DNA from: Campylobacteraceae bacterium
Lineage (GTDB): Bacteria > Campylobacterota > Campylobacteria > Campylobacterales > Sulfurovaceae
NCBI GenBank assembly: GCA_027024155.1
Contig: JALVTE010000076.1
Location: 35,301 to 99,300 of the forward strand
Length of the DNA: 64,000 nt
Direction of reading: 5' to 3'
The position numbers were made by a program, and so were the translations under genes. Within the stretch, counting starts at the first letter, position 1. Every line of letters begins with the position of its first letter. The notes under the pieces were generated by a model, which was given only the letters and a program-made list of their open reading frames with translations, ran no database searches and was not told where the DNA came from. Positions 1 to 64,000 of this stretch are shown here, one piece after another.

Positions 1-1517
1 AGCTCTTTATATAATCTCTCACCTAAGCTTAGCTCTTCCTCTTTTTTAATATTTGATACAATTATCTCTAAATCAAAAGGTGTACTCTCTTTTGTCCAGA
101 TAGGACCTCTATCATCATGATTTTGTTCAATTATTGCAGCCAAAAGTCTTGAAATACCAATACCATAAGTTCCCATTAAAAATGGTTTAGACTTTCCATT
201 TTCATCTAAAAATTCAGCTTTCATAGGTGCAGAGTATCTATCACCTAATTGGAAAATATGCCCTACTTCTATACCTTTAGTATATTTTAATTTTCCATTT
301 TCACATCTAGCACATTTATCACCCTCTTTTACAGCAACTAAATCTTTGTACTCTAAGCCTAGCTCTACTAAATTTAATCCGACATAGTGATAATCTACTT
401 CATTCGCACCAGCTATTGTTGATATTTCACCCTTTAACTGATTATCGGCAACAAATAAAATATCTTCTGGCAAATCTTTTGGTCCCATAAATCCTGGTGT
501 TAGCCCAGCTTCTTGTAACTCTTCATCACTAATATCTATTAATTCGTTAGCATTTACTGCATTACAAGCCTTTACCTCTTGGAGTTCATCACTACCTCTA
601 ATACCAAATAATGCAATTTTTTCTACACCATCATCATAAAGTGCTTTTTTAGCTACAACTTTTAGCGTATAATATGGTTCTATTTTAAAAAATTCTGCTA
701 ACTCATCTATAGTTTTAACATTAGGAGTAAGAAATTTACCAAAATTCATCTCTGGTCTCTCATACTCGCTATTTACTTCATGTGGTGCTTTTGGATTTGC
801 TCTAACAGCTGCTTCGATATTTGCTCCATATTCACACTCTTCGCATACAACTATAGTATCTTCTCCACTATCTGCAAGTACCATAAACTCTTTGCTTCCA
901 CTTCCACCAATAGCACCGCTATCTGCTTCTACAACTCTAAAATCTAGCCCTAATCTTTTAAATATATTGCTATAAGTCTCTTCCATTTTATTAAAGCCAT
1001 CTTTTATCATAGACTCTTCATCTTTATGGAAACTATAACCATCTTTCATTAAAAATTCACGCCCACGCATTAGCCCAAATCTTGGTCTTATTTCATCTCT
1101 AAATTTGGTTTTAATTTGATATAGATTAATTGGCAACTGCTTATAACTTTTTACATAAGAGCGAACTAAGTTTACCATCATCTCTTCGTGTGTTGGACCT
1201 AATACAAACTCTGCATCTTTTCTATCTTTAAAGCGAAGTAACTCTTTACCATACTTTTCAAATCTGCCACTCTCTATCCAAAATTCGCTTGGTGTTACGA
1301 AAGCAAGTTCAACCTCTTGGCAAGCTGCTGTATCTAACTCTTCTTTAACAACTGCGTGTACTTTATCTAAAACTTTTTTACCTAATGGTAAAAAGTTATA
1401 AAGCCCCGCACCAACACTCTGTATAAAGCCACCTTTAAGTAGATATATATGACTTGGAAGCGTAGCTTCACTTGGTACATCTTTTGATGTAAATATAAAA
1501 GCTTCTGAAAATTTCAT
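1..1517 (-). CDS. proS: prolyl-tRNA synthetase (N-terminal ~505 codons; C-terminus runs off the window start)
   Basis: ATG at 1515-1517. It is absent from the ORF track because the frame is open to the window edge. Own translation: [32 protein letters not shown]...GPTHEEMMV..., which is class II ProS-like. It lies directly downstream of hemA, as in Helicobacter/Campylobacter. Confidence 0.85.
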
Positions 1518-1519
1518 TA

Positions 1520-2806
1520 TTAATTATCCTTTTTATATTTTTGGGGATCAACACTATCTGTGTTTACATTAAATATCTCTTTAATTGCATTTATTGCAAC
1601 TGTACCTTCGCTCTCTTTAGATAACTCTCGCATCTTTTTTGTGGGTTTATGCAAAAATTTATCAAAGAGTTGTAGTGCCATATACTCTAAATTTTCACTA
1701 GACTCTTTTGGTAAATGCCCTTTTTTTGTTACTCTTGCCACCTCTTGCTTAACAATATCTTGAATATTTAAACGAATCTGTTTAATAACAGGCTCTACTG
1801 CTAAAGCTTGCAACCATCTTAAAAACTCTTTTTTATGTTTTTTAACAATATCTGCTGCTATAATAGCTTGCTCTCTTCTAAGTGCATGATTATTTTTAGA
1901 TATCTCTTGTAAATCATCTATATAGTAAGTTTTAATTCTATCTACATTTATGTTTTTATCGATATCTCTAGGTATCGCCATATCAAACCAGAGCCTATCC
2001 ATATTTCTCTCTTCTATCATATCGCTAGTAATTATTGGCTCTTTAGAAGAAGTAGCTGTAAATAGTAGTCTATATTTATTAATATATACAGATAATTTTT
2101 CATAGTTTCCTACTTTAACATTCTCGCCAAGCTCCTGTGCAAGCTCTTGTGCATGCTCTTTTGTTCGAGAAAGCAATAATACATCTGCTCCTGCTCTTAG
2201 CAAATGTTTAGCTGCTAATTTACCCATCTCTCCAGAGCCTATTACTACACCAACCATACCAGAGAGAGAGCTTAACTCCTCTTCGGCTTGTGCAACAGCT
2301 ACAGATGCTATAGATATTGGATGCTCTGATATATTTGTACTATTTCTAATCTCGGCAGCACATTTAACAGCATGACTAAGTAATCTATTTAGCTCTTTTC
2401 CAACTGTACCATTTTTGTAAGAAAGTCTAAAGCCCTCTCTAACTTGCCCTGTAATTTGTGCCTCTCCAACTACCATTGAATCTAATGAAGATACAACATT
2501 AAAAAAGTGTTCAACCGCCTCATTCTCTTCAAAACGAAGGGCACTTTTCTCTAACTCATAAAAATTAATACCCTTGGTTTTGCTTAAAATTCCTAAAATT
2601 GCATGATAGGTAGCAAAGTTATCTCGACTTGCGACTACTATCTCCACCCTATTACAAGTATTAACAACAAATGCCTCTAATATAAAGTCAAAATTTGTTA
2701 ATGCATTTAAAAAATCCTTAACTTCATTTTCATCTTTAAATGCAATAGACTCTCTTTGCTCTAGTGAACATTTTTTATAATTAAAACTAACAACTTGATA
2801 ATACAC
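1520..2806 (-). CDS. hemA: glutamyl-tRNA reductase
   Basis: 428 aa. Has the NTCNRVEI active-site Cys motif and the NADPH-binding VIGSGEMG motif. Confidence 0.9.
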
Positions 2807-3702
2807 TAAAAGCTCCTATCTACCATTTTTATAGCAATAGCTTCCAAACCATGTTCACCAGCTTTTTGCATAATTTCTATCGCCTCATTTATAAGTTCAA
2901 AAGCCTCTTGCTTAGCTTTTTCTATAATATTATACTCATTAAATTTAGTTATTATCCACTCTTGCTCATTTGGCTTTAATACTTTTTTATGTAAAGATTT
3001 TAACTTCATTTTATCTTTAGTATCTAAAACTTCATACAAATATATATATGGAAGTGTCGTTTTACCCTCTTTAAAATCATTAAGGGCAGGTTTACCTAAA
3101 GTTGTAGAATCCGATACAATATCTAAAATATCATCTATCATCTGAAATGCTATACCTAAGTTTCTACCATATGTTTTATATATCTCTTTAGGCTTGCCAG
3201 CCAAAATTGCAGCAGATTCAGAAGCTGCTTCTATAAGTGCGGCTGTTTTTTGATAAATCATCTCTATATAAGCTTCACGATTTGTATTAAAATGTTCACC
3301 CATATAAACATCTTTACGCTCACCAATACTTAACTGAACAACTGCATTAGATATACTTTTAGCTACAAATTTATCAATATCAATAAGTTCATAAAAGGCT
3401 TTAGAGTATAAAACATCGCCCACCATAATTGCACTTTTATTACCAAAAATAGCATTTACAGAAGCCACACCTCTTCTTGTAAAAGCATCATCTATGACAT
3501 CATCGTGTAGTAGACTTGCTGCATGTATCATCTCTACAATAGCAGCAGATTTTATTACGCTTAAACCACTACCTGCAATCTCTAGCATAAGTCTAGCTCT
3601 TAAGCGTTTACCAGCTGGTATTTTAGATACCACTTTTGCAATATCTGCTTCGTCTAAATCTAAAATATACTGTTCTATTTTTCTCTCTACTGCTTCTAGC
3701 AC
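2806..3702 (-). CDS. polyprenyl diphosphate synthase (IspB-like)
   Basis: 298 aa. Has two Asp-rich motifs, LLHDDVIDD and FQMIDDILD. Confidence 0.85.
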   Translation of the reverse strand: MLEAVERKIEQYILDLDEADIAKVVSKIPAGKRLRARLMLEIAGSGLSVIKSAAIVEMIHAASLLHDDVIDDAFTRRGVASVNAIFGNKSAIMVGDVLYSKAFYELIDIDKFVAKSISNAVVQLSIGERKDVYMGEHFNTNREAYIEMIYQKTAALIEAASESAAILAGKPKEIYKTYGRNLGIAFQMIDDILDIVSDSTTLGKPALNDFKEGKTTLPYIYLYEVLDTKDKMKLKSLHKKVLKPNEQEWIITKFNEYNIIEKAKQEAFELINEAIEIMQKAGEHGLEAIAIKMVDRSF

Positions 3703-3713
3703 TATTTTAATCC

Positions 3714-3992
3714 CTATTCACACTGTGTTACAATATTACCAACTGTCTCTAAGAATAGAGAGTTTACTCTATTTTCATACTCTTTAGGCTCTGCAACTTC
3801 AAATGTTCTAAGTTGATTTTCATACTGCTCTTCTAATCCATTTTCTTCCAATAATTTCTCTGCAAGTGCTAATCTACCAAACATCTTTTCTATTTCCATC
3901 TCTACAATGTTTTGATTTGCAGTCTTAATAATAGACATAAAGTTATCTTTCGGAGTCGTACTCATAAAATCATCATCGTCAAATATATTCAT
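3714..3992 (-). CDS. hypothetical small acidic protein
   Basis: 92-aa ORF co-oriented with and tightly spaced to the operon. No family recognised. Confidence 0.4.
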   Translation of the reverse strand: MNIFDDDDFMSTTPKDNFMSIIKTANQNIVEMEIEKMFGRLALAEKLLEENGLEEQYENQLRTFEVAEPKEYENRVNSLFLETVGNIVTQCE

Positions 3993-4099
3993 AAAATATT
4001 CCTATTTTTTTTTGCATTATATCACTCAAATTATTAAGGGAAGCTCTAATAATCGACTATACTTAAATAACATCTCTCTTTTAGATACATTTTGCAACG

Positions 4100-4696
4100 C
4101 TAATAATCCATCCCTTCTCTTGCATTTGCCAATGTTAAAGCAAAGTGTACATTAACATTATGTTTTTTTAGGACTCTATGAGCTTGTTCTAGTGTAGTTC
4201 CAGTAGTTGTAGTATCATCTACAATTATTGCATCTATATTTTCTGGACCATTATATATAAAATCTCTAGGATTTTCTAATCTAAATTCTAATGATTGCCC
4301 TGCATATTGTACTCTATTTTTCGCTTTTAATGCATTATGTAATGCAATAGCTTTTTTATTTTTTTTTGTAGAATAATGTGTTAAAAGTGCTACATTAGAG
4401 TAACCTCTATCTACATTTTCATCTACACCAATTACATACAGTTTATCACAATCTATATTCTCTACATATGCCTTTAAAAATGGAGCAAAATACTTTTTAG
4501 CTAAGAATTTATATATTCTATAGCCACTAGATATATATTTACTTTTTACAAATTCTACAATTAAATAGTAATCAAAAAAGCTGACTACATCTAAATTCCC
4601 AATCTCTTTTTCTATCATTTCAGGAGTTAAAAAGTCTTTTTGACACTCTTTACAAATAGGTTCAATAGATAATCTATCACAACTAAAACAACGCAT
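4100..4696 (-). CDS. ComF family phosphoribosyltransferase-domain protein
   Basis: 198 aa. Has N-terminal Cys pairs (CFSC...CKEC) and the PRTase motif IIVDDTTTTGTT. Confidence 0.75.
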   Translation of the reverse strand: MRCFSCDRLSIEPICKECQKDFLTPEMIEKEIGNLDVVSFFDYYLIVEFVKSKYISSGYRIYKFLAKKYFAPFLKAYVENIDCDKLYVIGVDENVDRGYSNVALLTHYSTKKNKKAIALHNALKAKNRVQYAGQSLEFRLENPRDFIYNGPENIDAIIVDDTTTTGTTLEQAHRVLKKHNVNVHFALTLANAREGMDY

Positions 4697-4798
4697 TACT
4701 CTCCAAATTTATCTTTTTTTAAAAATATTGTGTTATATTTTGCCAAAATTAATAGCTTTGTTGAAATTTTAACAAATCCAACATAAAGGTAAAAAAGA

Positions 4799-5089
4799 AT
4801 GATACCATTTTCAGATGAAGATTTATATATAGCAACAAAAAATTACCTCCCAAAAATAGAAGAGTATGTAAAATCCCATGAAGGGACAATGAAGCTTTTG
4901 GGAGTCAAGGATGGAGTAATATATGTAGAGTTGGGTGGAACATGTAATGGCTGTTCTATGAGCGTAATGACAACTAAAATGGTTGTACAAAAAAAACTTA
5001 GAGAGTTAATACATCCAGAAATAAATGTAGAGAGTATATTTCCAGGACAAGAAGATACTTTACCAGAGGGCATATACAAAGCTAGCTAA
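4799..5089 (+). CDS. NifU/Nfu-like Fe-S scaffold domain protein
   Basis: 96 aa. Has the GGTCNGCSMS motif of the NifU C-terminal domain. Confidence 0.75.
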   Translation: MIPFSDEDLYIATKNYLPKIEEYVKSHEGTMKLLGVKDGVIYVELGGTCNGCSMSVMTTKMVVQKKLRELIHPEINVESIFPGQEDTLPEGIYKAS

Positions 5090-6027
5090 CGAGTTGTAAA
5101 ACTCCAGCTAACTTTTTTAAGTTTTCCATTTATAATAGTTTGTAAAAACACTCTATACTTAGTATGATGTTTAAGTTTTTGTAGTGGCAATAAGACAAAA
5201 CTATTTTTTTTAAGTTTTTTTCTCCTATCATTTCTAAAAGTAACAATTTTACTTGGCACTACTCTATTTTTAACTTTTAATTCAAAGTTTTTTATAAACA
5301 CTTGCTTATAGTAATAATTATTAAAAATAATACTAATAGGCAAACCACAATTTCTCTTATAAGTAAACTTTGGTCTCTCGTTAGCTAACGATACAGCAAC
5401 ATCTTTTTGTTTGCTATATGGATAAATAATTATATCTTTAGAGTAACTATTGGTTTTATTAAGTACATTTTTAAATATATTTAATGGTATCTCTTTATAC
5501 CTATTTTTACATAAGTTTTGCATTGCAGAACCTTTTATCAAAAAACTCTTTTTACATAAAGAACTTATTTTACTATTACCCATATCGTATACATAAATAT
5601 TATCAAACTTAGCAAATCCTATACTATCTATTTTTGTCTCCAAAAAAGCTAATCTATGATAAACAGTAGCCATAATTTTATCTATAGAAGCATTATAACT
5701 TCTTTCACCAAACGAGATATTCTCTACAACAGCCTTAGAGCCAAAACCAGCATTTATTATTCTATCCCAAGGCATTGCTCCAAAAAAATTTATTTTGTTT
5801 CTGTTTTCACTATGCCCAAATTCACGATTTGTTTCTAAATAAATTGCATGTTTTTTTGCTGAAAAAGATAGTATTTTACTATATTTTAAGGGGCTCGCCC
5901 CACTATGTACCCTAATAGAATTGATATAATTTAACACATTAGCTACACTAACACTAATAATAAATAAACTTAAAATAAATGCTCTCTTCATTTTGCTTAA
6001 TTCCATTTTTTTATATATTATATGCAA
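5086..6027 (-). CDS. secreted CAP/SCP-domain protein
   Basis: 313 aa. Has a hydrophobic N-terminal signal-like segment and a CAP-like block (NSIRVHSGASPL...GHSEN...VYHRLAFL). The exact start is ambiguous because there are several Met codons in the first 15. Confidence 0.5.
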   Translation of the reverse strand: MHIIYKKMELSKMKRAFILSLFIISVSVANVLNYINSIRVHSGASPLKYSKILSFSAKKHAIYLETNREFGHSENRNKINFFGAMPWDRIINAGFGSKAVVENISFGERSYNASIDKIMATVYHRLAFLETKIDSIGFAKFDNIYVYDMGNSKISSLCKKSFLIKGSAMQNLCKNRYKEIPLNIFKNVLNKTNSYSKDIIIYPYSKQKDVAVSLANERPKFTYKRNCGLPISIIFNNYYYKQVFIKNFELKVKNRVVPSKIVTFRNDRRKKLKKNSFVLLPLQKLKHHTKYRVFLQTIINGKLKKVSWSFTTR

Positions 6028-6080
6028 AGATTTAATACTATATGGTAAAATATTGAGAAATAAAACAAAATAGGGTTAAT

Positions 6081-6542
6081 ATGAGCAAAATAGTTAAAAT
6101 ATCTCTTTTATCATTAGCATCTATTGCTATGTTAGTAGGTTGTAGTAATAGTAGCGATGCAATACCATCTAGTTGTCAAGATGGAATGTATTGTTACAAC
6201 AGTATAAATTTTGGTAAAAGTGAAGGTTTAGATTTTGAACAAGGTGTACGAGATGGTTGCCATACTGCAGAAGGGAATTTTAAAAAAGATTATTCTAAAT
6301 CTTCATCTTCTAAAACTTATGTAGATGGCTGGATGCTAGGAAGATCCAAATGCAAGCAGATACTCCCAAATGAAGGAACTATACAAGAAGAGATAGATAG
6401 TAAGAAAAGAGCAGAGTATCAAATTGAACAGATGAAAATGCAACAAAATATGAAAAATAGTGACTCTGAAGAGGGTATTGTCGATTCTGTTTTAAATAAT
6501 GGCAATAGTAATAGTAGCGATGCTCAAGATATAGAGTATTAA
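6081..6542 (+). CDS. putative lipoprotein
   Basis: 153 aa. Has a signal peptide ending in the lipobox LVGC. Confidence 0.55.
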   Translation: MSKIVKISLLSLASIAMLVGCSNSSDAIPSSCQDGMYCYNSINFGKSEGLDFEQGVRDGCHTAEGNFKKDYSKSSSSKTYVDGWMLGRSKCKQILPNEGTIQEEIDSKKRAEYQIEQMKMQQNMKNSDSEEGIVDSVLNNGNSNSSDAQDIEY

Positions 6543-6727
6543 ACATATCTTAAATTAGAGAAGGTTCCGTTATATACAAGTTCCTTCTCTTTCTTCTAGC
6601 AAAGAAATTATATTTTTTGTTACTTTAAATTAAAAAAAGTTTAAAAAATCTTACATTTTACTTAAATTAAACAAAATTTTCGGTATAATATATACCTTAT
6701 TTAACAACTACTAGGAGCTACATTAAT

Positions 6728-8593
6728 ATGTCTGCAACAAAAGAGAAAGATCCATTAAAAAATATAGAAAAACAGTTTAAAAGTTTAAAAAAAGGTGCTA
6801 TGGCTACTTATGAAAATGTAGCAAAAGAGTTCGACAAAGCACCAACAGCGGCACAAGCTAAAAAGATAAAATCATTAGCTAAAAAATATAATGTAGAAGT
6901 TGTTCCAGCATCTGTGTATGCTAAATTTGTAAATGACAAAAGAGAGCAAAAACTATCAGAAGAGAGAGAAGCAGCTTACGATGCAGAAGTAGAAGATGAA
7001 TTCGACATCACAAAAGATAAAGAGCTTTTAGAGTGGAGTCGTAGTGACAGCCCGGTTAGAATGTATCTTAGAGAGATGGGTAAAATTCCACTACTAACAA
7101 AAGAAGAAGAGATTGAGCTAAGCCAACAAATTGAAGATGGCGAAGATATTATTATAGATGCAATCTGTTCTGTGCCATACTTAATTGATTATATCTTAAA
7201 CTATAAAGAGCCTCTTTTAAATAGAGAAAGAAGAGTAAAAGAGTTATTCAAAAGTTTCGAAGATGCTACTGAAGATGAGGCAGAAGATGTAGTAGATGAT
7301 GCTAGCGAAGATTCAGATGAAGAGGCAGCACCCAAAATAGATAAAAGAGCAACTCAAGTAATAGAACGCTTTAAAGTTTTAGAAAAAGCTAAAAAAGAGT
7401 GGATGAAAGAGAAAGACAAATTCGATGCAATGCGAGAAGATGACTCTGTAAAAGAGGATGCACTCTTCCATCAACACTTAAAGACAGCATATAAAAAATA
7501 TCTCCTTAAAGAGGCTCTATTAAACTTAGGACCAACAAGTAAACTGATAAACGAGTTGGTAAAAGCAATAGAGACAGCACTAAAGAGTGATGACTCTTTC
7601 GATAGAGAGTTAAAAAAGTTAGAGTACAAACTACAACTATTTAACGACCAATTAAGAGCAGAACATCAAAAGATACTTGATAATATTATTAATATGGATA
7701 AAGAGGATATTGCTAACGCTGTACCAGAGGCTACAATGGTTAGCACATATGTTCAAATCAAAAAGCTTTTTGAGACAAAAGAGGCTAGTAAAAACAGCTT
7801 TAACTTAGACCCAGAAAAGTTAGAGGGTATTTTACAGCAAATTAGAATTGGTAAAAACAAGAGTGAAAAAGCAAAAATTAGAATGGCAAAATCTAACCTT
7901 AGACTTGTTGTATCTATTGCTAAAAGATACACAAACCGTGGTTTACCATTCCTAGACCTTATTCAAGAGGGTAACATAGGGCTTATGAAAGCAGTAGATA
8001 AGTTTGAGTACCAAAAAGGTTATAAATTCTCTACTTACGCTACTTGGTGGATTCGTCAGGCAATTAGTCGTGCTATTGCAGACCAAGCTAGAACAATTAG
8101 AATACCAATTCATATGATTGAAACAATCAACAGAATTAACAAAATTATTAGAAAACATCTACAAGAGAGCGGGAAAGAGCCAGACTTAGATACTATTGCT
8201 AAAGAGGTAGGTTTAAGTGTCGATAAAGTTAAAAATGTTATTAAAATCACTAAAGAACCAGTAAGTTTAGAAGCACCGGTAGGTGATGAAGATGATGGAC
8301 GCTTTGGAGACTTTATTGAAGATAAGAGTGCACTAAGCCCAACAGATGCAGTAATGAATGATGACTTAAATAACCAAATCGACGAAGTTTTAGAGCAATT
8401 AAATGAGCGTGAACAAGCAGTTGTAAGAATGAGATTTGGTTTACTAATGGATAAGAGTGATAGAACATTAGAAGAGATAGGTAAAGAGTTAAATGTAACA
8501 AGAGAGCGTGTAAGACAGATAGAGTCTTCAGCAATTAAAAAGCTTAAACACCCTAAAGTTGGTAGAAAACTTAAAAACTATATAGAAGAGTAA
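6728..8593 (+). CDS. rpoD: RNA polymerase sigma factor RpoD
   Basis: 621 aa. Has sigma-70 region 2-4 motifs: [38 protein letters not shown]. Confidence 0.95.
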
Positions 8594-8595
8594 AA

Positions 8596-9345
8596 ATGGA
8601 TAATCCAAACTTTTATGCTCTAATTATAGGTACCGAAATACTAAATGGCAGACGACAAGATAGCCATTTTAACTTTTTACGAGACACTCTAAAGAGTCGA
8701 AATTTAAAATTTGCTGGCTCTTTTATTATAGATGATACGCCAGAGATTATTGCTTCTACAATCTCTTACATCTCTACTCTTCCAAACTCTGTACTATTTA
8801 GTTTTGGCGGAATTGGCTCAACACCAGACGACCATACTAGATTAGCAGCAGCAAAAGCTTTAAAAGATGGCAAACTCTATCCAAACAGAGAGTTTGAAAA
8901 ATTAATAATAGAGCGTTTAGGTGACAAAGCTTACCCACACCCAATAAATATGGCAAAACTTCCACTTGGAGCAAAGCTACTACCAAATGTAGTAAATAAA
9001 ATGCCGGGTTTTAGCTTGGATGATAGATACTTTTTTATGCCTGGCTTTCCAGAGATGAGCCACCCTATGGTAGAGTATGCACTAGATAAATATTTTAAAG
9101 ATAGTGGTAAAGAAGAGTATAGATACACACTAACAGCACTATGCAGAGAGAATGAGTTTATAGAACTTATGCAAAACAGTCCAGAGGGTGTAGAGGTTTC
9201 ATCTCTGCCAAAACTGTACAGCGATGGACCTCGTGCAACTATTTCAGTTGCCTCTTACGATGAGCAAAAAGCAAAAGATGAGTTTGCTAAATATATAGAG
9301 TTCTTAGAGAAAAATCAAATTAGCTACGGCATTGGAGAAGAGTAA
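8596..9345 (+). CDS. CinA-like / molybdopterin-binding (MoCF) domain protein
   Basis: 249 aa. Has the IIGTEILNGRRQDSH and GGIGSTPDD patterns of the CinA N-terminal domain. Confidence 0.65.
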   Translation: MDNPNFYALIIGTEILNGRRQDSHFNFLRDTLKSRNLKFAGSFIIDDTPEIIASTISYISTLPNSVLFSFGGIGSTPDDHTRLAAAKALKDGKLYPNREFEKLIIERLGDKAYPHPINMAKLPLGAKLLPNVVNKMPGFSLDDRYFFMPGFPEMSHPMVEYALDKYFKDSGKEEYRYTLTALCRENEFIELMQNSPEGVEVSSLPKLYSDGPRATISVASYDEQKAKDEFAKYIEFLEKNQISYGIGEE

Positions 9346-10031
9346 TAGAGTTACAACTTCAAAATACCACTCTTGCTATTTCTATTGTCAGAAAACCTAT
9401 AAAACACTTCTATTATCAAATTAAAGAAGACTCAATAGAAGTAAAGTGCAACAGCAGTTTCTCAAACAAAAATATTTTAAATATACTAAAACAAAATATT
9501 AAAAAAATAGAAAAAGCCCACAATAAATTTGCACAAAATAACACCATTAAAGAAGAACTTTTAGAGCTACTTTATCGAGGTGAAAAAATAGAGATAGTAG
9601 AGAGTGTTAATCAAAATTTTAAACAGCAAAGAGCTGAAATAAAAGATAATAAACTAATTTTAGAACTTTATAAACCACTAACAAACGAGAGCAAAGAGAT
9701 AATAAGAGAGTTTATATACAGACAGCACGCCCCTACTCTATTTTTAGACAGAGTTAATCACTTCTCTAATATAATGAATTTAAAACCCAAAAAAGTTAGC
9801 TTTCGAAAAGCAAAAACAAGATGGGGGAGTTGCTCTTCTGTCAATAATATCTCTCTAAATATAGCCTTAACTGCCCTACCCCAAACACTAAGCGATTACA
9901 TTATAATACACGAATTAGCCCATATAAAACATAAAAACCACTCCAAAGACTTTTGGAATTGTGTCTCACAATACTACCCAAATTATCAAGAAGCAAGAAA
10001 TGAGTTAAAAAGTTATTCAACAATAATATAA
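9345..10031 (+). CDS. YgjP-like M48/DUF45 metallopeptidase, probably initiating at a non-canonical ATA
   Basis: The ORF track gives only 9774..10031 (WGSC...HELAHIKHKNHSKDFW). The same frame is open back to 9324 with no ATG, GTG or TTG. A GGAG at 9334-9337 lies 7 nt before an ATA at 9345. The extended product of ~228 aa matches the usual family length. Confidence 0.55.
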   Translation: MELQLQNTTLAISIVRKPIKHFYYQIKEDSIEVKCNSSFSNKNILNILKQNIKKIEKAHNKFAQNNTIKEELLELLYRGEKIEIVESVNQNFKQQRAEIKDNKLILELYKPLTNESKEIIREFIYRQHAPTLFLDRVNHFSNIMNLKPKKVSFRKAKTRWGSCSSVNNISLNIALTALPQTLSDYIIIHELAHIKHKNHSKDFWNCVSQYYPNYQEARNELKSYSTII

Positions 10032-10067
10032 CATTTACATTCTGGATCTTCAAATATTTATCTACAC

Positions 10068-10174
10068 GTAGGGTCGATTTATCGACCAATAATTTAGATG
10101 AATACCTATTTCTTGGTCGGTAAACCGACCCTACGCGGTAAGTGTTTTGTAGTGTGCGGTATCTATACCGCACC
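10068..10174. repeat. REP-like cluster: inverted pair of GTAG-hairpin units plus a third unit
   Basis: GTAGGGTCGATTTATCGACC (10068-10087) faces GGTCGGTAAACCGACCCTAC (10115-10134). A third unit, GTAG+TGTGCGGTATCTATACCGCAC, follows at about 10149-10174. Confidence 0.6.
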
Positions 10175-10209
10175 TGAAAGTATTTTTATAGCAGATATTT
10201 GTTACTTTT

Positions 10210-10236
10210 GCAAAAAAGGTAATCTCTAATTACCTT
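10210..10236 (-). terminator. rho-independent terminator after the ABC-F gene
   Basis: 8-bp stem AAGGTAAT/ATTACCTT with a 5-nt loop. On the minus strand it is followed by TTTTTTG. Confidence 0.5.
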
Positions 10237-10254
10237 GTCTTTAAAATTCAGCAA

Positions 10255-11847
10255 TTAAGCCAAAGAAGCCATATACTCTTCGTAATTTCCTTCGAAAATG
10301 TCTATAGTACCATCATCTTTAATTTTAATAATCTTATTAGCAAAGGCATCTATCAATTCACGGTCGTGAGTAACACAAATTACTCCACCTTGATATTGGT
10401 GCAGTGCTTCACCAAGGGCAATAATAGCCTCTAAGTCTAAGTGGTTGTTTGGCTCATCTAAAACTAAGAAGTTAGCACTATCCATCATCATTTTACTTAG
10501 CATAATTCTGTGTTTCTCACCACCAGAGCAGGCAACTACCTCTTTCTCTTGCTCTTCACCATTAAATAGCATTCTTCCTAAGCACTGTCTAATTTCATCG
10601 ATATGCCACTTTAAATCATGCCCTTGAATCCACTCGTATAGTTTTTCGTGAGCATCTAATATCTCTGTTGTATTTTGAGGGAAGTATGTAGGTGTAACAG
10701 TTTGACCCCATTTAACACTACCACTATCAGGCTCTAAATTACCCATAATAATCTCTACTAAAGTAGTTTTACCAACACCATTACCACCAATAATTGCGAT
10801 TTTATCCTCTTTATTAACCTTAAATGATATACCATTTAATACTTTATGCTCACCATAAGCTTTATGAATATCATTAACTTCTAAAACTTCGTTTCCTATC
10901 TCTCTGCTAGCTTTAAACATAATAGATGGGTCACGGCGAGAAGATATTTTAACCTCTTCAATATCTAACTTTTCAAGCTGTTTCTGACGACTCGTAGCTT
11001 GCTTTGCTTTAGATGCATTTGCACTAAATCTAGCGATAAACTTCTCTAAATCCTCTTTCTCTTTAAGCTTCTTACTACGCTCTAGCTCAGACTGTTTCTT
11101 AATTAAGTTAGCAGCGATATACCACTCATCGTAGTTTCCTGTAAACTCTCTAATTTGTTTAAAGTCTAAATCTAAAATATGTGTTACAACAGCATTTAAA
11201 AAGTGTCTATCGTGAGAGATAATAACAACAACACCTTCGTAACGTTTAATCTCCTCTTCTAACCAAGATATTGTCTCCATATCAAGGTTGTTTGTAGGCT
11301 CATCTAATAACAAAATATCTGGTTGCAAAAATAGTACTTGTGCCAAAAGTATCTTAACCTTATCACCACCTGTTAATGTGCTCATTAAATTATCATGCGT
11401 CTCTACCGGGAAACCTAAAGATGTTAAAAGTTTTTCTATCTTTACTTCGCTCTCGTAAGTTGGGTCTTCGTCTGCACAAATCATCTCTAACTCTGCAAGG
11501 CGATTGTTTACTTCATCACTCTCAAAATCACCCTCCATATAGAGTTTCTCTTTCTCTTTTTGTGCTTCATATAACTTCTTATTACCATAAAGAACTGCAT
11601 CTTTCAAAGTAAAATCTTCAAATGCAAATTGATTCTGGCTTAAAACTCCAAGCCTAGCTCCTGGCTGAATATGTACTTCTCCTTCGCTAGGCTCTAACTC
11701 TCCTGCCAAAATTTTCATAAAAGTAGACTTTCCAGCCCCATTAGCCCCAATAAGCCCATATCTCTTACCTGGGTCTAGTGTTAAATTTATCTTCTCAAAA
11801 AGAACTCTTTTTCCATATCTTTGCGTTAAATTTACTGTGCTTAACAT
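10255..11847 (-). CDS. ABC-F family ATPase (two ABC cassettes, no membrane domain)
   Basis: 530 aa. Has Walker A motifs GANGAGKST and GGNGVGKTT, two signature/Walker B sets, and a charged linker. Confidence 0.85.
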   Translation of the reverse strand: MLSTVNLTQRYGKRVLFEKINLTLDPGKRYGLIGANGAGKSTFMKILAGELEPSEGEVHIQPGARLGVLSQNQFAFEDFTLKDAVLYGNKKLYEAQKEKEKLYMEGDFESDEVNNRLAELEMICADEDPTYESEVKIEKLLTSLGFPVETHDNLMSTLTGGDKVKILLAQVLFLQPDILLLDEPTNNLDMETISWLEEEIKRYEGVVVIISHDRHFLNAVVTHILDLDFKQIREFTGNYDEWYIAANLIKKQSELERSKKLKEKEDLEKFIARFSANASKAKQATSRQKQLEKLDIEEVKISSRRDPSIMFKASREIGNEVLEVNDIHKAYGEHKVLNGISFKVNKEDKIAIIGGNGVGKTTLVEIIMGNLEPDSGSVKWGQTVTPTYFPQNTTEILDAHEKLYEWIQGHDLKWHIDEIRQCLGRMLFNGEEQEKEVVACSGGEKHRIMLSKMMMDSANFLVLDEPNNHLDLEAIIALGEALHQYQGGVICVTHDRELIDAFANKIIKIKDDGTIDIFEGNYEEYMASLA

Positions 11848-11965
11848 ATACTATTTTCTCCATTAAAAGGTTTATCGAATAATATCATTTATTCTATAAA
11901 AGAGCGCATAATCATTAACTTCAGTTTTTAATAAGAGTCTCTTTTTATCTTAAACTTCAATCATG

Positions 11966-12565
11966 CTATTTGAAAGCAGTCAATAAAAAAACATTAAAAT
12001 CTTTGTGAGGTTTCGAGATTTTAGTTACTGTCTCTATTTTACAATTTTTAAAGCCACTCTCTTGTACTAATTGTTTTAAATCTTCATTTTCAAATCCAAA
12101 ATGCTCTACACCTGTATCTGTGTCATGAAATGTTCCATCTTCGCTCTCTAAGTCTGCTATTGCTATAAAGCCACCACTTTTTAACATTTTAGCAAATTTT
12201 TCAAGCATTGTTTTTATATCTTTTATGTGGTGCATTGTCATAGATGTTACTATGCCATCTACCTGAATATCTAAATCTTGTTTAGTTAAGTCTAGCTCTA
12301 TAATATCTAATTTGCAAGGCAACTCTTTTTCTCTAAGTATGCTTGTCATAGAGGGTGATATATCTATAGCAGTAACTTTAGCTATATCGTTAGAGAGTGC
12401 TTCTAGTAGTAAGCCTGTACCTGAGCCAAAGTCTATAATGTGTGTCTCTTTTGTTAAATTAATATTCTCTTTAATCTTAGCAGCAATAGCATTAGCAGTA
12501 TCTAATCTTCTTTGTAGTGCATCGTACTCTTTTGCTTTATGTGCAAATTTATCTTCACTATTCAT
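11966..12565 (-). CDS. class I SAM-dependent methyltransferase
   Basis: 199 aa. Has motif I, IIDFGSGTGLL. Confidence 0.7.
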   Translation of the reverse strand: MNSEDKFAHKAKEYDALQRRLDTANAIAAKIKENINLTKETHIIDFGSGTGLLLEALSNDIAKVTAIDISPSMTSILREKELPCKLDIIELDLTKQDLDIQVDGIVTSMTMHHIKDIKTMLEKFAKMLKSGGFIAIADLESEDGTFHDTDTGVEHFGFENEDLKQLVQESGFKNCKIETVTKISKPHKDFNVFLLTAFK

Positions 12566-12587
12566 AATTTCTATATTACCTTTTAAG

Positions 12588-12618
12588 TGTAAAAGGGTGT
12601 GCTAAGGATAGCACACCC
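12588..12618 (-). terminator. rho-independent terminator after the transporter gene
   Basis: 10-bp GC-rich stem GGGTGTGCTA/TAGCACACCC (12595-12618) with a 4-nt loop. On the minus strand it is followed by TTTT. Confidence 0.6.
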
Positions 12619-12657
12619 TACCTCACTATCTACTATAAACTATCTACCATCCACTAA

Positions 12658-13971
12658 CTAAGCTCCAATTCCAAAAATAATAAATTGAACATACCAAATA
12701 GCAATAGATGTGATATACCCTATTAATATAGTCCAAGCATATTTCATATGAGAGCTAAATGTGTATATTCCTTTCATTTTTCCCATAACTCCAACACCTG
12801 CAGCTGAACCAAAGCTTATTAAACTACCACCAATACCTGCAGTCATAGTAACTAACATCCACTGTGCAGTATGTGCATCACCCATATTTGGATTAGATTT
12901 TAGTACAGCACTCATAACAGGTACATTATCTATAATTGCAGATACAAATCCTACACCAATATTTACAACTGTTGGTCCTAATGTATCATATAGTTTTGTA
13001 AAATACTCTAAGTAACCTAAAAAGTGTAAACCACCAACTGCTGCTAAGATACCAAAGAAGAAAAGCAAAGTGTCATTCTCTATTTTTGCAATCCAAGCAA
13101 ATGGGTTTAAGTGTGTATCGGATGGACTTCTATTAATTCTATAAACATACATTTTAAGTAAAGCCAAACCAAACATCATACCCCACATAGCAGGTAAATG
13201 AAGTAGTTGATGAGAAATAACAGCTAAAGCAATAGTAAGTCCAAAAAGAGCAACAATAACTTTTCCACCCTCTAAAACCTTTACTTTTTTCTCTGTAATA
13301 TCAAAATGAGGTTTAGCATTTGGTACAAATCGGCTAAGTAAAAATGCAGTAACTAACCAACCTATAAACGCTGCTGGAAAAAGATATAAAAACTCTTGAA
13401 ATGCCCCTTTGCCATCTATCCAAACCATTAGTGTAGTAATGTCACCAAATGGGCTCCAAGCACCACCAGCATTTGCGGCAACTACTATATTTATAGCACC
13501 AGGAACCAAAAATTTGTGATTATCCTTATCTATTGTAATTAATACTGTAGATAGAATCAGAGCAGTTGTTAAGTTATCTGCAACAGGTGATATAAAAAAT
13601 GCTAATGCACCTGTTATCCAAAATAACTTTTTATAAGAGTAACCTTTTGATACAAGATTATAACGAAGTGCTGCAAATACTCTTCTGTCTATCATAGCTT
13701 CTATATATGTCATAGCAACCATTAAAAAGAAGAAAATTTCTGAAATCTCTACAATTAATTTTTCTGTAGCCGTCTCGAGAGGATGACCATCTAAACCATT
13801 CATTGCAAAATAAACACCTATTAGCATAAAAATAGATGTACCAGTAAATAGTGCTGGTTTTGCTTTATTAATTTGATATTTATCTTCGGTTGCGATAAAG
13901 TAGTAACCGACCACAAATATAATAAGTGAGAGTATTCCAACCCAAGTTGATGTTAAATCTAAATTGTGCAT
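12658..13971 (-). CDS. ArsB/NhaD-family ion transporter (NhaD-like Na+/H+ antiporter)
   Basis: 437 aa polytopic membrane protein with DNLTTALI and SAIIDNVPV motifs. Confidence 0.6.
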   Translation of the reverse strand: MHNLDLTSTWVGILSLIIFVVGYYFIATEDKYQINKAKPALFTGTSIFMLIGVYFAMNGLDGHPLETATEKLIVEISEIFFFLMVAMTYIEAMIDRRVFAALRYNLVSKGYSYKKLFWITGALAFFISPVADNLTTALILSTVLITIDKDNHKFLVPGAINIVVAANAGGAWSPFGDITTLMVWIDGKGAFQEFLYLFPAAFIGWLVTAFLLSRFVPNAKPHFDITEKKVKVLEGGKVIVALFGLTIALAVISHQLLHLPAMWGMMFGLALLKMYVYRINRSPSDTHLNPFAWIAKIENDTLLFFFGILAAVGGLHFLGYLEYFTKLYDTLGPTVVNIGVGFVSAIIDNVPVMSAVLKSNPNMGDAHTAQWMLVTMTAGIGGSLISFGSAAGVGVMGKMKGIYTFSSHMKYAWTILIGYITSIAIWYVQFIIFGIGA

Positions 13972-14023
13972 TTAAGCTCCTATAATTTTATTGTATAATA
14001 GCATAATAAAATTAGATTAATAT

Positions 14024-14617
14024 CTATCTTTTTATATCTTCTACAAAATTATACATTAAATTTGCCCCAATTACTTTATAGAAAATTTGGGGATAGTTAC
14101 TAAAATCATCATTTAGTGTAACACCACCAATTAATGCAACTTTATGTATAGATAATTTAGCAATTTCTAAAAGTGTTGAGCCACTAATTACCACACCATT
14201 TTTAGTACTTGTAGCTCTATAAGCACCTAATCCTATATAGTCTAACTCTAAACTGTTTGCTAGCTCTATCTCTTTTACATTATGAGTAGATAGTCCTAAA
14301 ATTTTATTGCCTATCTTTTTTCTTAATAAATCTACAGCTATATTAAAATTCTTATCTATTTTGGCTAAATCTTCTTGCCCCATATGTAAACCATCAGCAA
14401 ATTCGATATATTCTAAATAATCATTTAAAATTAAAGAGCCATTATATATATTATTTATAATTTTTAAATCGTTATAAATTACTTTTTTATCTGCAATTTT
14501 ATTTCGATATTGTGCTATTGTAATATTTTGTGAATTTAAGTAGTCTATGTAGGCTTTTAACTCTATTCCAAGCCTATCTAAGGCTTGTTTATCAATTAAT
14601 GCATATATATTATTTAT
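14024..14617 (-). CDS. thiamine-phosphate synthase family (ThiE/TenI-like), probably ATA-initiated
   Basis: The ORF-track ATG at 14383 lies inside the conserved ADGLHMGQEDL motif. The frame stays open up to the accD stop and encodes IYALIDKQ...ITIAQYRNK. The only SD-preceded start candidate is AAGGAAG-N5-ATA at 14615-14617. Confidence 0.55.
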   Translation of the reverse strand: MNNIYALIDKQALDRLGIELKAYIDYLNSQNITIAQYRNKIADKKVIYNDLKIINNIYNGSLILNDYLEYIEFADGLHMGQEDLAKIDKNFNIAVDLLRKKIGNKILGLSTHNVKEIELANSLELDYIGLGAYRATSTKNGVVISGSTLLEIAKLSIHKVALIGGVTLNDDFSNYPQIFYKVIGANLMYNFVEDIKR

Positions 14618-14626
14618 GACTCTTCC

Positions 14627-15469
14627 TTAATCTCTATTGAAAAGCTTTAAAAATTTAGATACACTATCTTTCATTTTATTTCTATCTACCACCATATCTA
14701 TAAGCCCATGCTCTAGTAAAAATTCAGCACGTTGAAAACCTTCTGGTAAATCTGCTCCTATTGTCTGCTTTATTACTCTTTGTCCGGCAAAACCTATTAA
14801 TGTATTAGGCTCAGCTATAATAATATCTCCAAGCATAGCAAACGAAGCACTAACACCACCCATTGTCGGGTCTGTTAAGATAGATATATATGGCAGTTTT
14901 TTATCTGCTAATCTCTGTAAAGCTGCTGCTGTTTTACTCATTTGAAGTAGAGAGTATGTACTTTCTTGCATTCTAGCCCCTCCACTTGCACTTACAATTA
15001 CTACACCGCATTTTCTCTCGATTGCTCTATTGATTGCTCTTACAATTTTTTCACCCTCTACTGAGCCTAAACTTCCGCCCATAAATGCAAAATCAAAAAC
15101 CACAAGCTCTGCATCTATTCCACCAATTTTGCAACTACCGCTAATTACAGAAGAGACTCTACCGCCAGTTTTTGCTTTGCCCTCTTCTATTCTCTTTTTA
15201 TAACTCTTTTTATCAACAAATTTAAGTGGGTCGTTTGGGCTTAAATTTGTATCTTTCTCTTCAAATGTTCCTTCATCAGCTAAAAGTTCTACTCTTTTAT
15301 TTGCATCTATTCTAAAATGGTGGCTACATTTTGGGCAGACATTACTTAGAGCATCTACCTCTTTATAGTACATTAAAGCTTGGCATTTAGGACACTTTAC
15401 CCAGTGGCTTGGTGCATCGTTTTGACTTGATTGTTTTCTAAAACCACTAAAAATACTACTTAAATTCAT
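14627..15469 (-). CDS. accD: acetyl-CoA carboxylase carboxyltransferase beta subunit
   Basis: 280 aa. Has the Zn ribbon CPKC...CPKC and a carboxyltransferase core (MGGSLGSV, SGGARMQE). Confidence 0.9.
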   Translation of the reverse strand: MNLSSIFSGFRKQSSQNDAPSHWVKCPKCQALMYYKEVDALSNVCPKCSHHFRIDANKRVELLADEGTFEEKDTNLSPNDPLKFVDKKSYKKRIEEGKAKTGGRVSSVISGSCKIGGIDAELVVFDFAFMGGSLGSVEGEKIVRAINRAIERKCGVVIVSASGGARMQESTYSLLQMSKTAAALQRLADKKLPYISILTDPTMGGVSASFAMLGDIIIAEPNTLIGFAGQRVIKQTIGADLPEGFQRAEFLLEHGLIDMVVDRNKMKDSVSKFLKLFNRD

Positions 15470-16200
15470 AATATTTCCTCTTTTATAATATTTTCTATTG
15501 TGCTAGCAACACTTTCTTTATGTGCAACTATAACATAATTGTCGCTAATTCTTACTTTTAAATCTTCGCAAAATGCTAAACCTGCTGCAATGTCGTAAAT
15601 TCTAATATTACCAATATATACAACATAGTTGACTCTATGTGCATATGCAAGCGATAGTGCTACAGCCCCAGGTGCCCTATATTTTAAATCATTTTCAAAT
15701 AATCTTTTTACGACACCATCAAACGCATAAGAGCGTTCAAAAAGCCCAATTTTAGGATTACTAATTGTAACTTCATCTTTAAATTCTAACTTATCTAGTG
15801 TTGCCACTTTTAGAGTATCGTTATTAAACTTGTAAAATATCTCACCATTTGCAAAATTACAAACTACAGCAACTTGCAACAGACCATCTGAGCCAATAAA
15901 AGCAACTGAGCTTCCATAATATGGAAAATTGGTTAAAATATTTGAGCTACCATCTAGCGGGTCTATTATAATTTTATTCTCGCCTTCGCCTATTATACCC
16001 GACTCTTCTGACTCTATATGACCAAATTTACTAAGATGTTTTACAAATATAGACTCTGCAAATAGGTCTATTCCACTAGATACATCGCCACCAGCTCCAA
16101 CTTCGTACTCTTTAAACCACTCTTGCTTAAAGCCACTCTTTATTGCACTATAAATCTCTTGATTTGCCTCTATTGTAGCTTCTAAAAAATCTTTTTTCAT
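15466..16200 (-). CDS. inositol monophosphatase family protein
   Basis: Has the DPLDGSSN motif. The preferred start is the ATG at 16198-16200 (MKKDFLEA). The ORF-track start at 16290 would overlap recO. Confidence 0.75.
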   Translation of the reverse strand: MKKDFLEATIEANQEIYSAIKSGFKQEWFKEYEVGAGGDVSSGIDLFAESIFVKHLSKFGHIESEESGIIGEGENKIIIDPLDGSSNILTNFPYYGSSVAFIGSDGLLQVAVVCNFANGEIFYKFNNDTLKVATLDKLEFKDEVTISNPKIGLFERSYAFDGVVKRLFENDLKYRAPGAVALSLAYAHRVNYVVYIGNIRIYDIAAGLAFCEDLKVRISDNYVIVAHKESVASTIENIIKEEIL

Positions 16201-16255
16201 TAAATAACCTAATTTTTTTGGTAGAATATTATATCTAAAAAATACAAAGGCAATA

Positions 16256-16873
16256 ATGAAAGGTTTTATTTTAAAATTAAATCGTGCCAAAAACGAAGAT
16301 ATGGTAGTTACAATTTTAAGTGAACATACAGTAGATAGTTACTACCGCTTTTATGGAGCAAGACACTCTGTACTTCAACTTGGCTATTTAATCGATTTTG
16401 AAGTAGAACAAGACAAAGCAAACTTTCTACCACGAATTAGAAATATAACCCATAATGGATTCCAATGGTTATATAATCGCGAAAAACTTATGAATTGGCA
16501 TAGGTTTATATCTATTTTCGAGCCACACTTTAGAGATGTTAAAGAGATAGACAGCTTCTATTTTTACTCTCTTTTAGATACTGCCAAAAAGTGGGAGAAG
16601 CAAAATAGTAGAAGATTAATAGTCGAAACCTTTACTAATATTTTAAAATATGAAGGAAGGATAAATAACCTCTCTAAATGCGTTATATGCGGTTCTAAAA
16701 TAGAAAATGAATTAAGTTTAATAAAAGGTTTTATGCCAACTCATCCATTTTGTAGCCACAGTGTAGCTGTAGATAAAAATTCTATAGAGAACCTATTTGG
16801 TACCTCCTCTACTCTAATGTTAAATGATGATACAGTAGAAGTTTTATCAGAAATTGCACTTAAAGGATTTTAG
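16256..16873 (+). CDS. recO: DNA repair protein RecO (short epsilonproteobacterial type)
   Basis: 205 aa. Has an OB-like N-terminus, MKGFILKLNRAKNEDMVVTIL, and a C-terminal Cys cluster, CVICGSK...HPFC. Confidence 0.6.
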   Translation: MKGFILKLNRAKNEDMVVTILSEHTVDSYYRFYGARHSVLQLGYLIDFEVEQDKANFLPRIRNITHNGFQWLYNREKLMNWHRFISIFEPHFRDVKEIDSFYFYSLLDTAKKWEKQNSRRLIVETFTNILKYEGRINNLSKCVICGSKIENELSLIKGFMPTHPFCSHSVAVDKNSIENLFGTSSTLMLNDDTVEVLSEIALKGF

Positions 16874-17004
16874 GTAAGCAGTAAGCTTAAAGCCAAAAGC
16901 TAATTTGGTAGCTTCGCTATTTTTTATTCATTATATGCTATCTACTTATAAACTTTAAGATATAATTTTGCAAATAGATTTTTTTAGAGGTGCCCTAAAG
17001 CAAA

Positions 17005-17134
17005 AAGCTTACCATTGCTGTCATTCTGAACGGATGCGAAGAATCTAGTTCAAGCGGCTGTGAAGCTAAGAATTTATTTCGCCAATTAGAGTTAGATTCT
17101 TCGCTCCACTCAGAATGACGGCGATTGTAAGCTT
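17005..17134. repeat. ~130-bp long-hairpin intergenic element (family A copy 1)
   Basis: AAGCTTACCATTGCTGTCATTCTGAACGGATGCGAAGAATCT ... AGATTCTTCGCTCCACTCAGAATGACGGCGATTGTAAGCTT. The arms are mutually complementary. Near-identical copies lie at 22806 and 47301. Confidence 0.8.
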
Positions 17135-17213
17135 TAAATATGATACATTTTTGCAAAAGTAGAATAACTTAATGCCAATGAAAGGTACCTATAATAATTA
17201 ACAAGGCAAAGAA

Positions 17214-18617
17214 TTGAGTTTTTATTTATATGATTCCGTTAAAAAAGATAAGTTAGAGTTTAAATCTATCAAAGAGAATGAGGCTACTATCTATGTATGT
17301 GGTCCTACAGTTTATGACGATGCACATTTAGGGCATGCTAGAAGTGCTTTAAGTTTCGATATGCTAAAGCGTACACTTAAAGCTTTGGGTTACAAAGTTA
17401 CATTAGCAAAAAACTTTACAGATATTGATGATAAAATCATTAATAAACTGGCAAATAGTAATAAAACACTAGAAGAGCTAACTCAATATTATATAGACAG
17501 GTACTTAGAAGATATGTCTGCTCTTGGAGTTGAGAGAGCAGATGTAGAGCCAAAAGCTACAGAGTCTATAGATGCTATTGAATCTATGATAAATAGACTC
17601 TTAGAGAGTGATTGTGCTTATAAAATTGATAATGGCGATATATACTTTGATACAAGTAAAGATAGTAAATATGGCTCTATTTCACATATGGTTACAGAAG
17701 ATGAGCAAAATATTAGCCGAATAGAGGCAAATAGCCAAAAGCGTAACCCTAAAGATTTTGCTCTCTGGAAAGCTTGCGAGCAGAAAGATGTATGTTTTAA
17801 CTCAAAAGTAGGTATGGGTCGTCCAGGTTGGCACATAGAGTGTTCGGCTATGATAGAGAAGATATTTGAGGGTGATGAAAATTACTGCATAGATATACAC
17901 TGTGGCGGTGCAGATTTACTGTTTCCTCACCATGAAAATGAAGCAGCACAAACTAGATGTGCCCTAAATAAAGAGATAGCAAAATATTGGGTACACAATG
18001 GCTTTGTGCAGATAGATGGTGAGAAGATGAGCAAAAGCCTTGGCAATAGCTTTTTCTTAAAAGATGCACTGAAAATTTATGATGGAGAATTACTTAGATA
18101 TTATTTAATATCAGTAAATTATCGGAATGATTTTAACTTTAACGAAGTAGATTTATTAAACAGCAAGAAGCGGTTAGATAAACTATATCGTCTTAAAAAG
18201 CGTTTATATGGTGGAAAAGTTGGGCAGGTAAATAAAGAGTTCAAAAATACCTTGATAGAGGCAATGAGCGATGATTTAAATAGCTCTAAAGCTATGGCGA
18301 TTGTAGATGAAATGATTACAAGTGCAAACGATAGTTTAGATAAAGAACCTAAAAACAGAGCATTAAAACAAGAGATTTTAGCTAATATAAAGTTTATAAA
18401 TGAACTTTTAGGTATTGGTGCCAAAGATGCAATAGAGTGGTTTCAACAAGGCGTAAGTAGCGAAGATAAGGCTAAAATAGAAGAGCTTATAGAGCAAAGA
18501 GCCCAAGCGAAAAAAGAGAAAAATTTTGCAAAAGCAGATAGCATTAGAGATGAACTAACAGCCATGAATATTGCAATTATGGATTTAGCTGATGGCACAA
18601 AATGGGAAAAACTGTAA
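17214..18617 (+). CDS. cysS: cysteinyl-tRNA synthetase
   Basis: 467 aa with a TTG start. Has HIGH-type HLGHARS and KMSKS motifs. Confidence 0.92.
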   Translation: MSFYLYDSVKKDKLEFKSIKENEATIYVCGPTVYDDAHLGHARSALSFDMLKRTLKALGYKVTLAKNFTDIDDKIINKLANSNKTLEELTQYYIDRYLEDMSALGVERADVEPKATESIDAIESMINRLLESDCAYKIDNGDIYFDTSKDSKYGSISHMVTEDEQNISRIEANSQKRNPKDFALWKACEQKDVCFNSKVGMGRPGWHIECSAMIEKIFEGDENYCIDIHCGGADLLFPHHENEAAQTRCALNKEIAKYWVHNGFVQIDGEKMSKSLGNSFFLKDALKIYDGELLRYYLISVNYRNDFNFNEVDLLNSKKRLDKLYRLKKRLYGGKVGQVNKEFKNTLIEAMSDDLNSSKAMAIVDEMITSANDSLDKEPKNRALKQEILANIKFINELLGIGAKDAIEWFQQGVSSEDKAKIEELIEQRAQAKKEKNFAKADSIRDELTAMNIAIMDLADGTKWEKL

Positions 18618-18626
18618 GGAAGAAAA

Positions 18627-19691
18627 ATGAGTATATGTAATTATGAAAATATGAAAAAACTGATGTTTAAATTAAGCCCTGAGAATGCACATAAAGTTGC
18701 AAGTATTGGGCTTAAACTATTAGGGCACTGCCCTCTTATATTTAAAATAATGGTAAAAAGAAACTTTGTCGAAAATGAGATGTTAAAGCAACAACTCTTT
18801 GGTACTACATTTCACAATCCTGTAGGCTTGGCAGCGGGGTTTGATAAAGATGGCGATTATATTAAAGCTATGCCAGCATTAGGTTTTGGTTTTACAGAAA
18901 TTGGCACAGTTACACCAAAACCACAACCAGGTAACCCAAAACCTAGACTATTTAGATTAATAGATGAAAACTCTATTCAAAATGCTATGGGCTTTAATAA
19001 TAAAGGTAGCTACTATATGCTACAAAGACTAAAAAAGGTTAAATTTTTTAACCTACCAATAGGTATAAATATTGGCAAAAACAAAGTAACTCCTGAGAGA
19101 GAAGCTCTAAAAGATTATGAATTACTATTTAGAGCATTTAAAGATTACGGAACATATATTGTAATTAATATCTCTTCGCCAAATACACCAGGGCTTAGAG
19201 ATTTACAAAACGAAACTTTTATAAATGCAGTATTTAAAATTGGTAAAAGTATAACAAAAAAGCCAATTTTACTAAAAATTGCACCAGATATGAGTAGTGA
19301 TGATGCAGTAAATTTATGCAAAAGTGCTGTAAAAGCAGGTGCAAGCGGTATTATTGCTACTAATACTACAATAGATTACTCTCTAACGCCAAATGCAAAA
19401 GATTTTGGTGGCATTAGTGGAGAGCTTCTAAAAGAGAAATCTTTTGAGATATTTGAAGCAATATCAAAAGAACTTTTCGGTAAAACAGTACTTATAAGTG
19501 CTGGTGGTATCGATTCTGCCGAAGAAGCATACCGAAGAATTAAAGCTGGTGCCTCTTTAGTGCAAGTTTACTCAGCACTTATATATAAAGGACCATCTTT
19601 AGTTAGAGATATTAACAAAGGGCTTATTATGCTAATGAAAAAAGATGGTTATGCTACAATTTATGAAGCTATAGGTGCAGATAGAAAATAG
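18627..19691 (+). CDS. pyrD: dihydroorotate dehydrogenase (quinone), class 2
   Basis: 354 aa. Has GFNNKG, NISSPNTPGLR and IATNTT motifs. Confidence 0.9.
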   Translation: MSICNYENMKKLMFKLSPENAHKVASIGLKLLGHCPLIFKIMVKRNFVENEMLKQQLFGTTFHNPVGLAAGFDKDGDYIKAMPALGFGFTEIGTVTPKPQPGNPKPRLFRLIDENSIQNAMGFNNKGSYYMLQRLKKVKFFNLPIGINIGKNKVTPEREALKDYELLFRAFKDYGTYIVINISSPNTPGLRDLQNETFINAVFKIGKSITKKPILLKIAPDMSSDDAVNLCKSAVKAGASGIIATNTTIDYSLTPNAKDFGGISGELLKEKSFEIFEAISKELFGKTVLISAGGIDSAEEAYRRIKAGASLVQVYSALIYKGPSLVRDINKGLIMLMKKDGYATIYEAIGADRK

Positions 19692-19714
19692 CTAAAAGCT
19701 ACATTGGAGGCTAG

Positions 19715-21043
19715 ATGAATATTAAATATACAGCAGTAGCACTGCTTACAATTTTAGGAGAGTTAATGGCAAGTTCATTACCGAAACATTATATAAAAAA
19801 ATTAGATAACAACTTAACAGTTTGTGCCATACCACTACACAATCATACAAATGTAGTAACTACAGATGTATTCTACAAAGTCGGAAGTGGAGATGAGTTT
19901 ATGGGGAAGAGTGGAATTGCCCATATGTTAGAGCATATGAACTTTAAATCTACAAAAAATTTAAAAGCTGGTGAGTTCGATAAAATAGTAAAAGCACATG
20001 GTGGTGTCAATAATGCATCTACCGGATTTGACTATACGCACTACTTTATAAAGAGTTCGAGCTCCAATATGCCAACATCTATGAAGCTTTTTGCAGAATT
20101 AATGCAAAACTTGAGCCTAAAAGACGAAGAGTTTCAAAAAGAGCGAAATGTGGTAGCCGAAGAGAGACTATGGAGAACAGACAATAGCCCTATTGGCTAT
20201 CTATACTTTAGACTTTTTAACGAACACTTTACATCACTCAGTTACCACTGGACACCAATAGGATTTATGGCAGATATAAAGGGTTGGAATATTAATGATA
20301 TAAGAGAGTTCCATGATAAATTTTATAAACCTGAAAATGCTATTTTATTAGTTGCTGGAGATATTGATAAAGACGAAGTATTTAAAGAGGCAGAAAAGTA
20401 TTTTGGCAAAATAAAAAATAAAAAGAGCCCATTTAATAGCTCTCTGTTTCAAACGTTTAAGCCACATGAAGCACCTAGAAATAGCAAAAAAATGGTAATA
20501 GAACACAAAAAAGGAAATAGTGTAGAGACAATCGCAATAGCCTACTCTATTCCTAAATTTGATGACAAAGACCAACTAGCACTCTCTGTAATTACTGAAA
20601 TTTTAAGCAATGGTAAGAGTAGCCGACTTTATAAAGATATGGTAGAGCAAAAACAGATGGCAAGTACTGTGTATGGCTATAATATGGATTTAAAAGATGC
20701 TGGTGTATTTATATTTTTAGCAATGGCAACACCAAAATATAGCGGTGAAGATTTGGATAAAGAGATATTAAAACAGATAGAGCAGTTAAAGCAAGGCAAA
20801 GTAACACAAGAAGAGTTAGATAAGGTAAAACTAAATATAAAAGTTGGCTTTCTAAAAGATTTAGATAGCTCTAGCTCTATTGCATCTTTGTTTGGTAGTT
20901 ATTTAGCACGAGGAAATTTGAAACCTTTATTAGAGTATGAAGATTTTTTAGATAAAATAACGCTAAAAGATATCCAAGAGGTTGCTAAAAAGTATTTTGA
21001 CAACTCTAAATCGACAACGATAATTCTTAGGAGAGATAAATGA
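19715..21043 (+). CDS. M16 family zinc peptidase
   Basis: 442 aa. Has the inverted zinc motif HMLEH and a signal-like N-terminus. Confidence 0.8.
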   Translation: MNIKYTAVALLTILGELMASSLPKHYIKKLDNNLTVCAIPLHNHTNVVTTDVFYKVGSGDEFMGKSGIAHMLEHMNFKSTKNLKAGEFDKIVKAHGGVNNASTGFDYTHYFIKSSSSNMPTSMKLFAELMQNLSLKDEEFQKERNVVAEERLWRTDNSPIGYLYFRLFNEHFTSLSYHWTPIGFMADIKGWNINDIREFHDKFYKPENAILLVAGDIDKDEVFKEAEKYFGKIKNKKSPFNSSLFQTFKPHEAPRNSKKMVIEHKKGNSVETIAIAYSIPKFDDKDQLALSVITEILSNGKSSRLYKDMVEQKQMASTVYGYNMDLKDAGVFIFLAMATPKYSGEDLDKEILKQIEQLKQGKVTQEELDKVKLNIKVGFLKDLDSSSSIASLFGSYLARGNLKPLLEYEDFLDKITLKDIQEVAKKYFDNSKSTTIILRRDK

Positions 21044-21933
21044 GTTCATTTATTGTAGGTGCAACAACAGCACTTATTACACCATTTAAAAATGGAAAAT
21101 TAGACGAAGCAACATTTGCTAAACTAATTCAAAGACAAATTAACAACGGTATAGATGCAGTATGTCCAGTAGGAACAACAGGTGAGAGTGCAACACTAAG
21201 CCACGATGAGCATAAAAGATGTATAGATATAGCTGTAGAGGTATGTAAAAATACAAACACAAAAGTTCTAGCAGGTGCAGGAAGTAATGCAACACACGAA
21301 GCTATAGATATTGCTAAACACGCAGCAGAGTGTGGAGTAGATGCTCTATTTTCTGTAAGCCCATACTACAACAAGCCTAGCCAAGAGGGACTTTACCAAC
21401 ACTATAAAGCCATAGCTAGTTCTGTAGATGTACCATTTATGCTGTATAATGTACCAGGTAGAACAGGTGTAGATATTTTGCCAGATACTGTGAAAAGACT
21501 CTTTAATGATGTTCCTAATATCTTTGGGATAAAAGAGGCAACTGGTTCCATAGAAAGAACAGTAGAGCTTTTAGCAAAGGTGCCAGAGCTTTATGTATTT
21601 AGTGGAGATGATGCTATAGATTTCCCTATTTTAGCAAGTGGTGGTAAGGGTATTACATCGGTAACTGCAAACCTGCTTCCCGATTTAAAGGCAAACTTGG
21701 CACATGCAGCACTGAAAGGCGATTTTGAAGTAGCAAAAGAGCTTAACGATGAGCTTTTTGAAATAAACAAAGTAATGTTTTGCGAAAGCAACCCTATACC
21801 GATAAAAGCGGCTATGTATATTGCAGGTTTGATTGATACTTTGGAGTATAGATTACCTCTTGTTCCACCTAGCAAAGATAACATGAAAAAGATAGAAGAG
21901 ACAATTTCTAAATATAAAATAGTAGGAGCATAA
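21040..21933 (+). CDS. dapA: 4-hydroxy-tetrahydrodipicolinate synthase
   Basis: 297 aa. Has GTTGES, YNVPGRTG and IKEATG motifs. Confidence 0.92.
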   Translation: MSSFIVGATTALITPFKNGKLDEATFAKLIQRQINNGIDAVCPVGTTGESATLSHDEHKRCIDIAVEVCKNTNTKVLAGAGSNATHEAIDIAKHAAECGVDALFSVSPYYNKPSQEGLYQHYKAIASSVDVPFMLYNVPGRTGVDILPDTVKRLFNDVPNIFGIKEATGSIERTVELLAKVPELYVFSGDDAIDFPILASGGKGITSVTANLLPDLKANLAHAALKGDFEVAKELNDELFEINKVMFCESNPIPIKAAMYIAGLIDTLEYRLPLVPPSKDNMKKIEETISKYKIVGA

Positions 21934-22713
21934 ATGAGTAATATGAAAGGTAAAACTTTAGTAATTACAGGTGCAACAAAAGGAATAGGTAGAGCAACAG
22001 CAGAAAAGTTTGCACAAAATGGTGTAAATGTTGCATTTACTTATAACTCTAATAAAGAAGCAGCAGATGAAATTGCTAAAGAGTTAGAAGATAAGTATGG
22101 TATTAAAGCAAAAGCTTACCCTCTTGATATTTTAGATACAGACCAATTCAAGCCACTATTTGATGCAATCGATAAGGATTTCGATAGAGTAGATTTTTTC
22201 GTAAGTAACGCTATGATTTACGGACGCCCTGTAGTTGGTGGTTATGGTAAGTTTATGAAACTTCGCCCTAAAAAAGGTTTAGCAAATATCTACACAGCAA
22301 CTGTAGGTGCATTTGTAGCTGGCTCTCAAGAAGCGGCAAAAAGAATGGAAAAAGTTGGTGGTGGAAGTATTGTAACACTTAGCTCAACTGGTAACTTAAT
22401 ATACATCGACAACTATGCAGGACATGGAACAAACAAAGCAGCAGTAGAAGCAATGGCAAGATACGCAGCGGTAGAATTAGGTGAAATGGGCATTCGCGTA
22501 AACGCAGTAAGTGGCGGACCAATCGAAACAGATGCATTAAGAGCCTTTACAAATTATGAAGAGGTAAAAGCAGAGACAATTAAGCGTTCTGCACTAAATA
22601 GAATGGGAACACCAGAAGATTTAGCAGGTTCTATCTACTTCTTATGTACAGACGATGCAAGCTGGATTACAGGACAAACAATCGTAGTAGATGGCGGAAC
22701 TACTTTTAGATAA
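21934..22713 (+). CDS. SDR oxidoreductase, FabL-like enoyl-ACP reductase
   Basis: 259 aa. Has TGATKGIG, a YxxxK-type region (NYAGHGTNKAA) and a C-terminal ITGQTIVVDGG. It resembles Bacillus FabL more than FabI. Confidence 0.6.
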   Translation: MSNMKGKTLVITGATKGIGRATAEKFAQNGVNVAFTYNSNKEAADEIAKELEDKYGIKAKAYPLDILDTDQFKPLFDAIDKDFDRVDFFVSNAMIYGRPVVGGYGKFMKLRPKKGLANIYTATVGAFVAGSQEAAKRMEKVGGGSIVTLSSTGNLIYIDNYAGHGTNKAAVEAMARYAAVELGEMGIRVNAVSGGPIETDALRAFTNYEEVKAETIKRSALNRMGTPEDLAGSIYFLCTDDASWITGQTIVVDGGTTFR

Positions 22714-22728
22714 CCATCTAATTACTAA

Positions 22729-22994
22729 AGGGCCCCAATGCCATTAAGTTAAGGATTCTATATCCATTTAATGGCTTTAAGTTCAAAGCCTGAAGTGATG
22801 AAAATATTTACCATCGCCGTCATTCCAAGCGTATGCGAAGAATCTAACTTAAAAAGCCTAGATAAACTATTAGCTTTACAGCTGTTTAAACTAGATTCTT
22901 CGCATCCGCTCAGAATGACGGAGATGGTGAGCTTTAAATTTACTACAAGTTATGGAAGTAAATTCCTTAACTTAATGGTATTGGAGGACACACC
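22729..22994. repeat. composite nested palindromic (MITE-like) element
   Basis: Outer ~28-nt inverted termini: AGGGCCCCAATGCCATTAAGTTAAGGA and TCCTTAACTTAATGGTATTGGAGGACAC. Inside are the GGCTTTAAGTTCAAAGCC hairpin and family A copy 2 (22806-22934). The track ORF 22771..23004 is an artefact of this element. Confidence 0.75.
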
Positions 22995-23034
22995 TAATGG
23001 CTAAACTTCGCTTATTTAAATGGAGAGATTATAA

Positions 23035-23586
23035 TTGAAAAAAGATGCACTTAACATACCAAATATATTAGCATTTATCAGATTATTGCTAGCACCTATT
23101 CTATTTATACTTTTGGTTAATAGAGATTTATCAATTTTTCAAGGTATTCACTATTCATGGCTAGATTTTTTTGCTGGTTTTATATTTGTATTAGCAAGTG
23201 CAACTGACTTTTTTGATGGATACATAGCTAGAGAGTTTAATCAAATTACAACTCTTGGTGCAATATTAGACCCATTAGCTGACAAAATGCTAACTTTAGC
23301 AGCATTTTTAGGTTTAATGATGCTACATCGTGCCTCTCCCTGGGCAATTTATCTTATTTTAACAAGGGAGCTTTTTATTACAGGGCTTAGAGTTAGTGCC
23401 ATTGATAAAGGTATAGATATTAGTGCAAGTTGGATGGGTAAAGTAAAAACTGTTGCACAAATGTTCGCTATAGGATTCCTACTTATGGAGTGGCCACTAG
23501 GAACTACCTTACTTTGGATAGCTGTATTTTTAACTCTATACTCAGGATATGAGTATATTAGAGATTTTTTTAAAAAAGCATACTAA
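23035..23586 (+). CDS. pgsA: CDP-diacylglycerol--glycerol-3-phosphate 3-phosphatidyltransferase
   Basis: 183 aa with a TTG start. Has the CDP-alcohol phosphatidyltransferase motif DFFDGYIAR...GAILDPLADK. Confidence 0.88.
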   Translation: MKKDALNIPNILAFIRLLLAPILFILLVNRDLSIFQGIHYSWLDFFAGFIFVLASATDFFDGYIAREFNQITTLGAILDPLADKMLTLAAFLGLMMLHRASPWAIYLILTRELFITGLRVSAIDKGIDISASWMGKVKTVAQMFAIGFLLMEWPLGTTLLWIAVFLTLYSGYEYIRDFFKKAY

Positions 23587-23678
23587 ATTATTAAAAAAAA
23601 CCTCTAAATGCTCCATTTTTTTGATATAATAATATTGGATAATCATAGATATTAATAATCTAATTACAAAGGAATTAA

Positions 23679-24836
23679 ATGAAGCTTTTTTTATCTTTTA
23701 TAATTGCTATTTTAGCTTCTACGAGTCTCTTGAGTGCAGACAATAACTTCAAACTATATAAATTTAAATCAGGTATGATTTTTTATGATGTTAAAACAGC
23801 TAGTTTTGATGATAATTTAAATTCACAAGTTCAAGGTATTGCTAAGTTGGTATTTGATAATTGGGGTGCCAAAGAGCTTAAAGAAGAGGATGTAAGTGAA
23901 ATTCAAGCTGGTGATTTTAATGACACAAGAAGTAGACATAGACTTACTTTAACAGATAATGGCACTATATATTCTGTTGATTTCAATGAGAAAAAGATAT
24001 ACAAAACTAGAGATAGAGATTTAGATATTGCTATAGCAAAAAAAATGGATTTATCTAATGAGAGTGTAAAATCTTTGATAAATCTCGGTGCTAAAAAAAC
24101 AGGTAAAGAGACAGTTGCTAATTTAGAGTGTGATGTTTGGGAGTATAAAGACCAACATATATGCCTGTATAAAGGTATTCCTTTAAAAATAGTAATCAAA
24201 AATGCTGGTTTTTATAGTGAGAAGAAAGCTGTTCAAGTTATTTTAGATAAGCCAATTCCAGCAAAAGAGTTTGCATTACCTAATTTTCCTATTATAGAAG
24301 ATGGTTCGTATAGTGATAATAGAGCTTCACTTGTTAGAACTGATGATTATATTAATTCAATTATGGATTTAAAAAAGGAAATGAAAAAGAAAGGTATAAA
24401 TTTAGAAGATAAAAATTTAACGATTACTCCAAATTTAGAAAAAGATATTATTAATGCCTTAGGTAAACGATACCTAGAGAAGCAAAAAAAGTATTTAAAA
24501 CCATTAATAGAGGCAATGAAAAAAGCAAAAGAGTGTATTACTAATGCTAAAACAAAAGATGAAGCAAATAAATGTTTAGAACCAGTAAGAAAAATAGATG
24601 ATAAATTAGGAGACAGAAGCCCTAAATTTGATTTTGACAATTTAAATGAAGAGAAAAAGAAAAAAGCTGTTAATTTATTAGATATAGAAATTAAAAACAC
24701 TACTGCAACTGCTAATTGTGTAAATAAATTTAATAAAACTACAGATGTTATTATATGCACAGAGGGAAGATTAAACCCCGAAGAGACACAATCACCAACT
24801 CCTATAAATAAACAAAAAGCATTCCCTCAAAATTAG
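23679..24836 (+). CDS. hypothetical secreted protein
   Basis: 385 aa with a signal peptide (MKLFLSFIIAILASTSLLSA). No family recognised. Confidence 0.5.
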   Translation: MKLFLSFIIAILASTSLLSADNNFKLYKFKSGMIFYDVKTASFDDNLNSQVQGIAKLVFDNWGAKELKEEDVSEIQAGDFNDTRSRHRLTLTDNGTIYSVDFNEKKIYKTRDRDLDIAIAKKMDLSNESVKSLINLGAKKTGKETVANLECDVWEYKDQHICLYKGIPLKIVIKNAGFYSEKKAVQVILDKPIPAKEFALPNFPIIEDGSYSDNRASLVRTDDYINSIMDLKKEMKKKGINLEDKNLTITPNLEKDIINALGKRYLEKQKKYLKPLIEAMKKAKECITNAKTKDEANKCLEPVRKIDDKLGDRSPKFDFDNLNEEKKKKAVNLLDIEIKNTTATANCVNKFNKTTDVIICTEGRLNPEETQSPTPINKQKAFPQN

Positions 24837-24915
24837 AGGGTAGCTATAATACCATTGAGTTAATGGTTTTAGCTCCACAGTATGTGGCAATTATAAAGCT
24901 AAAAGCCTTATCAAC

Positions 24916-25018
24916 CCTATCATTCCTATAAAACAGTTTATATTGCCCAAAATAGTATATTTGAATCATTTAGTAGTCAAAATCTTGGATTCTATTTTCT
25001 GCTGGGAATAATGATAGG
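24916..25018. repeat. degenerate copy of the long-hairpin element
   Basis: CCTATCATTCC ... GGATTCTATTTTCTGCTGGGAATAATGATAGG. The arms resemble the ATTCCC/GGGAAT variants at 28106 and 38368. Confidence 0.45.
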
Positions 25019-25060
25019 TAAAATGCTTAGTTAAATAGCATTTTACTATATTTGCATAGA

Positions 25061-26197
25061 TTATATATACAATTTTTTTATAACTTCATTAATAAGAGCG
25101 TTTGCTTCTTTTAACTGTTCTTGGCTTTCTGGTCTTATAGTTATATCTTCGCTTACTGGGGTATTCATTAATTTTAGTAATTCATCTAAAATTAGAACCG
25201 TTTTATCAACCTCTAGTCTACTTGCACTTTGTAAATCATCTACACTCTGTGGTTGCTCTATAAATAATATTCTTTTTAATTTTGCATTCTGCTCTTGAAG
25301 TATAATATCATATTTTTGCATCACAAGTTTAATATTATCGATATGCTCTATTAACTTTTGTATAGAATCATTTTTATTTTTAATCTTTGCTACATATTCA
25401 TTTAAATCTTCTTCTAGCTTATTTACATATTTTTTATTTTTATTTATTTGTAAAAAGGTGAATATTTTATAAACAATAGCACCTAGAGCTAAAGAAGCAA
25501 TAGTAATAGTTGCATATCCAGCTATTACATTACCTTTTACATTTATTAAATCTGCATATTTTAGTGCAATATTATCCCAGTTTGCTCTAGCCAAAACAGA
25601 ATTAGTAGTTAATGGTATATTTGCTAATTTACTACCATAAATATATGCTCCAGCAACTCCAACAATAGCCGCAAGTGTACCAAATATAAAACCTCCAAAT
25701 CTTCCTTTACTTGGATATTTAATATTTAATAATTGCTCTTTATTATCTATTTTTATCTCATTTATTGTAGCATTCTCATCTTCAAGAGATTGAACTTGTA
25801 ACTCTTTTAACAACTCTAATGAGTTTGCTATAGTTGTATTTAATATAGAATTCTCTTGCTTTACAAGTGCAGAAGATTTATCTTCTAACTCACGATTTAG
25901 AGTTAAATATTTATTATATACTGCTTCTGCTTGCTCTTTTGTTGCATCAACCCTACTAACTAATTCATCATATATATTCTTAGACTTAGTCTTTTTTGAT
26001 TCAGGTATCTCAACTAACTTTTCTTGACTCTCTTCTTTTTCTTCTTCTAGCTTATCTTTAGCTTTTTCTATGGGCTCTTCAAGCTTCTCTTCTAAATTTT
26101 CTAAACCGTCCGGCTTTGTATCTTCTTGCTTTGTATCTTCTTGTTTTAACTCTTCTTGAGGCTCTTTTGTACCTTCTTTAATTTCTTGATTATTCAT
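25061..26197 (-). CDS. hypothetical coiled-coil membrane protein
   Basis: 378 aa. Has an acidic N-terminus with a tandem KQEDT repeat, two central hydrophobic segments, and heptad-like flanks. Confidence 0.5.
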   Translation of the reverse strand: MNNQEIKEGTKEPQEELKQEDTKQEDTKPDGLENLEEKLEEPIEKAKDKLEEEKEESQEKLVEIPESKKTKSKNIYDELVSRVDATKEQAEAVYNKYLTLNRELEDKSSALVKQENSILNTTIANSLELLKELQVQSLEDENATINEIKIDNKEQLLNIKYPSKGRFGGFIFGTLAAIVGVAGAYIYGSKLANIPLTTNSVLARANWDNIALKYADLINVKGNVIAGYATITIASLALGAIVYKIFTFLQINKNKKYVNKLEEDLNEYVAKIKNKNDSIQKLIEHIDNIKLVMQKYDIILQEQNAKLKRILFIEQPQSVDDLQSASRLEVDKTVLILDELLKLMNTPVSEDITIRPESQEQLKEANALINEVIKKLYI

Positions 26198-26298
26198 AAT
26201 GTCTCCTATAAAGTAAATATAAACTCTTTACAATATAATAGCACAAAAATTAATATTTTTTAGATTAAATATGAAATTTTTTAAAAAAGGTTAAGAAT

Positions 26299-27390
26299 TT
26301 GGAGTTAATAATTTATATATTAGTAGCTATTTTAGCACTATCTTTTTTAGTATTCTTTCATGAATTAGGGCACTATACGGTTGCTAAGTTTTTTGGTGTT
26401 AAAGTTGAGCGTTTTAGTATAGGCTTTGGTAAAGTACTCTTTAAAAAGAATTGGCTAGATACCGAGTGGGCTTTTGCTCCTATTTTGCTTGGTGGATATG
26501 TAAAGATGAAGGGTCAAGACGATACAGACCCAACAAAAAAGAGTAACGACCCAGATAGTTACAATAGTAAAAAGCCGTGGCAGAGAATTATAATACTCTT
26601 AGCTGGTCCTTTGGCAAATATCGTTTTGGCATTTTTTATATATCTGTTTATAGCAATTCACGGGGCACCTGTTTCAACAGCTAGTGATTTTTTAGCACCT
26701 ATCGTTGGTAAAGTTGTAAAAGATACACCAGCATATAATGCCGGTATCAAAAGTGGTGATAAAATTGTAAAAGTAAATAATTTTAAAATAAAATATTGGT
26801 ATGAGTTAGGAGCTTCTATACAAAAAGCAAAAGATCCTATAAATTTAACAATAATAAGAGATGGTAAGAGTATTCATACCACCCTAAAGCCAAAAGTTGA
26901 AGATAGAAAAAATGAATTTAATGAAAAGATAAAAAGAAGAGTTATAGGTATTACACCTAAAGTTGAAAAGAGTGCCATTATTAATTTTTCACCAATAGAG
27001 GCACTAAAATATGCTTATTATGAAACTAAAAAATCTACTTTTATGATAACTAAAGGCGTAGAAAAAATTTCAACAGGAGATGTTGATTCTAAAAATGTTA
27101 GTGGTGCTATTACTATTTTTCAAATTTTAATGAATTTTGCAAAAGAGGGCTTTATATACCTACTATTTATAATGGCTCTATTATCTGTAAACTTAGGCGT
27201 TTTAAATTTATTGCCAATTCCGGCATTAGATGGTGGGCATATTATGTTTAATTTGTACGAATTAATAACTGGTAAAGAGCCAAGCGAGAAAGTTTTGTAT
27301 GCATTAACTTTAATGGGTTGGTTCTTTTTAATCTCGTTAATGGTTTTTGGAATGTATAATGACGTAAATAGAATATGGGGCGGAAAATGA
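26299..27390 (+). CDS. rseP: RIP metalloprotease RseP (site-2 protease, M50)
   Basis: 363 aa with a TTG start. Has HELGH, a PDZ-like middle region, and NLLPIPALDGG. Confidence 0.88.
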   Translation: MELIIYILVAILALSFLVFFHELGHYTVAKFFGVKVERFSIGFGKVLFKKNWLDTEWAFAPILLGGYVKMKGQDDTDPTKKSNDPDSYNSKKPWQRIIILLAGPLANIVLAFFIYLFIAIHGAPVSTASDFLAPIVGKVVKDTPAYNAGIKSGDKIVKVNNFKIKYWYELGASIQKAKDPINLTIIRDGKSIHTTLKPKVEDRKNEFNEKIKRRVIGITPKVEKSAIINFSPIEALKYAYYETKKSTFMITKGVEKISTGDVDSKNVSGAITIFQILMNFAKEGFIYLLFIMALLSVNLGVLNLLPIPALDGGHIMFNLYELITGKEPSEKVLYALTLMGWFFLISLMVFGMYNDVNRIWGGK

Positions 27391-28073
27391 TTTTAGATAA
27401 AGAGAAATTAAGAAGCAACTTAGATAGAGTTATTTGGGATATTGAAGAGGCAAGACTTAAAAGAAGCGAACATTTAATCGTACAGCTTTGTGTTGTTGCA
27501 AAATATACAGAGATAGAGAATATTAAAACACTATATAGCCTTGGGCAGAGAAACTTTGGCGAAAATCAGGTTCAACAGTTAGAAGCAAGAAGCAAAGAGT
27601 TAGAAGATTTGCCATTAGCGTGGCATATGATAGGCACTCTACAAAAAAACAAAATCAATAAACTGATAGATTTAAACCCTACTCTTTTACAATCGCTTGA
27701 CTCTTTGGATTTAGCTATTGAGCTTAATAAAAGATTAGAGGCTAAAGGTAGAGATATGAGTGCCCTACTTCAGATAAACAGCTCTGGCGAAGCTACAAAG
27801 AGTGGCGTAAAACCGCAAGAGGCACTAGATATTTATAAACAAATTCAAGAGAGTTGTCCTAATATAAACCTAAAGGGTGTTATGACAATAGGTGCACACT
27901 CAAAAGATGAAGAGTTAATTAAGAAAAGTTTTAATATAACTTATAAAATATATGAAAGCCTGCAAGATAGTGGTGCAACAATCTGTTCGATGGGTATGAG
28001 CAACGACTTTAAGCTGGCAATCGAGTGTGGCTCTAATATGGTTAGAATTGGTTCTGCACTGTTTGAGGAATAA
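27375..28073 (+). CDS. YggS family pyridoxal-phosphate protein
   Basis: 232 aa. Has VVAKY, FGENQVQ, HMIGTLQKNK and MGMSNDF motifs. The start could instead be the Met at 27387. Confidence 0.8.
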   Translation: MGRKMILDKEKLRSNLDRVIWDIEEARLKRSEHLIVQLCVVAKYTEIENIKTLYSLGQRNFGENQVQQLEARSKELEDLPLAWHMIGTLQKNKINKLIDLNPTLLQSLDSLDLAIELNKRLEAKGRDMSALLQINSSGEATKSGVKPQEALDIYKQIQESCPNINLKGVMTIGAHSKDEELIKKSFNITYKIYESLQDSGATICSMGMSNDFKLAIECGSNMVRIGSALFEE

Positions 28074-28105
28074 GTTTTAAGTGATAAGTTTGAAGAAAAG
28101 TGGGA

Positions 28106-28415
28106 AATTGCTATTGCCGTCATTCCCACGAAAGTGGGAATCCACAATTTCAACTACCGAAGAATTTAAATATAACTTTTTTGGTAATTTAAACCATAGA
28201 TTCCCGTTTTCACGGGAATGACGACGGTAGCTAATTTTAAGCTTTAGGCTTTGAGCTTAAAACCAAATATAAAATACAATAAACTTAAAAAGCTTGCCAT
28301 TGCAGTCATTCTGATCAGAATGACTGCTATGGTAAATATTTTCATCACTTCGGGCTTTGAACTTAAAGCCAATAAATGGATATAGAATCCTTAACTTAAT
28401 GGCATTGAAGGGCAC
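28106..28415. repeat. mosaic of palindromic repeat modules
   Basis: Long hairpin at 28106-28237 with ATTCCC-N8-GGGAAT sub-palindromes in each arm. Compact perfect hairpin CCATTGCAGTCATTCTGA/TCAGAATGACTGCTATGG at 28290-28335. GGCTTTGAACTTAAAGCC hairpin. Terminal TCCTTAACTTAATGGCATTGAAGGGCACC module at 28387-28415. Confidence 0.75.
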
Positions 28416-28467
28416 CTCTAAAGCTTGAATCTATCTGCTGAAATTTAAAATAACGGAGTTTTATAAT

Positions 28468-29556
28468 ATGAAAAAAATTTTAGTTCATATCTGCTGTTCG
28501 GTAGATAGCCACTTCTTTTTGCAACGGATGCAAAAAGAGTATGAAGGCTCGGAGCTTATTGGCTTTTTTTATGACCCAAATATTCACCCATACAGTGAGT
28601 ACTACTTACGACTTTTAGATGTTAAACGAAGTTGTAGAAAACTTGGAATTAAGTTAATAGAGGGTGAATACGATTATGAAACTTGGATAGAGACAGTAAG
28701 AGGGTTAGAGAATGAGCCAGAAAAAGGGGCACGATGCTCTGTATGTTTCGATAGACGCTTTGAAGTTAGTGCGAAAAAAGCAAAAGAGATTACTGCTACA
28801 CATTTTACTTCTACCCTACTTACCTCTCCTAAAAAATCTATAAAACAGTTAAAACAGAGCGGAGATTTACTTGCTAAAGAGTTTAATATAGAGTTTTTGG
28901 CACCAGATTTTAGACAAAAAAATGGTACACAAGAGCAAAATATAATAGCAAAAGAGGCTAAACTGTATCGACAAAACTATTGTGGTTGCTTGTATGGATT
29001 AAAACAGCAACGAGAACAGCAAAACCGCCTCTTAGATGAACTATTTTGCCCAATAATAAAACAGATTCAGCCAGCCTCTATAGAAGATAGAGTTAAACTT
29101 TATGAGATAAGAGAAAAGTTAGAAGAGCAAGGAGAAGATTATGAAATTATTAAAACAAGATTTCTAAATTGGCGACTGCTATATGGAGTTGTTAAACAAA
29201 AAGGGCAAACTATTCCTTGCCATATACTCCCCTACTCTAAACTGAAAACTGGATATTCACGAGGAAAAATAGATAAAACTATTAAAGATATTCACTACTT
29301 TAGCCGAGATGAGATAAAATTTATTACAACAAAAACATACAGCAAACTTGTAAACTTTGATTACAAAAATGTAAATGATATTTTAAGTAACATTCCAAGC
29401 TTTGAAATAGAGATAAAAGCTAGAGAAAAGTTGCTAAATTCTACATATAACCTTAGTACTATAATAGTTGTAGATGAGATACCCACCACAAAATTAGAGT
29501 TAAAAATTGATGCTAAAGTATACGAAGATGTCAAAGAAGAGTTAATTGTTTTATAA
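28468..29556 (+). CDS. queH: epoxyqueuosine reductase QueH (DUF208) with long C-terminal extension
   Basis: 362 aa. The N-terminal ~190 aa carries the QueH Cys pattern (HICCSVDS, CSVCF, YCGCLYG). The C-terminal ~170 aa is unassigned. Confidence 0.7.
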   Translation: MKKILVHICCSVDSHFFLQRMQKEYEGSELIGFFYDPNIHPYSEYYLRLLDVKRSCRKLGIKLIEGEYDYETWIETVRGLENEPEKGARCSVCFDRRFEVSAKKAKEITATHFTSTLLTSPKKSIKQLKQSGDLLAKEFNIEFLAPDFRQKNGTQEQNIIAKEAKLYRQNYCGCLYGLKQQREQQNRLLDELFCPIIKQIQPASIEDRVKLYEIREKLEEQGEDYEIIKTRFLNWRLLYGVVKQKGQTIPCHILPYSKLKTGYSRGKIDKTIKDIHYFSRDEIKFITTKTYSKLVNFDYKNVNDILSNIPSFEIEIKAREKLLNSTYNLSTIIVVDEIPTTKLELKIDAKVYEDVKEELIVL

Positions 29557-29637
29557 CTGTTACAGATAATAACCATATTTTAACAAAGCTTTAGATAATA
29601 TATTACAAAATTTTGCAAAATGAGTTAAAGGGTTTAA

Positions 29638-30087
29638 ATGTTATATAATGTAATGGAAATTCAAGAGATTCTTCCACATAGATATCCATTTCTTTTAGTT
29701 GATAGAATTAATACTTTAGAAGAGGGAAAATATATAGAAGGGTACAAAAATGTATCTATCTCTGAACCTGTATTTCAAGGGCATTTCCCAGGTCACCCTA
29801 TCTACCCTGGTGTTATGATTATAGAGGGTATGGCACAAGCTGGTGGTGTTTTGGCATTTAAGAGTGCTTCTAAAGAGGAGCAAGATGCTGCAAAAAACAA
29901 AGTGGTTTACTTTATGAGTATAGATAAAGCTAAATTTAGAGCACCTGTTGTTCCGGGAGACCAGTTGGTTTATAAACTGAATGTAATTAAAAATAGAGGT
30001 GCTGTTTGGCACTTAGATGCAAAAGCTTATGTTGATGATAAAGTTGTAGCAGAAGCTGAACTTAAAGCTATGATAGTTGATAAATAA
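29638..30087 (+). CDS. fabZ: 3-hydroxyacyl-ACP dehydratase
   Basis: 149 aa. Has [11 protein letters not shown] and FQGHFP motifs. Confidence 0.92.
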
Positions 30088-30100
30088 ATAAAAGAGAAAT

Positions 30101-30883
30101 ATGACAAATATACACCCGACAGCTATTGTAGAAGATGGTGCCCAAATTGGTGAAAATGTAAAAATTGGTGCATATACATATATAGCAAAAGATGTAAAAA
30201 TTGGCGACAATACAACAGTTGGTAGCCACACTTTAATAGAGGGTATTACTACAATAGGCAAAGGAAATCAAATATTTTCTCATGCGGTTGTTGGATCTAT
30301 TCCTCAAGATTTAAAATATAGTGGAGAGAGAGTTGAATTAATTATTGGAGACAATAATAAAATTCGCGAATTTACACTAATTAACCCAGGTACCATTGGT
30401 GGTGGAAGTGTTACTAAAATTGGTAACAACAATCTATTAATGGGTTATGTACATATTGCTCATGATGTAATAGTTGGCAATAACTGTATTTTGGCAAATG
30501 GAGCAACGCTTGCTGGACATGTAGAACTTGGTAATGGCGTGGTTGTTGGCGGACTTACACCAATTCATCAATTTGTAAAAATTGGAGATTTAGCAATGGT
30601 TGCAGGTGCTAGTGCCTTAAGTCAAGATGTACCACCATACTGCCTTGTAGAGGGTAATCGTGCATATTTAAGAGGACTTAACTTAACAGGACTTAGACGC
30701 CATATAGATAGAGAAGATATTAATATGCTAAAAAGTGCATACAGAGACTTATTCAGCGGTAAATCTCCTATGAAAGATGTAGCAGAGAGTTTAAAGAGTA
30801 GCGATAACCAATTTGTAAAAAATTTAGTTAATTTTATTTTAGAATCAAAACGGGGTATCGCTTATGAAAGGAAAGAAGATTAA
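30101..30883 (+). CDS. lpxA: acyl-ACP--UDP-N-acetylglucosamine O-acyltransferase
   Basis: 260 aa. Has left-handed beta-helix hexapeptide repeats and sits in fabZ-lpxA synteny. Confidence 0.9.
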
Positions 30884-32097
30884 TGAAACATTGTAGTTTT
30901 TGTGGTGTAACCGAAAAAGAGGATTTACCACTAGTAGCAGGACAAAATGCCTATATTTGCAGTAATTGTGTAGTATCTGCATATAAAATTCTTTTTGGCG
31001 AAGATAATGTAACTGGTGAAGATATAGAGCACGAGTTAAAAGATTTAACACCCAAAGAGTTAAAAAACTTTTTAGATAATTACGTAATTGGGCAAGAGGA
31101 TGCTAAAAAGACTTTATCTGTTGCTGTTTATAACCATTATAAAAGAATTTTAAGAAAAAATAAATCAGATGAAGATACTGAAATATCTAAATCTAATGTA
31201 TTGTTAGTTGGACCAACAGGTAGTGGAAAAACTCTGCTTGCAGAATCTATTGCTAGATTTTTAGATGTTCCGATAGCTATTGCAGATGCAACAAACCTTA
31301 CAGAGGCTGGCTATGTTGGAGAAGATGTAGAGAATATTTTAACAAAACTTCTACAAGCTGCTGATGGGAATGTAGAGCTAGCAGAGAGAGGAATTGTATT
31401 TATTGATGAAATTGATAAAATTGCAAGAGCTGGAGAGAATCGCTCTATTACAAGAGATGTATCTGGAGAGGGTGTTCAGCAAGCACTGCTTAAAATAATA
31501 GAGGGCTCTGTTATAAATATTCCACCAAAAGGTGGTAGAAAGCACCCTAATCAAGAGTTTATTCAAATTGATACTTCTAATATTTTATTTATATGCGGTG
31601 GTGCATTTGATGGTATAGAAGATATTATTCAAAGACGAATTGGTGGTAACACTTTAGGCTTTGGACATGAGAAGAGAACAAAAGAGGATAATGCAAATAT
31701 TATCTATATGTTAGAGCCTGACGATTTAGTAGCTTATGGATTAATTCCGGAATTAATAGGAAGATTACATGTAATAGCTACACTTAAAAAGATATCTATA
31801 GAGGATATGGTAAGAATTTTGGTAGAACCTAAAAATTCTCTGGTTAAACAGTACCAAGCACTATTTGAATTAGACGATGCAGTGCTTACTTTTGAGCAAC
31901 AAGCATTAGAAGCGATTGCTAAAAAAGCACTAGAGAGAAAAACGGGAGCTAGAGGTTTAAGATCTATTATGGAAGATATTTTATTAGATATTATGTATCA
32001 ACTACCAGAGCTGTCTGGATACGAGATAGTAATAACAGAAGATGTAATTAGTAAAAAAGAGCAACCAATGCTCTTAAAAAATAAAAAAAGCGCATAA
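30883..32097 (+). CDS. clpX: ATP-dependent Clp protease ATP-binding subunit ClpX
   Basis: 404 aa. Has a C4 zinc domain (CSFCG...CSNC), Walker A GPTGSGKT and Walker B FIDEIDK. Confidence 0.95.
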
Positions 32098-32107
32098 GGG
32101 GTAGATA

Positions 32108-33148
32108 TTGAGTTGGTTTAAAAATTTATTTGGGTTTTTATCACAAGATATGGCAATAGATTTAGGTACAGCTAATACACTTGTATTAGTTAAAGGAAAA
32201 GGAATAGTTATAAATGAACCATCTGTTGTAGCTGTTAAAGTTAATAAAATGGGTCAAGAAGAGATTTTAGCTGTTGGTCAAGAAGCTAAAGATATGGTTG
32301 GTAAAACTCCTGGTTCGATTAAAGCTATTAGACCTATGAGAGATGGTGTAATTGCGGACTTTAATACGACAGAAATGATGATAGAGTATTTTATTAAAAA
32401 AGTAAACGGTTCTAGTAGATTATCATCTCCTAGAATTGTTATATGTGTTCCATACGGTTTAACGCAAGTAGAGAGAAAAGCTGTTAGAGAGTCTGCATTA
32501 AATGCAGGTGCTAGGAGTGTATTTTTAATAGAAGAGCCCATGGCGGCAGCTATTGGAGCAGGACTTCCTGTTAAAGAGCCGAATGGAAACTTGGTAGTAG
32601 ATATTGGTGGTGGTACAACAGAGATTGGAGTTACATCTTTAGGTGGTTTAGTAATTAGTAAATCTATTAGAGTTGCTGGTGATAAATTAGATGCTTCGAT
32701 TATTGATTATGTTAAAAAGAATTTTAACCTTCTTATCGGTGATAGAGTTGCAGAAAATTTAAAAATCCAAATAGGTACAGCTATTAAATTAGATGAAGAT
32801 TTGATGACTCTGGTAAGAGGAAGAGACCAAATAGAAGGTAATTTAACATCTGTAGAGGTTACAAGTGAGCATATGAGAGAAGCTATGAGCGACCCTTTAT
32901 ATCAAATTGCTGAAGCCTTAAAAAGTGTACTAGAGCAAACTCCTCCAGAACTTGCAGGTGATATTGTTGAAAATGGTATTGTTTTAACTGGTGGTGGTTC
33001 TTTAATTAGAGGTTTAGATAAGTATCTATCTGACATAGTTAAATTACCAGTATACATTGCAGAAGAGCCTCTTCTTGCTGTTGCAAAAGGGACAGGAGAA
33101 GCACTGAATCAAATAGATTTACTACAACAAACTACTTTTGATGATTAA
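32108..33148 (+). CDS. mreB: rod shape-determining protein MreB
   Basis: 346 aa with a TTG start. Has actin-fold motifs DLGTANT and DIGGGTTE. Confidence 0.93.
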   Translation: MSWFKNLFGFLSQDMAIDLGTANTLVLVKGKGIVINEPSVVAVKVNKMGQEEILAVGQEAKDMVGKTPGSIKAIRPMRDGVIADFNTTEMMIEYFIKKVNGSSRLSSPRIVICVPYGLTQVERKAVRESALNAGARSVFLIEEPMAAAIGAGLPVKEPNGNLVVDIGGGTTEIGVTSLGGLVISKSIRVAGDKLDASIIDYVKKNFNLLIGDRVAENLKIQIGTAIKLDEDLMTLVRGRDQIEGNLTSVEVTSEHMREAMSDPLYQIAEALKSVLEQTPPELAGDIVENGIVLTGGGSLIRGLDKYLSDIVKLPVYIAEEPLLAVAKGTGEALNQIDLLQQTTFDD

Positions 33149-33158
33149 GAGAGTATAG

Positions 33159-34163
33159 ATGAAAAAGAGGCGTTTTTTACTTCTTATACTATTAGTGATA
33201 CTTTTTATAATATTTACTAAGTATAATGGAGCTATAAAAAGCTTCTTGCTAGATTTTATTAACCCCGTAAAGATAGCTTATCTTAGATTTACCAATATTA
33301 GTGATAGCTATTTAAAACAACAAGAAAATATCTTAAAACTACAAAAAGAGAATAATAGTTTAAAAAAAGTCTTAATAGAGCAATCTAACTATATTGGACA
33401 ATTATCTCATATATATAAATTACTACCTTCATTAGTAAAGAAACCATACAAAAGTATATATTTAACCAATACAATATCTTATATAAAATTAAATAGATTA
33501 AACGAGGTTATATTAACTACACCAAAAAATTTTGCATTTAAAAATAAAAAACCATACGGATTAATGCAAAATGATTTTGTTGCAGGAATAGCACAATATA
33601 TAGATGGAAAGTTATATGGTTATTTATTATCAAATCCAAAATGTACATTTAGTGTCTTTATAGGAAAAAATAAAATAAATGGTATAGCACAAGGAGATAA
33701 TAAAGATGGAATGATTATCAAATTTATACCAAGATGGTCTAAAGTTCAAATTGGTGATATTGTAAAAACAAGTGGACTTGATTCAATATTTTTTCCAGAT
33801 ATTATAGTTGGTGTTGTATCTGATGTTAAGACACTAGATAGATATAAAGAAGCAAAAATAAAAGTTTATGCAAAACTTAGTAAACCTTCATTATTCTTTT
33901 TAATTTCGGATCCTACTCCATATCTTACAACTGATTATACACCAAATACATCGTTTCCTACAAAACTTTATCCATTTATTAAAGTAAATAAAAATGAAAA
34001 TAGTCAAAACGATACAACACAAACTAAAGAAGATGTTGTAGAACCTGAATCACTTAAAGAGGAAAATTATCAAGAGTTATTTAATTCTAAAATTATTTGG
34101 CAAAACCGATTGGATGTGGAAGAGAAAGCAACTAAAAAGAGATGGTCTCCTCAAAGGCATTGA
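33159..34163 (+). CDS. mreC: rod shape-determining protein MreC
   Basis: 334 aa. Has an N-terminal TM segment and coiled coil, and lies immediately downstream of mreB. Confidence 0.7.
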   Translation: MKKRRFLLLILLVILFIIFTKYNGAIKSFLLDFINPVKIAYLRFTNISDSYLKQQENILKLQKENNSLKKVLIEQSNYIGQLSHIYKLLPSLVKKPYKSIYLTNTISYIKLNRLNEVILTTPKNFAFKNKKPYGLMQNDFVAGIAQYIDGKLYGYLLSNPKCTFSVFIGKNKINGIAQGDNKDGMIIKFIPRWSKVQIGDIVKTSGLDSIFFPDIIVGVVSDVKTLDRYKEAKIKVYAKLSKPSLFFLISDPTPYLTTDYTPNTSFPTKLYPFIKVNKNENSQNDTTQTKEDVVEPESLKEENYQELFNSKIIWQNRLDVEEKATKKRWSPQRH

Positions 34164-34264
34164 TTATTATGTAGAGTATTGAAATCTTCTAATTATTACA
34201 GCTTAAAATAGCTCATTTTAATCTGATTTCAGTATAATACTACCTTAAAAAAAGGTATCTATTT

Positions 34265-37200
34265 ATGCCAAAACGTACCGATATAAAAACTATACTTCTT
34301 ATTGGTTCTGGACCAATAGTAATTGGTCAAGCTTGCGAGTTTGACTATTCTGGGACACAAGCTGCAAAAACACTTAAAGAGTTGGGATATAGAGTTGTTT
34401 TAATTAACTCTAACCCCGCAACTATTATGACAGACCCCGAATTTGCTGATAGAACTTATATAGAGCCTATCGAAGAAGAGATTATTGCTAAAATCATTAA
34501 AAAAGAGAATGTAGATGCAATACTTCCTACAATGGGTGGACAAACTGCACTAAATGTTGCTATGAGTATGCATGAAAAGGGTATGCTAGAGGGTGTAGAG
34601 TTTTTAGGTGCAAACCCAGCTGCAATTAAAAAAGGTGAAGATAGACAAGCATTTAAAGAAGCAATGCTTAAAATAGGAATGGATTTACCTATCTCTCAAT
34701 ATGCTTACAATATCGACGAAGCATTAGATGCTGCTAAAAACATCGGCTTTCCACTAATTATTAGAGCATCTTACACATTAGCAGGTGGCGGTAGTGGTGT
34801 TGCATATAATATCGACGAATTTAAAGCAATAGCACAGAGTGGATTAGAAGCAAGCCCTATTAGCGAAATATTAATAGAAGAGTCACTACTTGGTTGGAAA
34901 GAGTACGAAATGGAAGTTATTAGAGATAGTGCCGATAACTGCATAATTGTATGTTCTATTGAAAACCTAGACCCTATGGGTGTACATACAGGTGACTCTA
35001 TTACAATAGCTCCAGCCCTTACTCTTACAGACAAAGAGTACCAAAGAATGAGAGATGCCAGCTTTAAAATTTTAAGAGAAATTGGTGTAGATACTGGTGG
35101 TAGTAACGTACAATTCTCTATAAACCCAAACACAGGTAGAATGATAGTAATCGAGATGAACCCTCGTGTAAGCCGCTCTTCTGCACTAGCATCTAAGGCA
35201 ACTGGTTATCCAATAGCAAAAGTTGCAACACTTTTAGCAGTTGGCTATACATTAGATGAGATTACAAACGACATTACAGGCACACCTGCAAGTTTTGAAC
35301 CAGTAATCGACTATATTGTAACAAAAATTCCACGCTTTACTTTTGAGAAATTCCCATTGGCAGACTCTACACTAACAACAGCTATGAAATCTGTTGGTGA
35401 AGTTATGAGTATTGGTAGAACTTTTAAAGAATCGTTTAATAAAGCTTTAGTTTCACTTGAGACTGGCTTAACAGGATTTAACAGAGTTGATTGCGACGAA
35501 GAGACTCTTGTTAGAGAAATCAGACGCCCAAATAGCGATAGAATTCTATATGTTATGGAGGCTCTTAGACGCGGAAAAAGTGTAGATGAAATCTTTGATA
35601 TATGCAAAATAGATAGATGGTTCCTGTATCAATTCGAAGAGTTAGCAAACAGAGAAAAAGAGATAAATATATCTGTTTTAAAAGATGCTAAACTGCTTAG
35701 AACTCTAAAGAGCGAAGGCTTTGGCGATGAGATGCTAGCAGAGTTAATAAATGCAGAAGATGGTACAAAACTTACAGAAAACGACATTTACAATGCCAGA
35801 GTTCAATTAGGCGTAAAGCACCACTTTAACGAAGTTGATACTTGTGCCGCAGAGTTTAAGGCACTTACACCTTATCTATACTCTAGTGTTAGTATTTCAA
35901 ATGAACTAGAGCAAGCAAACCCAACAGAAGGTAAAAATAAAAAAGTTTTAGTAATTGGTGGTGGACCAAACAGAATTGGACAAGGTATCGAGTTTGACTA
36001 CTGCTGTGTACACGCTGCATTTGCATTAGAAGATATGGGTATTAAATCTATAATGTATAACTGTAATCCAGAAACAGTATCTACAGATTACGATACAAGT
36101 GATATTCTATATTTCGAACCAATCGATTTTGAGCATGTAAGAAATGTGATAGAGCACGAAAACCCAGATGGTATTATTGTTCATTTTGGTGGGCAGACAC
36201 CACTAAAGCTTGCTAAAAAGCTTACAGAGATTGGTGCAAATATCATTGGTACAAGTGCAAAAGTTATCGATATGGCAGAGGATAGAGAGAAGTTCTCAGA
36301 CTTTATTAAAAAGTTAGGTCTTAAACAGCCAGAAAATGGAACAGCATTTACAAAAGAAGATGCCCTAATTATTGCAAACAGAATTAGTTATCCTGTACTT
36401 GTTCGCCCTAGTTTCGTACTTGGTGGGCGTGCAATGCGTACAGTTTACAGCGATGCTGAATTAAAAGAGTATATGGACGAAGCAGTACAGGTATCTAACG
36501 AATCTCCTGTATTAATCGACAAATTCCTAAACAATGCTATAGAGTTAGATATAGATGCAATTAGTGATGGCAAAGATGTCTACATTGGCTCATTAATGCA
36601 ACATATCGAAGAGGCAGGTATTCACTCTGGAGACAGTGCCTGCATATTACCAACACAATCTATTAGTGATGAGTTAAAAGCTAAAATAGAGAAACAAACT
36701 ATGGATATAGCCTTAGGCTTAGGTGTTGTAGGACTTATGAATATTCAATATGCAATTTTCGAAAACGAAGTATATTTAATCGAAGTAAACCCTAGAGCTT
36801 CAAGAACTGTGCCATTTGTATCTAAAGCTACAGGAGTGCCACTAGCAAAAGTTGCAACTATGGTTATGGTAAATGGTAACTTAAAAGAGGCTTTAAAATA
36901 CTACGATACTTTTAAAGTAGTAGATTACAGTACAACACCAATGAAGCCAAAACAGAAAGGGCACATAGCAGTAAAAGAGGCTGTATTCCCATTCAATAAA
37001 CTGCCAGGTTCAGACTTGATTTTAGGACCAGAGATGAAATCAACTGGTGAAGTTATGGGTATTAGCAGAGACTTCGGAATGAGTTTTGCAAAAAGCCAAC
37101 TTGCATCTAAAAATATTATCCCACTAGAGGGAACACTATTTATCTCTTTAACTAGCAACGACAAACCATTAGCAGGAGAAATTGGGAAGCTGTACCAAGA

Positions 37201-37534
37201 TTTAGGCTTTAAAATTGTAGCAACCAAGGGAACACACCAAGCTCTTAGCGAAGCTGGTATAGAGTGCGAACTTGTACTAAAACTTAGCGAAGGTCGCCCA
37301 AATATAGACGATAAAATTAAAAACAATGAAATTACGATTGCTATAAACACAAGCGATAACACAGCAAGTAAAAGTGATGCTAAAAAAATCAGACAAAGTG
37401 TACTAGCACACAATGTTGCATACTTTACAACAATAGCGGCAGCAAGAGCAGCAGCACTTGCAATTAAGTCGCTAAAAGTAAATGGCGGAGATATAGAGCC
37501 AACAGCTCTGCAAGATTATCTGTTAGATGCATAA
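34265..37534 (+). CDS. carB: carbamoyl-phosphate synthase large subunit
   Basis: 1089 aa. Has duplicated ATP-grasp halves ([11 protein letters not shown] / [10 protein letters not shown]) and an MGS-like C-terminus. Confidence 0.97.
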
Positions 37535-37952
37535 TAGAGTATTTTTAACAAATACAGATACTACAATAGGCTTTATCTCAAAAAGCTCACAAGCTTTAGA
37601 TATAGCCAAAAAAAGAGCCTCTAATAAAAAATATATAGAGGTTCTCCCCTCCTTTGAAGCTTTAAGCAAAAGAACACCCAAGCGACACAGAAAAGTTATT
37701 AGAAGAGCTACAAAAACTACTTTCATAATTACTCAAAATTACTCTTTTAGAGTTATTAAAGATAGTAGGCACAACTTACTATTAAAAAGATTAAAAAAAG
37801 CCTATAGTAGCTCTGCAAATGCCAGCAATCAAAAGTATGATTATACTTATGCATACAAAAATGCCGATATTATAGTATATCCGCTAAAAGAGCAAAGTAA
37901 ACCCTCCAAAATATATAAAGTAGGCAAAACAAAATTAAAAAGGCTAAGATAA
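37527..37952 (+). CDS. short Sua5/YciO/YrdC-like protein
   Basis: 141 aa. Has the N-terminal [16 protein letters not shown] pattern and overlaps the carB stop. Confidence 0.5.
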
Positions 37953-38311
37953 TGAAAATATGGGAAGATGAAAACTTTTATATAGAAAAACACGACAACC
38001 AACTACCATGGCTAAAGCTATTTACAAAAACTGAATACAAAGAGTTAAGTCAAATACCAAAAGAGCAAAAGTTAAAAATGTATGAGATATTAGATACTAT
38101 AGAGCTAACAATGCTAGAGTACTACAAAGCCGACAAAATAAACCTAGCTTCTTTTGGCAATATGTTACCAAGAGTACATTGGCATATAATAGCCCGCTTC
38201 AAAAATGACCCATACTTTCCAAAAACAACATGGGAAAAACCAGTTAGAGAATTTGAATTAGAGCTACCATCATTTGAAATATTTAAAAATAAGTTAGTGC
38301 AGAAACTTTAA
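37952..38311 (+). CDS. HIT family protein
   Basis: 119 aa. Has the histidine-triad-like motif RVHWHIIARF. Confidence 0.6.
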   Translation: MKIWEDENFYIEKHDNQLPWLKLFTKTEYKELSQIPKEQKLKMYEILDTIELTMLEYYKADKINLASFGNMLPRVHWHIIARFKNDPYFPKTTWEKPVREFELELPSFEIFKNKLVQKL

Positions 38312-38367
38312 CATGTATTATGCACTTAATAATTCTATATACATCTATTGCCTTAAAGCCAAAAACT

Positions 38368-38564
38368 AACCACTGCGTCACACCCGCGGAAGTGGAGTCC
38401 ACAGTTTAAATTGTCAAAAAAGTTAAATTTAAACTTATAGACAGTTAAAATTGTAGATTCCCTTTTCACGGAAATGACGGTTGTGGAAAATTATTAATTT
38501 TATTTAATAATGAATTCCATTATATTGCTATAGATTCCTTAATTTAATGGCATTGAAAGGCACC
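38368..38564. repeat. palindromic repeat modules (degenerate long hairpin + terminal module)
   Basis: GTCACACCCGCGGAAGTGGAGTCC ... AGATTCCCTTTTCACGGAAATGAC at 38368-38486, then TCCTTAATTTAATGGCATTGAAAGGCACC at 38536-38564, abutting the stop of the next gene. Confidence 0.65.
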
Positions 38565-39098
38565 TTATAAGAAATACCTAATAGATGCAAAACCAAAAGC
38601 ATTGCTCTCTTTAACTAAATTAATATGTTCTTGTGCAATTATACCACCAAGAGCAATTACATCTATATCATAAGAGTCTACAGCCTTTTTTAACTCTTCT
38701 ATGCCTTTGGGTTTGCCTTTATTGGGGGTATGGAATATTGGGCTAAATGTTACTGCATCTGCTCCTAGTTTTTGGGCTTGTTCAATTTCTTTTAAACTAT
38801 GAGTACTTATAACAGTCCAAAGTCCTAACTCTTTGGCTTTTGGTATATCTTTAAACTGTTTAGAGGTTAAATGTACACCATCAGCTTTTAATTTATAAGC
38901 TAAATTATAGTCGCTATGAAGAATTCGTTTAAAAGGCATATGCTTACTTATATTTAAAAAATCTAAAGCTTGTTCTTTATATCTATTTGTAGTTTTATCT
39001 CTAAACAAAACATAATCAGCTTTTAGACTATTTAAGTAGTTTTGTTTCTCTTTTAATGTAGTAAAAAAAGATGGGTCTGTAATTGCGTAGCGTATCAA
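38565..39098 (-). CDS. thiamine-phosphate synthase family protein (second ThiE/TenI paralog)
   Basis: 177 aa. Has IRYAITDP..., DGVHLTSKQ and a GGI...motif at the C-terminus. Confidence 0.6.
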   Translation of the reverse strand: MIRYAITDPSFFTTLKEKQNYLNSLKADYVLFRDKTTNRYKEQALDFLNISKHMPFKRILHSDYNLAYKLKADGVHLTSKQFKDIPKAKELGLWTVISTHSLKEIEQAQKLGADAVTFSPIFHTPNKGKPKGIEELKKAVDSYDIDVIALGGIIAQEHINLVKESNAFGFASIRYFL

Positions 39099-39358
39099 GA
39101 GTTTTTCTTTAATATCTCTCTAAGTAATCTATTTGTTCTCTTCTGCTCTTCGTATCTTTTAAATTGTAAATATATAACCTCTATAACCAATACCGCAACA
39201 ATCCCTATAAACATATGAACTAATCCACTTAAAAACTTTATAAAGATATTAGCATCTACCGAAGAAAAACCGTTAAAAAAGCCATAAAAGGTAACGGCCC
39301 AAGCCGCACCTAGAAGAATATTAATTACTATATTAATATATTTTGGAGTTAAATGCAT
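39095..39358 (-). CDS. small membrane protein
   Basis: 87 aa with two hydrophobic helices. Its start overlaps the upstream gene and its stop overlaps the downstream gene. Confidence 0.45.
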   Translation of the reverse strand: MHLTPKYINIVINILLGAAWAVTFYGFFNGFSSVDANIFIKFLSGLVHMFIGIVAVLVIEVIYLQFKRYEEQKRTNRLLREILKKNS

Positions 39359-39362
39359 AGTT

Positions 39363-40097
39363 TTATATTGTAGCTACTTCTGCCATCTCTTCTACTATTG
39401 TCTCTTCTTTATGCTCATGCTCTTCATCTATAAGAACTGCACCTGCAAGATAAACATAAGTAAGAATCATAAAGATAAATGTCTGTAGAACTGCCATAAA
39501 TGTTAATAAAACTAAAGGCACAACAGGAACAATAAACCAAGGAACTAACATTAATAGTACCCATAAGAAAAGGTCATCACCCTTGATGTTACCAAACAAA
39601 CGGAAAGATAAAGAGATAATTCTTGAAATATGAGAAACAATCTCTATCGGAAACATCAATGGTGCCAATGCAGGTACTGGTCCCATAAAGTGTGCAAAAT
39701 AATGTTTAGCACCATTTTTCTTAATACCTTCATAGTTATAGTAAAAGAAAACTACTAAAGCTAAAGGTAAAGTAAAGTTAATATTTGCAGTTGGAGACTC
39801 AAAACCTGGAATAATACCAATCATGTTTGCAACAAAAACAACTAATCCTATTGTAGCTACAAGTGGCAAATATTTTCTTGCATACTTTTCACCAACAACA
39901 TCTTTACCCATAGATATAACACCACCTAAGTAAAGCTCCATAACGTTTTGCATACCCTTAGGTACTATAGTTAAATTCTTAGTAGCCATCTTAGCTAATA
40001 ATACTACAATAATTGCAACTAAAATAACATGTGCAACAACATTCGCTTCCCCATGCCCAAATATAGAGCCTAAAAAGGTATATACGGTTTCTTCCAT
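39363..40097 (-). CDS. atpB: F0F1 ATP synthase subunit a
   Basis: 244 aa polytopic protein with the conserved Arg motif LSFRLFGN. Confidence 0.88.
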
Positions 40098-40278
40098 AAC
40101 CTCTCCTAAATAAAAATTGTAGCGATTATACCAAATTGTAACTAAAGAGGCTCTAAATATAAAGCTTTAAAATGCAAATTAGGTTACAATTTGTTAAGTT
40201 ATAAATAATCGATAGTTATATATGTTACCAAAGGTAATATTATCACCTCTCACTACCCACTACCACCTAATCACTAAA

Positions 40279-41025
40279 CTAAGCCAAAGACTCCTGTCCT
40301 AGCCTATATAGTGCAAAATCATATTTAACGGGGTCTAATGAATCAAAAGTTTTTAAAGTTTGTGTTAATTCTAAAGCTGCTTTTAAATCACAACTTTTTC
40401 TCTCTAATAAGCCTAAGCGTCTGGAAACATTAAAAGTGTGAGTATCAAGTGGCATTATTAAATCTTTTTTATCTATTTTACTCCAAAGCCCCATATCTAA
40501 ACTATTTTTTCTAACCATCCAACGAAAATACATAAAATATCGTTTGTAAGTGCCTGCACCTGTTATCTTTTTAGCTTTGTTTAAAAAATAGAAGTTAAAA
40601 CCATGAGTATTACTTGGATTTACTGAACGTAATGTATCTATTAAATTCCATAAACCATCTAATAAATTCTGCTCTTTTTTGTATCCGCTATATACAATAT
40701 TTTCAATACTATCTAACTCTTTTAATCTTTTAATAGTTAAAAATATATCTATAACATCTTGTGGTTTTTGAAATCTATAGTAGTGTTTTGCAAGTTTTTT
40801 TTCTATTACATCTTCTGAAGAATTTAATAAATTAAAATCCAATGAATCTAAAAACTTTACAATAAGTTTTGCATTACCGTAAGCAAACAGTGCACACAAT
40901 AAAGAGATATATTCATCTCTATACCTTTGTGCAACCATAAGTGGATCTGGTTTATCGTAGCTTAACTCTTGTAAGTTATCTCTACTTAAGAGCTCTGCTT
41001 CTAATCTATTCTTAATATTTTGCAA
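40279..41025 (-). CDS. TIGR02757/DUF2400-like protein
   Basis: 248 aa. Assigned by recollection of the family pattern (PDPLMVA...YGNAKLIV...LDTH). No search was possible. Confidence 0.45.
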   Translation of the reverse strand: MQNIKNRLEAELLSRDNLQELSYDKPDPLMVAQRYRDEYISLLCALFAYGNAKLIVKFLDSLDFNLLNSSEDVIEKKLAKHYYRFQKPQDVIDIFLTIKRLKELDSIENIVYSGYKKEQNLLDGLWNLIDTLRSVNPSNTHGFNFYFLNKAKKITGAGTYKRYFMYFRWMVRKNSLDMGLWSKIDKKDLIMPLDTHTFNVSRRLGLLERKSCDLKAALELTQTLKTFDSLDPVKYDFALYRLGQESLA

Positions 41026-41026
41026 T

Positions 41027-44000
41027 TTACAGTTTACCTTTTAATCTATATCTATAAGATACCACAATTAAAATAAATACAGATGTTACCGCAAAATATA
41101 CCCAAGTTGGAATTGGCACTGGGTCTCCAGCTGCATAAGAGTGCATTCCACTTAAGTAGTAGTTTACACCAAAATATGTCATAATAACACTGAAATATGC
41201 TAAAACTGATGCAACATTAAATGCATAAATAGAGTTAAGCTTAGGAATAAATCTTAAATGCACAACTACCGCATAAACTAATATAGTAACTGCTGCCCAA
41301 GTCTCTTTAGGGTCCCAACCCCAATATCTACCCCAACTCTCATTTGCCCAAACTCCACCCAAGAAGTTACCAACTGTTACAAGAGCCAAGCCTATTAAAA
41401 GAGTAATTTCAGTAATAATTGTTAGCTCTTTTATAGCTCTTTTTATACTATTACTCTCATTTTTACCATTAACTATCATTAAAATTAAATTAAACATACC
41501 AAGCAATGCACCCAATCCCAAGAAACCATAACTAGCAGTAATTACTGCAACATGTATCATAAGCCAATATGATTTAAGCACAGGAACTAAGTTAGTAATT
41601 TGTGGATTAAGCGAACTTATATATGCAACCAACAAGAATATACCTGCAAGTATAGATGTAGCTGCAAATGCTAATTTAGAGCGTTTTGCAAATACAAAAC
41701 CAGCAACTGCTGTAGCCCAAGCAATATAAAGTATTGATTCATAAGCATTACTCCATGGTGCATGTTCTGCAATATACCATCTTAATGCTAATCCAAATGT
41801 ATGTGCAATTAGCGTTAATACCAACATTAAAACAACTAACCTACTAATTACTTTTAAATTAAGATTTGGTTTAACTATAGATATAAACGCTAATATTAAT
41901 AGTATAAATCCTATTGTCATATATACAAAACTTAGTTTATCAAATAATCCTAATCTATTGTAGTAAATTTCTGCTTCGACCTTTTGCTCTGTAGGCATAA
42001 CTTTTGAACCATAAAACTTTTGAAAATTATGAATAACTTCTAAAGCCTCATTAGCCTTTTTCCAATTTCCAGTTTTTATGCCATCTGTCGTACTTTGAAG
42101 GTAACTACCAACAATATAACGAACAACTTGTCCCTCTTTTTTAGGAAATGCTTTTACTGCTTCTATTGGATTGTACCAAGTATTATTTGGATCATTTGGT
42201 TTAGGAAATAATTTAAGCAAATAGCCTTGCTCTGTCATATACATTACATTTAACTTCTCATCTACTTTAATTAATTCATTTTGATATTTACTACGCTCTC
42301 CTGCTCTAGTTTTTTTTGCTTTATCAACATCTATAGCAATTTTATAATCGCCCTTTCCATCTTTTGCAAAAAAGTCATTAAACGAAGCAAATTCAGTACC
42401 TTTTTTCAAACCAAGTTTTTTAACTAAAAGAGGGTGACCTATCTTAATCATTCTTACCTTATTATAAATATCTGGTTCAACCAACATACCTATAAAAATT
42501 TGATTGTAATTTAATCCTAAAAAACCTTTTTTAGTTGATAATTTTCTTATAACTTCTAACGATAAACTATCCATAGGTGACATTCGTCCACTACTCTCTT
42601 GTACAATTAAGCGGGCAAATTTTTCACTATCATTTAAATCAATTTTTTCTATTTTATTTAATTCACTCTTTGTTAAAGCAGAAGTATCTATACCTCCTGC
42701 CTTTAAAGGCACTGCCACAGTTAATAGAGCAAACATAAGCATAGATGCTACTGCTTTTTTATCTAATCTATCTAATTTTTTAAGTAATGTTTTTACTCTT
42801 CCTTTATCAGATAAGAAACTCCATAAGAAACCTATAGCTAACATCAAGTAACCTATATATGTAGGTAATGTTCCGGGGTCATGATTTACACTTAGTATTG
42901 AACCTTTCTCATCTTGATCATACATTGATTGGAAAAATCTATAACCTCTATAATCTAAGACATGGTTCATATATATATGATATTTAAAATTCTTGTTCTT
43001 ATCTTTATCTATAATTCTAACCCAACTAGAGAAAGAAGATGGACTCATAGAACCAGGGTATCTATCTAATTTAAATTTTTCTAATTTTACTTTAAAAGGA
43101 AGAGGAATCACTTTTGCACCATATTGTAATTCAACATCCATACCATTTAATTTTAAAGATTTTACCTCACCAACTTGTTGTGAATATCCAAATAATTTTA
43201 TCTCTTTACTATCTTTTCCACTACTAATTTTTAAATCTATCATTTGTGGTAACATAGAACTGCTTTTTAAAGATTTACTCACATATCCTAACTTAGCATT
43301 GCTATAGCTATTTTTAAGCACAAACATAGTTCCATCTATCTGGTTAAGATGTCTTTTTTGCAATATATTTTTACCAGCTTTTAAAGTCTCATCTTTAAGT
43401 GTATCCATAGATTTAGATTTAATCTCTTTACTGCTATTCATCACTAATGTACCATTAGAGTCTTTAGTTATATTTATAACATCTTTATTAAACTTTTTAT
43501 CTGTATCGTATGCTATAACAAGTGAGCCTAAATCTAAATAATCACCCTTTTTTATATAAACTATACCACCTCTTTTCCCAGCAGAAGAGATCATAAATTC
43601 TAAATAGTCACTACCACCATTTTTAACTTTAATAATACCTTTTTTAGCACTTGGTAAATATTTTAATAATTCTATATTTAACTTTTTATCTCCTACTTTA
43701 ACACTACTTTTAAATCTATTTTTACTCATAGATGATAGTATTAAATTTTTATCAAAAATATAACTTTTGTTACCATTTTTAACAGCAAGTGTTAAAACCA
43801 TATGGTCACTTACCATTTTATCAGATGCTTGCCCATCTCTTAAATGTAAAATACCCTCATAACCTACATATCTTGTTATAAGTGCACCAATAGCGATTAA
43901 AAGAAATGCTGTATGCAGTATCAACTGCCCCCACTTCGCCCTCTTATACATTTTAAATGCAAATATATTATATGTAATTATAGATATAAAATAAAATAAT

Positions 44001-44149
44001 AAAACTTCAAACCATTTTGCATTATACACTAAAGCCCTCGCTGTTTGGGTACCGTAATCATTCTCTATAAATGTAGCCGCACCTATAGATATAGCAAAAA
44101 TCAGCATTACAGTAACTGCTGCTTTCATCGAAAATAGTTTTTTTATCAT
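41027..44149 (-). CDS. ccsBA: fused cytochrome c biogenesis protein CcsBA (ResB + CcsA)
   Basis: 1040 aa. Has a ResB-like N-terminal part and a CcsA C-terminal part with the WWD motif WGRYWGWDPKETW. Confidence 0.85.
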   Translation of the reverse strand: MIKKLFSMKAAVTVMLIFAISIGAATFIENDYGTQTARALVYNAKWFEVLLFYFISIITYNIFAFKMYKRAKWGQLILHTAFLLIAIGALITRYVGYEGILHLRDGQASDKMVSDHMVLTLAVKNGNKSYIFDKNLILSSMSKNRFKSSVKVGDKKLNIELLKYLPSAKKGIIKVKNGGSDYLEFMISSAGKRGGIVYIKKGDYLDLGSLVIAYDTDKKFNKDVINITKDSNGTLVMNSSKEIKSKSMDTLKDETLKAGKNILQKRHLNQIDGTMFVLKNSYSNAKLGYVSKSLKSSSMLPQMIDLKISSGKDSKEIKLFGYSQQVGEVKSLKLNGMDVELQYGAKVIPLPFKVKLEKFKLDRYPGSMSPSSFSSWVRIIDKDKNKNFKYHIYMNHVLDYRGYRFFQSMYDQDEKGSILSVNHDPGTLPTYIGYLMLAIGFLWSFLSDKGRVKTLLKKLDRLDKKAVASMLMFALLTVAVPLKAGGIDTSALTKSELNKIEKIDLNDSEKFARLIVQESSGRMSPMDSLSLEVIRKLSTKKGFLGLNYNQIFIGMLVEPDIYNKVRMIKIGHPLLVKKLGLKKGTEFASFNDFFAKDGKGDYKIAIDVDKAKKTRAGERSKYQNELIKVDEKLNVMYMTEQGYLLKLFPKPNDPNNTWYNPIEAVKAFPKKEGQVVRYIVGSYLQSTTDGIKTGNWKKANEALEVIHNFQKFYGSKVMPTEQKVEAEIYYNRLGLFDKLSFVYMTIGFILLILAFISIVKPNLNLKVISRLVVLMLVLTLIAHTFGLALRWYIAEHAPWSNAYESILYIAWATAVAGFVFAKRSKLAFAATSILAGIFLLVAYISSLNPQITNLVPVLKSYWLMIHVAVITASYGFLGLGALLGMFNLILMIVNGKNESNSIKRAIKELTIITEITLLIGLALVTVGNFLGGVWANESWGRYWGWDPKETWAAVTILVYAVVVHLRFIPKLNSIYAFNVASVLAYFSVIMTYFGVNYYLSGMHSYAAGDPVPIPTWVYFAVTSVFILIVVSYRYRLKGKL

Positions 44150-44317
44150 TTTTAACCTTTATATATAAAATATTACTCAACATAGAATATGTTAAAAAAC
44201 TTTAGTTACCTATAATTTTTTACAACATCTAGTACAGAGAAAATCCAATTTTTGTGTATTATATTCTTTTAAATTATATTTCTAATAAATTAAAAAACTG
44301 TACAGAGTGATTAAGTT

Positions 44318-47005
44318 TTATTTAAGCTTATCCCAACTCTTAGCAATAGAGACAGAACATTCTAACTTTACATCTAACTTATAAACATTCTCCATAACAT
44401 ATGTAAACCTCTTAGCCAACTCTTCGGCTTTCTCCTCTTTTGCCTCTAGTATCAACTCATCGTGAATCTGTAGCAGTAAGTTAGCGTCTAAGTCCTCTTC
44501 GCTAATTACTCTATCAATATCTAGCATCGAAAGCTTTATTAAATCTGCAGCACTACCTTGGAAAACTGTATTTACAGCCTCTCTTAAAATTGCAGCTTTA
44601 CCCATTGCATTTGCACCCTCGTAATCAAAAACTCTTCGCCGTTTAAGCAGGGTCTCTACATATCCAACATTTTTAGCTCTCTCTTGAATCTGTTCTAAAT
44701 AGTTTTTAACAGTAGGAAATGCTGCAAAATAATTTTGTATAATCTCTTTTGCCTCAGCAGTTGTAATACCCAACTCTTGGCTAAGTTTTCTCGAACCCAT
44801 TCCATAAAGCAAACCAAAGTTTATAGATTTAGCAAAGTTTCTCTTCTCTTGTGCTTGCTCTTTTCCAAATAGCTTAATAGCAGTCTCTAAGTGAATATCT
44901 TTACCCTCATTAAATGCCTCTTTAAGAGCCTTGTCTCCACTAAAATGAGCCAACAATCTAAGCTCTATTTGCGAGTAATCTATTGAAATTAAGCTATAGC
45001 CATCTTTTGCAATAAACGCTCTTCTTACTCTTCTTCCTAACTCACTTCTTACAGGAATATTCTGCAAATTTGGGTCTTTAGAAGCAAGCCTTCCGGTAGC
45101 TGTACCAGTTTGTAAAAAGCTTGTGTATATTCTATGTTCAGTATCACTCTTAGCAAGCTTTAAAAGTGGCTCTACATATGTACTTAACATCTTCTGACGC
45201 TCACGATAAAGCAAAATATCTTTAATAATCTCATGCTCATCTTTTAAACTATTTAGAACCGCTTCGTTTGTACTATAACCTGTTTTTGTCTTCTTGCCAC
45301 CCTTTAGCCCAAGTGTTTGAAACAACACAACACCCAACTGTTGAGTAGAGCGAATATTAAATTCACTCCCCGCGTGCTCATAAATTTTACTACTAAGCTC
45401 TGCCAACTCTTGTGTTAAAACCTTTTTAAGCTCTTCTAAATGATCACAATCTACCTTTATCCCCAAACTCTCCATCTTAATAAGCAGTGGAATAAACGGA
45501 TACTCTACATTCTCAGCCTCTTTTAGCAACTCTTCAAGCCCTACTTCGTTAAATATGCTTATAAGTTTATTATAAAGCTTAAAAGTCATCCAAGCATCTT
45601 CACTAGCATACTTAGTAGCCTCTTCAATATCGACACTAGAGAAATCTTCGCCCTTTTTAACAGTTTTAGAGTAAGCTATCATATCGTGGTTAAAAAACTT
45701 TTTAGCCAACTTATCAAGCCCTACTCTACTACTTGGGTCAAGTAGCCAAGCTAAAATCATACTATCGCCATATGGAATTTTTGGCTCAACGCCAAAGTGG
45801 TGTTTCAATACTGCTAAATCGTACTTTAAGTTATGCCCAATTAGCCTTTTATCTAAGAGTTTTAAAATAGCCTCTTTAGCCTCCTCTTGGCTCAGTTGCG
45901 AACCAACGCCTAAATAGTTATGCCCAACTGGTACATAGTAAGCCTCGCTCTCATTAAATGCAAACGAAAAGCCAACAAGCTTAACTTCTCGCACATTTAG
46001 CCCTGTAGTTTCTGTATCAAAAGCCACCACCATATCATCGTTGATATTGTTTAATATATTATTTAAATCTTCTACATTATCTAATAACTTTGGCTCAAAT
46101 TTCTCTACTGTTGGCTCTTGCTCTTTTTGAGTCTCTGGCTCACTTTTTGTGCCCTTACTAACCCACTTTAGAGCATTATTCATACCATACTTTTCAAACT
46201 CATCTACCAAGTTATCCAAATAATTTCTATCTTCAAAAACAAACTCTTCAAGTGGCAAAGTATCATAAATATCATCTCTTAATTTAACCAACTCTCTCGA
46301 TATAAATGCCTGCTCTTTATGCTCTATAAGTAACTTCCTAATTCTAGGTGTGCCAACATTATCTATATTTGCATAAATCTCCTCTAAAGTGTGGTACTCT
46401 AGTATAATTTTAGATGCCGTCTTAGGTCCAATACCTGGAACCCCCGGAACATTATCACTACTATCTCCAATAAGAGCTTGAAAATCAATAAAATATTTAG
46501 GAGGCACCCCAAATTTCTTTATGCACTCCTCTTCATCAATATCTTTTCGCTTAACCCAATCGTATAGAAACACTTGCTTATCATAAATTAATTGATACAA
46601 ATCTTTATCCGAAGAGACCATTTTACCAATAATCCCCTGCTCTCTTGCAAACTTAGTAACAGTTGCTATTACATCATCCGCCTCATAACCAGCCTTGCTT
46701 AGAGTCTTAAAGCCCATCTTCTCTATCCACTCAATAGCCACGCTAAGTTGCTTAACCAAATCTTCCGGAGCAGGCGGACGATTAGCCTTATAAGCAGGAT
46801 AAAACTGCTTTCTATACAACTCCTCTTTACTATCCAAAGCAAAAACAATATAGTCAGTACCATGGTTACTCTGTAACTGATGCACAAAATTAATAAACCC
46901 CGTCAATAACCCAGTAGGAAAACCATCTTTAGATTTAAGCGGAGGCAAAGCAAAATAAGCCCTAAAGAAAAATGCAAATGTATCTATAACTGTAATCGTT
47001 TTCAA
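44318..47005 (-). CDS. polA: DNA polymerase I
   Basis: 895 aa. Has a 5'-nuclease N-terminus, a 3'-5' exo domain (FDTETTG), and pol motifs DYSQIELR and QIHDELI. Confidence 0.96.
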   Translation of the reverse strand: MKTITVIDTFAFFFRAYFALPPLKSKDGFPTGLLTGFINFVHQLQSNHGTDYIVFALDSKEELYRKQFYPAYKANRPPAPEDLVKQLSVAIEWIEKMGFKTLSKAGYEADDVIATVTKFAREQGIIGKMVSSDKDLYQLIYDKQVFLYDWVKRKDIDEEECIKKFGVPPKYFIDFQALIGDSSDNVPGVPGIGPKTASKIILEYHTLEEIYANIDNVGTPRIRKLLIEHKEQAFISRELVKLRDDIYDTLPLEEFVFEDRNYLDNLVDEFEKYGMNNALKWVSKGTKSEPETQKEQEPTVEKFEPKLLDNVEDLNNILNNINDDMVVAFDTETTGLNVREVKLVGFSFAFNESEAYYVPVGHNYLGVGSQLSQEEAKEAILKLLDKRLIGHNLKYDLAVLKHHFGVEPKIPYGDSMILAWLLDPSSRVGLDKLAKKFFNHDMIAYSKTVKKGEDFSSVDIEEATKYASEDAWMTFKLYNKLISIFNEVGLEELLKEAENVEYPFIPLLIKMESLGIKVDCDHLEELKKVLTQELAELSSKIYEHAGSEFNIRSTQQLGVVLFQTLGLKGGKKTKTGYSTNEAVLNSLKDEHEIIKDILLYRERQKMLSTYVEPLLKLAKSDTEHRIYTSFLQTGTATGRLASKDPNLQNIPVRSELGRRVRRAFIAKDGYSLISIDYSQIELRLLAHFSGDKALKEAFNEGKDIHLETAIKLFGKEQAQEKRNFAKSINFGLLYGMGSRKLSQELGITTAEAKEIIQNYFAAFPTVKNYLEQIQERAKNVGYVETLLKRRRVFDYEGANAMGKAAILREAVNTVFQGSAADLIKLSMLDIDRVISEEDLDANLLLQIHDELILEAKEEKAEELAKRFTYVMENVYKLDVKLECSVSIAKSWDKLK

Positions 47006-47157
47006 AAATATACCCCAAGTGTTTTAGCTGTAAAATTATACCCAAATATAAATAAAGCAGTTAATAGAAACTACACATAAAAATTATTGACATACATTTA
47101 CATCCATTTGAGTAAGCGTAACGACAAATAGGTCGCTCTTAAAAGTGGGAATAGTCT

Positions 47158-47208
47158 GGTTGTATCCAACTCGTAGGGGCAATCCCTTGTGGTTGCCCGT
47201 AAGTACAA
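47158..47208. repeat. REP-like GTAG-hairpin unit
   Basis: GTATCCAACTCGTAGGGGCAATCCCTTGTGGTTGCCC, with stem GGGCAA/TTGCCC. A same-orientation copy lies at 48990. Confidence 0.65.
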
Positions 47209-47300
47209 AGCACTTAAACAATAAATTACATATGTGTACCTCTATTGCCATTAAATTAATGATTCTACATCCATTGCTTAAAGCCTTAAGCAATGAAAAT

Positions 47301-47428
47301 ATTTACCATCGCCGTCATTCTGAGCGGATGCGAAGAATCTAGTTTAAACGGCTGTAAAACCAAGAGTTATACTCGGCAATTTGAGTTAGATTCTTCGCTC
47401 CACCCAGAATGACGGCGATAGCAAGCTT
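47301..47428. repeat. ~128-bp long-hairpin intergenic element (family A copy 3)
   Basis: ATTTACCATCGCCGTCATTCTGAGCGGATGCGAAGAATCT ... AGATTCTTCGCTCCACCCAGAATGACGGCGATAGCAAGCTT. Confidence 0.8.
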
Positions 47429-47477
47429 AAGGTTTATTACATTTTATAGAGGTGATACCCACTACATCTCTATAGAT

Positions 47478-47518
47478 TTGACAATCACACAAATTTGATG
47501 TATAATAAAACATCAAAT
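47478..47518 (+). promoter_or_regulatory. sigma-70-type promoter with overlapping palindromic operator for TA module 1
   Basis: TTGACA (47478-83), a 17-nt spacer, then TATAAT (47501-06). The palindrome ATTTGATG-N10-CATCAAAT (47493-47518) spans the -10 element. Confidence 0.6.
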
Positions 47519-47545
47519 ATAGATGTATAAATAAGGAGCCAAGTT

Positions 47546-47791
47546 ATGACCAATACACAAAATAGCAGAATTACAGTAACTCTACCAAAATATATAAACG
47601 ACGAACTTGATGCTTCTAAAAAAGAGTTGGGCTATACAAAAACAGAGATAATAAAAATAGCAATAGAGAATTTCTTAGAAGAGCAAAAAAAAGCAAAACT
47701 CAAAAATGCCGTTGAATTAATGACTAATGAGTATCAAAACAATAAAGAGCTTACTGAGTTTACAACTTTAGATAGCGAAGATTTTCTATGA
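47546..47791 (+). CDS. ribbon-helix-helix antitoxin
   Basis: 81 aa. Has RHH-like ITVTLPKYINDELD...TKTEIIKIAIENFL and overlaps the toxin start by 4 nt. Confidence 0.7.
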   Translation: MTNTQNSRITVTLPKYINDELDASKKELGYTKTEIIKIAIENFLEEQKKAKLKNAVELMTNEYQNNKELTEFTTLDSEDFL

Positions 47792-48123
47792 AACAAAAAG
47801 AGATATGGCTAATAAACCTCGACCCAACAATCGGAGCCGAGATTAAAAAAACAAGACCCTGCGTAATTCTAAACAGTAACTTGATTGGCAAACTACCACT
47901 TAAAATTATAGCCCCAATTACAGACTTTAAAGCACAATACGAAACAGTACCATGGATGGTAAAACTAATCCCAAATAAAGATAACAATTTAACAAAACAA
48001 TCTGTAATAGACCTTTTTCAAGTACGCTCTGTTTCCGAAAAAAGATTAATTAAAAAGATAGGTACAATCAATAACGAAAACCTAAAAAAATGCAAAGAGG
48101 CACTAAACATAGTTTTCGATTAG
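47788..48123 (+). CDS. mazF: MazF/PemK family toxin (endoribonuclease)
   Basis: 111 aa. Has KQKEIWLINLDPTIGAEIKKTRPCVILN, typical of MazF/PemK. Confidence 0.8.
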   Translation: MKQKEIWLINLDPTIGAEIKKTRPCVILNSNLIGKLPLKIIAPITDFKAQYETVPWMVKLIPNKDNNLTKQSVIDLFQVRSVSEKRLIKKIGTINNENLKKCKEALNIVFD

Positions 48124-48148
48124 AAGATTCAGTATATTTTTACTATCT

Positions 48149-48469
48149 CTAGCACTCAAACTTCTGACATATATCTTTTAGAATCTTCTTAAAAGTTATA
48201 TCTTTTAAAGTAGCTATAATATTTTTATCAGATATTAAAGAGGAATCGATTGCCGTTAACTTTGGTACAATCACAACAGACTCTTTTTTTAATGAACCGG
48301 TTTCAATATCACTATTTGTAATAATAATACCATCTCTTTTTAAATTTGTTGTAAGGGGTAAAATTAGTAAATCATTTTTGTCTATCACTCTAAATACTAA
48401 TACAGGTCGTCCTTTAAACTGCTTAAAATCAGAATATGGCATCTCAATAAAATATATACCACCTACCAT
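48149..48469 (-). CDS. second PemK/MazF-like toxin
   Basis: 106 aa. Has GGIYFIEMPY...KGRPVLVFRV...ILPLTTN. Confidence 0.6.
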   Translation of the reverse strand: MVGGIYFIEMPYSDFKQFKGRPVLVFRVIDKNDLLILPLTTNLKRDGIIITNSDIETGSLKKESVVIVPKLTAIDSSLISDKNIIATLKDITFKKILKDICQKFEC

Positions 48470-48759
48470 TTGGAGTAATCCTCATTATCGTAATCATTTT
48501 TACTTAAGCCAATAGCAATTTTGCCAAAATTATCTAACTCTTTATCTTTCCAATATTCCCATTTTGAGTTATTGGATTCTTCTTCTATTCTCTTTAAACG
48601 ACTATACTCTTCTGTAGATAATACCACTACTTCTAAACGATTATTTTTCAAAATACCAATTTTTTCAATGCTATTGTTTTTAACATCTTTTAAAAGGGTA
48701 CTTATCTTCTTGGTAAAGTCAGTTATAGAAAATAGTTCATTTTCTGAATATTTAACCAT
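48463..48759 (-). CDS. Phd/YefM-like antitoxin
   Basis: 98 aa. Has an N-terminal FSITDFTKKISTLLKDV...VVVLSTEEYSRL and overlaps the toxin start. Confidence 0.55.
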   Translation of the reverse strand: MVKYSENELFSITDFTKKISTLLKDVKNNSIEKIGILKNNRLEVVVLSTEEYSRLKRIEEESNNSKWEYWKDKELDNFGKIAIGLSKNDYDNEDYSKW

Positions 48760-48782
48760 AATATTTATCCTTAAATTTACTA

Positions 48783-48828
48783 GTGTATTTAACTATAAAT
48801 ATACTACTATTTTCATAATTAAATACAC
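48783..48828 (-). promoter_or_regulatory. candidate operator/promoter of TA module 2
   Basis: 10-nt inverted repeat GTGTATTTAA ... TTAAATACAC, lying 24-70 nt upstream of the antitoxin ATG. Confidence 0.35.
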
Positions 48829-48989
48829 CTTAAGAAAAACTAATAAAAAATTCTTCTTTAACATCAGAACCTTGAAAGCCGTTAAATAAACAAGAACTGT
48901 TTCTTGTTTATAAGCTTGAAATCAAAGGTGTTGTCCTATAAAGACCACTGAAGGCAAGAGCATCCTCTACAAATTATACTTACACAATA

Positions 48990-49032
48990 GTATCCAACTC
49001 GTAGAGGCAATCCCTTGTGGTTGCCCACAAGT
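48990..49032. repeat. REP-like GTAG-hairpin unit (second copy)
   Basis: GTATCCAACTCGTAGAGGCAATCCCTTGTGGTTGCCC, in the same orientation as 47161-47203. Confidence 0.65.
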
Positions 49033-49147
49033 TCAAATTGCCTACAAAATATCAAAACAAATCAAATATTATATCCGCTTGAATTAGTAATTTTAGTCAA
49101 TAAGAAAACATTTACTATTACCATCACCAGACCCAACACTCTTTTTA

Positions 49148-49302
49148 GAAGTGAATAGTGAAAAATTAAAAGTGAAAAGTTTTGGTATGCATTACTTCGT
49201 AATACCTTTTTAATTAAAAGTGAAAAGCAAATTAATCTTTAGCCATACCAATTCTTATTGCTTATATCAACTATTAACTTTTCACTTTTCACTATTAACT
49301 CG
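49148..49302. repeat. inverted-repeat element abutting the CRISPR trailer end
   Basis: GTGAATAGTGAAAAATTAAAAGTGAAAAGTT (left) pairs with AACTTTTCACTTTTCACTATTAAC (right). An extra AAAGTGAAAAG copy lies inside. Confidence 0.55.
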
Positions 49303-49305
49303 CGA

Positions 49306-51649
49306 AGCGAAGTCCCCTTAAATCGGGTGGGTTTTGTAATAAAAAATACTTTTGGAATGTAATTGAGGTGACTATTGTTTCAATCCCCTTAAATCGGGTC
49401 GGTTTTGTAATAGTGGATTGGCTAAGAATTAATAACTATTTTTTCTTTGGTTTCAATCCCCTTAAATCGGGTCGGTTTTGTAATGCTAAATGATAAGTTG
49501 CAGAGTATAGAGAAGTTGGTTTCAATCCCCTTAAATCGGGTCGGTTTTGTAATAAATTTGGAAAAGTAAACAAAGGAAAGAGAGTAAAGGTTTGTTTCAA
49601 TCCCCTTAAATCGGGTCGGTTTTGTAATACCCACATAAAGGCGAGCAAGGAGGGCTTAAATTCTGTTTCAATCCCCTTAAATCGGGTCGGTTTTGTAATA
49701 ATTATTGAGCTATTAGAAGGAAAGTTTAAATTGTTTCAATCCCCTTAAATCGGGTCGGTTTTGTAATCATGAAAAGAGTAATTGGGAGAGTTAGGTTTTA
49801 GTTTCAATCCCCTTAAATCGGGTCGGTTTTGTAATATACTCCATGTGAACCAGCACTACTAACATTAGCAGGTTTCAATCCCCTTAAATCGGGTCGGTTT
49901 TGTAATGTGCTTATTTTAGCAACCCATATCAACAGCTATTGTTTCAATCCCCTTAAATCGGGTCGGTTTTGTAATAATGTTATGTTGCAAAAAGAGACGA
50001 TACATTGATCAGTTTCAATCCCCTTAAATCGGGTCGGTTTTGTAATGGCATGTAGTGTCAAAAGCACCAAGAACATTTGTTAAGTTTCAATCCCCTTAAA
50101 TCGGGTCGGTTTTGTAATGCAGGATGGACTGAAATATCAGGAAAATTAATTTAGTTTCAATCCCCTTAAATCGGGTCGGTTTTGTAATTAAAAAGGTCAA
50201 TGTTTTAAGGATACAGCCAACATCGTTTCAATCCCCTTAAATCGGGTCGGTTTTGTAATTAGTGAAGGACTGATTGAAAAAGAGTTCTTTGAGAAGTTTC
50301 AATCCCCTTAAATCGGGTCGGTTTTGTAATTAATGTGCCTGATTGCTAATCAGTGGCTGGGTCAAGTTTCAATCCCCTTAAATCGGGTCGGTTTTGTAAT
50401 TTATAACATATAAAGATTATGTTTATCTTTATAGAAGTTTCAATCCCCTTAAATCGGGTCGGTTTTGTAATTAAGTGTGGTGAGGCATCTAAATTAGAAC
50501 TTGAGTGGTTTCAATCCCCTTAAATCGGGTCGGTTTTGTAATAAACATTGGGGAAGTCAGTATTGGTGGGTCATCGAGTTTCAATCCCCTTAAATCGGGT
50601 CGGTTTTGTAATTGATGGATTAGATAATGACGGAAAAGTGTCTAGGTTTCAATCCCCTTAAATCGGGTCGGTTTTGTAATTAATAGGCTCAAATTAAGGG
50701 ATTATTAAGCTGTTTCAATCCCCTTAAATCGGGTCGGTTTTGTAATGTTCCAAATAGACTCTCAAATGCACTATCACCTGGTTTCAATCCCCTTAAATCG
50801 GGTCGGTTTTGTAATATGATATATTGTATTATAAAAAGGATTTAATTAGTTTCAATCCCCTTAAATCGGGTCGGTTTTGTAATTTAAAAAGAGTAAGTTT
50901 TATACTTCATTAGAAAGTGTTTCAATCCCCTTAAATCGGGTCGGTTTTGTAATATATTGTAGATGGTAAAGGGGAAGAAGAAGGGCAGTTTCAATCCCCT
51001 TAAATCGGGTCGGTTTTGTAATAAAAGGCATAAATGAAAGTTTTAAGTTTATTTGTTTCAATCCCCTTAAATCGGGTCGGTTTTGTAATCTATTCAAAAA
51101 AAGATACAAAGGTTTAAAACCTTGTGGTTTCAATCCCCTTAAATCGGGTCGGTTTTGTAATAACATTGTGTGTCAGGAAATTGTTGATATAAAAAAGTTT
51201 CAATCCCCTTAAATCGGGTCGGTTTTGTAATTTAAAGTGCCTGCTGAAAAGCTAGAAGAATACCAGTTTCAATCCCCTTAAATCGGGTCGGTTTTGTAAT
51301 TTTATAGTGAGACTAGAATATGACAATGACTGGGTGTTTCAATCCCCTTAAATCGGGTCGGTTTTGTAATGTAGTGTATAATTAGGTATAACAAAATAGG
51401 AGTAGTTTCAATCCCCTTAAATCGGGTCGGTTTTGTAATGATAATGAGCTAGCTTGTTTCGACAAAGAAGCAGTTTCAATCCCCTTAAATCGGGTCGGTT
51501 TTGTAATCAAGCAAGGGATAGAAGCTAAGTTTAAAGTAGCCCGTTTCAATCCCCTTAAATCGGGTCGGTTTTGTAATTTAATTAAAATTAAGGTGTTCAG
51601 ATGAAACAATTATCGTTTCAATCCCCTTAAATCGGGTCGGTTTTGTAAT
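49306..51649 (-). CRISPR. CRISPR array: 33 apparently identical 35-nt repeats plus one degenerate terminal repeat, 33 spacers of 31-40 nt
   Basis: Plus-strand repeat: GTTTCAATCCCCTTAAATCGGGTCGGTTTTGTAAT. Repeat starts are 49376, 49449, 49519 ... 51615, with a period of 66-75 nt. The minus-strand reading ends in ATTGAAAC. The degenerate copy at 49306-49339 is at the end far from the cas genes. Confidence 0.97.
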
Positions 51650-51900
51650 AGTAACAATTAGTTGTTAAATAACCATTTCATCGGACTTTATTATAGGGCA
51701 AGTTTTCTTAAGTTTTGCTTTAATCTTCATAATTTGACTATTGTAAATATTTTAGTACAGTAATATGGGTATATCGATTTGATTAATAAGCTTAACTCAA
51801 TCTTAAATAAAATTAGATATTTTCCATAATATGGTATTAAATTAAAAAATCTGTATACGCATTTGAATTTTTTTATACAGAAACTTTATCTTTTTATTAT
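51650..51900 (-). promoter_or_regulatory. CRISPR leader (AT-rich), with candidate -10 TATAAT at 51690-51695 and a weak hairpin at 51851-51880
   Basis: 251-nt non-coding AT-rich stretch between the last cas-side ORF and the first repeat. Its position agrees with the repeat orientation and with the degenerate repeat lying at the opposite end. Confidence 0.6.
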
Positions 51901-52281
51901 TTATAGTGTATCTATCCCTGTTATATATTCATTTAAGTTATCTCTATTTCTATATAAAAAATCATATATTTTATATGCTTCGTATGCTTTTAGGTTTTCG
52001 TTACTTTTTTTATCGTATAAATAGCCATTTGAAGTTATAGCAATCTCTCTACTGTTGTAGTTAATTGTAGGGTAAATATCTTTATTAGGGTTTGGCTTTA
52101 AGTCGTCTCTTAGTTTATTTACGAAGTTGTAGTAGTTTCTACTTTTTTTGTTTGCTGTTTTTGGAGTCTGTTTTAAGTTTTGATTTATCTGCTTTAACTC
52201 TTTTAATATTGCAGTTAATAGTTCATTTGTTGTGTTGCTATCTGTGCTAAGTAGTTTTTCTATCTCATCTTGCAGTTTCAT
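51901..52281 (-). CDS. hypothetical protein between cas2 and the leader
   Basis: 126 aa with a strong SD (AAGGAG-N4-ATG), 9 nt after the cas2 stop. No family recognised. Confidence 0.55.
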   Translation of the reverse strand: MKLQDEIEKLLSTDSNTTNELLTAILKELKQINQNLKQTPKTANKKSRNYYNFVNKLRDDLKPNPNKDIYPTINYNSREIAITSNGYLYDKKSNENLKAYEAYKIYDFLYRNRDNLNEYITGIDTL

Positions 52282-52290
52282 AATACTCCT

Positions 52291-52563
52291 TTATAAAAAA
52301 TTGTATGGTTGCTCTAAGTTAATTGCAGATGCTAATTTTATTCCACTGTTTTTTATGTTATATACCCTTATGTCATCTTCGTTTTCATTGTAAATTTTTA
52401 ATATATTATCTAGTAGAGTTTGTAATTCATCTTTTGTGCTATTTGGGAGAAGAAAAATAGAAAATTGTATTCTTATTGCCTCTTTCTCTAGCAATTTTGC
52501 AATTTTACGAAGCCGTTTTATATTGGCTATGTCGTAGCTTATAATAAAATCATATCTGTTCAT
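52291..52563 (-). CDS. cas2: CRISPR-associated endoribonuclease Cas2 (copy b)
   Basis: 90 aa. Has the Cas2 ferredoxin-fold pattern, FIISYDIANIKRLRKIAKLLEKEAIRIQFSIF. Confidence 0.8.
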   Translation of the reverse strand: MNRYDFIISYDIANIKRLRKIAKLLEKEAIRIQFSIFLLPNSTKDELQTLLDNILKIYNENEDDIRVYNIKNSGIKLASAINLEQPYNFL

Positions 52564-52801
52564 CTGTTGGCTCTTTTAACTCTGCTTTTACATATCCATT
52601 GTGGTCTATAAAATAGATAGGAGCTATCTTTAACAACTCTATAAAAATAGTTATAGGTATTTTTACATCTCTATTTATATAAAGCTCTTTAATGAACTTT
52701 TTAGCTACTACTATATTTTCACTAGATTTTATAATTTCTATGTACTCTTTAGCCAATTTTATTTTAGCTTTTTTATCGTTTATTAGGATAATTTTCTTCA
52801 T
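52550..52801 (-). CDS. small ORF resembling a Cas1 N-terminal domain
   Basis: 83 aa. By eye, KKIILINDKKAKIK...KELYINRDVKIPITIFIELLKIAPIYFIDHNGYV aligns with the adjacent Cas1 N-terminus (IVIIDKKEAEIK...TIIIEGKTTLQTQDINRLSKNGISIILL). It overlaps both neighbouring genes. Confidence 0.35.
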   Translation of the reverse strand: MKKIILINDKKAKIKLAKEYIEIIKSSENIVVAKKFIKELYINRDVKIPITIFIELLKIAPIYFIDHNGYVKAELKEPTDEQI

Positions 52802-53661
52802 AACATACTCCTAATTAGAGTTATTGCATTTGTTATTTTTGTATCTAGTTGGGCTTGAAACTCTTGAAAATAGGGATATATACTTTTTCTATCTTCATAT
52901 TTTAAATATACTGCATCTCCTTTTTTTGTAAAACTCTCTTTGCTTAATAAGTTATTATTAAATAGTGTAAAAATAAATTGGTTAATATCTGCTCTAATAA
53001 CTTCTAGTATATCTGAAGATAGAGCATTATGGTCTCTAAATGGTCGATGCAGATAGCCAATATTTGGCTCAAATCCACTGGCTATTAGTTTAACTGTAAT
53101 AGTATGATAAAATATAGTATATAGCCACGACATAACAGCATTTAGCGGGTCTTTTGGAGGGCGTTTTGTTCGCTTATTGTTATGTAGATTTTTTGGAAAA
53201 AGTTTAAAATAGTGGCTAAAATATAGTTTAGAAAAACTACCCTCTATACCCAAAAGTTCATCTAAAGTTTTAGCACTGTTAATATTTTGCATATATCTTG
53301 ATTTGTTTAAGATGATATTGTGCTCTTTCAAATGAAGTATGTGAGCGTTTATTTTAATTTTAAGTAACTCTTTAGCTATGTTTGTTGGTTTTAGAGAAGC
53401 TCTATATTGTGAAATTTTTAAATTTGCATTTTTATTATTGTATGCACTTATAATAGATGCTACATACCTATTAGATTTTAGTAAAATTATACTAATTCCA
53501 TTTTTGCTTAAACGATTAATATCTTGTGTTTGTAGAGTTGTTTTACCCTCTATAATTATTGTATCGATTAAGTTAAATGGTATTTTTTGGGTGTTGATAA
53601 TTAACTGGCTTGTTGTTGTTTTGATTTCTGCTTCTTTTTTATCTATTATTACAATATTCAT
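52798..53661 (-). CDS. cas1: CRISPR-associated endonuclease Cas1
   Basis: 287 aa. Has LGIEGSFSKLYF, KRPPKDPLNAVMSWLY and GYLHRPFRDHNALSSDILEVIRADI, the E/H/D-E catalytic pattern. Confidence 0.9.
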   Translation of the reverse strand: MNIVIIDKKEAEIKTTTSQLIINTQKIPFNLIDTIIIEGKTTLQTQDINRLSKNGISIILLKSNRYVASIISAYNNKNANLKISQYRASLKPTNIAKELLKIKINAHILHLKEHNIILNKSRYMQNINSAKTLDELLGIEGSFSKLYFSHYFKLFPKNLHNNKRTKRPPKDPLNAVMSWLYTIFYHTITVKLIASGFEPNIGYLHRPFRDHNALSSDILEVIRADINQFIFTLFNNNLLSKESFTKKGDAVYLKYEDRKSIYPYFQEFQAQLDTKITNAITLIRSML

Positions 53662-53924
53662 ACTATTATCAACCCTTGATTAAATTTAATAAAATCTGCC
53701 CTACCAAAACATATAGGTTCATTATTAAATGGAATTATATTTATCTTATCCTCTTCTTTTATGACTCGCAATAGTTTAGATATAAGCTCTTTTAACTCTT
53801 TTTTACTAAGAGGTGCTTCTAGTGCACTTTTTTGCCCACCTAGTGCATAGGCATAGACAATTTTACGAACCCTGTATAGGCGTTTTTTATCAAAAATATC
53901 GTAGCATATTAAATAGTTTTGCAT
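53658..53924 (-). CDS. cas2: CRISPR-associated endoribonuclease Cas2 (copy a)
   Basis: 88 aa. Has YLICYDIFDKKRLYRVRKIV...GGQKSALEAPL and an ATGA overlap with cas1. Confidence 0.8.
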   Translation of the reverse strand: MQNYLICYDIFDKKRLYRVRKIVYAYALGGQKSALEAPLSKKELKELISKLLRVIKEEDKINIIPFNNEPICFGRADFIKFNQGLIIV

Positions 53925-53966
53925 TATAATACTCTGCTCAAGTATAGATAGTTCATACCTACCTCT

Positions 53967-54338
53967 TTACGGATTATAAATATCTTGATTAAACTCATAA
54001 TCATCATTATCACAAAAGCTATCATAATCACAAGGGTCGTAACTATTTGAATATGGATTTTCATACTCACTATAGTAGTCATCGTCGTCATCATCAAAAT
54101 AGTTATCGAAATCATCTTCGATATCCTCATCTTTATAGCTAGAGTTACAAGAGTTGTATCTATCTTTATCCCAACCTGTGTTACCCTCCCAGTATCTTCC
54201 GTTACGTTCTATTGCAGTAAAGTAAGCTTCTGGGTCATGCACAACTTCTCCATACGGAGTGTACCAAGTATTACCAATTTTAGTAGGAGTCTTTCTCCAA
54301 GGATAACGATCACTAGATTCACCAAACCAATAACCCAT
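53967..54338 (-). CDS. hypothetical Trp/Tyr-rich protein with strongly acidic Asp/Tyr/Asn tail
   Basis: 123 aa with a strong SD (AGGAGGA-N4-ATG). The C-terminal half reads DEDIEDDFDNYFDDDDDDYYSEYENPYSNSYDPCDYDSFCDNDDYEF. Confidence 0.6.
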   Translation of the reverse strand: MGYWFGESSDRYPWRKTPTKIGNTWYTPYGEVVHDPEAYFTAIERNGRYWEGNTGWDKDRYNSCNSSYKDEDIEDDFDNYFDDDDDDYYSEYENPYSNSYDPCDYDSFCDNDDYEFNQDIYNP

Positions 54339-54540
54339 AACATCCTCCTAAAAATTTTATTAAGAAATTATAAGATATTCTTTAGATAAAAACTGTCTAG
54401 TTTAGTTTGTTTTTGAAGATATTATTATTTTATGGAGCATCTGCACTCTATTTATGTTTTTAAAGAAGTTAAAATACAAACGCAAATAGAGAGAGTAAAA
54501 CAAAATTAAACTCTGTCCTACTAAATTTTTGTAAACTCTT

Positions 54541-54690
54541 TTAACTCCTCAAAAGCTCATTTAATTTATAAGGCTTAATATCAAGCTCAAACACAGAGTA
54601 ATTTACTCTAAACCCGTAGCCCTCTAAAAGAGTGGCTACTTTATTTCGCTTTTTTGTGTTGCTGATGTCGTAGGTTATTAGGGTTTGCAT
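54541..54690 (-). pseudogene. cas2: truncated cas2-like ORF (49 codons, N-terminal half only)
   Basis: Own translation: MQTLITYDISNTKKRNKVATLLEGYGFRVNYSVFELDIKPYKLNELLRS*. Its ATG shares one nucleotide with the TAA of the upstream RAMP gene (TAATG). It is not in the ORF track. Confidence 0.65.
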
Positions 54691-57161
54691 TAGTTTAGTA
54701 AACTATTGAACTTATCTTGCCCTAGCCATTTAATCATTAATTTACTACTTTTATTAAACTGTTTCTTCTTCTTAGCATTTAAAGTAGGATAAATTTTCTT
54801 AATTGCCTCTTCAAGCTCCTTCTTATCGTTATCCGTAGGGTTTTGAATAGATTTTATAACTCTTTCAATGCTTTTACCATCTTTAGCTTGAGAAAATTCT
54901 AACCTTTTATTATCAGTCTTAGTTACTGAGGTTCCACACATATTTTCTAACTCTTTTGTAGCATCAATAACTTTTGGAGAGTTTGGATAATCTTCTATAA
55001 ATTTCTTTAAAGCATCTTTTAAGTATTTAGAGTTACTTGGATGATGAATCTTTTCCCACTTGGTATTTGCCTCTTCTTGATTTTTTTGATTTTCTATATC
55101 TTGTATCTCATCTTTTATAATTTTAATTGCATCATTAACTTTCTCTTTTTCTTCCAAAGTTAATTCACTTTTTAAAAGGTTTTCAAGAATTTGAATATTT
55201 TTAGTTTTTTTTGCATTATTTAGATTATTTAAAAATTTTATTTTCTTATCTTCTAACTCTTTAATTTTTTTTCTTTTATCTAAAACTTCTGGTGTTAAAA
55301 GTGATACTGGATAGTTATTAGATATATCAAACATTTGACTAACTTTAGGTAGACAGTCTCTACCTACATATTCCTTATTTATCTTTTCATTTTTTGCATC
55401 TACAAATTCATTTATATTATTTTCAGGGTCTAGTTTTAAATATTTAAGTTTATTGTCTATATTTAAATCTTTAAATGACATTGTAAAAAGTTCTTTGATT
55501 TGTTCTGTTTCTAACCATTTCTTTTTTAACTTTTCAGTTGTCCACTCTTGCATTAATATTTCAAATTCTTGTAAAGCATCAATGTATTTAGAAGTATCTA
55601 AATCAATTTTTATTTTTCCAAATCCAAGTGATTTAGCCATACCTATATTGTGATAAAAGTTATTATGATTATTATGAAAAGTAAGTGCAGAAATTAATGC
55701 TCCTAATTCTGCTTTATTAAGGTTATGAAATCTAACTTTTCCACTAAAAGTAAACTCATTAAAATTATTTTTATTATATGTTCCAATAGGTGTAAATGTA
55801 GTAGCAGAATCTGTCTCTTCGTCCACTTTTGTAAATTTTGGTTTACCATATCTTAATGGATATCTTTTCCAACCTGCTATTTTAGCTGTTTTATCCATAA
55901 GGGTATTGTATTTATCATTCTGTACTTTTCCATTCTCTTTACAGTTTTGTTGTATATATTCAGGATAAAAAGATGAATTTGGGCTTCCGAGTATAGTTGT
56001 AATTCTTTCAAATTCTTTCGGATTTGAATTGCATTTAAAATGAGAAAATTGTACTCTACCTTTTAATGTACAATTTACTTTTTTAGATTTATTATCTTTT
56101 GTAATTTCTTCTTGAATTGCACCAAATATACTCTCTGTTAAATCTAATTTTTGGTATATTCTTTGTGCACCACTAACTGTTTTTGTTACTGTTTCGATAA
56201 TCTGTTTAGTAGCATCGTCAATAGTATAATTATATGCTAGTTTGAACAGCTGACTAAGTCCTATATCTGTAATATTATTATTTTTGTCCTTAATATAAAA
56301 TATTGGTATTCCTATATTTTCATCAACATTATTTTTCCAAAAACTTCCATCTACTGAGTCTGAGTTAAAATAAACATCTATAAACTTTGATACTGCTTTA
56401 TCAATATTTCTAATTAGATTTTCTTTTCTATCACTATTAGCAAAGACAAATTCATTTTTTTTGTTATCTATTCCACCAGTAAGTATTAAATACGCCTCTT
56501 CGCCATTATTTGAAACAGTTGCAATATTTTTCTTGCCAATTACTTTACCTTCGCTATTTGTTAAATCTTTAATATCTTTAATAACATTAATTATTGGATA
56601 CATACCATTTGATTCATACTTATCTTTTGCTGTATCAAAATCACAATTTATTGTTGTGTTACCAAATTCAATTATTTTATCAGTTTGGTTTGTGTATTCA
56701 ATAGTTCTTGGTTTTCCATAGTCTATAATTATCCACTCTCCATTAGTATCTTTTTTTAAAAACCCACATCCTTTAGCTGTACCGACTAACTGTTTTGAGT
56801 TTGTCATATCTCTAACAGATGTTATTTTTGTATGTTTCTTAGTATCTAATTTTAATTTTCCAAAACTCATAATTTCCAATACATTACGAACCATACCTTT
56901 TACAGAACTTCCAGGAATATAATATTGTCCCTTATGGTTACAAAATTCTGTAGAAATCATATTACCATTATTGTCTATATAATATTTATCTCCATTAATT
57001 TCATGATTACGAATAAATATAGGACTTTTAGCTGTTATAGTAATATCTATAACCCCACTTTGACTATCACTAAAAGGAACATCATGACTTACTTGTTCCG
57101 ACCAATCAGGGAACAATATCTTATCACTTAACGGTACAAAATTAAATGGTGCTGTTATCAT
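54690..57161 (-). CDS. large CRISPR-associated RAMP (Cas7-like with insertion; TIGR03986-like 'APxNFVPL' family) with ~300-aa C-terminal extension
   Basis: 823 aa. Has the N-terminus MITAPFNFVPL, the RAMP motif IPGSSVKGMVRNVLE and the Gly-rich loop SLGFGKIKI, followed by a Lys/Glu/Asn-rich tail. SD is GGAG-N7-ATG. Confidence 0.7.
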   Translation of the reverse strand: MITAPFNFVPLSDKILFPDWSEQVSHDVPFSDSQSGVIDITITAKSPIFIRNHEINGDKYYIDNNGNMISTEFCNHKGQYYIPGSSVKGMVRNVLEIMSFGKLKLDTKKHTKITSVRDMTNSKQLVGTAKGCGFLKKDTNGEWIIIDYGKPRTIEYTNQTDKIIEFGNTTINCDFDTAKDKYESNGMYPIINVIKDIKDLTNSEGKVIGKKNIATVSNNGEEAYLILTGGIDNKKNEFVFANSDRKENLIRNIDKAVSKFIDVYFNSDSVDGSFWKNNVDENIGIPIFYIKDKNNNITDIGLSQLFKLAYNYTIDDATKQIIETVTKTVSGAQRIYQKLDLTESIFGAIQEEITKDNKSKKVNCTLKGRVQFSHFKCNSNPKEFERITTILGSPNSSFYPEYIQQNCKENGKVQNDKYNTLMDKTAKIAGWKRYPLRYGKPKFTKVDEETDSATTFTPIGTYNKNNFNEFTFSGKVRFHNLNKAELGALISALTFHNNHNNFYHNIGMAKSLGFGKIKIDLDTSKYIDALQEFEILMQEWTTEKLKKKWLETEQIKELFTMSFKDLNIDNKLKYLKLDPENNINEFVDAKNEKINKEYVGRDCLPKVSQMFDISNNYPVSLLTPEVLDKRKKIKELEDKKIKFLNNLNNAKKTKNIQILENLLKSELTLEEKEKVNDAIKIIKDEIQDIENQKNQEEANTKWEKIHHPSNSKYLKDALKKFIEDYPNSPKVIDATKELENMCGTSVTKTDNKRLEFSQAKDGKSIERVIKSIQNPTDNDKKELEEAIKKIYPTLNAKKKKQFNKSSKLMIKWLGQDKFNSLLN

Positions 57162-57550
57162 TTTTCATCTCCTTGTGCAAATCCTGCAAAAACTACTTTT
57201 TTTAACTTTTTAACTAGCATATCTTCGCAAAGTTCATCACTCTCTTCTTGCCAGATTTGTTCCATTTTTACTTTGTTGCCTGCAATGCCATAGAATTTTT
57301 GAATTTCGATATTTTTTAATGAACCTCTATCTACAGCCCAACTGTTATTTGATTGTTTTATTGTTATGTATTCATTCTCATTAGCAAAGTGGGCTTCGTA
57401 AATAAAGCCAATTTCGTTATCTACTTTTGGGTCGTTATCTGTAAAAATATCTTTTGCTAAGTCTAAAGGTCTATTAGAAAACTGTACATAGCCTCTAAAG
57501 CCTTTTAAATTATTTATGTAATCTATAACCTCATCTCTATTTAATCTCAT
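57158..57550 (-). CDS. small type III-D accessory subunit (Csx19/all1473-like, tentative)
   Basis: 130 aa counted from the ATG at 57548-50, which is preceded by GGGGAGGTG. The ORF-track start at 57565 lacks an SD. The call rests on position (between the Cas7 genes) and size; the family assignment is from memory only. Confidence 0.45.
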   Translation of the reverse strand: MRLNRDEVIDYINNLKGFRGYVQFSNRPLDLAKDIFTDNDPKVDNEIGFIYEAHFANENEYITIKQSNNSWAVDRGSLKNIEIQKFYGIAGNKVKMEQIWQEESDELCEDMLVKKLKKVVFAGFAQGDEK

Positions 57551-58856
57551 ATAGCACCTCCCCATTTTTATCTAATTTACCGCTAAAAATTCCGTGTCCT
57601 TTTGTAGTTAGTCCACCTAATGCAAGTTGCCCTTTGCAAATGTCTGTTAAAGCATTTTCAAAAACTTCTATATACTCTTTATCTATATTTTTATTTAAGA
57701 TAATCTCTAAGGTATATTCTCTATCATCTGCAATAGTTTTTTCTTGAAATAGAGCCCCCTCTATTGCACCGCCAGTAAAGCGGTCTATACTAACATGGTC
57801 AAATACTTTTGTAGAATCTTTATCTTCCATAAAGCAATCACTTATATAGATATTCCCTTTTTGCCCAAGCTCATTTTTCTCTTTTAACTCTTTTTTATGA
57901 CCAAATATTGCTTTTATTGCTTCGTTATTTTCTCCTACAATATCTTCTAGCTTTTCAAAGCCTTCTTTTTTATCGGCATATCTTTTTTGCTTTAAGTTAT
58001 AATAAAATGCCGTTCTATGAGATACTGCACCTTTAATGGAAGTTGCAGGTATTAAAATTTTTCTTTTACTTAATGCATGTTCGTTGTAGTCAATTTCCTC
58101 TTCGTAAACTGGTGTCATATCTGCATCTTCATCGCCAAAGCCACTACCAAAAATAAAGAAGTCATCAGGTTTTAGTTTTAGGGTATATTTATTATACTTA
58201 TCGTAACTATCTAACTTTTTATCTGCTTTTGTAGCACTATCTATTAAAGAGTTTAAACTACTAGAGTAGCTTTTAAGTTCATCTATATTTTTAATCTCTA
58301 AAGTAGCTATATCATGCACTTTAAAACTTCCAAAACCTGCTGTGGTTTTTCCACCAAATCTAAATAGAGGATTGCTTAAAATCTCTATGAGTTCATCAAA
58401 GGCCTCTTTGTTGTCTATAACTTCTATTGCAAATCTAAAACGACTACCTTTATATACAACTTCTTGGTCAAACTTGCTACTCTCCCGTGCAACCCCTTTA
58501 TGTGTTATTGCGGTATGCTCTCTTATAGGTAGAGTTTCAAATAACTTTAAAAAACTATTTTTTTCTACCAAAAGCCCTTCATTTACTCTATTGTCTTTAT
58601 CTACCAAAAGAGCATTAGAGATAATTACTTTAGAGCCTTCCCCATCATCTTCTCTACCATTTTGATAACCAAAAATATTTTTATCTTGGCTATATAAGCT
58701 TCTTAAAACTCCTGCTATAGATGTACCTAATATCATAGGCAGAGAGTTAAAATCTCTTTGTACAGGTGCATCTTGAAAAAAGTCGCTATTTCCACACCCA
58801 ACTCTTAATGGTGTTTGTGCTTCTATTGTAATGTGTGCAATATATCTATTTTGCAT
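57537..58856 (-). CDS. fused double Cas7 (two Csm3/Cmr4-like RAMP domains)
   Basis: 439 aa. Domain 1: PLRVGCGNSDFFQDAPVQRD...ILGTSIAGVLRS...GGKTTAGFGSF. Domain 2: IPATSIKGAVSHR...IDRFTGGAIEGALF...LGGLTTKGHGIF. Confidence 0.75.
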   Translation of the reverse strand: MQNRYIAHITIEAQTPLRVGCGNSDFFQDAPVQRDFNSLPMILGTSIAGVLRSLYSQDKNIFGYQNGREDDGEGSKVIISNALLVDKDNRVNEGLLVEKNSFLKLFETLPIREHTAITHKGVARESSKFDQEVVYKGSRFRFAIEVIDNKEAFDELIEILSNPLFRFGGKTTAGFGSFKVHDIATLEIKNIDELKSYSSSLNSLIDSATKADKKLDSYDKYNKYTLKLKPDDFFIFGSGFGDEDADMTPVYEEEIDYNEHALSKRKILIPATSIKGAVSHRTAFYYNLKQKRYADKKEGFEKLEDIVGENNEAIKAIFGHKKELKEKNELGQKGNIYISDCFMEDKDSTKVFDHVSIDRFTGGAIEGALFQEKTIADDREYTLEIILNKNIDKEYIEVFENALTDICKGQLALGGLTTKGHGIFSGKLDKNGEVLYEIK

Positions 58857-60225
58857 TTTTGCCTCCTCTATCTTGAGCTTTTGGCATCTCTATTGCTACT
58901 AGCATTATAAAGTTTAAATCATTATTTAGTAGTGTTTCTTGTTGGGTTTTGCTCCATTTAGCTTTACCACTAGATATATATTTTTCTATCTCTTCTTTTT
59001 TATTTTCAAAACTACTTAAGCATATAGAGCGAATTGTTCCCCATTGTGAGTTTTTTATATCTTTATATAGAGGGATATTTTCATTGATAAATTGATATAC
59101 ACTATCAACTAAATCTAGTTTATCCAATCTGCTATTGTGCTTTGCTTTTAAGTAGTTTAAAGTATTGTCTGAAAATTCTACTTCTATTTTGCCTATTGAC
59201 TCTTTTTTATTTTTCTCTTTTTTGGGTAGCTTTATCTCTGATTCTAAAAGAAATTTTGGATTTATTAACAAATCGCCAAAACCTTCGCTTAAAAATAGAC
59301 CAACACCCTCTTTTAACTTCTCTTTTTGCTCTGAAGTTAAATTTTTTAATACAATTACACTACCTTTGTTTATAACTACTCTCTCAAATGTATGTGTTCT
59401 CATTGTATTGTTATATTGTCTATAGTTGCTTGTTTTTACCTGCATAGCTTCATATGCAATATTCTCTTTTGTTAATCCGTTAATTAAGTGTATTGGGTCA
59501 AGAGTTGGGTTTCCAGTTTCATCAATTAATGCTAATCTACTGTTTGCGTAAATATATGTTAAATTATCACTCTTTGTGCTTTCAATATTTTTTGTATTAT
59601 CTTTTGCTTGAGTAATTTTAACTTTACCATATTCGGAACTTTTAGATTTACCAAGTCTTGTAGAGTTTTCTAAAGTATCAATAATAAGTTTTATATCATC
59701 ATCTTTTATAGAGTTATCTACTTTTACTTTAAATTGCCACTTTAATCCTTTTGGCATAGCCTTATAGCCGAACATATTACCTGTTTTGCTTCTTCTTCGT
59801 TTTTTATCGTGGCTACTCTTTTGAGAATAGTTATATCTAATTTCATATAAATTTAATCCACTAGAAGTGTCAGCGTCTATGAATCCTTTTCTTAACTGCT
59901 TAAGTTGTCCTAAATTTTTATTTATTAAATGATGGTTATAAACATAAGCCTCTTCATTCTCTTTTAAAAGCTTTTTCTTAAAGTAAGAGTATGGTGTTTT
60001 GTAATATAGCTTATTGTTAATTAATAAATTTGCATCCATAAATCTAACTAAACCGCTATGGAATATATTAAAACTATCGCTAAAATCTTTATATCTTTTA
60101 GCTACCATTCCCAAGAAATTACTACCTGGAATAAACTCTAAAGGCTCTATGTTTCCTTCGGTATTAGAGCTAGCTTGTAGTACTATATCACTTAAAAACT
60201 CTATATTAAATATTAATTCTTTCAT
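58846..60225 (-). CDS. csx10: Csx10-like (Cas5-group) RAMP with helical C-terminal region
   Basis: 459 aa counted from the ATG at 60223-25 (AAGGAGG SD; TAATG overlap with the upstream gene). The N-terminus reads LEFIPGSNFLGMVAKRY. The last ~110 aa look alpha-helical. Confidence 0.55.
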   Translation of the reverse strand: MKELIFNIEFLSDIVLQASSNTEGNIEPLEFIPGSNFLGMVAKRYKDFSDSFNIFHSGLVRFMDANLLINNKLYYKTPYSYFKKKLLKENEEAYVYNHHLINKNLGQLKQLRKGFIDADTSSGLNLYEIRYNYSQKSSHDKKRRRSKTGNMFGYKAMPKGLKWQFKVKVDNSIKDDDIKLIIDTLENSTRLGKSKSSEYGKVKITQAKDNTKNIESTKSDNLTYIYANSRLALIDETGNPTLDPIHLINGLTKENIAYEAMQVKTSNYRQYNNTMRTHTFERVVINKGSVIVLKNLTSEQKEKLKEGVGLFLSEGFGDLLINPKFLLESEIKLPKKEKNKKESIGKIEVEFSDNTLNYLKAKHNSRLDKLDLVDSVYQFINENIPLYKDIKNSQWGTIRSICLSSFENKKEEIEKYISSGKAKWSKTQQETLLNNDLNFIMLVAIEMPKAQDRGGKNAK

Positions 60226-60785
60226 TATGCCTCCTTTGCCGATATACGGCATCTTCCAAGTCCTCGGTTTCTATTTAAGCCTACTCGTTTAATCATCTCT
60301 AAAGTTGATTTAACTTGCTCAAGATACTTTTGTGGAATATTTTCTATACTTCCAGATAACACTATTGGAACAACAACTTCTATCTCCCTTAAAGAGTTAT
60401 CTTTTGCAATCTTTTTCTCTTCATCTATACTTGTGGATGTAATAATTTCGTATAAGCTATCTTGCATATTGTGTTTAACTATCTCTTTTGCAATATCATC
60501 TTTTATACTTGCATTAGAAAAATAGCACTCTCCTTCTGTCTGCTTATAATTTTCATCATAACAATTATCTTTATCATCGCTACTGCCACCAAAACATATA
60601 TTTACAAAATCGCAATCTTTAAAATATTCAGCCACCTCTCTAGCTAAACCTTTTATAGTTTTACCTGGCATATATGGAAGATTGTTATTATCTTTAATAA
60701 CCATATTATCTAGTTTTGCACCTGCACTTAAGCCTGAACTTATATGCCAATAGTCTAAAAACTCTATTGTATATTCTATTCTCAT
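60225..60785 (-). CDS. small RAMP protein (Cas7/Csm3-like)
   Basis: 186 aa. Has SGLSAGAKLDNMVIKD...PYMPGKTIKGLAREV and a C-terminal VGLNRNRGLGRC Gly-rich loop. Confidence 0.65.
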   Translation of the reverse strand: MRIEYTIEFLDYWHISSGLSAGAKLDNMVIKDNNNLPYMPGKTIKGLAREVAEYFKDCDFVNICFGGSSDDKDNCYDENYKQTEGECYFSNASIKDDIAKEIVKHNMQDSLYEIITSTSIDEEKKIAKDNSLREIEVVVPIVLSGSIENIPQKYLEQVKSTLEMIKRVGLNRNRGLGRCRISAKEA

Positions 60786-62185
60786 TTTAGCTCCTCTGCT
60801 ACCGATAAAATTTGTAAAACATCATAAATTGGGGTATAGTAATTAGAATCATCTCTCTTTACAAGTAAGTTTTGACTAGACAATTTACTATCAACTCTTT
60901 TTAAAGCTTTGCTCACAATATCCCAGTTATCATCGTTTTTAGAGATTTGATTAATTCTATTTAATAATTTATTTGCATAAGCTTCGTTTTTGTGTAACTC
61001 TCCAATCCAATTTCTTAATTTACTTATTGGTGAATTATCTTGTTTGTAGAAAGATACTACTACTCTAAAGTCATTAATTTTAGGAGCTTTATCTAAATAG
61101 TATGGAGCAAAAGAGAACTTTATTGTTTTATCTTTATGGTATGCTGTTAGTTCATCTTCTTCAAACTTTTCCCAACTTTGAAAATTAGAGCTTTGGATAT
61201 TGTGAAAAATTATACAAGACTTCTCTCTTTTTGATTTATCTTTTGCTTCAGAACATAACTCTTCGGCAAGAGATACTGCATAGTGGAATGGATATTTGTC
61301 GTTACAGTATGCAATACCGGCACACGCTGTTAATTTATCTGTAAGTCCTTTTAATTCATCAATTTTAGAGGTATTCTCTTCAAAATTTTCTAAATATTTT
61401 TGTATAAAATCTAAAGCAACATCGGCATTGCATATTACAGTTAAATCATCTCCTCCCAAAATTGCTTCTCTTATTTTATCTTCGTAACCTTCTGAAGCTT
61501 TTTCGAAAGCCTCATTTGTGGCATCATCCAATTTTTTTGAGAATGAACTAATTTTACTTTTTAGCAATGGAACTAACTGTCCTAAACCATTACCATCTGC
61601 ATGAATTACTGCTATTTTATTCTTGTTATTTGATAGATTAGATATATCTTTTATCTCTTTATACGATGGATTCTCTTTTCTTTTATTATTAAACCAATTA
61701 CTATACTTTTCTTGTTTTTGTGAAGTTGATACATCAAGTTTTTCAGTCCGTTTTACATAGCTATATAGAGGTCTTGCCGTTTTGGGTGCCTGCTCTAATA
61801 TAGATATACCTAAATCCAAAGGAATAGTTGGCTTATTTCTTTGGATTTTTAAGTTATCATCTAATTTTTTGTAATCATCTTTTGTTATATCTTCTTTATT
61901 ATTTATCTCAACAACAGCTTGTGATATTGTAATACCATAAGCATTTTGCATTACATATTTTGTAAAATCTTTTACAAGTTCTTGCATCTGCTCTTTAGTA
62001 TCAAATAGAGCTTTAAAATTACCTGCTGCATTTAATATTATCTTATCCCTACTCCCAACATAATCTTCAAATTTTTTCTCTAAACTTTTAATAATTTCAC
62101 TTGCCCCAACAATATCTCTTAATTGATTGGTAGCAAAAATATACTCCTGTATCGCTTGGATACTAGCACCATATAAATATGCCAT
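60782..62185 (-). CDS. cas10: minimal Cas10 (no HD domain, GGDD palm motif present)
   Basis: 467 aa. Starts directly with the palm-type GASIQAIQEYIFATNQLRDIVGASEII. Also has IHADGNGLGQL, ILGGDDLTVIC and ACAGIAYCNDKYPF...AEELCSEAK. Only 15 nt separate it from the cas6 stop. Confidence 0.8.
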   Translation of the reverse strand: MAYLYGASIQAIQEYIFATNQLRDIVGASEIIKSLEKKFEDYVGSRDKIILNAAGNFKALFDTKEQMQELVKDFTKYVMQNAYGITISQAVVEINNKEDITKDDYKKLDDNLKIQRNKPTIPLDLGISILEQAPKTARPLYSYVKRTEKLDVSTSQKQEKYSNWFNNKRKENPSYKEIKDISNLSNNKNKIAVIHADGNGLGQLVPLLKSKISSFSKKLDDATNEAFEKASEGYEDKIREAILGGDDLTVICNADVALDFIQKYLENFEENTSKIDELKGLTDKLTACAGIAYCNDKYPFHYAVSLAEELCSEAKDKSKREKSCIIFHNIQSSNFQSWEKFEEDELTAYHKDKTIKFSFAPYYLDKAPKINDFRVVVSFYKQDNSPISKLRNWIGELHKNEAYANKLLNRINQISKNDDNWDIVSKALKRVDSKLSSQNLLVKRDDSNYYTPIYDVLQILSVAEELK

Positions 62186-62200
62186 TTATCTTCTCCTTTA

Positions 62201-63028
62201 TTAGTTTAATTCCTCAATCTCAATCTTCCCAAGCCCCATTACGGTTTGTTTGCCGACTCCTATTAGTTCGCCTAGTTTAAGTAGGCGGTAGCTCTCTTTG
62301 TCTATGTTGTTTACTGCCATTTCGCCTATTAAGCCATCTATGTTTAGAATTTGCTTTTGGCGGTTGCTTTTTCGTTTTAGCTGTTTATATTGTAAGAGTT
62401 TAAGAGTTGTGCCGATTTCTGGGGTGTAGTTTAGTTTATGTACTTTTACACCACTGTTTAACTCTTGCTCTCTTTGGTATATAGAGCGTAAAATGTCTTG
62501 TAACTCCAAATTTTCTCTTAAAAGTCTGTTTTGTTTTTTTATTCTAAGAGGTGTGAGTAATTTTATCTTAACATTTGGACAAAAGCTGTCGATTTTAAAG
62601 GCTTTTGGCTCTATTTTTAAATCTTTAAACTCTTTGTTGCTATAAATAGTTGTTTTATTTACTAAAATTTCTAAATTTTCAAATGTTAAGTTATCTTTAC
62701 CAACGCCATTTTGGGTTAGCATAGTGTGTAGGGCACTTAAAATATATGGTAACTCTTTTGTTGCTTCGTTAAATAGATATAGTCCAAAGTTGTAATTATT
62801 GCTATCTAATTTTACATCGAAACGAAAGGGGTGATAGTTGTTTTGTTTTTCGTAGAAACTGTAATATAAGCAGTTATCTTTTGCAAAACATCCTTCGCAT
62901 TTATAGCTTGGGTTTATGCAGGTTACTTTTTTGAGTGCATAACCAAAAGCTCCACGAAGCATAGAGCCTGTAAAAAAAGGTGGCTTATCTTTAGAATTTA
63001 CTTTTACTTCGATATAATGGTATTTCAT
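62201..63028 (-). CDS. cas6: Cas6-family pre-crRNA endoribonuclease
   Basis: 275 aa counted from the ATG at 63026-28 (MKYHYIEVKV). Has GSMLRGAFGYAL, a Cys cluster CxxxxxxxCxxC, and a C-terminal Gly-rich loop GVGKQTVMGLGKI. Confidence 0.65.
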   Translation of the reverse strand: MKYHYIEVKVNSKDKPPFFTGSMLRGAFGYALKKVTCINPSYKCEGCFAKDNCLYYSFYEKQNNYHPFRFDVKLDSNNYNFGLYLFNEATKELPYILSALHTMLTQNGVGKDNLTFENLEILVNKTTIYSNKEFKDLKIEPKAFKIDSFCPNVKIKLLTPLRIKKQNRLLRENLELQDILRSIYQREQELNSGVKVHKLNYTPEIGTTLKLLQYKQLKRKSNRQKQILNIDGLIGEMAVNNIDKESYRLLKLGELIGVGKQTVMGLGKIEIEELN

Positions 63029-63236
63029 TTCTATGCCTATTAATAAAATTGTATTATAGTAACATATTATATATGTGAAATTTATCAAATAGTAGCAATA
63101 TACTTATAATAATTTATAATTTAGTATTATTGCTACATTTTCTTTGCTATTTTAACTAAAGTTACACACTACCCTAGATAGATGGTTTAAAACTTGAAAC
63201 TTTTTCTATGGATTGAGAAGCAACCTATATATATTT

Positions 63237-63647
63237 TCAAGAGCGTATTAAGATAATATATAATAACATTAAAACTATTATCACTACCGGTATTATTAAA
63301 GCGCCTAACTCTATCCAGTTTAATTTTTGATGTTGATACTCTTTATCTTTTGACTCTAAAATGAGTAAAAAAATCATAGATATTGGGAAAGTGATTATAG
63401 TTAGCAGCATTCCTAATTTCATTCTACCAAATGCATCTCTAACTCTTTTTACAGTAGATGTTAAAAAAATCCATATACTCACAAGGTAGCCTAATAGCAT
63501 TATAATTATTGCTAATATTGGTAATGGTTTTAAAAGCATATACATAACAACATAAAAAGCAATATATGCATATATTGGTAGAAAATGACCATAGAGTAGA
63601 TACCTAAGTCCTGATATTCTACCCTTGAAACTAAAAATGTTTATCAT
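63237..63647 (-). CDS. DUF805-like inner membrane protein
   Basis: 136 aa. Has FSFKGRISGLRY...VKRVRD and four hydrophobic helices. Confidence 0.55.
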   Translation of the reverse strand: MINIFSFKGRISGLRYLLYGHFLPIYAYIAFYVVMYMLLKPLPILAIIIMLLGYLVSIWIFLTSTVKRVRDAFGRMKLGMLLTIITFPISMIFLLILESKDKEYQHQKLNWIELGALIIPVVIIVLMLLYIILIRS

Positions 63648-63656
63648 AAATTCACC

Positions 63657-64000
63657 TTACATTCCCAAATTGTACTGTTTCCAGATTTTGCCACACACTT
63701 TAGCACCTTCTTTATATCCTTCTTTCAGAATCTCTTTAGCTTTAGAAATTTTCTTCTCTTTAATATACAATTCGCCTAAAGCACATTTTGCTACAATACT
63801 ACCATTATTAATAGCTATATTATAATACTTTTCTGCACTACTGGCATCTTGTAAAGTTCCTAAACCATTTGCGTACAAATAAGCCAATCTCAATGCAGAA
63901 TTGTTAGTAATATCTTTTATTGCATTTAATTCAAGAGCTTTTTTATAATTCTCTATTGCTTGTTCGTAATCAACTTTTATCTGTTTATGAACAAAATAAT
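63657..64000 (-). CDS. Sel1-like repeat protein (C-terminal part; N-terminus beyond window end)
   Basis: The frame is open to position 64000. It shows the Sel1/TPR-like pattern A..YYNIAINNGS..A...LG.LY... Confidence 0.55.
   Translation of the reverse strand, partial: YFVHKQIKVDYEQAIENYKKALELNAIKDITNNSALRLAYLYANGLGTLQDASSAEKYYNIAINNGSIVAKCALGELYIKEKKISKAKEILKEGYKEGAKVCGKIWKQYNLGM

Follow-up and report, generated by a model that had tools for sequence, protein, structure and literature searches.

The III-Dv complex of Synechocystis sp. PCC 6803 (pSYSA CRISPR2; PDB 8s9t/u/v/x) has been characterized by cryo-EM structures and biochemistry: its subunits occur 1:1, its crRNA is 37 nt long, it cleaves at three sites, and its cOA synthesis is switched on by the target (PMC11026444). 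A further III-D subclass, containing the TIGR04423 family, was described in 2018 by Shah et al. as "poorly characterized" (PMC6546367). An HD domain is present in just 3% of III-D Cas10 proteins (PMC11229360).

A III-D operon was identified on the minus strand of the window, the 64,000-nucleotide stretch of Campylobacterota DNA analysed here (Table 1). All seven ORFs claimed by an earlier note on this DNA are present where it placed them, in the order cas6, cas10, cas7, csx10, double cas7, TIGR04423 gene and TIGR03986 gene; the left boundary it gave, 54541, lies 149 nt beyond the last stop codon. The III-D gene order that it gave was borne out. The six effector proteins (6/6) align end-to-end with PADLOC III-D profiles of equal length at E values of 1e-24 to 1e-160, far exceeding the chance level, and for 5/6 the top solved-structure match is the counterpart chain of the Synechocystis complex 8s9t (chain C for Cas10, A for both Cas7 and Csx10, D for Cas7-2x and E for Cas7-insertion). 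Type III membership is indicated by a Palm/cyclase-fold Cas10 large subunit (Pfam, Foldseek, GGDD), and III-D membership by a csx10-type Cas5 (PADLOC Cas5_IIId, full length), an HD-less Cas10 of the III-D clade (Cas10d profile and model match to 8s9t_C) and a terminal Cas7 that bears a large insertion (TIGR03986). The genes overlap by 4, 1, 11, 14/29 and 4 nt, and AGGAG/GGAGG motifs precede five starts, in agreement with the intact operon of overlapping or Shine-Dalgarno-led junctions proposed earlier. The CRISPR array and cas2-cas1-cas2 genes sit downstream of the effector operon. The locus is very probably a complete, functional-looking III-D system of the TIGR04423/cluster-42 subclass (Campylobacterota, Bacteroidota), having the III-Dv architecture minus one fusion; its gene content, homology, domain architecture and catalytic-residue conservation are direct observations.

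Table 1 Features of the III-D locus, numbered by position in the window.
Feature	Positions	Strand	Length and remarks
cas6, crRNA-processing endoribonuclease	62201-63088	-	295 aa (maximal TTG ORF)
cas10, compact large subunit	60782-62185	-	467 aa
cas7, stand-alone backbone subunit	60225-60785	-	186 aa; catalytic Asp D26
csx10, Cas5 + C-terminal Cas11-like	58846-60225	-	459 aa
cas7-2x, two fused Cas7 domains	57537-58856	-	439 aa; catalytic Asp D29, D246
TIGR04423-family small core subunit, positional counterpart of Csx19	57158-57565	-	135 aa, or 130 aa
cas7-insertion, TIGR03986 RAMP beginning MITAPFNFVPL	54690-57161	-	823 aa
Acidic D/Y-rich ORF	53967-54338	-	123 aa
cas2 paralogue a	53658-53924	-	TIGR01573; Pfam Cas2
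cas1	52798-53661	-	TIGR00287, 179.5 bits; Pfam Cas_Cas1, E 5.5e-55
Unassigned ORF between cas2 paralogue b and cas1	52550-52801		83 aa
cas2 paralogue b	52291-52563	-	PADLOC Cas2, E 1.9e-15
AT-rich CRISPR leader	51650-51900	-	between last ORF (51901-52281) and first repeat
CRISPR array	49306-51649	-	33 identical 35-nt repeats and one degenerate terminal repeat (49306-49340)

The cas6 product was matched by the PADLOC Cas6 profile PDLC01477 (E 5.6e-50, residues 26-292) and by Pfam CRISPR_Cas6 (E 2.9e-12). Since its positional homologues measure 275-278 aa and the profile matches set in at residue 23-26, translation probably starts from the ATG at 63028, which would give a protein of 275 aa.

The Cas10 polypeptide begins at the Palm1 motif and continues through a short linker, Palm2 (GGDD 244-247) and, at the C-terminus, a Cas11-like helical domain, without an HD domain; since the HD nuclease is lacking, DNase activity of Cas10 would not be expected. 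Its identity as a Cas10 homolog, on which the earlier note depended, was confirmed by the PADLOC Cas10d profile PDLC02058 (E 2.6e-154; residues 1-465 of the protein, 1-438 of 441 in the profile), by Pfam Cas10-Cmr2_palm2 (E 6.9e-18) and by a phmmer match to 8s9t_C (E 4.5e-27) with the GGDD aligned. The AF2 model (pLDDT 85.6) returned 8s9x_C/8s9v_C as the top Foldseek match (TM 0.76-0.78) and >50 Cas10 chains among its matches, and it also matches the HD-less 8s9t_C. The description of this protein as about half the normal size holds against Csm1/Cmr2 (~750 aa) but not within its own clade. Clustering of the family at 50% identity gives 379 clusters, almost all of them 440-540 aa, and by the lengths of these homologues the short Cas10 is normal for its clade.

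A Cas10 that is purely structural, in a locus that only cleaves RNA or is decaying, would be compatible with the missing linked effector in the window and with the failure to find spacer matches, but is quite improbable given that D197 and the GGDD residues G245, D246 and D247 are invariant among 42 homologues of 51-91% identity. Every ORF is moreover intact and translationally coupled, the 33 repeats are identical, and two independent metagenomes yielded an identical Cas10 sequence.

The locus encodes one free and two fused Cas7 domains alongside Csx10 and the terminal Cas7. The stand-alone Cas7, a separate ORF overlapping csx10 by 1 nt, matches PADLOC Cas7_IIId PDLC02110 over its full length (E 1.1e-66), and in phmmer it aligned with the Cas7 domain at the N-terminus of 8s9t_A (residues 4-53), D26 pairing with D26. 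Cas7-2x matches Cas7_IIId PDLC02107 at full length (E 1e-160) and contains two stretches matched by Pfam RAMPs, in line with the two-Cas7 fusion proposed in the earlier note; its top PDB match is 8s9t_D (Cas7-2x), with D29 paired to Synechocystis D33 and D246 to D246.

Csx10 consists of a Cas5 domain (~1-332) followed by a Cas11-like five-helix bundle (~354-452). An alternative ORF from 60252 would encode 468 aa, and the family consensus begins at the ATG of the 459-aa form. The protein matches PADLOC Cas5_IIId PDLC02088 at full length (E 5.8e-131) but reaches only 24.9 bits against TIGR02674, far under the cut-off of 177. The AF2 model (pLDDT 84.5) is rich in beta strands in its N-domain and helical in its C-domain, and its top Foldseek match is 8s9t_A (Cas7-Cas5-Cas11; TM 0.60, 544 columns). 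Alignment by hhalign of the Csx10 family profile with residues 250-713 of the Synechocystis Cas7-Cas5-Cas11 gave a probability of 98.1% and reached into the Cas11 domain. There is no separate cas11 gene, as had been noted, and a Cas11-like domain is instead fused at the Csx10 C-terminus.

The small ORF scored 46.7 bits against TIGR04423 (curated cut-off 40) and E 6.3e-24 against PADLOC Csx19 PDLC01520, and it matches the PADLOC profile described as 'core gene (cas11)'. The shorter of its two lengths, 130 aa, is the gene call in an identical metagenome contig. Relatives always place this gene between cas7-2x and cas7-insertion, and by analogy with III-Dv its product may occupy the Csx19 place in the complex. 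Cas profile sets label the TIGR04423 family Csx19, a gene that many III-D systems have but not all. No similarity between the TIGR04423 protein and Synechocystis Csx19 was detected in pairwise or profile comparison, and the latter matches Csx19 profiles disjoint from those matched by the former. The adjoining Cas7-insertion scored 283.8 bits against TIGR03986 (curated cut-off 161) and E 2.2e-144 against PADLOC PDLC02108, with 8s9t_E as top PDB match. It bears an extra K/E-rich C-terminal extension of ~268 aa (54690-55493), for which the database contains just 11 homologues.

Screening of the window, which stops ~900 bp upstream of cas6, revealed no CARF, SAVED or CorA gene and none of the other known effectors that respond to a signal. 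Relatives carry csx2, csx20, WYL/WCX and faint CARF_Card1 genes and no CorA. It is conceivable, although doubtful, that the TIGR04423 protein is a structurally distinct, non-homologous replacement of Csx19 and that the compact Cas10 of this clade signals to effectors yet unrecognised, one hint being the Fic-domain genes that lie within the operon in some relatives; if so, the subclass would merit its own named III-D variant and would hold new ancillary biology.

Signalling by SAM-AMP as in III-D2 (Gammaproteobacteria bacterium HyVt-522), rather than by cOA, was also considered. The III-D2 Cas10 is likewise compact and HD-less with a Cas11-like C-terminus and makes SAM-AMP and SAM-AMP2, and III-D2 also resembles the locus in having Cas7 domains fused and an insertion in its terminal Cas7 (PMC13294483); the window, as stated, contains no CARF effector. 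However, the Cas7x3 and Cas7-5 fusions, csx19 absence, GGDE motif, CorA and TA module, single cleavage site and SAM-AMP signalling of III-D2 (PMC13294483) are unseen at the locus, which has a gene labelled Csx19 in Cas profile sets and GGDD. The nearest structure is that of the cOA-producing III-Dv Cas10 (PMC11026444), and the effector genes of the relatives differ from CorA, making this reading very improbable. Assignment to III-D2 itself was rejected on the lack of the Cas7x3/Cas7-5 fusions at the locus and of CorA in the window.

The array repeat is ATTACAAAACCGACCCGATTTAAGGGGATTGAAAC (35 nt), with the 3' end ATTGAAAC as the expected 8-nt 5' tag, and the degenerate repeat lies at the end opposite the leader. 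There are 33 spacers, of which the 32 between identical repeats are 31-40 nt long. Comparison of the spacers with phage records and IMG/VR contigs gave 0 matches, and thus no direct evidence of recent activity at the locus. The two cas2 paralogues are 33% identical to each other, and paralogue a is 53% identical to a gene adjoining the Sulfurospirillum diekertiae locus. The D/Y-rich ORF upstream of them had no family match in NCBIfam, Pfam or PADLOC and no counterpart at related loci, and is possibly not a true gene.

Stoichiometry, crRNA length, cleavage and signalling can be proposed for the locus from the III-Dv work. Minus-strand transcription of the array would start from the leader, and Cas6 would cut the repeat 8 nt before the spacer to leave the 5' tag AUUGAAAC. 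Single copies of Csx10 (Cas5-Cas11), the TIGR04423 protein, Cas10, Cas7, Cas7-2x and Cas7-insertion would then join a crRNA of fixed length, ~37 nt. The tag end would be occupied by the small protein together with Cas10 and Cas5; the backbone would consist of the three catalytic Cas7 domains, and Cas7-insertion would cap the crRNA 3' end. Complementary RNA would be cut by D26 (Cas7) and by D29 and D246 (Cas7-2x) at three sites ~6 nt apart. A target 3' flank unpaired with the tag would switch on the Cas10 Palm domains (D197, GGDD 244-247), and the activated Cas10 would produce a second messenger of nucleotide type, with cyclic oligoadenylate the likeliest candidate. Spacers would be acquired by Cas1 and the two Cas2 paralogues.

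At least 7 further genomes or contigs have the same operon, and its gene order is seen in many Campylobacterota, as well as in the cultured S. diekertiae and on a plasmid of Persicobacter. The plasmid-borne locus of the bacteroidete Persicobacter psychrovividus (pPP6, NZ_AP025298.1) carries cas6, cas10, a 186-aa RAMP, a 478-aa Csx10-like gene, a double RAMP, TIGR04423 and TIGR03986, split as in the present locus and sharing its best PADLOC profiles; its Cas10 (548 aa) is 32% identical, and it additionally carries csx20, csx2 and a CRISPR-associated PrimPol. As in the family of Shah et al., where the small core gene always lies within the III-D cassette, the locus is the same in kind and a further member of that subclass; those authors inferred that the small protein is a Cas11 analogue (PMC6546367), whereas here a Cas11-like domain is fused to Csx10.

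The earlier note suggested an under-described intermediate or variant subtype. A new type III subtype or variant, forming an unrecognised step in the fusion series toward single-protein effectors, could draw on the three proteins missed by NCBIfam and on a small subunit without detectable relation to Csx19, and is nevertheless quite improbable: a III-D profile equal in length is already available for each protein, the subclass has been on record since 2018 (PMC6546367), the Cas10 family is large (the 379 clusters above), the gene order recurs in cultured S. diekertiae and P. psychrovividus, and a single gene boundary separates the locus from III-Dv. By HMM the locus is essentially a catalogued III-D one whose domains are of ordinary size, the outcome that the note itself had named as counting against its proposal. 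The locus is thus another case of a catalogued, little-studied III-D subclass close to III-Dv, and no new subtype. What does remain under-described is its treatment in the record. NCBIfam models fail to detect the Cas10, Cas7 and Csx10 of this clade, and RefSeq consequently labels them hypothetical; a 2024 census left out loci with Cas10 <500 aa (PMC11229360); and no experimental study of the TIGR04423/cluster-42 subclass was found in the searched literature. Since NCBI models miss these proteins and at least one census drops the short Cas10, such loci are under-counted. The locus adds an intact case to a subclass widespread in Campylobacterota and Bacteroidota and does not alter how type III systems are presently understood.

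Among other subtypes, III-D1, in which each subunit has a gene of its own, cas11 and four cas7 among them, is ruled out by the Cas5-Cas11 and Cas7-2x fusions. [quoted passage not shown] In III-E the effector, Cas7-11 (gRAMP), is a single polypeptide, and Cas10 and Cas5 are lacking; weak profile and structure matches to it come from the Cas7-2x and Cas7-insertion domains, but gRAMP scores fall far under cut-off and the presence of six distinct effector genes, cas10 and csx10 among them, rules it out.

Compared with Synechocystis III-Dv, the proteins are only about 19-28% identical, yet the order cas10, [cas7, cas5, cas11], cas7-2x, small subunit and TIGR03986 cas7-insertion is shared, as are the HD-less GGDD Cas10, the cas7-2x double fusion and three catalytic Cas7 aspartates at aligned positions. 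The systems differ in Cas10 length (467 versus 558 aa), in the small subunit (TIGR04423-type, 135 aa, versus Csx19, 186 aa), in the best Cas10/Cas5 PADLOC profiles (PDLC02058/02088 versus PDLC00919/02057/02091), in the upstream cas6 within the operon, found only at the present locus, and in the Csm6, Csx1 and csx2 genes, adjacent only in Synechocystis. The III-Dv cas7-cas5-cas11 triple fusion is absent, the fusion here being Cas5-Cas11 only: Cas7 has its own 186-aa gene, whereas in Synechocystis it forms the N-terminus of a 791-aa Cas7-Cas5-Cas11. With Cas7 free, the locus is III-Dv with one fusion fewer. This fusion state, with Cas7 free and Cas5-Cas11 and Cas7-Cas7 fused, falls between III-D1 and III-Dv and illustrates the stepwise rise of fusions en route to single-protein type III effectors.

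All six effector proteins encoded by the minus-strand operon were matched end to end by III-D profiles in PADLOC-DB, the source of subtype-specific Cas profiles, and the profile lengths are close to those of the proteins; the locus is accordingly assigned to type III-D. The seven ORFs that an earlier note had read from sequence alone as a reduced, fusion-rich III-D-like operon were all found in the window and are listed in the table below. The overlapping junctions and strong Shine-Dalgarno sequences described there were likewise confirmed, with overlaps of 1–29 nt at the gene junctions and AGGAG or GGAGG upstream of five of the starts. The true start of cas6 is probably the ATG at 63028, giving a 275-aa protein, since homologues are 275–278 aa long and profile matches begin at residue 23–26.

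Coordinates of the effector operon, its PADLOC-DB profile matches, neighbouring features in the window, and Fic-domain genes in three related loci from other genomes or contigs (L005, L006, L007)
Feature	Position	Strand	Product or content	Profile	Profile positions	E-value
cas6	62201–63088	minus	295 aa as maximal TTG ORF			
cas10	60782–62185	minus	467 aa	Cas10d PDLC02058	441	2.6e-154
cas7	60225–60785	minus	186 aa	Cas7_IIId PDLC02110	171	1.1e-66
csx10-like	58846–60225	minus	459 aa	Cas5_IIId PDLC02088	439	5.8e-131
cas7-2x (double RAMP)	57537–58856	minus	439 aa	Cas7_IIId PDLC02107	426	1e-160
Small ORF (TIGR04423)	57158–57565	minus	135 aa (an alternative gene call gives 130 aa)	Csx19 PDLC01520	123	6.3e-24
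cas7-insertion RAMP	54690–57161	minus	823 aa, N-terminus MITAPFNFVPL	Cas7_IIId PDLC02108	540	2.2e-144
C-terminal extension of Cas7-insertion	54690–55493		~268 aa, K/E-rich			
123-aa ORF	53967–54338		between effector operon and cas2; highly acidic, D/Y-rich			
cas2-cas1-cas2	52291–53924		cas1 between two cas2 genes			
83-aa ORF	52550–52801		between cas1 and second cas2			
126-aa ORF	51901–52281		adjoins leader	no family profile match		
Toxin-antitoxin genes	47788–48759		two MazF/PemK-type toxins, Phd/YefM-type antitoxin			
Flanking genes	39363–47005		polA, fused ResB/CcsA-type cytochrome c assembly gene, DUF2400, ATP synthase subunit a			
Fic-domain gene	L005:14794–15576					
Fic-domain genes	L006:14541–15308 and 15684–16466					
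Fic-domain genes	L007:8513–9280 and 9656–10438					

Of the NCBIfam models, two scored above their own cut-offs and no others did: TIGR03986 (283.8 bits; threshold 161) and TIGR04423 (46.7 bits; threshold 40). Cas10, Cas7 and Csx10 (the Cas5-type protein) scored far under the Csm1/Cmr2, Csm3 and Csx10 cut-offs, which is why RefSeq labels their homologues as hypothetical. A survey of type III systems published in 2024 also left out Cas10 proteins shorter than 500 aa (PMC11229360), and for both reasons loci of this kind are likely under-counted. A reading of the PADLOC label “Cas10d” as the type I-D large subunit was rejected, as these profiles span 441–462 positions and are matched by the III-D Cas10 of Synechocystis. 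The earlier note had named a profile search as the check that could refute its proposal of a possibly new variant. That search placed the proteins in catalogued III-D with lengths close to the profiles, and the proposal is not supported, given that length-matched III-D profiles exist and that the subclass was described previously by Shah et al. 2018 (PMC6546367).

The AlphaFold2 model of Cas10 (mean pLDDT 85.6, pTM 0.86) was most similar to the Cas10 chains of the Synechocystis sp. PCC 6803 III-Dv complex (PDB 8s9t/u/v/x; TM-score 0.76–0.78, E ~3e-26), with Csm1 and Cmr2 ranking well behind (TM ~0.5–0.66). The protein starts directly at the Palm1 motif and therefore contains no HD domain, and the HDD triplet of Synechocystis Cas10 is not kept in a pairwise alignment. 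An HD domain occurs in only 3% of III-D Cas10 proteins (PMC11229360), most of which lack it (PMC11026444). The inter-Palm region is short, the GGDD of Palm2 at 244–247 aligned to that of Synechocystis, and the last 130 residues form a helical region with weak similarity to Cas11. Residues D197, G245, D246 and D247 are invariant in 42 homologues (51–91% identical). Subtypes III-H, III-G and III-I, considered in view of the short Cas10, were ruled out because this cyclase motif is intact. At 467 aa the protein is indeed small, as had been remarked, but its length is typical of its own clade: the best 120 database homologues are 455–512 aa long, and when 1.84 billion representatives were searched exhaustively, 379 clusters were recovered at E <= 1e-30, with lengths of 440–540 aa in nearly every case.

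The absence of a separate cas11 gene is accounted for by Csx10, whose C-terminal five-helix bundle is Cas11-like by fold and by collinearity with a Synechocystis fusion protein. In the model (pLDDT 84.5), a beta-rich domain (1–332) is joined to the bundle (354–452) by a low-confidence linker. Its top structural match was the Synechocystis Cas7-Cas5-Cas11 chain (TM 0.60 over 544 alignment columns), and stand-alone Cas5 proteins reached only ~0.35–0.45 over ~350 columns. The family profile (46 homologues) is collinear with residues 250–713 of the 791-aa fusion chain (hhalign probability 98.1%), in an alignment that crosses the Cas5-Cas11 linker, K602–T624 in Synechocystis (10.1101/2022.06.13.496011), and reaches the Cas11 domain. 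The C-terminal domain alone matched no Cas11 profile, which leaves the fold and the collinear alignment as the grounds for calling it Cas11. The 186-aa Cas7 aligned to the Cas7 domain at the N-terminus of this fusion chain, D26 on D26; Cas7 and Csx10 are thus the unfused equivalent of Synechocystis Cas7-Cas5-Cas11. The fusion of two further Cas7 genes in Cas7-2x was upheld by the full-length PDLC02107 match. In this protein, D29 aligned to the catalytic D33 of Synechocystis and D246 to D246.

The TIGR04423 protein has its label and operon position in common with Csx19. Neither phmmer, BLASTP nor hhalign (probability 0.2%) linked it to Csx19 of the Synechocystis locus (L011:16595–17155). Proteins labelled “Csx19” form two groups with disjoint profile sets and no cross-matches, a TIGR04423 type of ~130 aa (window, Persicobacter) and a Synechocystis type of 186 aa. 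The extension of Cas7-insertion, past the TIGR03986 profile, is rare, being common to only 11 database proteins; it is 45% identical in one related locus (L010) and absent from the 687-aa Sulfurospirillum diekertiae homologue.

The exact Cas10 sequence was found in two metagenome assemblies, one with the same six-gene operon, and among genomes a Nitratifractor MAG came nearest (~90% identity); a scan of genome contigs with one Cas10 query returned only two fragments, from one Nitratifractor MAG, and related loci were traced through contigs encoding homologues instead. The order cas6, cas10, cas7, csx10, cas7-2x, TIGR04423, cas7-insertion recurs in Campylobacterota MAGs, in the complete Sulfurospirillum diekertiae genome and on plasmid pPP6 of Persicobacter psychrovividus (Bacteroidota), where Cas10 is 32% identical. 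The top-scoring profiles are the same for Persicobacter and the window; those for Synechocystis form a sister set. No known signal-responsive effector was detected in the window, which ends ~900 bp beyond cas6. Loci of relatives contain csx2, csx20, WYL/WCX, MJ1673, a faint CARF_Card1 match and, in some, Fic genes; tblastn found none of the relatives' MJ1673, WYL/WCX, CARF-like, Fic, PIN or 450–509-aa proteins in the window. Within the effector operon of three related loci, the TIGR04423 gene is flanked by one or two Fic-domain genes (255–260 aa), which hints at a possible type III ancillary component not recognised so far. In the literature searched, no paper connected Fic with type III systems, one paper containing both terms being left aside.

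Downstream of the effector operon, and outside the gene list of the earlier note, lie the 123-aa ORF, cas2, cas1, the 83-aa ORF, a second cas2, the 126-aa ORF, an AT-rich leader and the CRISPR array. The 123-aa ORF, with no family profile match and no counterpart in related loci, may be spurious. The two Cas2 paralogues are diverged (33% identity), and the 83-aa ORF was examined and rejected as a Cas1 N-terminal remnant. The array has 33 spacers and 33 identical repeats of 35 nt, closed by a single degenerate repeat; the 32 spacers between identical repeats are 31–40 nt long. The repeat terminus ATTGAAAC and the degenerate repeat at the far end indicate that the array and the cas genes share one reading direction. 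These 32 spacers, concatenated, gave no blastn match among 50,697 phage records, nor did three spacer cores scanned against IMG/VR. Toxin-antitoxin genes are positional neighbours of the array, directly past its trailer end; by way of comparison, such a module is typical of III-D2 loci. Since the genes flanking the locus are chromosomal housekeeping genes, the locus is chromosomal, in a genome of ~31% GC.

The observations made here concern which genes are present, their homology, their folds and their conserved residues; the mechanism is inferred from III-Dv by homology. Cas6 would yield crRNAs with a AUUGAAAC tag, and the six proteins, one copy each, would form a complex on a fixed-length crRNA. 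Bound RNA would be cut by three Cas7 aspartates, and a non-self 3' flank would switch on the Cas10 Palm domains to produce a second messenger, most likely cOA, the synthesis of which was demonstrated for III-Dv (PMC11026444). No HD nuclease activity would be expected.

Three III-D architectures have been described (10.1101/2022.06.13.496011, PMC11026444, PMC13294483). Every gene is separate in III-D1; III-D2 has cas7-5 and cas7x3 fusions, no csx19, a CorA effector and SAM-AMP signalling; and III-Dv has cas7-cas5-cas11 and cas7-2x fusions, csx19 and cas7-insertion. The window locus is a further member of a catalogued III-D subclass, for which the literature searched gave no experimental study, and is architecturally III-Dv-like. 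In keeping with the fusion-rich reading, the cas5-cas11 and cas7-2x fusions are present in both the window and III-Dv, whereas cas7 is free in the window, which thus has one fusion fewer.

Follow-up and report, generated by a model that had tools for sequence, protein, structure and literature searches.

A type III-D Cas10 without an HD domain from an uncultured Campylobacterota branch, with probable cA4 effectors just beyond the window edge

The locus described here raises the question of where a Cas10 protein with a cyclase-type palm sends its signal when no recipient is seen beside it. The protein is encoded near the end of the 64,000-nucleotide stretch of contig JALVTE010000076.1 (Campylobacteraceae bacterium) that was analysed as a whole and is called the window here (Table 1). 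A preliminary description had proposed that the signal goes to an effector that is unlinked or unrecognised, or else that the palm serves some other purpose, and it named an acidic 123-aa ORF, a 126-aa ORF and the tail of a Cas7 protein as candidates in cis. We think that Cas10 is very probably the signalling subunit of a type III-D complex with its effectors encoded just off the window, and that ordinary cA4 signalling is what it serves.

Table 1. Features of the locus in window positions; the last five rows give positions on the near-identical scaffold L024
Feature	Position	Strand	Evidence or content
CRISPR array	49306..51649	-	33 perfect 35-nt repeats and 1 degenerate terminal repeat
Adaptation module	51901..54338	-	acidic 123-aa ORF, cas2, cas1, 83-aa ORF, cas2, 126-aa ORF; Cas1 and Cas2 Pfam matches
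Cas7 with insertion domain (TIGR03986 RAMP), 823 aa	54690..57161	-	TIGR03986 283.8 bits, cut-off 161, residues 5-554
TIGR04423/CHP04423 small type III protein	57158..57565	-	NCBIfam TIGR04423 46.7 bits, cut-off 40
Cas7-2x, double RAMP fusion, 439 aa	57537..58856	-	Pfam RAMPs E 1.5e-39, two stretches
Cas5 (putatively Csx10-like) with C-terminal extension, 468 aa	58846..60252	-	
Stand-alone Cas7, 186 aa	60225..60785	-	Pfam RAMPs E 2.6e-15
cas10, HD-less type III-D large subunit, 467 aa	60782..62185	-	Palm1, Palm2, C-terminal helical domain
GGDDL, residues 244-248, catalytic acidic pair D246/D247	61442..61456	-	translation
IHADGNGLG loop, residues 194-202, first metal-binding Asp (D197) of Palm2	61580..61606	-	translation
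Palm1 N-terminal motif YGASIQAIQ, residues 5-13, predicted acceptor-nucleotide pocket	62147..62173	-	
cas6, longest ORF 295 aa	62201..63088	-	Pfam CRISPR_Cas6 E 2.9e-12; called genes in L010, L013, L024
DUF805-like membrane ORF	63237-63647	-	lies, like the Sel1-repeat gene, between cas6 and the off-window operon
Sel1-repeat gene, 3' part, cut by the window end	within 63237..64000	-	Pfam
Csx23-like membrane protein, 148 aa	L024 1764-2210	opposite to cas genes	
WYL regulator (WYL/WCX)	L024 2385-3341	opposite to cas genes	
CARF-HEPN Csx1, 458 aa	L024 3351-4727	opposite to cas genes	
Csx20, 126 aa	L024 4736-5116	opposite to cas genes	
HD protein, HDIG-type, 161 aa	L024 5178-5663	opposite to cas genes	

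The 467-aa reading frame was confirmed, and its product is a genuine Cas10. It matches the Pfam family PF22335 (Cas10-Cmr2_palm2) with 65.5 bits at a cut-off of 27, and its residues 1-465 align with positions 1-438 of the 441 of the PADLOC Cas10d profile (E 2.6e-154). The closest solved structure in a sequence search is PDB 8S9T_C (E 4.5e-27), and the same chain was the best Foldseek match (E 4e-25, TM 0.77) of an AF2 model (pLDDT 83.5, pTM 0.85), with Csm1 and Cmr2 chains next in rank (E ~1e-13); the overall fold of the modelled protein is like that of solved Cas10 proteins. An N-terminal HD nuclease domain is found in many III-A and III-B Cas10 proteins and is not required in type III-D. Pfam and NCBIfam models gave no match to an HD domain in the protein, which aligns from residue 2 onward with the Palm1 start of its homologues, and between the TAA of cas6 and the ATG of cas10 lie only the 15 nt taaaggagaagataa with an AGGAG ribosome-binding site, all of which bears out the earlier account of an HD-less Cas10 that starts directly in the palm. 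More than 3,000 homologues were found, the best 120 of which are all 455-512 aa long. As an HD domain occurs in just 3% of III-D Cas10 proteins in a published survey (PMC11229360), the HD-less state is ordinary, and it is the standard form for this family.

Judged by its residues, the cyclase-type palm site is intact and strongly conserved. Both motifs that had been read from the sequence before, IHADGNGLG and GGDDL, are present. An alignment of 46 homologues shows no variation at D197, G198, N199, G245, D246 and D247 or at H195, L201 and G202, and one sequence deviates at G200. GGDDL aligns with GGDDLTVIC of the Synechocystis Cas10, and the glycine-rich loop is identical to HADGNGLGQ of that protein; by position and motif, the loop would also correspond to D286/G287...G291 of the III-D2 Cas10 (PMC13294483). 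This conservation bears on the idea of a palm with a structural role alone and no catalysis, in a system that, like type III-E, would act only through RNA cleavage by Cas7. A cyclase activity has indeed been lost in some type III subtypes, namely III-C and III-F (PMC11229360), but here 116-118 of the best 120 homologues also have the metal-binding and GGDD residues (118 in the case of GGDD), and cOA sensors are co-encoded with a ring nuclease (see below), which makes a silent palm the least probable of the alternatives that we weighed.

The search for sensors of the signal gave different results on the two sides of the window end. Within the window, the preliminary statement that no effector is encoded nearby is correct: no ORF of at least 70 aa matched Csm6, Csx1, CARF, SAVED, NucC, Can or CorA in PADLOC, Pfam and NCBIfam, and tblastn with the effectors of relatives found nothing. 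Beyond position 64000 it fails. A metagenome scaffold of 23 kb, L024, has 99.90% identity with window positions 51599-64000 over 12,402 nt, carries this adaptation module together with its two small ORFs, and runs 6.8 kb past the window end. There, as on contig L005, which is 100% identical to the window end over 925 nt, genes for a Sel1 protein of 259 aa and a lipoprotein of 162 aa are followed by an accessory operon on the opposite strand (about window-equivalent 65.1-69.0 kb), in which Csx20, Csx1 and a Csx23-like protein are encoded 1.7-5.0 kb past position 64000. Five independent contigs (L005-L009) read alike across the window end, with 98.7-100% mutual identity across the junction and 99.5-100% identity to the window end. 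We infer from these near-identical metagenome contigs that the operon is also present in the source genome of the window. An effector just outside the window had been named beforehand as evidence against an orphan Cas10, and this is what L024 carries; with recognisable and linked cOA-sensing genes at this place, the proposed choice between an unlinked or unrecognised effector and another role of the palm is not supported. As the window is cut 0.9 kb upstream of cas6, the apparent "orphan" is an edge artefact, and the main lesson is one of caution, since a seemingly orphan signalling Cas10 was produced by a window edge.

The 458-aa off-window protein combines an N-terminal CARF domain with a C-terminal HEPN domain that carries an Rx4-6H motif, as in Csx1/Csm6. 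It matches the PADLOC model CARF2--CARF_HEPN over its full length (E 7.5e-101) and Csx1/Csm6 (E 2.6e-27), and its DxTHG domain scores 29.1 bits (cut-off 21), while its match to Pfam Csx1_CARF is under the cut-off. The Rx4H motif reads RNNLAH, and R400, N401 and H405 are invariant in four homologues. As a single sequence the protein had no match in a PDB sequence search, and a profile of it matched 8Y75, a "CRISPR-associated protein", across both domains (E 2.7e-12). The off-window 126-aa protein is a predicted Csx20 cA4 ring nuclease (equivalog NF040559, 160.2 bits at a cut-off of 70, full length; PADLOC Csx20, E 7e-47). Csx20 is a cA4-specific ring nuclease that is found almost exclusively beside cA4-dependent effectors (PMC12409355).

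Membership of the 148-aa protein in the Csx23 family is probable rather than certain. The protein has two hydrophobic N-terminal segments, at about residues 3-25 and 36-54. Of the cA4-binding residues of Csx23, R95 is matched by the arginine of its FSR and R110/F111 by its RY; tyrosine in place of F111 is a known exchange. The pair of hydrophobic helices at the N-terminus and a C-terminal domain, alignable along 80 residues, are shared with Csx23, a cA4-binding membrane effector of Vibrio type III-B systems (8QJK; PMC11014256), but the phmmer match to 8QJK, which spans the whole C-terminal domain, is weak (residues 66-146, E 7.5e-4, 22.8 bits), and the protein belongs to a type III-D and not a III-B locus, beside Csx1 and Csx20. 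The locus would pair three cA4-linked accessory genes, among them one of the rarely seen Csx23 type.

The accessory content varies between close strains. The synteny of HD, Csx20 and Csx1 genes is also found in two loci with a 96% identical Cas10 (L010, L011), the Csx1 of which is just 32% identical to that of L024. In two others (L004, L013), HD and Csx20 genes are located at the same place on contigs that end short of any possible Csx1, and the Csx23-like gene recurs in L027. Such an exchange of accessory genes between near-identical loci could mean that the source genome lacks the operon of L024 and L005 and that the signal of its Cas10 reaches an unlinked effector or some gene in cis that has gone unrecognised. 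The window itself, with no effector, would agree with this, as would 133 surveyed loci that are cyclase-positive and nuclease-deficient and have no known effector (PMC11229360). However, L024 follows the window to its last base and shares its adaptation module with both small ORFs, the five contigs agree across the window end, and the two small ORFs track the adaptation genes, so that we regard orphan signalling as very improbable. The 123-aa and 126-aa ORFs are real and recurring (L018, L019, L022, L024), have no family match in Pfam, NCBIfam or PADLOC, as is also true of the 83-aa ORF, and co-vary with cas1/cas2 and not with cas10: they travel with the adaptation module, and in L010 and L011, where the effector genes are 98% identical, cas2 plus RT-Cas1 replaces the block and both ORFs are absent. 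The Lys/Glu-rich tail of the Cas7-insertion protein (about 270 aa) has no family match in Pfam or NCBIfam either, and homologues in L025 and L027 (680-688 aa) fall short of the protein by roughly the length of its tail, in a comparison by length only. The DUF805-like membrane ORF was also considered as an effector and rejected, having no PADLOC match and being missing in L010 and L011, which have a different 115-aa protein there.

While the catalytic motifs and the neighboring genes fit ordinary cA4 signalling, the Palm1 pocket appears to depart from canonical cOA synthases in having S8 and Q10 instead of Asp and Ser (motif-anchored alignment). The family consensus of the motif is YGASVQGIQ, found in 97 of the 120 best homologues. 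In an alignment anchored on GxQxFIF, S8 and Q10 are at the positions of E7 and S9 in the Synechocystis Cas10, a proven cOA producer, and they would correspond to D253 and S255 of L. lactis Csm1, which together with K379 are its Palm1 acceptor-ATP residues (PMC13294483). With such a pocket, cA4 is a probable and not a certain product. A pocket that lacks the Asp and Ser by which L. lactis Csm1 grips the acceptor triphosphate would also suit SAM-AMP signalling, in which the palm joins ATP to S-adenosylmethionine and the signal opens a membrane channel, as in III-D2 and in the III-B system of B. fragilis. Membrane proteins are encoded close by, and the III-D2 Cas10 of the Gammaproteobacteria bacterium HyVt-522 is likewise HD-less, starts directly in Palm1, has an Asp...GxDx palm site and is accompanied by a Cas7 insertion domain (PMC13294483). 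That system differs in its Cas7x3 and Cas7-5 fusions and in the acidic pair D347/E348 (D246/D247 here), and its products are SAM-AMP as well as SAM-AMP2; these signal to CorA with a VapBC module (PMC13294483). Neither these partners (CorA, VapBC) nor an NrN, SAM-AMP lyase or VapC-like degrading enzyme were found in the window (PADLOC, Pfam) or, in the 6.8-kb extension, among the listed Pfam families and the individually scanned genes (which exclude a 39-aa ORF, LysE and UvrA). Sequence and fold searches with Cas10 returned no III-D2 Cas10 structure among their matches. All recognisable accessory genes (Csx1, Csx20, Csx23-like) are related to cA4, the closest solved relative makes cOA (PMC11026444), and csx20 and a CARF gene also accompany a Persicobacter Cas10 in which the same two positions read S8 and N10. 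We consider SAM-AMP as the product very improbable.

The locus is of type III-D and, with its Cas7 and Cas5 unfused, has a layout that falls between III-D1 and III-Dv; it is a further example of a common branch of type III-D from uncultured Campylobacterota. PADLOC Cas5_IIId models matched within it, and it has the III-D/III-Dv feature of a multi-Cas7 fusion (Cas7-2x, which also matches Csx7, gRAMP and Csm3 in NCBIfam) together with a large-insertion Cas7. The hallmark of III-Dv, a single Cas7-Cas5-Cas11 fusion, is absent. Instead, the separate 186-aa Cas7 is the counterpart of the Cas7 domain at the N-terminus of the Synechocystis fusion (BLASTP to residues 4-53 of the fusion, E 2e-12), and the 468-aa Cas5 matches residues 250-474 of the fusion (E 8e-14), with a weak TIGR02674 Csx10 match (E 1e-5, 24.9 bits at a cut-off of 177). 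The Csx19 subunit of III-Dv was not recognised by sequence in the locus; its position is occupied by the CHP04423 protein, which has no similarity to Synechocystis Csx19 in BLASTP. For cas6, relatives have a called gene of 275 aa that starts at the ATG at 63028. Exact-protein look-ups found matches for cas10, the DUF805-like ORF and the 186-aa Cas7, and none for the 295-aa cas6 ORF, because this longest ORF starts at a TTG that gene callers do not use.

The best match in both sequence and structure is the III-Dv system of Synechocystis sp. PCC 6803 (pSYSA CRISPR2; 8S9T/8S9U), in which cOA made in response to target RNA switches on Csx1, an effect that is lost upon mutation of the palm (PMC11026444). 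Its Cas10 is also HD-less, and the downstream order of Cas7-2x, small subunit and TIGR03986 Cas7-insertion is the same. The two Cas10 proteins are about 28% identical, a Palm1 insertion makes the one from Synechocystis longer by about 90 aa, and cas6 precedes cas10 on the same strand here. An identical order of cas6, cas10, small RAMP, unnamed protein, double RAMP, TIGR04423 and TIGR03986 is found on plasmid pPP6 of Persicobacter psychrovividus (NZ_AP025298.1), the Cas10 of which starts FLYGASVNGIQ and is 32% identical. After this effector operon, csx20 and a TIGR02221 (csx2) CARF gene come next, directly downstream, whereas the near-identical contigs have a divergent upstream operon; pPP6 also differs in its adaptation module and has a primase-polymerase gene. 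The Cas10 studied here belongs to a known type III-D kind, and the locus poses no new mechanistic question.

In the proposed mechanism, Cas6 would mature the crRNA for an effector complex of Cas10, Cas7, Csx10-like Cas5, Cas7-2x, the CHP04423 protein and Cas7-insertion. Pairing of the crRNA with a foreign transcript would cause the Palm1/Palm2 site to polymerise ATP to a cyclic oligoadenylate, most probably cA4. The likely readers are the Csx1 RNase and the two-helix Csx23-like membrane protein from the divergent operon, and Csx20 would switch the signal off. As Cas10 has no HD nuclease, immunity would rest on this signal and on the cleavage of RNA by Cas7 subunits. The sensors would be co-encoded with the WYL/WCX regulator and with a small HD phosphohydrolase. 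In all close relatives the gene of this 161-aa protein opens the accessory operon and lies directly upstream of csx20, and the protein had no match in a PDB sequence search. As its best matches are the HD regions of CCA-adding enzymes, it could finish the degradation of the A2>P left by the ring nuclease; alternatively, it could be an in-trans nuclease that replaces one that Cas10 has lost. That the HD protein is a functional part of the HD-less system is a rather unlikely proposal, and equally doubtful, as a separate point, is a shift of the product spectrum by the S8/Q10 pocket.

Another defence island at 1-38 kb was considered from PADLOC matches to MzaA, mad2/3/8, AriA and IetA, and no defence system is indicated there. 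The MzaA match is RpoD (6728-8593), those to mad3, mad8 and AriA are an ABC-F ATPase (10255-11847), and the ORF at 30883-32097 has only weak generic IetA/mad8 matches. Two MazF-type toxin-antitoxin pairs adjoin the CRISPR array; we do not regard them as an analogue of the III-D2 VapBC module, as no evidence ties them to the cas genes. The CRISPR repeat ends with ATTGAAAC on the reverse strand, and the degenerate repeat is located at the 49.3-kb end of the array.

The Cas10 ORF encodes 467 aa, and its ATG follows the cas6 stop codon after 15 nt; this short gap contains an AGGAG ribosome-binding site and leaves no space for an N-terminal HD domain. The motifs IHADGNGLG and GGDDL are present, so that the preliminary description of this ORF is borne out by the sequence. 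The second palm domain of Cas10/Cmr2 is recognised by Pfam (65.5 bits, cut-off 27), and the PADLOC Cas10d model covers residues 1-465 with 438 of its 441 profile positions (E 2.6e-154). The closest solved structure is 8S9T_C, the Synechocystis type III-Dv Cas10 chain, which is matched with E 4.5e-27 by single sequence and 2.6e-41 by family profile. It is also the top Foldseek match (E 4e-25, TM 0.77) of an AlphaFold2 model built from 46 homologues (pLDDT 83.5, pTM 0.85), with Csm1 and Cmr2 chains next.

This "mini" format is the norm for the family: a protein search returned 3,013 homologues at E <= 1e-10, and the best 120 of these are 455-512 aa long, with GGDD in 118 and HxDGNG in 116. In a survey of 1,113 type III loci, just 3% of III-D Cas10s had an HD domain, and the authors' conclusion that III-D acts mainly via cyclic oligoadenylate (cOA) signalling (PMC11229360) is shared by the III-Dv structure paper (PMC11026444). 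The latter demonstrated experimentally that the HD-less III-Dv Cas10 makes cOA upon target RNA and that Csx1 is thereby activated (PMC11026444). The view that the palm is silent in the present protein is contradicted by its catalytic residues, as H195, D197, G198, N199, L201, G202, G245, D246 and D247 are invariant across a 46-sequence alignment. The predicted Palm1 pocket may differ from that of III-A Cas10, in which Asp and Ser hold the acceptor ATP triphosphate (D253 and S255 in L. lactis Csm1; PMC13294483); a motif-anchored, not structural, alignment places S8 and Q10 of the family there, and E7 and S9 of Synechocystis Cas10. The Palm1 motif YGAS(V/I)QGIQ is nearly invariant in the family.

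On the minus strand, cas6 and cas10 are followed by genes for a 186-aa Cas7, a 468-aa Cas5-type protein, a double Cas7, a TIGR04423 (CHP04423) protein and a TIGR03986 Cas7 with an insertion domain, then by the adaptation block (123-aa ORF, cas2, cas1, 83-aa ORF, cas2, 126-aa ORF) and a CRISPR array of 33 perfect 35-nt repeats and one degenerate repeat. Of the Synechocystis Cas7-Cas5-Cas11 fusion, the Cas7 part is matched by the 186-aa protein and the Cas5 part by the 468-aa protein. With these parts on separate ORFs, the locus has the III-Dv layout in an unfused form; its gene order is the same on the Persicobacter psychrovividus plasmid pPP6. The CHP04423 gene sits where the III-Dv operon has Csx19, and its product shows no BLASTP similarity to Synechocystis Csx19. 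In the related contigs L025 and L026 (Cas10 identity ~53%), Fic-domain genes flank the CHP04423 gene inside the effector operon. The 823-aa Cas7-insertion protein carries a Lys/Glu-rich C-terminal tail of ~270 aa that matched no family, and its homologues in L025 and L027 (680-688 aa) are shorter by roughly this length.

When the window ORFs were scanned with PADLOC, Pfam and NCBIfam, none matched Csm6, Csx1, CARF, SAVED, NucC, Can or CorA; two strong-looking PADLOC matches were rejected as RpoD and an ABC-F ATPase. The claimed lack of an effector therefore holds inside the window, but not for its vicinity on near-identical contigs. Upstream of cas6, the window covers only ~0.9 kb more and stops within a Sel1-repeat gene. 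Exact-protein matching of the DUF805-like ORF beside cas6 led to contig L005, which is 100% identical to the final 925 nt of the window and continues 3.5 kb beyond, and matching of the 186-aa Cas7 led to L024, a 23-kb metagenome scaffold that shares 99.90% identity with window 51599-64000 (12,402 nt, 10 mismatches, 1 gap) and extends 6.8 kb past the end. Beyond the Sel1 gene and a lipoprotein gene, this one scaffold carries a divergent operon encoding an HD protein (161 aa), Csx20 (126 aa), a 458-aa Csx1, a WYL/WCX regulator, a 39-aa ORF and a 148-aa Csx23-like protein, with LysE and UvrA genes next; the accessory genes have no copy within the window. An effector just outside the window, named beforehand as speaking against the claim, was thus found on L024. 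The identity of the genes, their linkage and the conservation of the motifs are established here. The sequence observation itself is real, and the puzzle of orphan signalling is a window-edge artefact.

Csx20 is identified by an NCBI equivalog model (160 bits, cut-off 70); characterised Csx20 proteins have been shown to be ring nucleases specific for cA4, and Csx20 is found almost exclusively alongside cA4-dependent effectors (PMC12409355). The 458-aa Csx1 is matched over its full length by the PADLOC CARF_HEPN model (E 7.5e-101) and also by a Csx1/Csm6 model (E 2.6e-27), carries the DxTHG signature over cut-off, and ends in an RNNLAH HEPN motif that is invariant when aligned with equivalents from three relatives; the profile of this alignment matches solved CRISPR-associated proteins over both domains. 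The 148-aa protein has two N-terminal hydrophobic helices and a C-terminal domain matching the cA4-binding domain of Csx23 (8QJK, E 7.5e-4), with R at Csx23 R95 and RY at R110/F111, Tyr being a documented substitute for F111 (PMC11014256). Such membrane proteins accompany the window's type III-D Cas10 family on L024 and L027; Csx23 was present in just 4 of 1,113 type III loci surveyed (PMC11229360). In each of these HD-less Cas10 loci, the stand-alone, HDIG-type HD protein is encoded first in the accessory operon, beside csx20. It best matches CCA-adding enzymes, in their HD region (E 4e-10), Cas3 and Cas10 HD models match weakly, and no solved homologue was found by sequence.

Coordinates of features in the window and on related contigs (L numbers)
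Feature	Location	Strand
Cas10 ORF	60782-62185	-
Palm1 motif	62147-62173	-
IHADGNGLG	61580-61606	-
GGDDL	61442-61456	-
CHP04423 protein	57158-57565	-
Lys/Glu-rich tail (residues ~555-823)	54690-55500	-
Adaptation block	51901-54532	-
Toxin-antitoxin region	47162-49051	
62-nt direct repeats	47162-47223, 48990-49051	
RHH + MazF	47546-48123	+
MazF-like + Phd	48149-48759	-
161-aa HD protein	L024:5178-5663; L005:1886-2371; L010:7529-8014; L011:1938-2423; L004:930-1415; L013:440-925	
Csx1	L024:3351-4727; L010:5759-7078	
Csx23-like protein	L024:1764-2210; L027:11415-11792	
Fic-domain genes	L025:14541-15308, 15684-16466; L026:14794-15576	
cas2 + RT-Cas1 fusion	L010:17502-19974; L011:11910-14382	

We think that ordinary type III-D immunity is the best-supported reading of this locus. 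A foreign transcript would be bound by the crRNA-guided complex, and the Cas10 palm would then be activated to make cOA, most likely cA4, which would activate the Csx1 RNase, and probably also the Csx23-like membrane protein, before Csx20 resets the signal; the activities and the messenger identity in this scheme are taken from characterised homologues. Signalling by SAM-AMP, as in III-D2, is unlikely: neither CorA nor NrN nor a SAM-AMP lyase was recognised in the window or among the scanned genes of its extension, and all recognisable accessory genes are cA4-related.

The contigs L010 and L011, which are 98.2% identical to the window over the effector genes (Cas10 96%), carry HD, Csx20, a 439-aa Csx1 and then WYL/WCX genes at the same place as the L024 operon, and the Nitratifractor MAG contigs L004 and L013 have HD and Csx20 there, stopping short of any Csx1. 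On pPP6, csx20 and a CARF gene directly follow the effector operon, and L025 encodes a 401-aa RNxxxH-bearing protein related to the latter as well as a WCX gene. The Csx1 versions of L024 and L010 share 32% identity, compared with ~96% (protein) and 98.4% (DNA) for the flanking HD and Csx20 genes, which suggests that the effector may have been replaced by recombination within the accessory operon. Accessory genes do vary in this way, but the identity to L024 reaches the window's last base, and absence of the operon from the genome of the window itself is improbable.

The adaptation module is swapped in L010 and L011, where similarity, 98.2% from cas6 to cas7-insertion, ends at ~54532 of the window; they carry cas2 and an RT-Cas1 fusion, compared with a block that includes an acidic 123-aa ORF and a second cas2 in the window. 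Between the CRISPR array and polA lie two MazF/PemK-type toxin-antitoxin pairs. A 62-nt direct repeat that contains a hairpin flanks them on both sides (by chance, 0 matches would be expected). Pairs and repeats together look like a small inserted cassette, with no evident connection to the cas genes.
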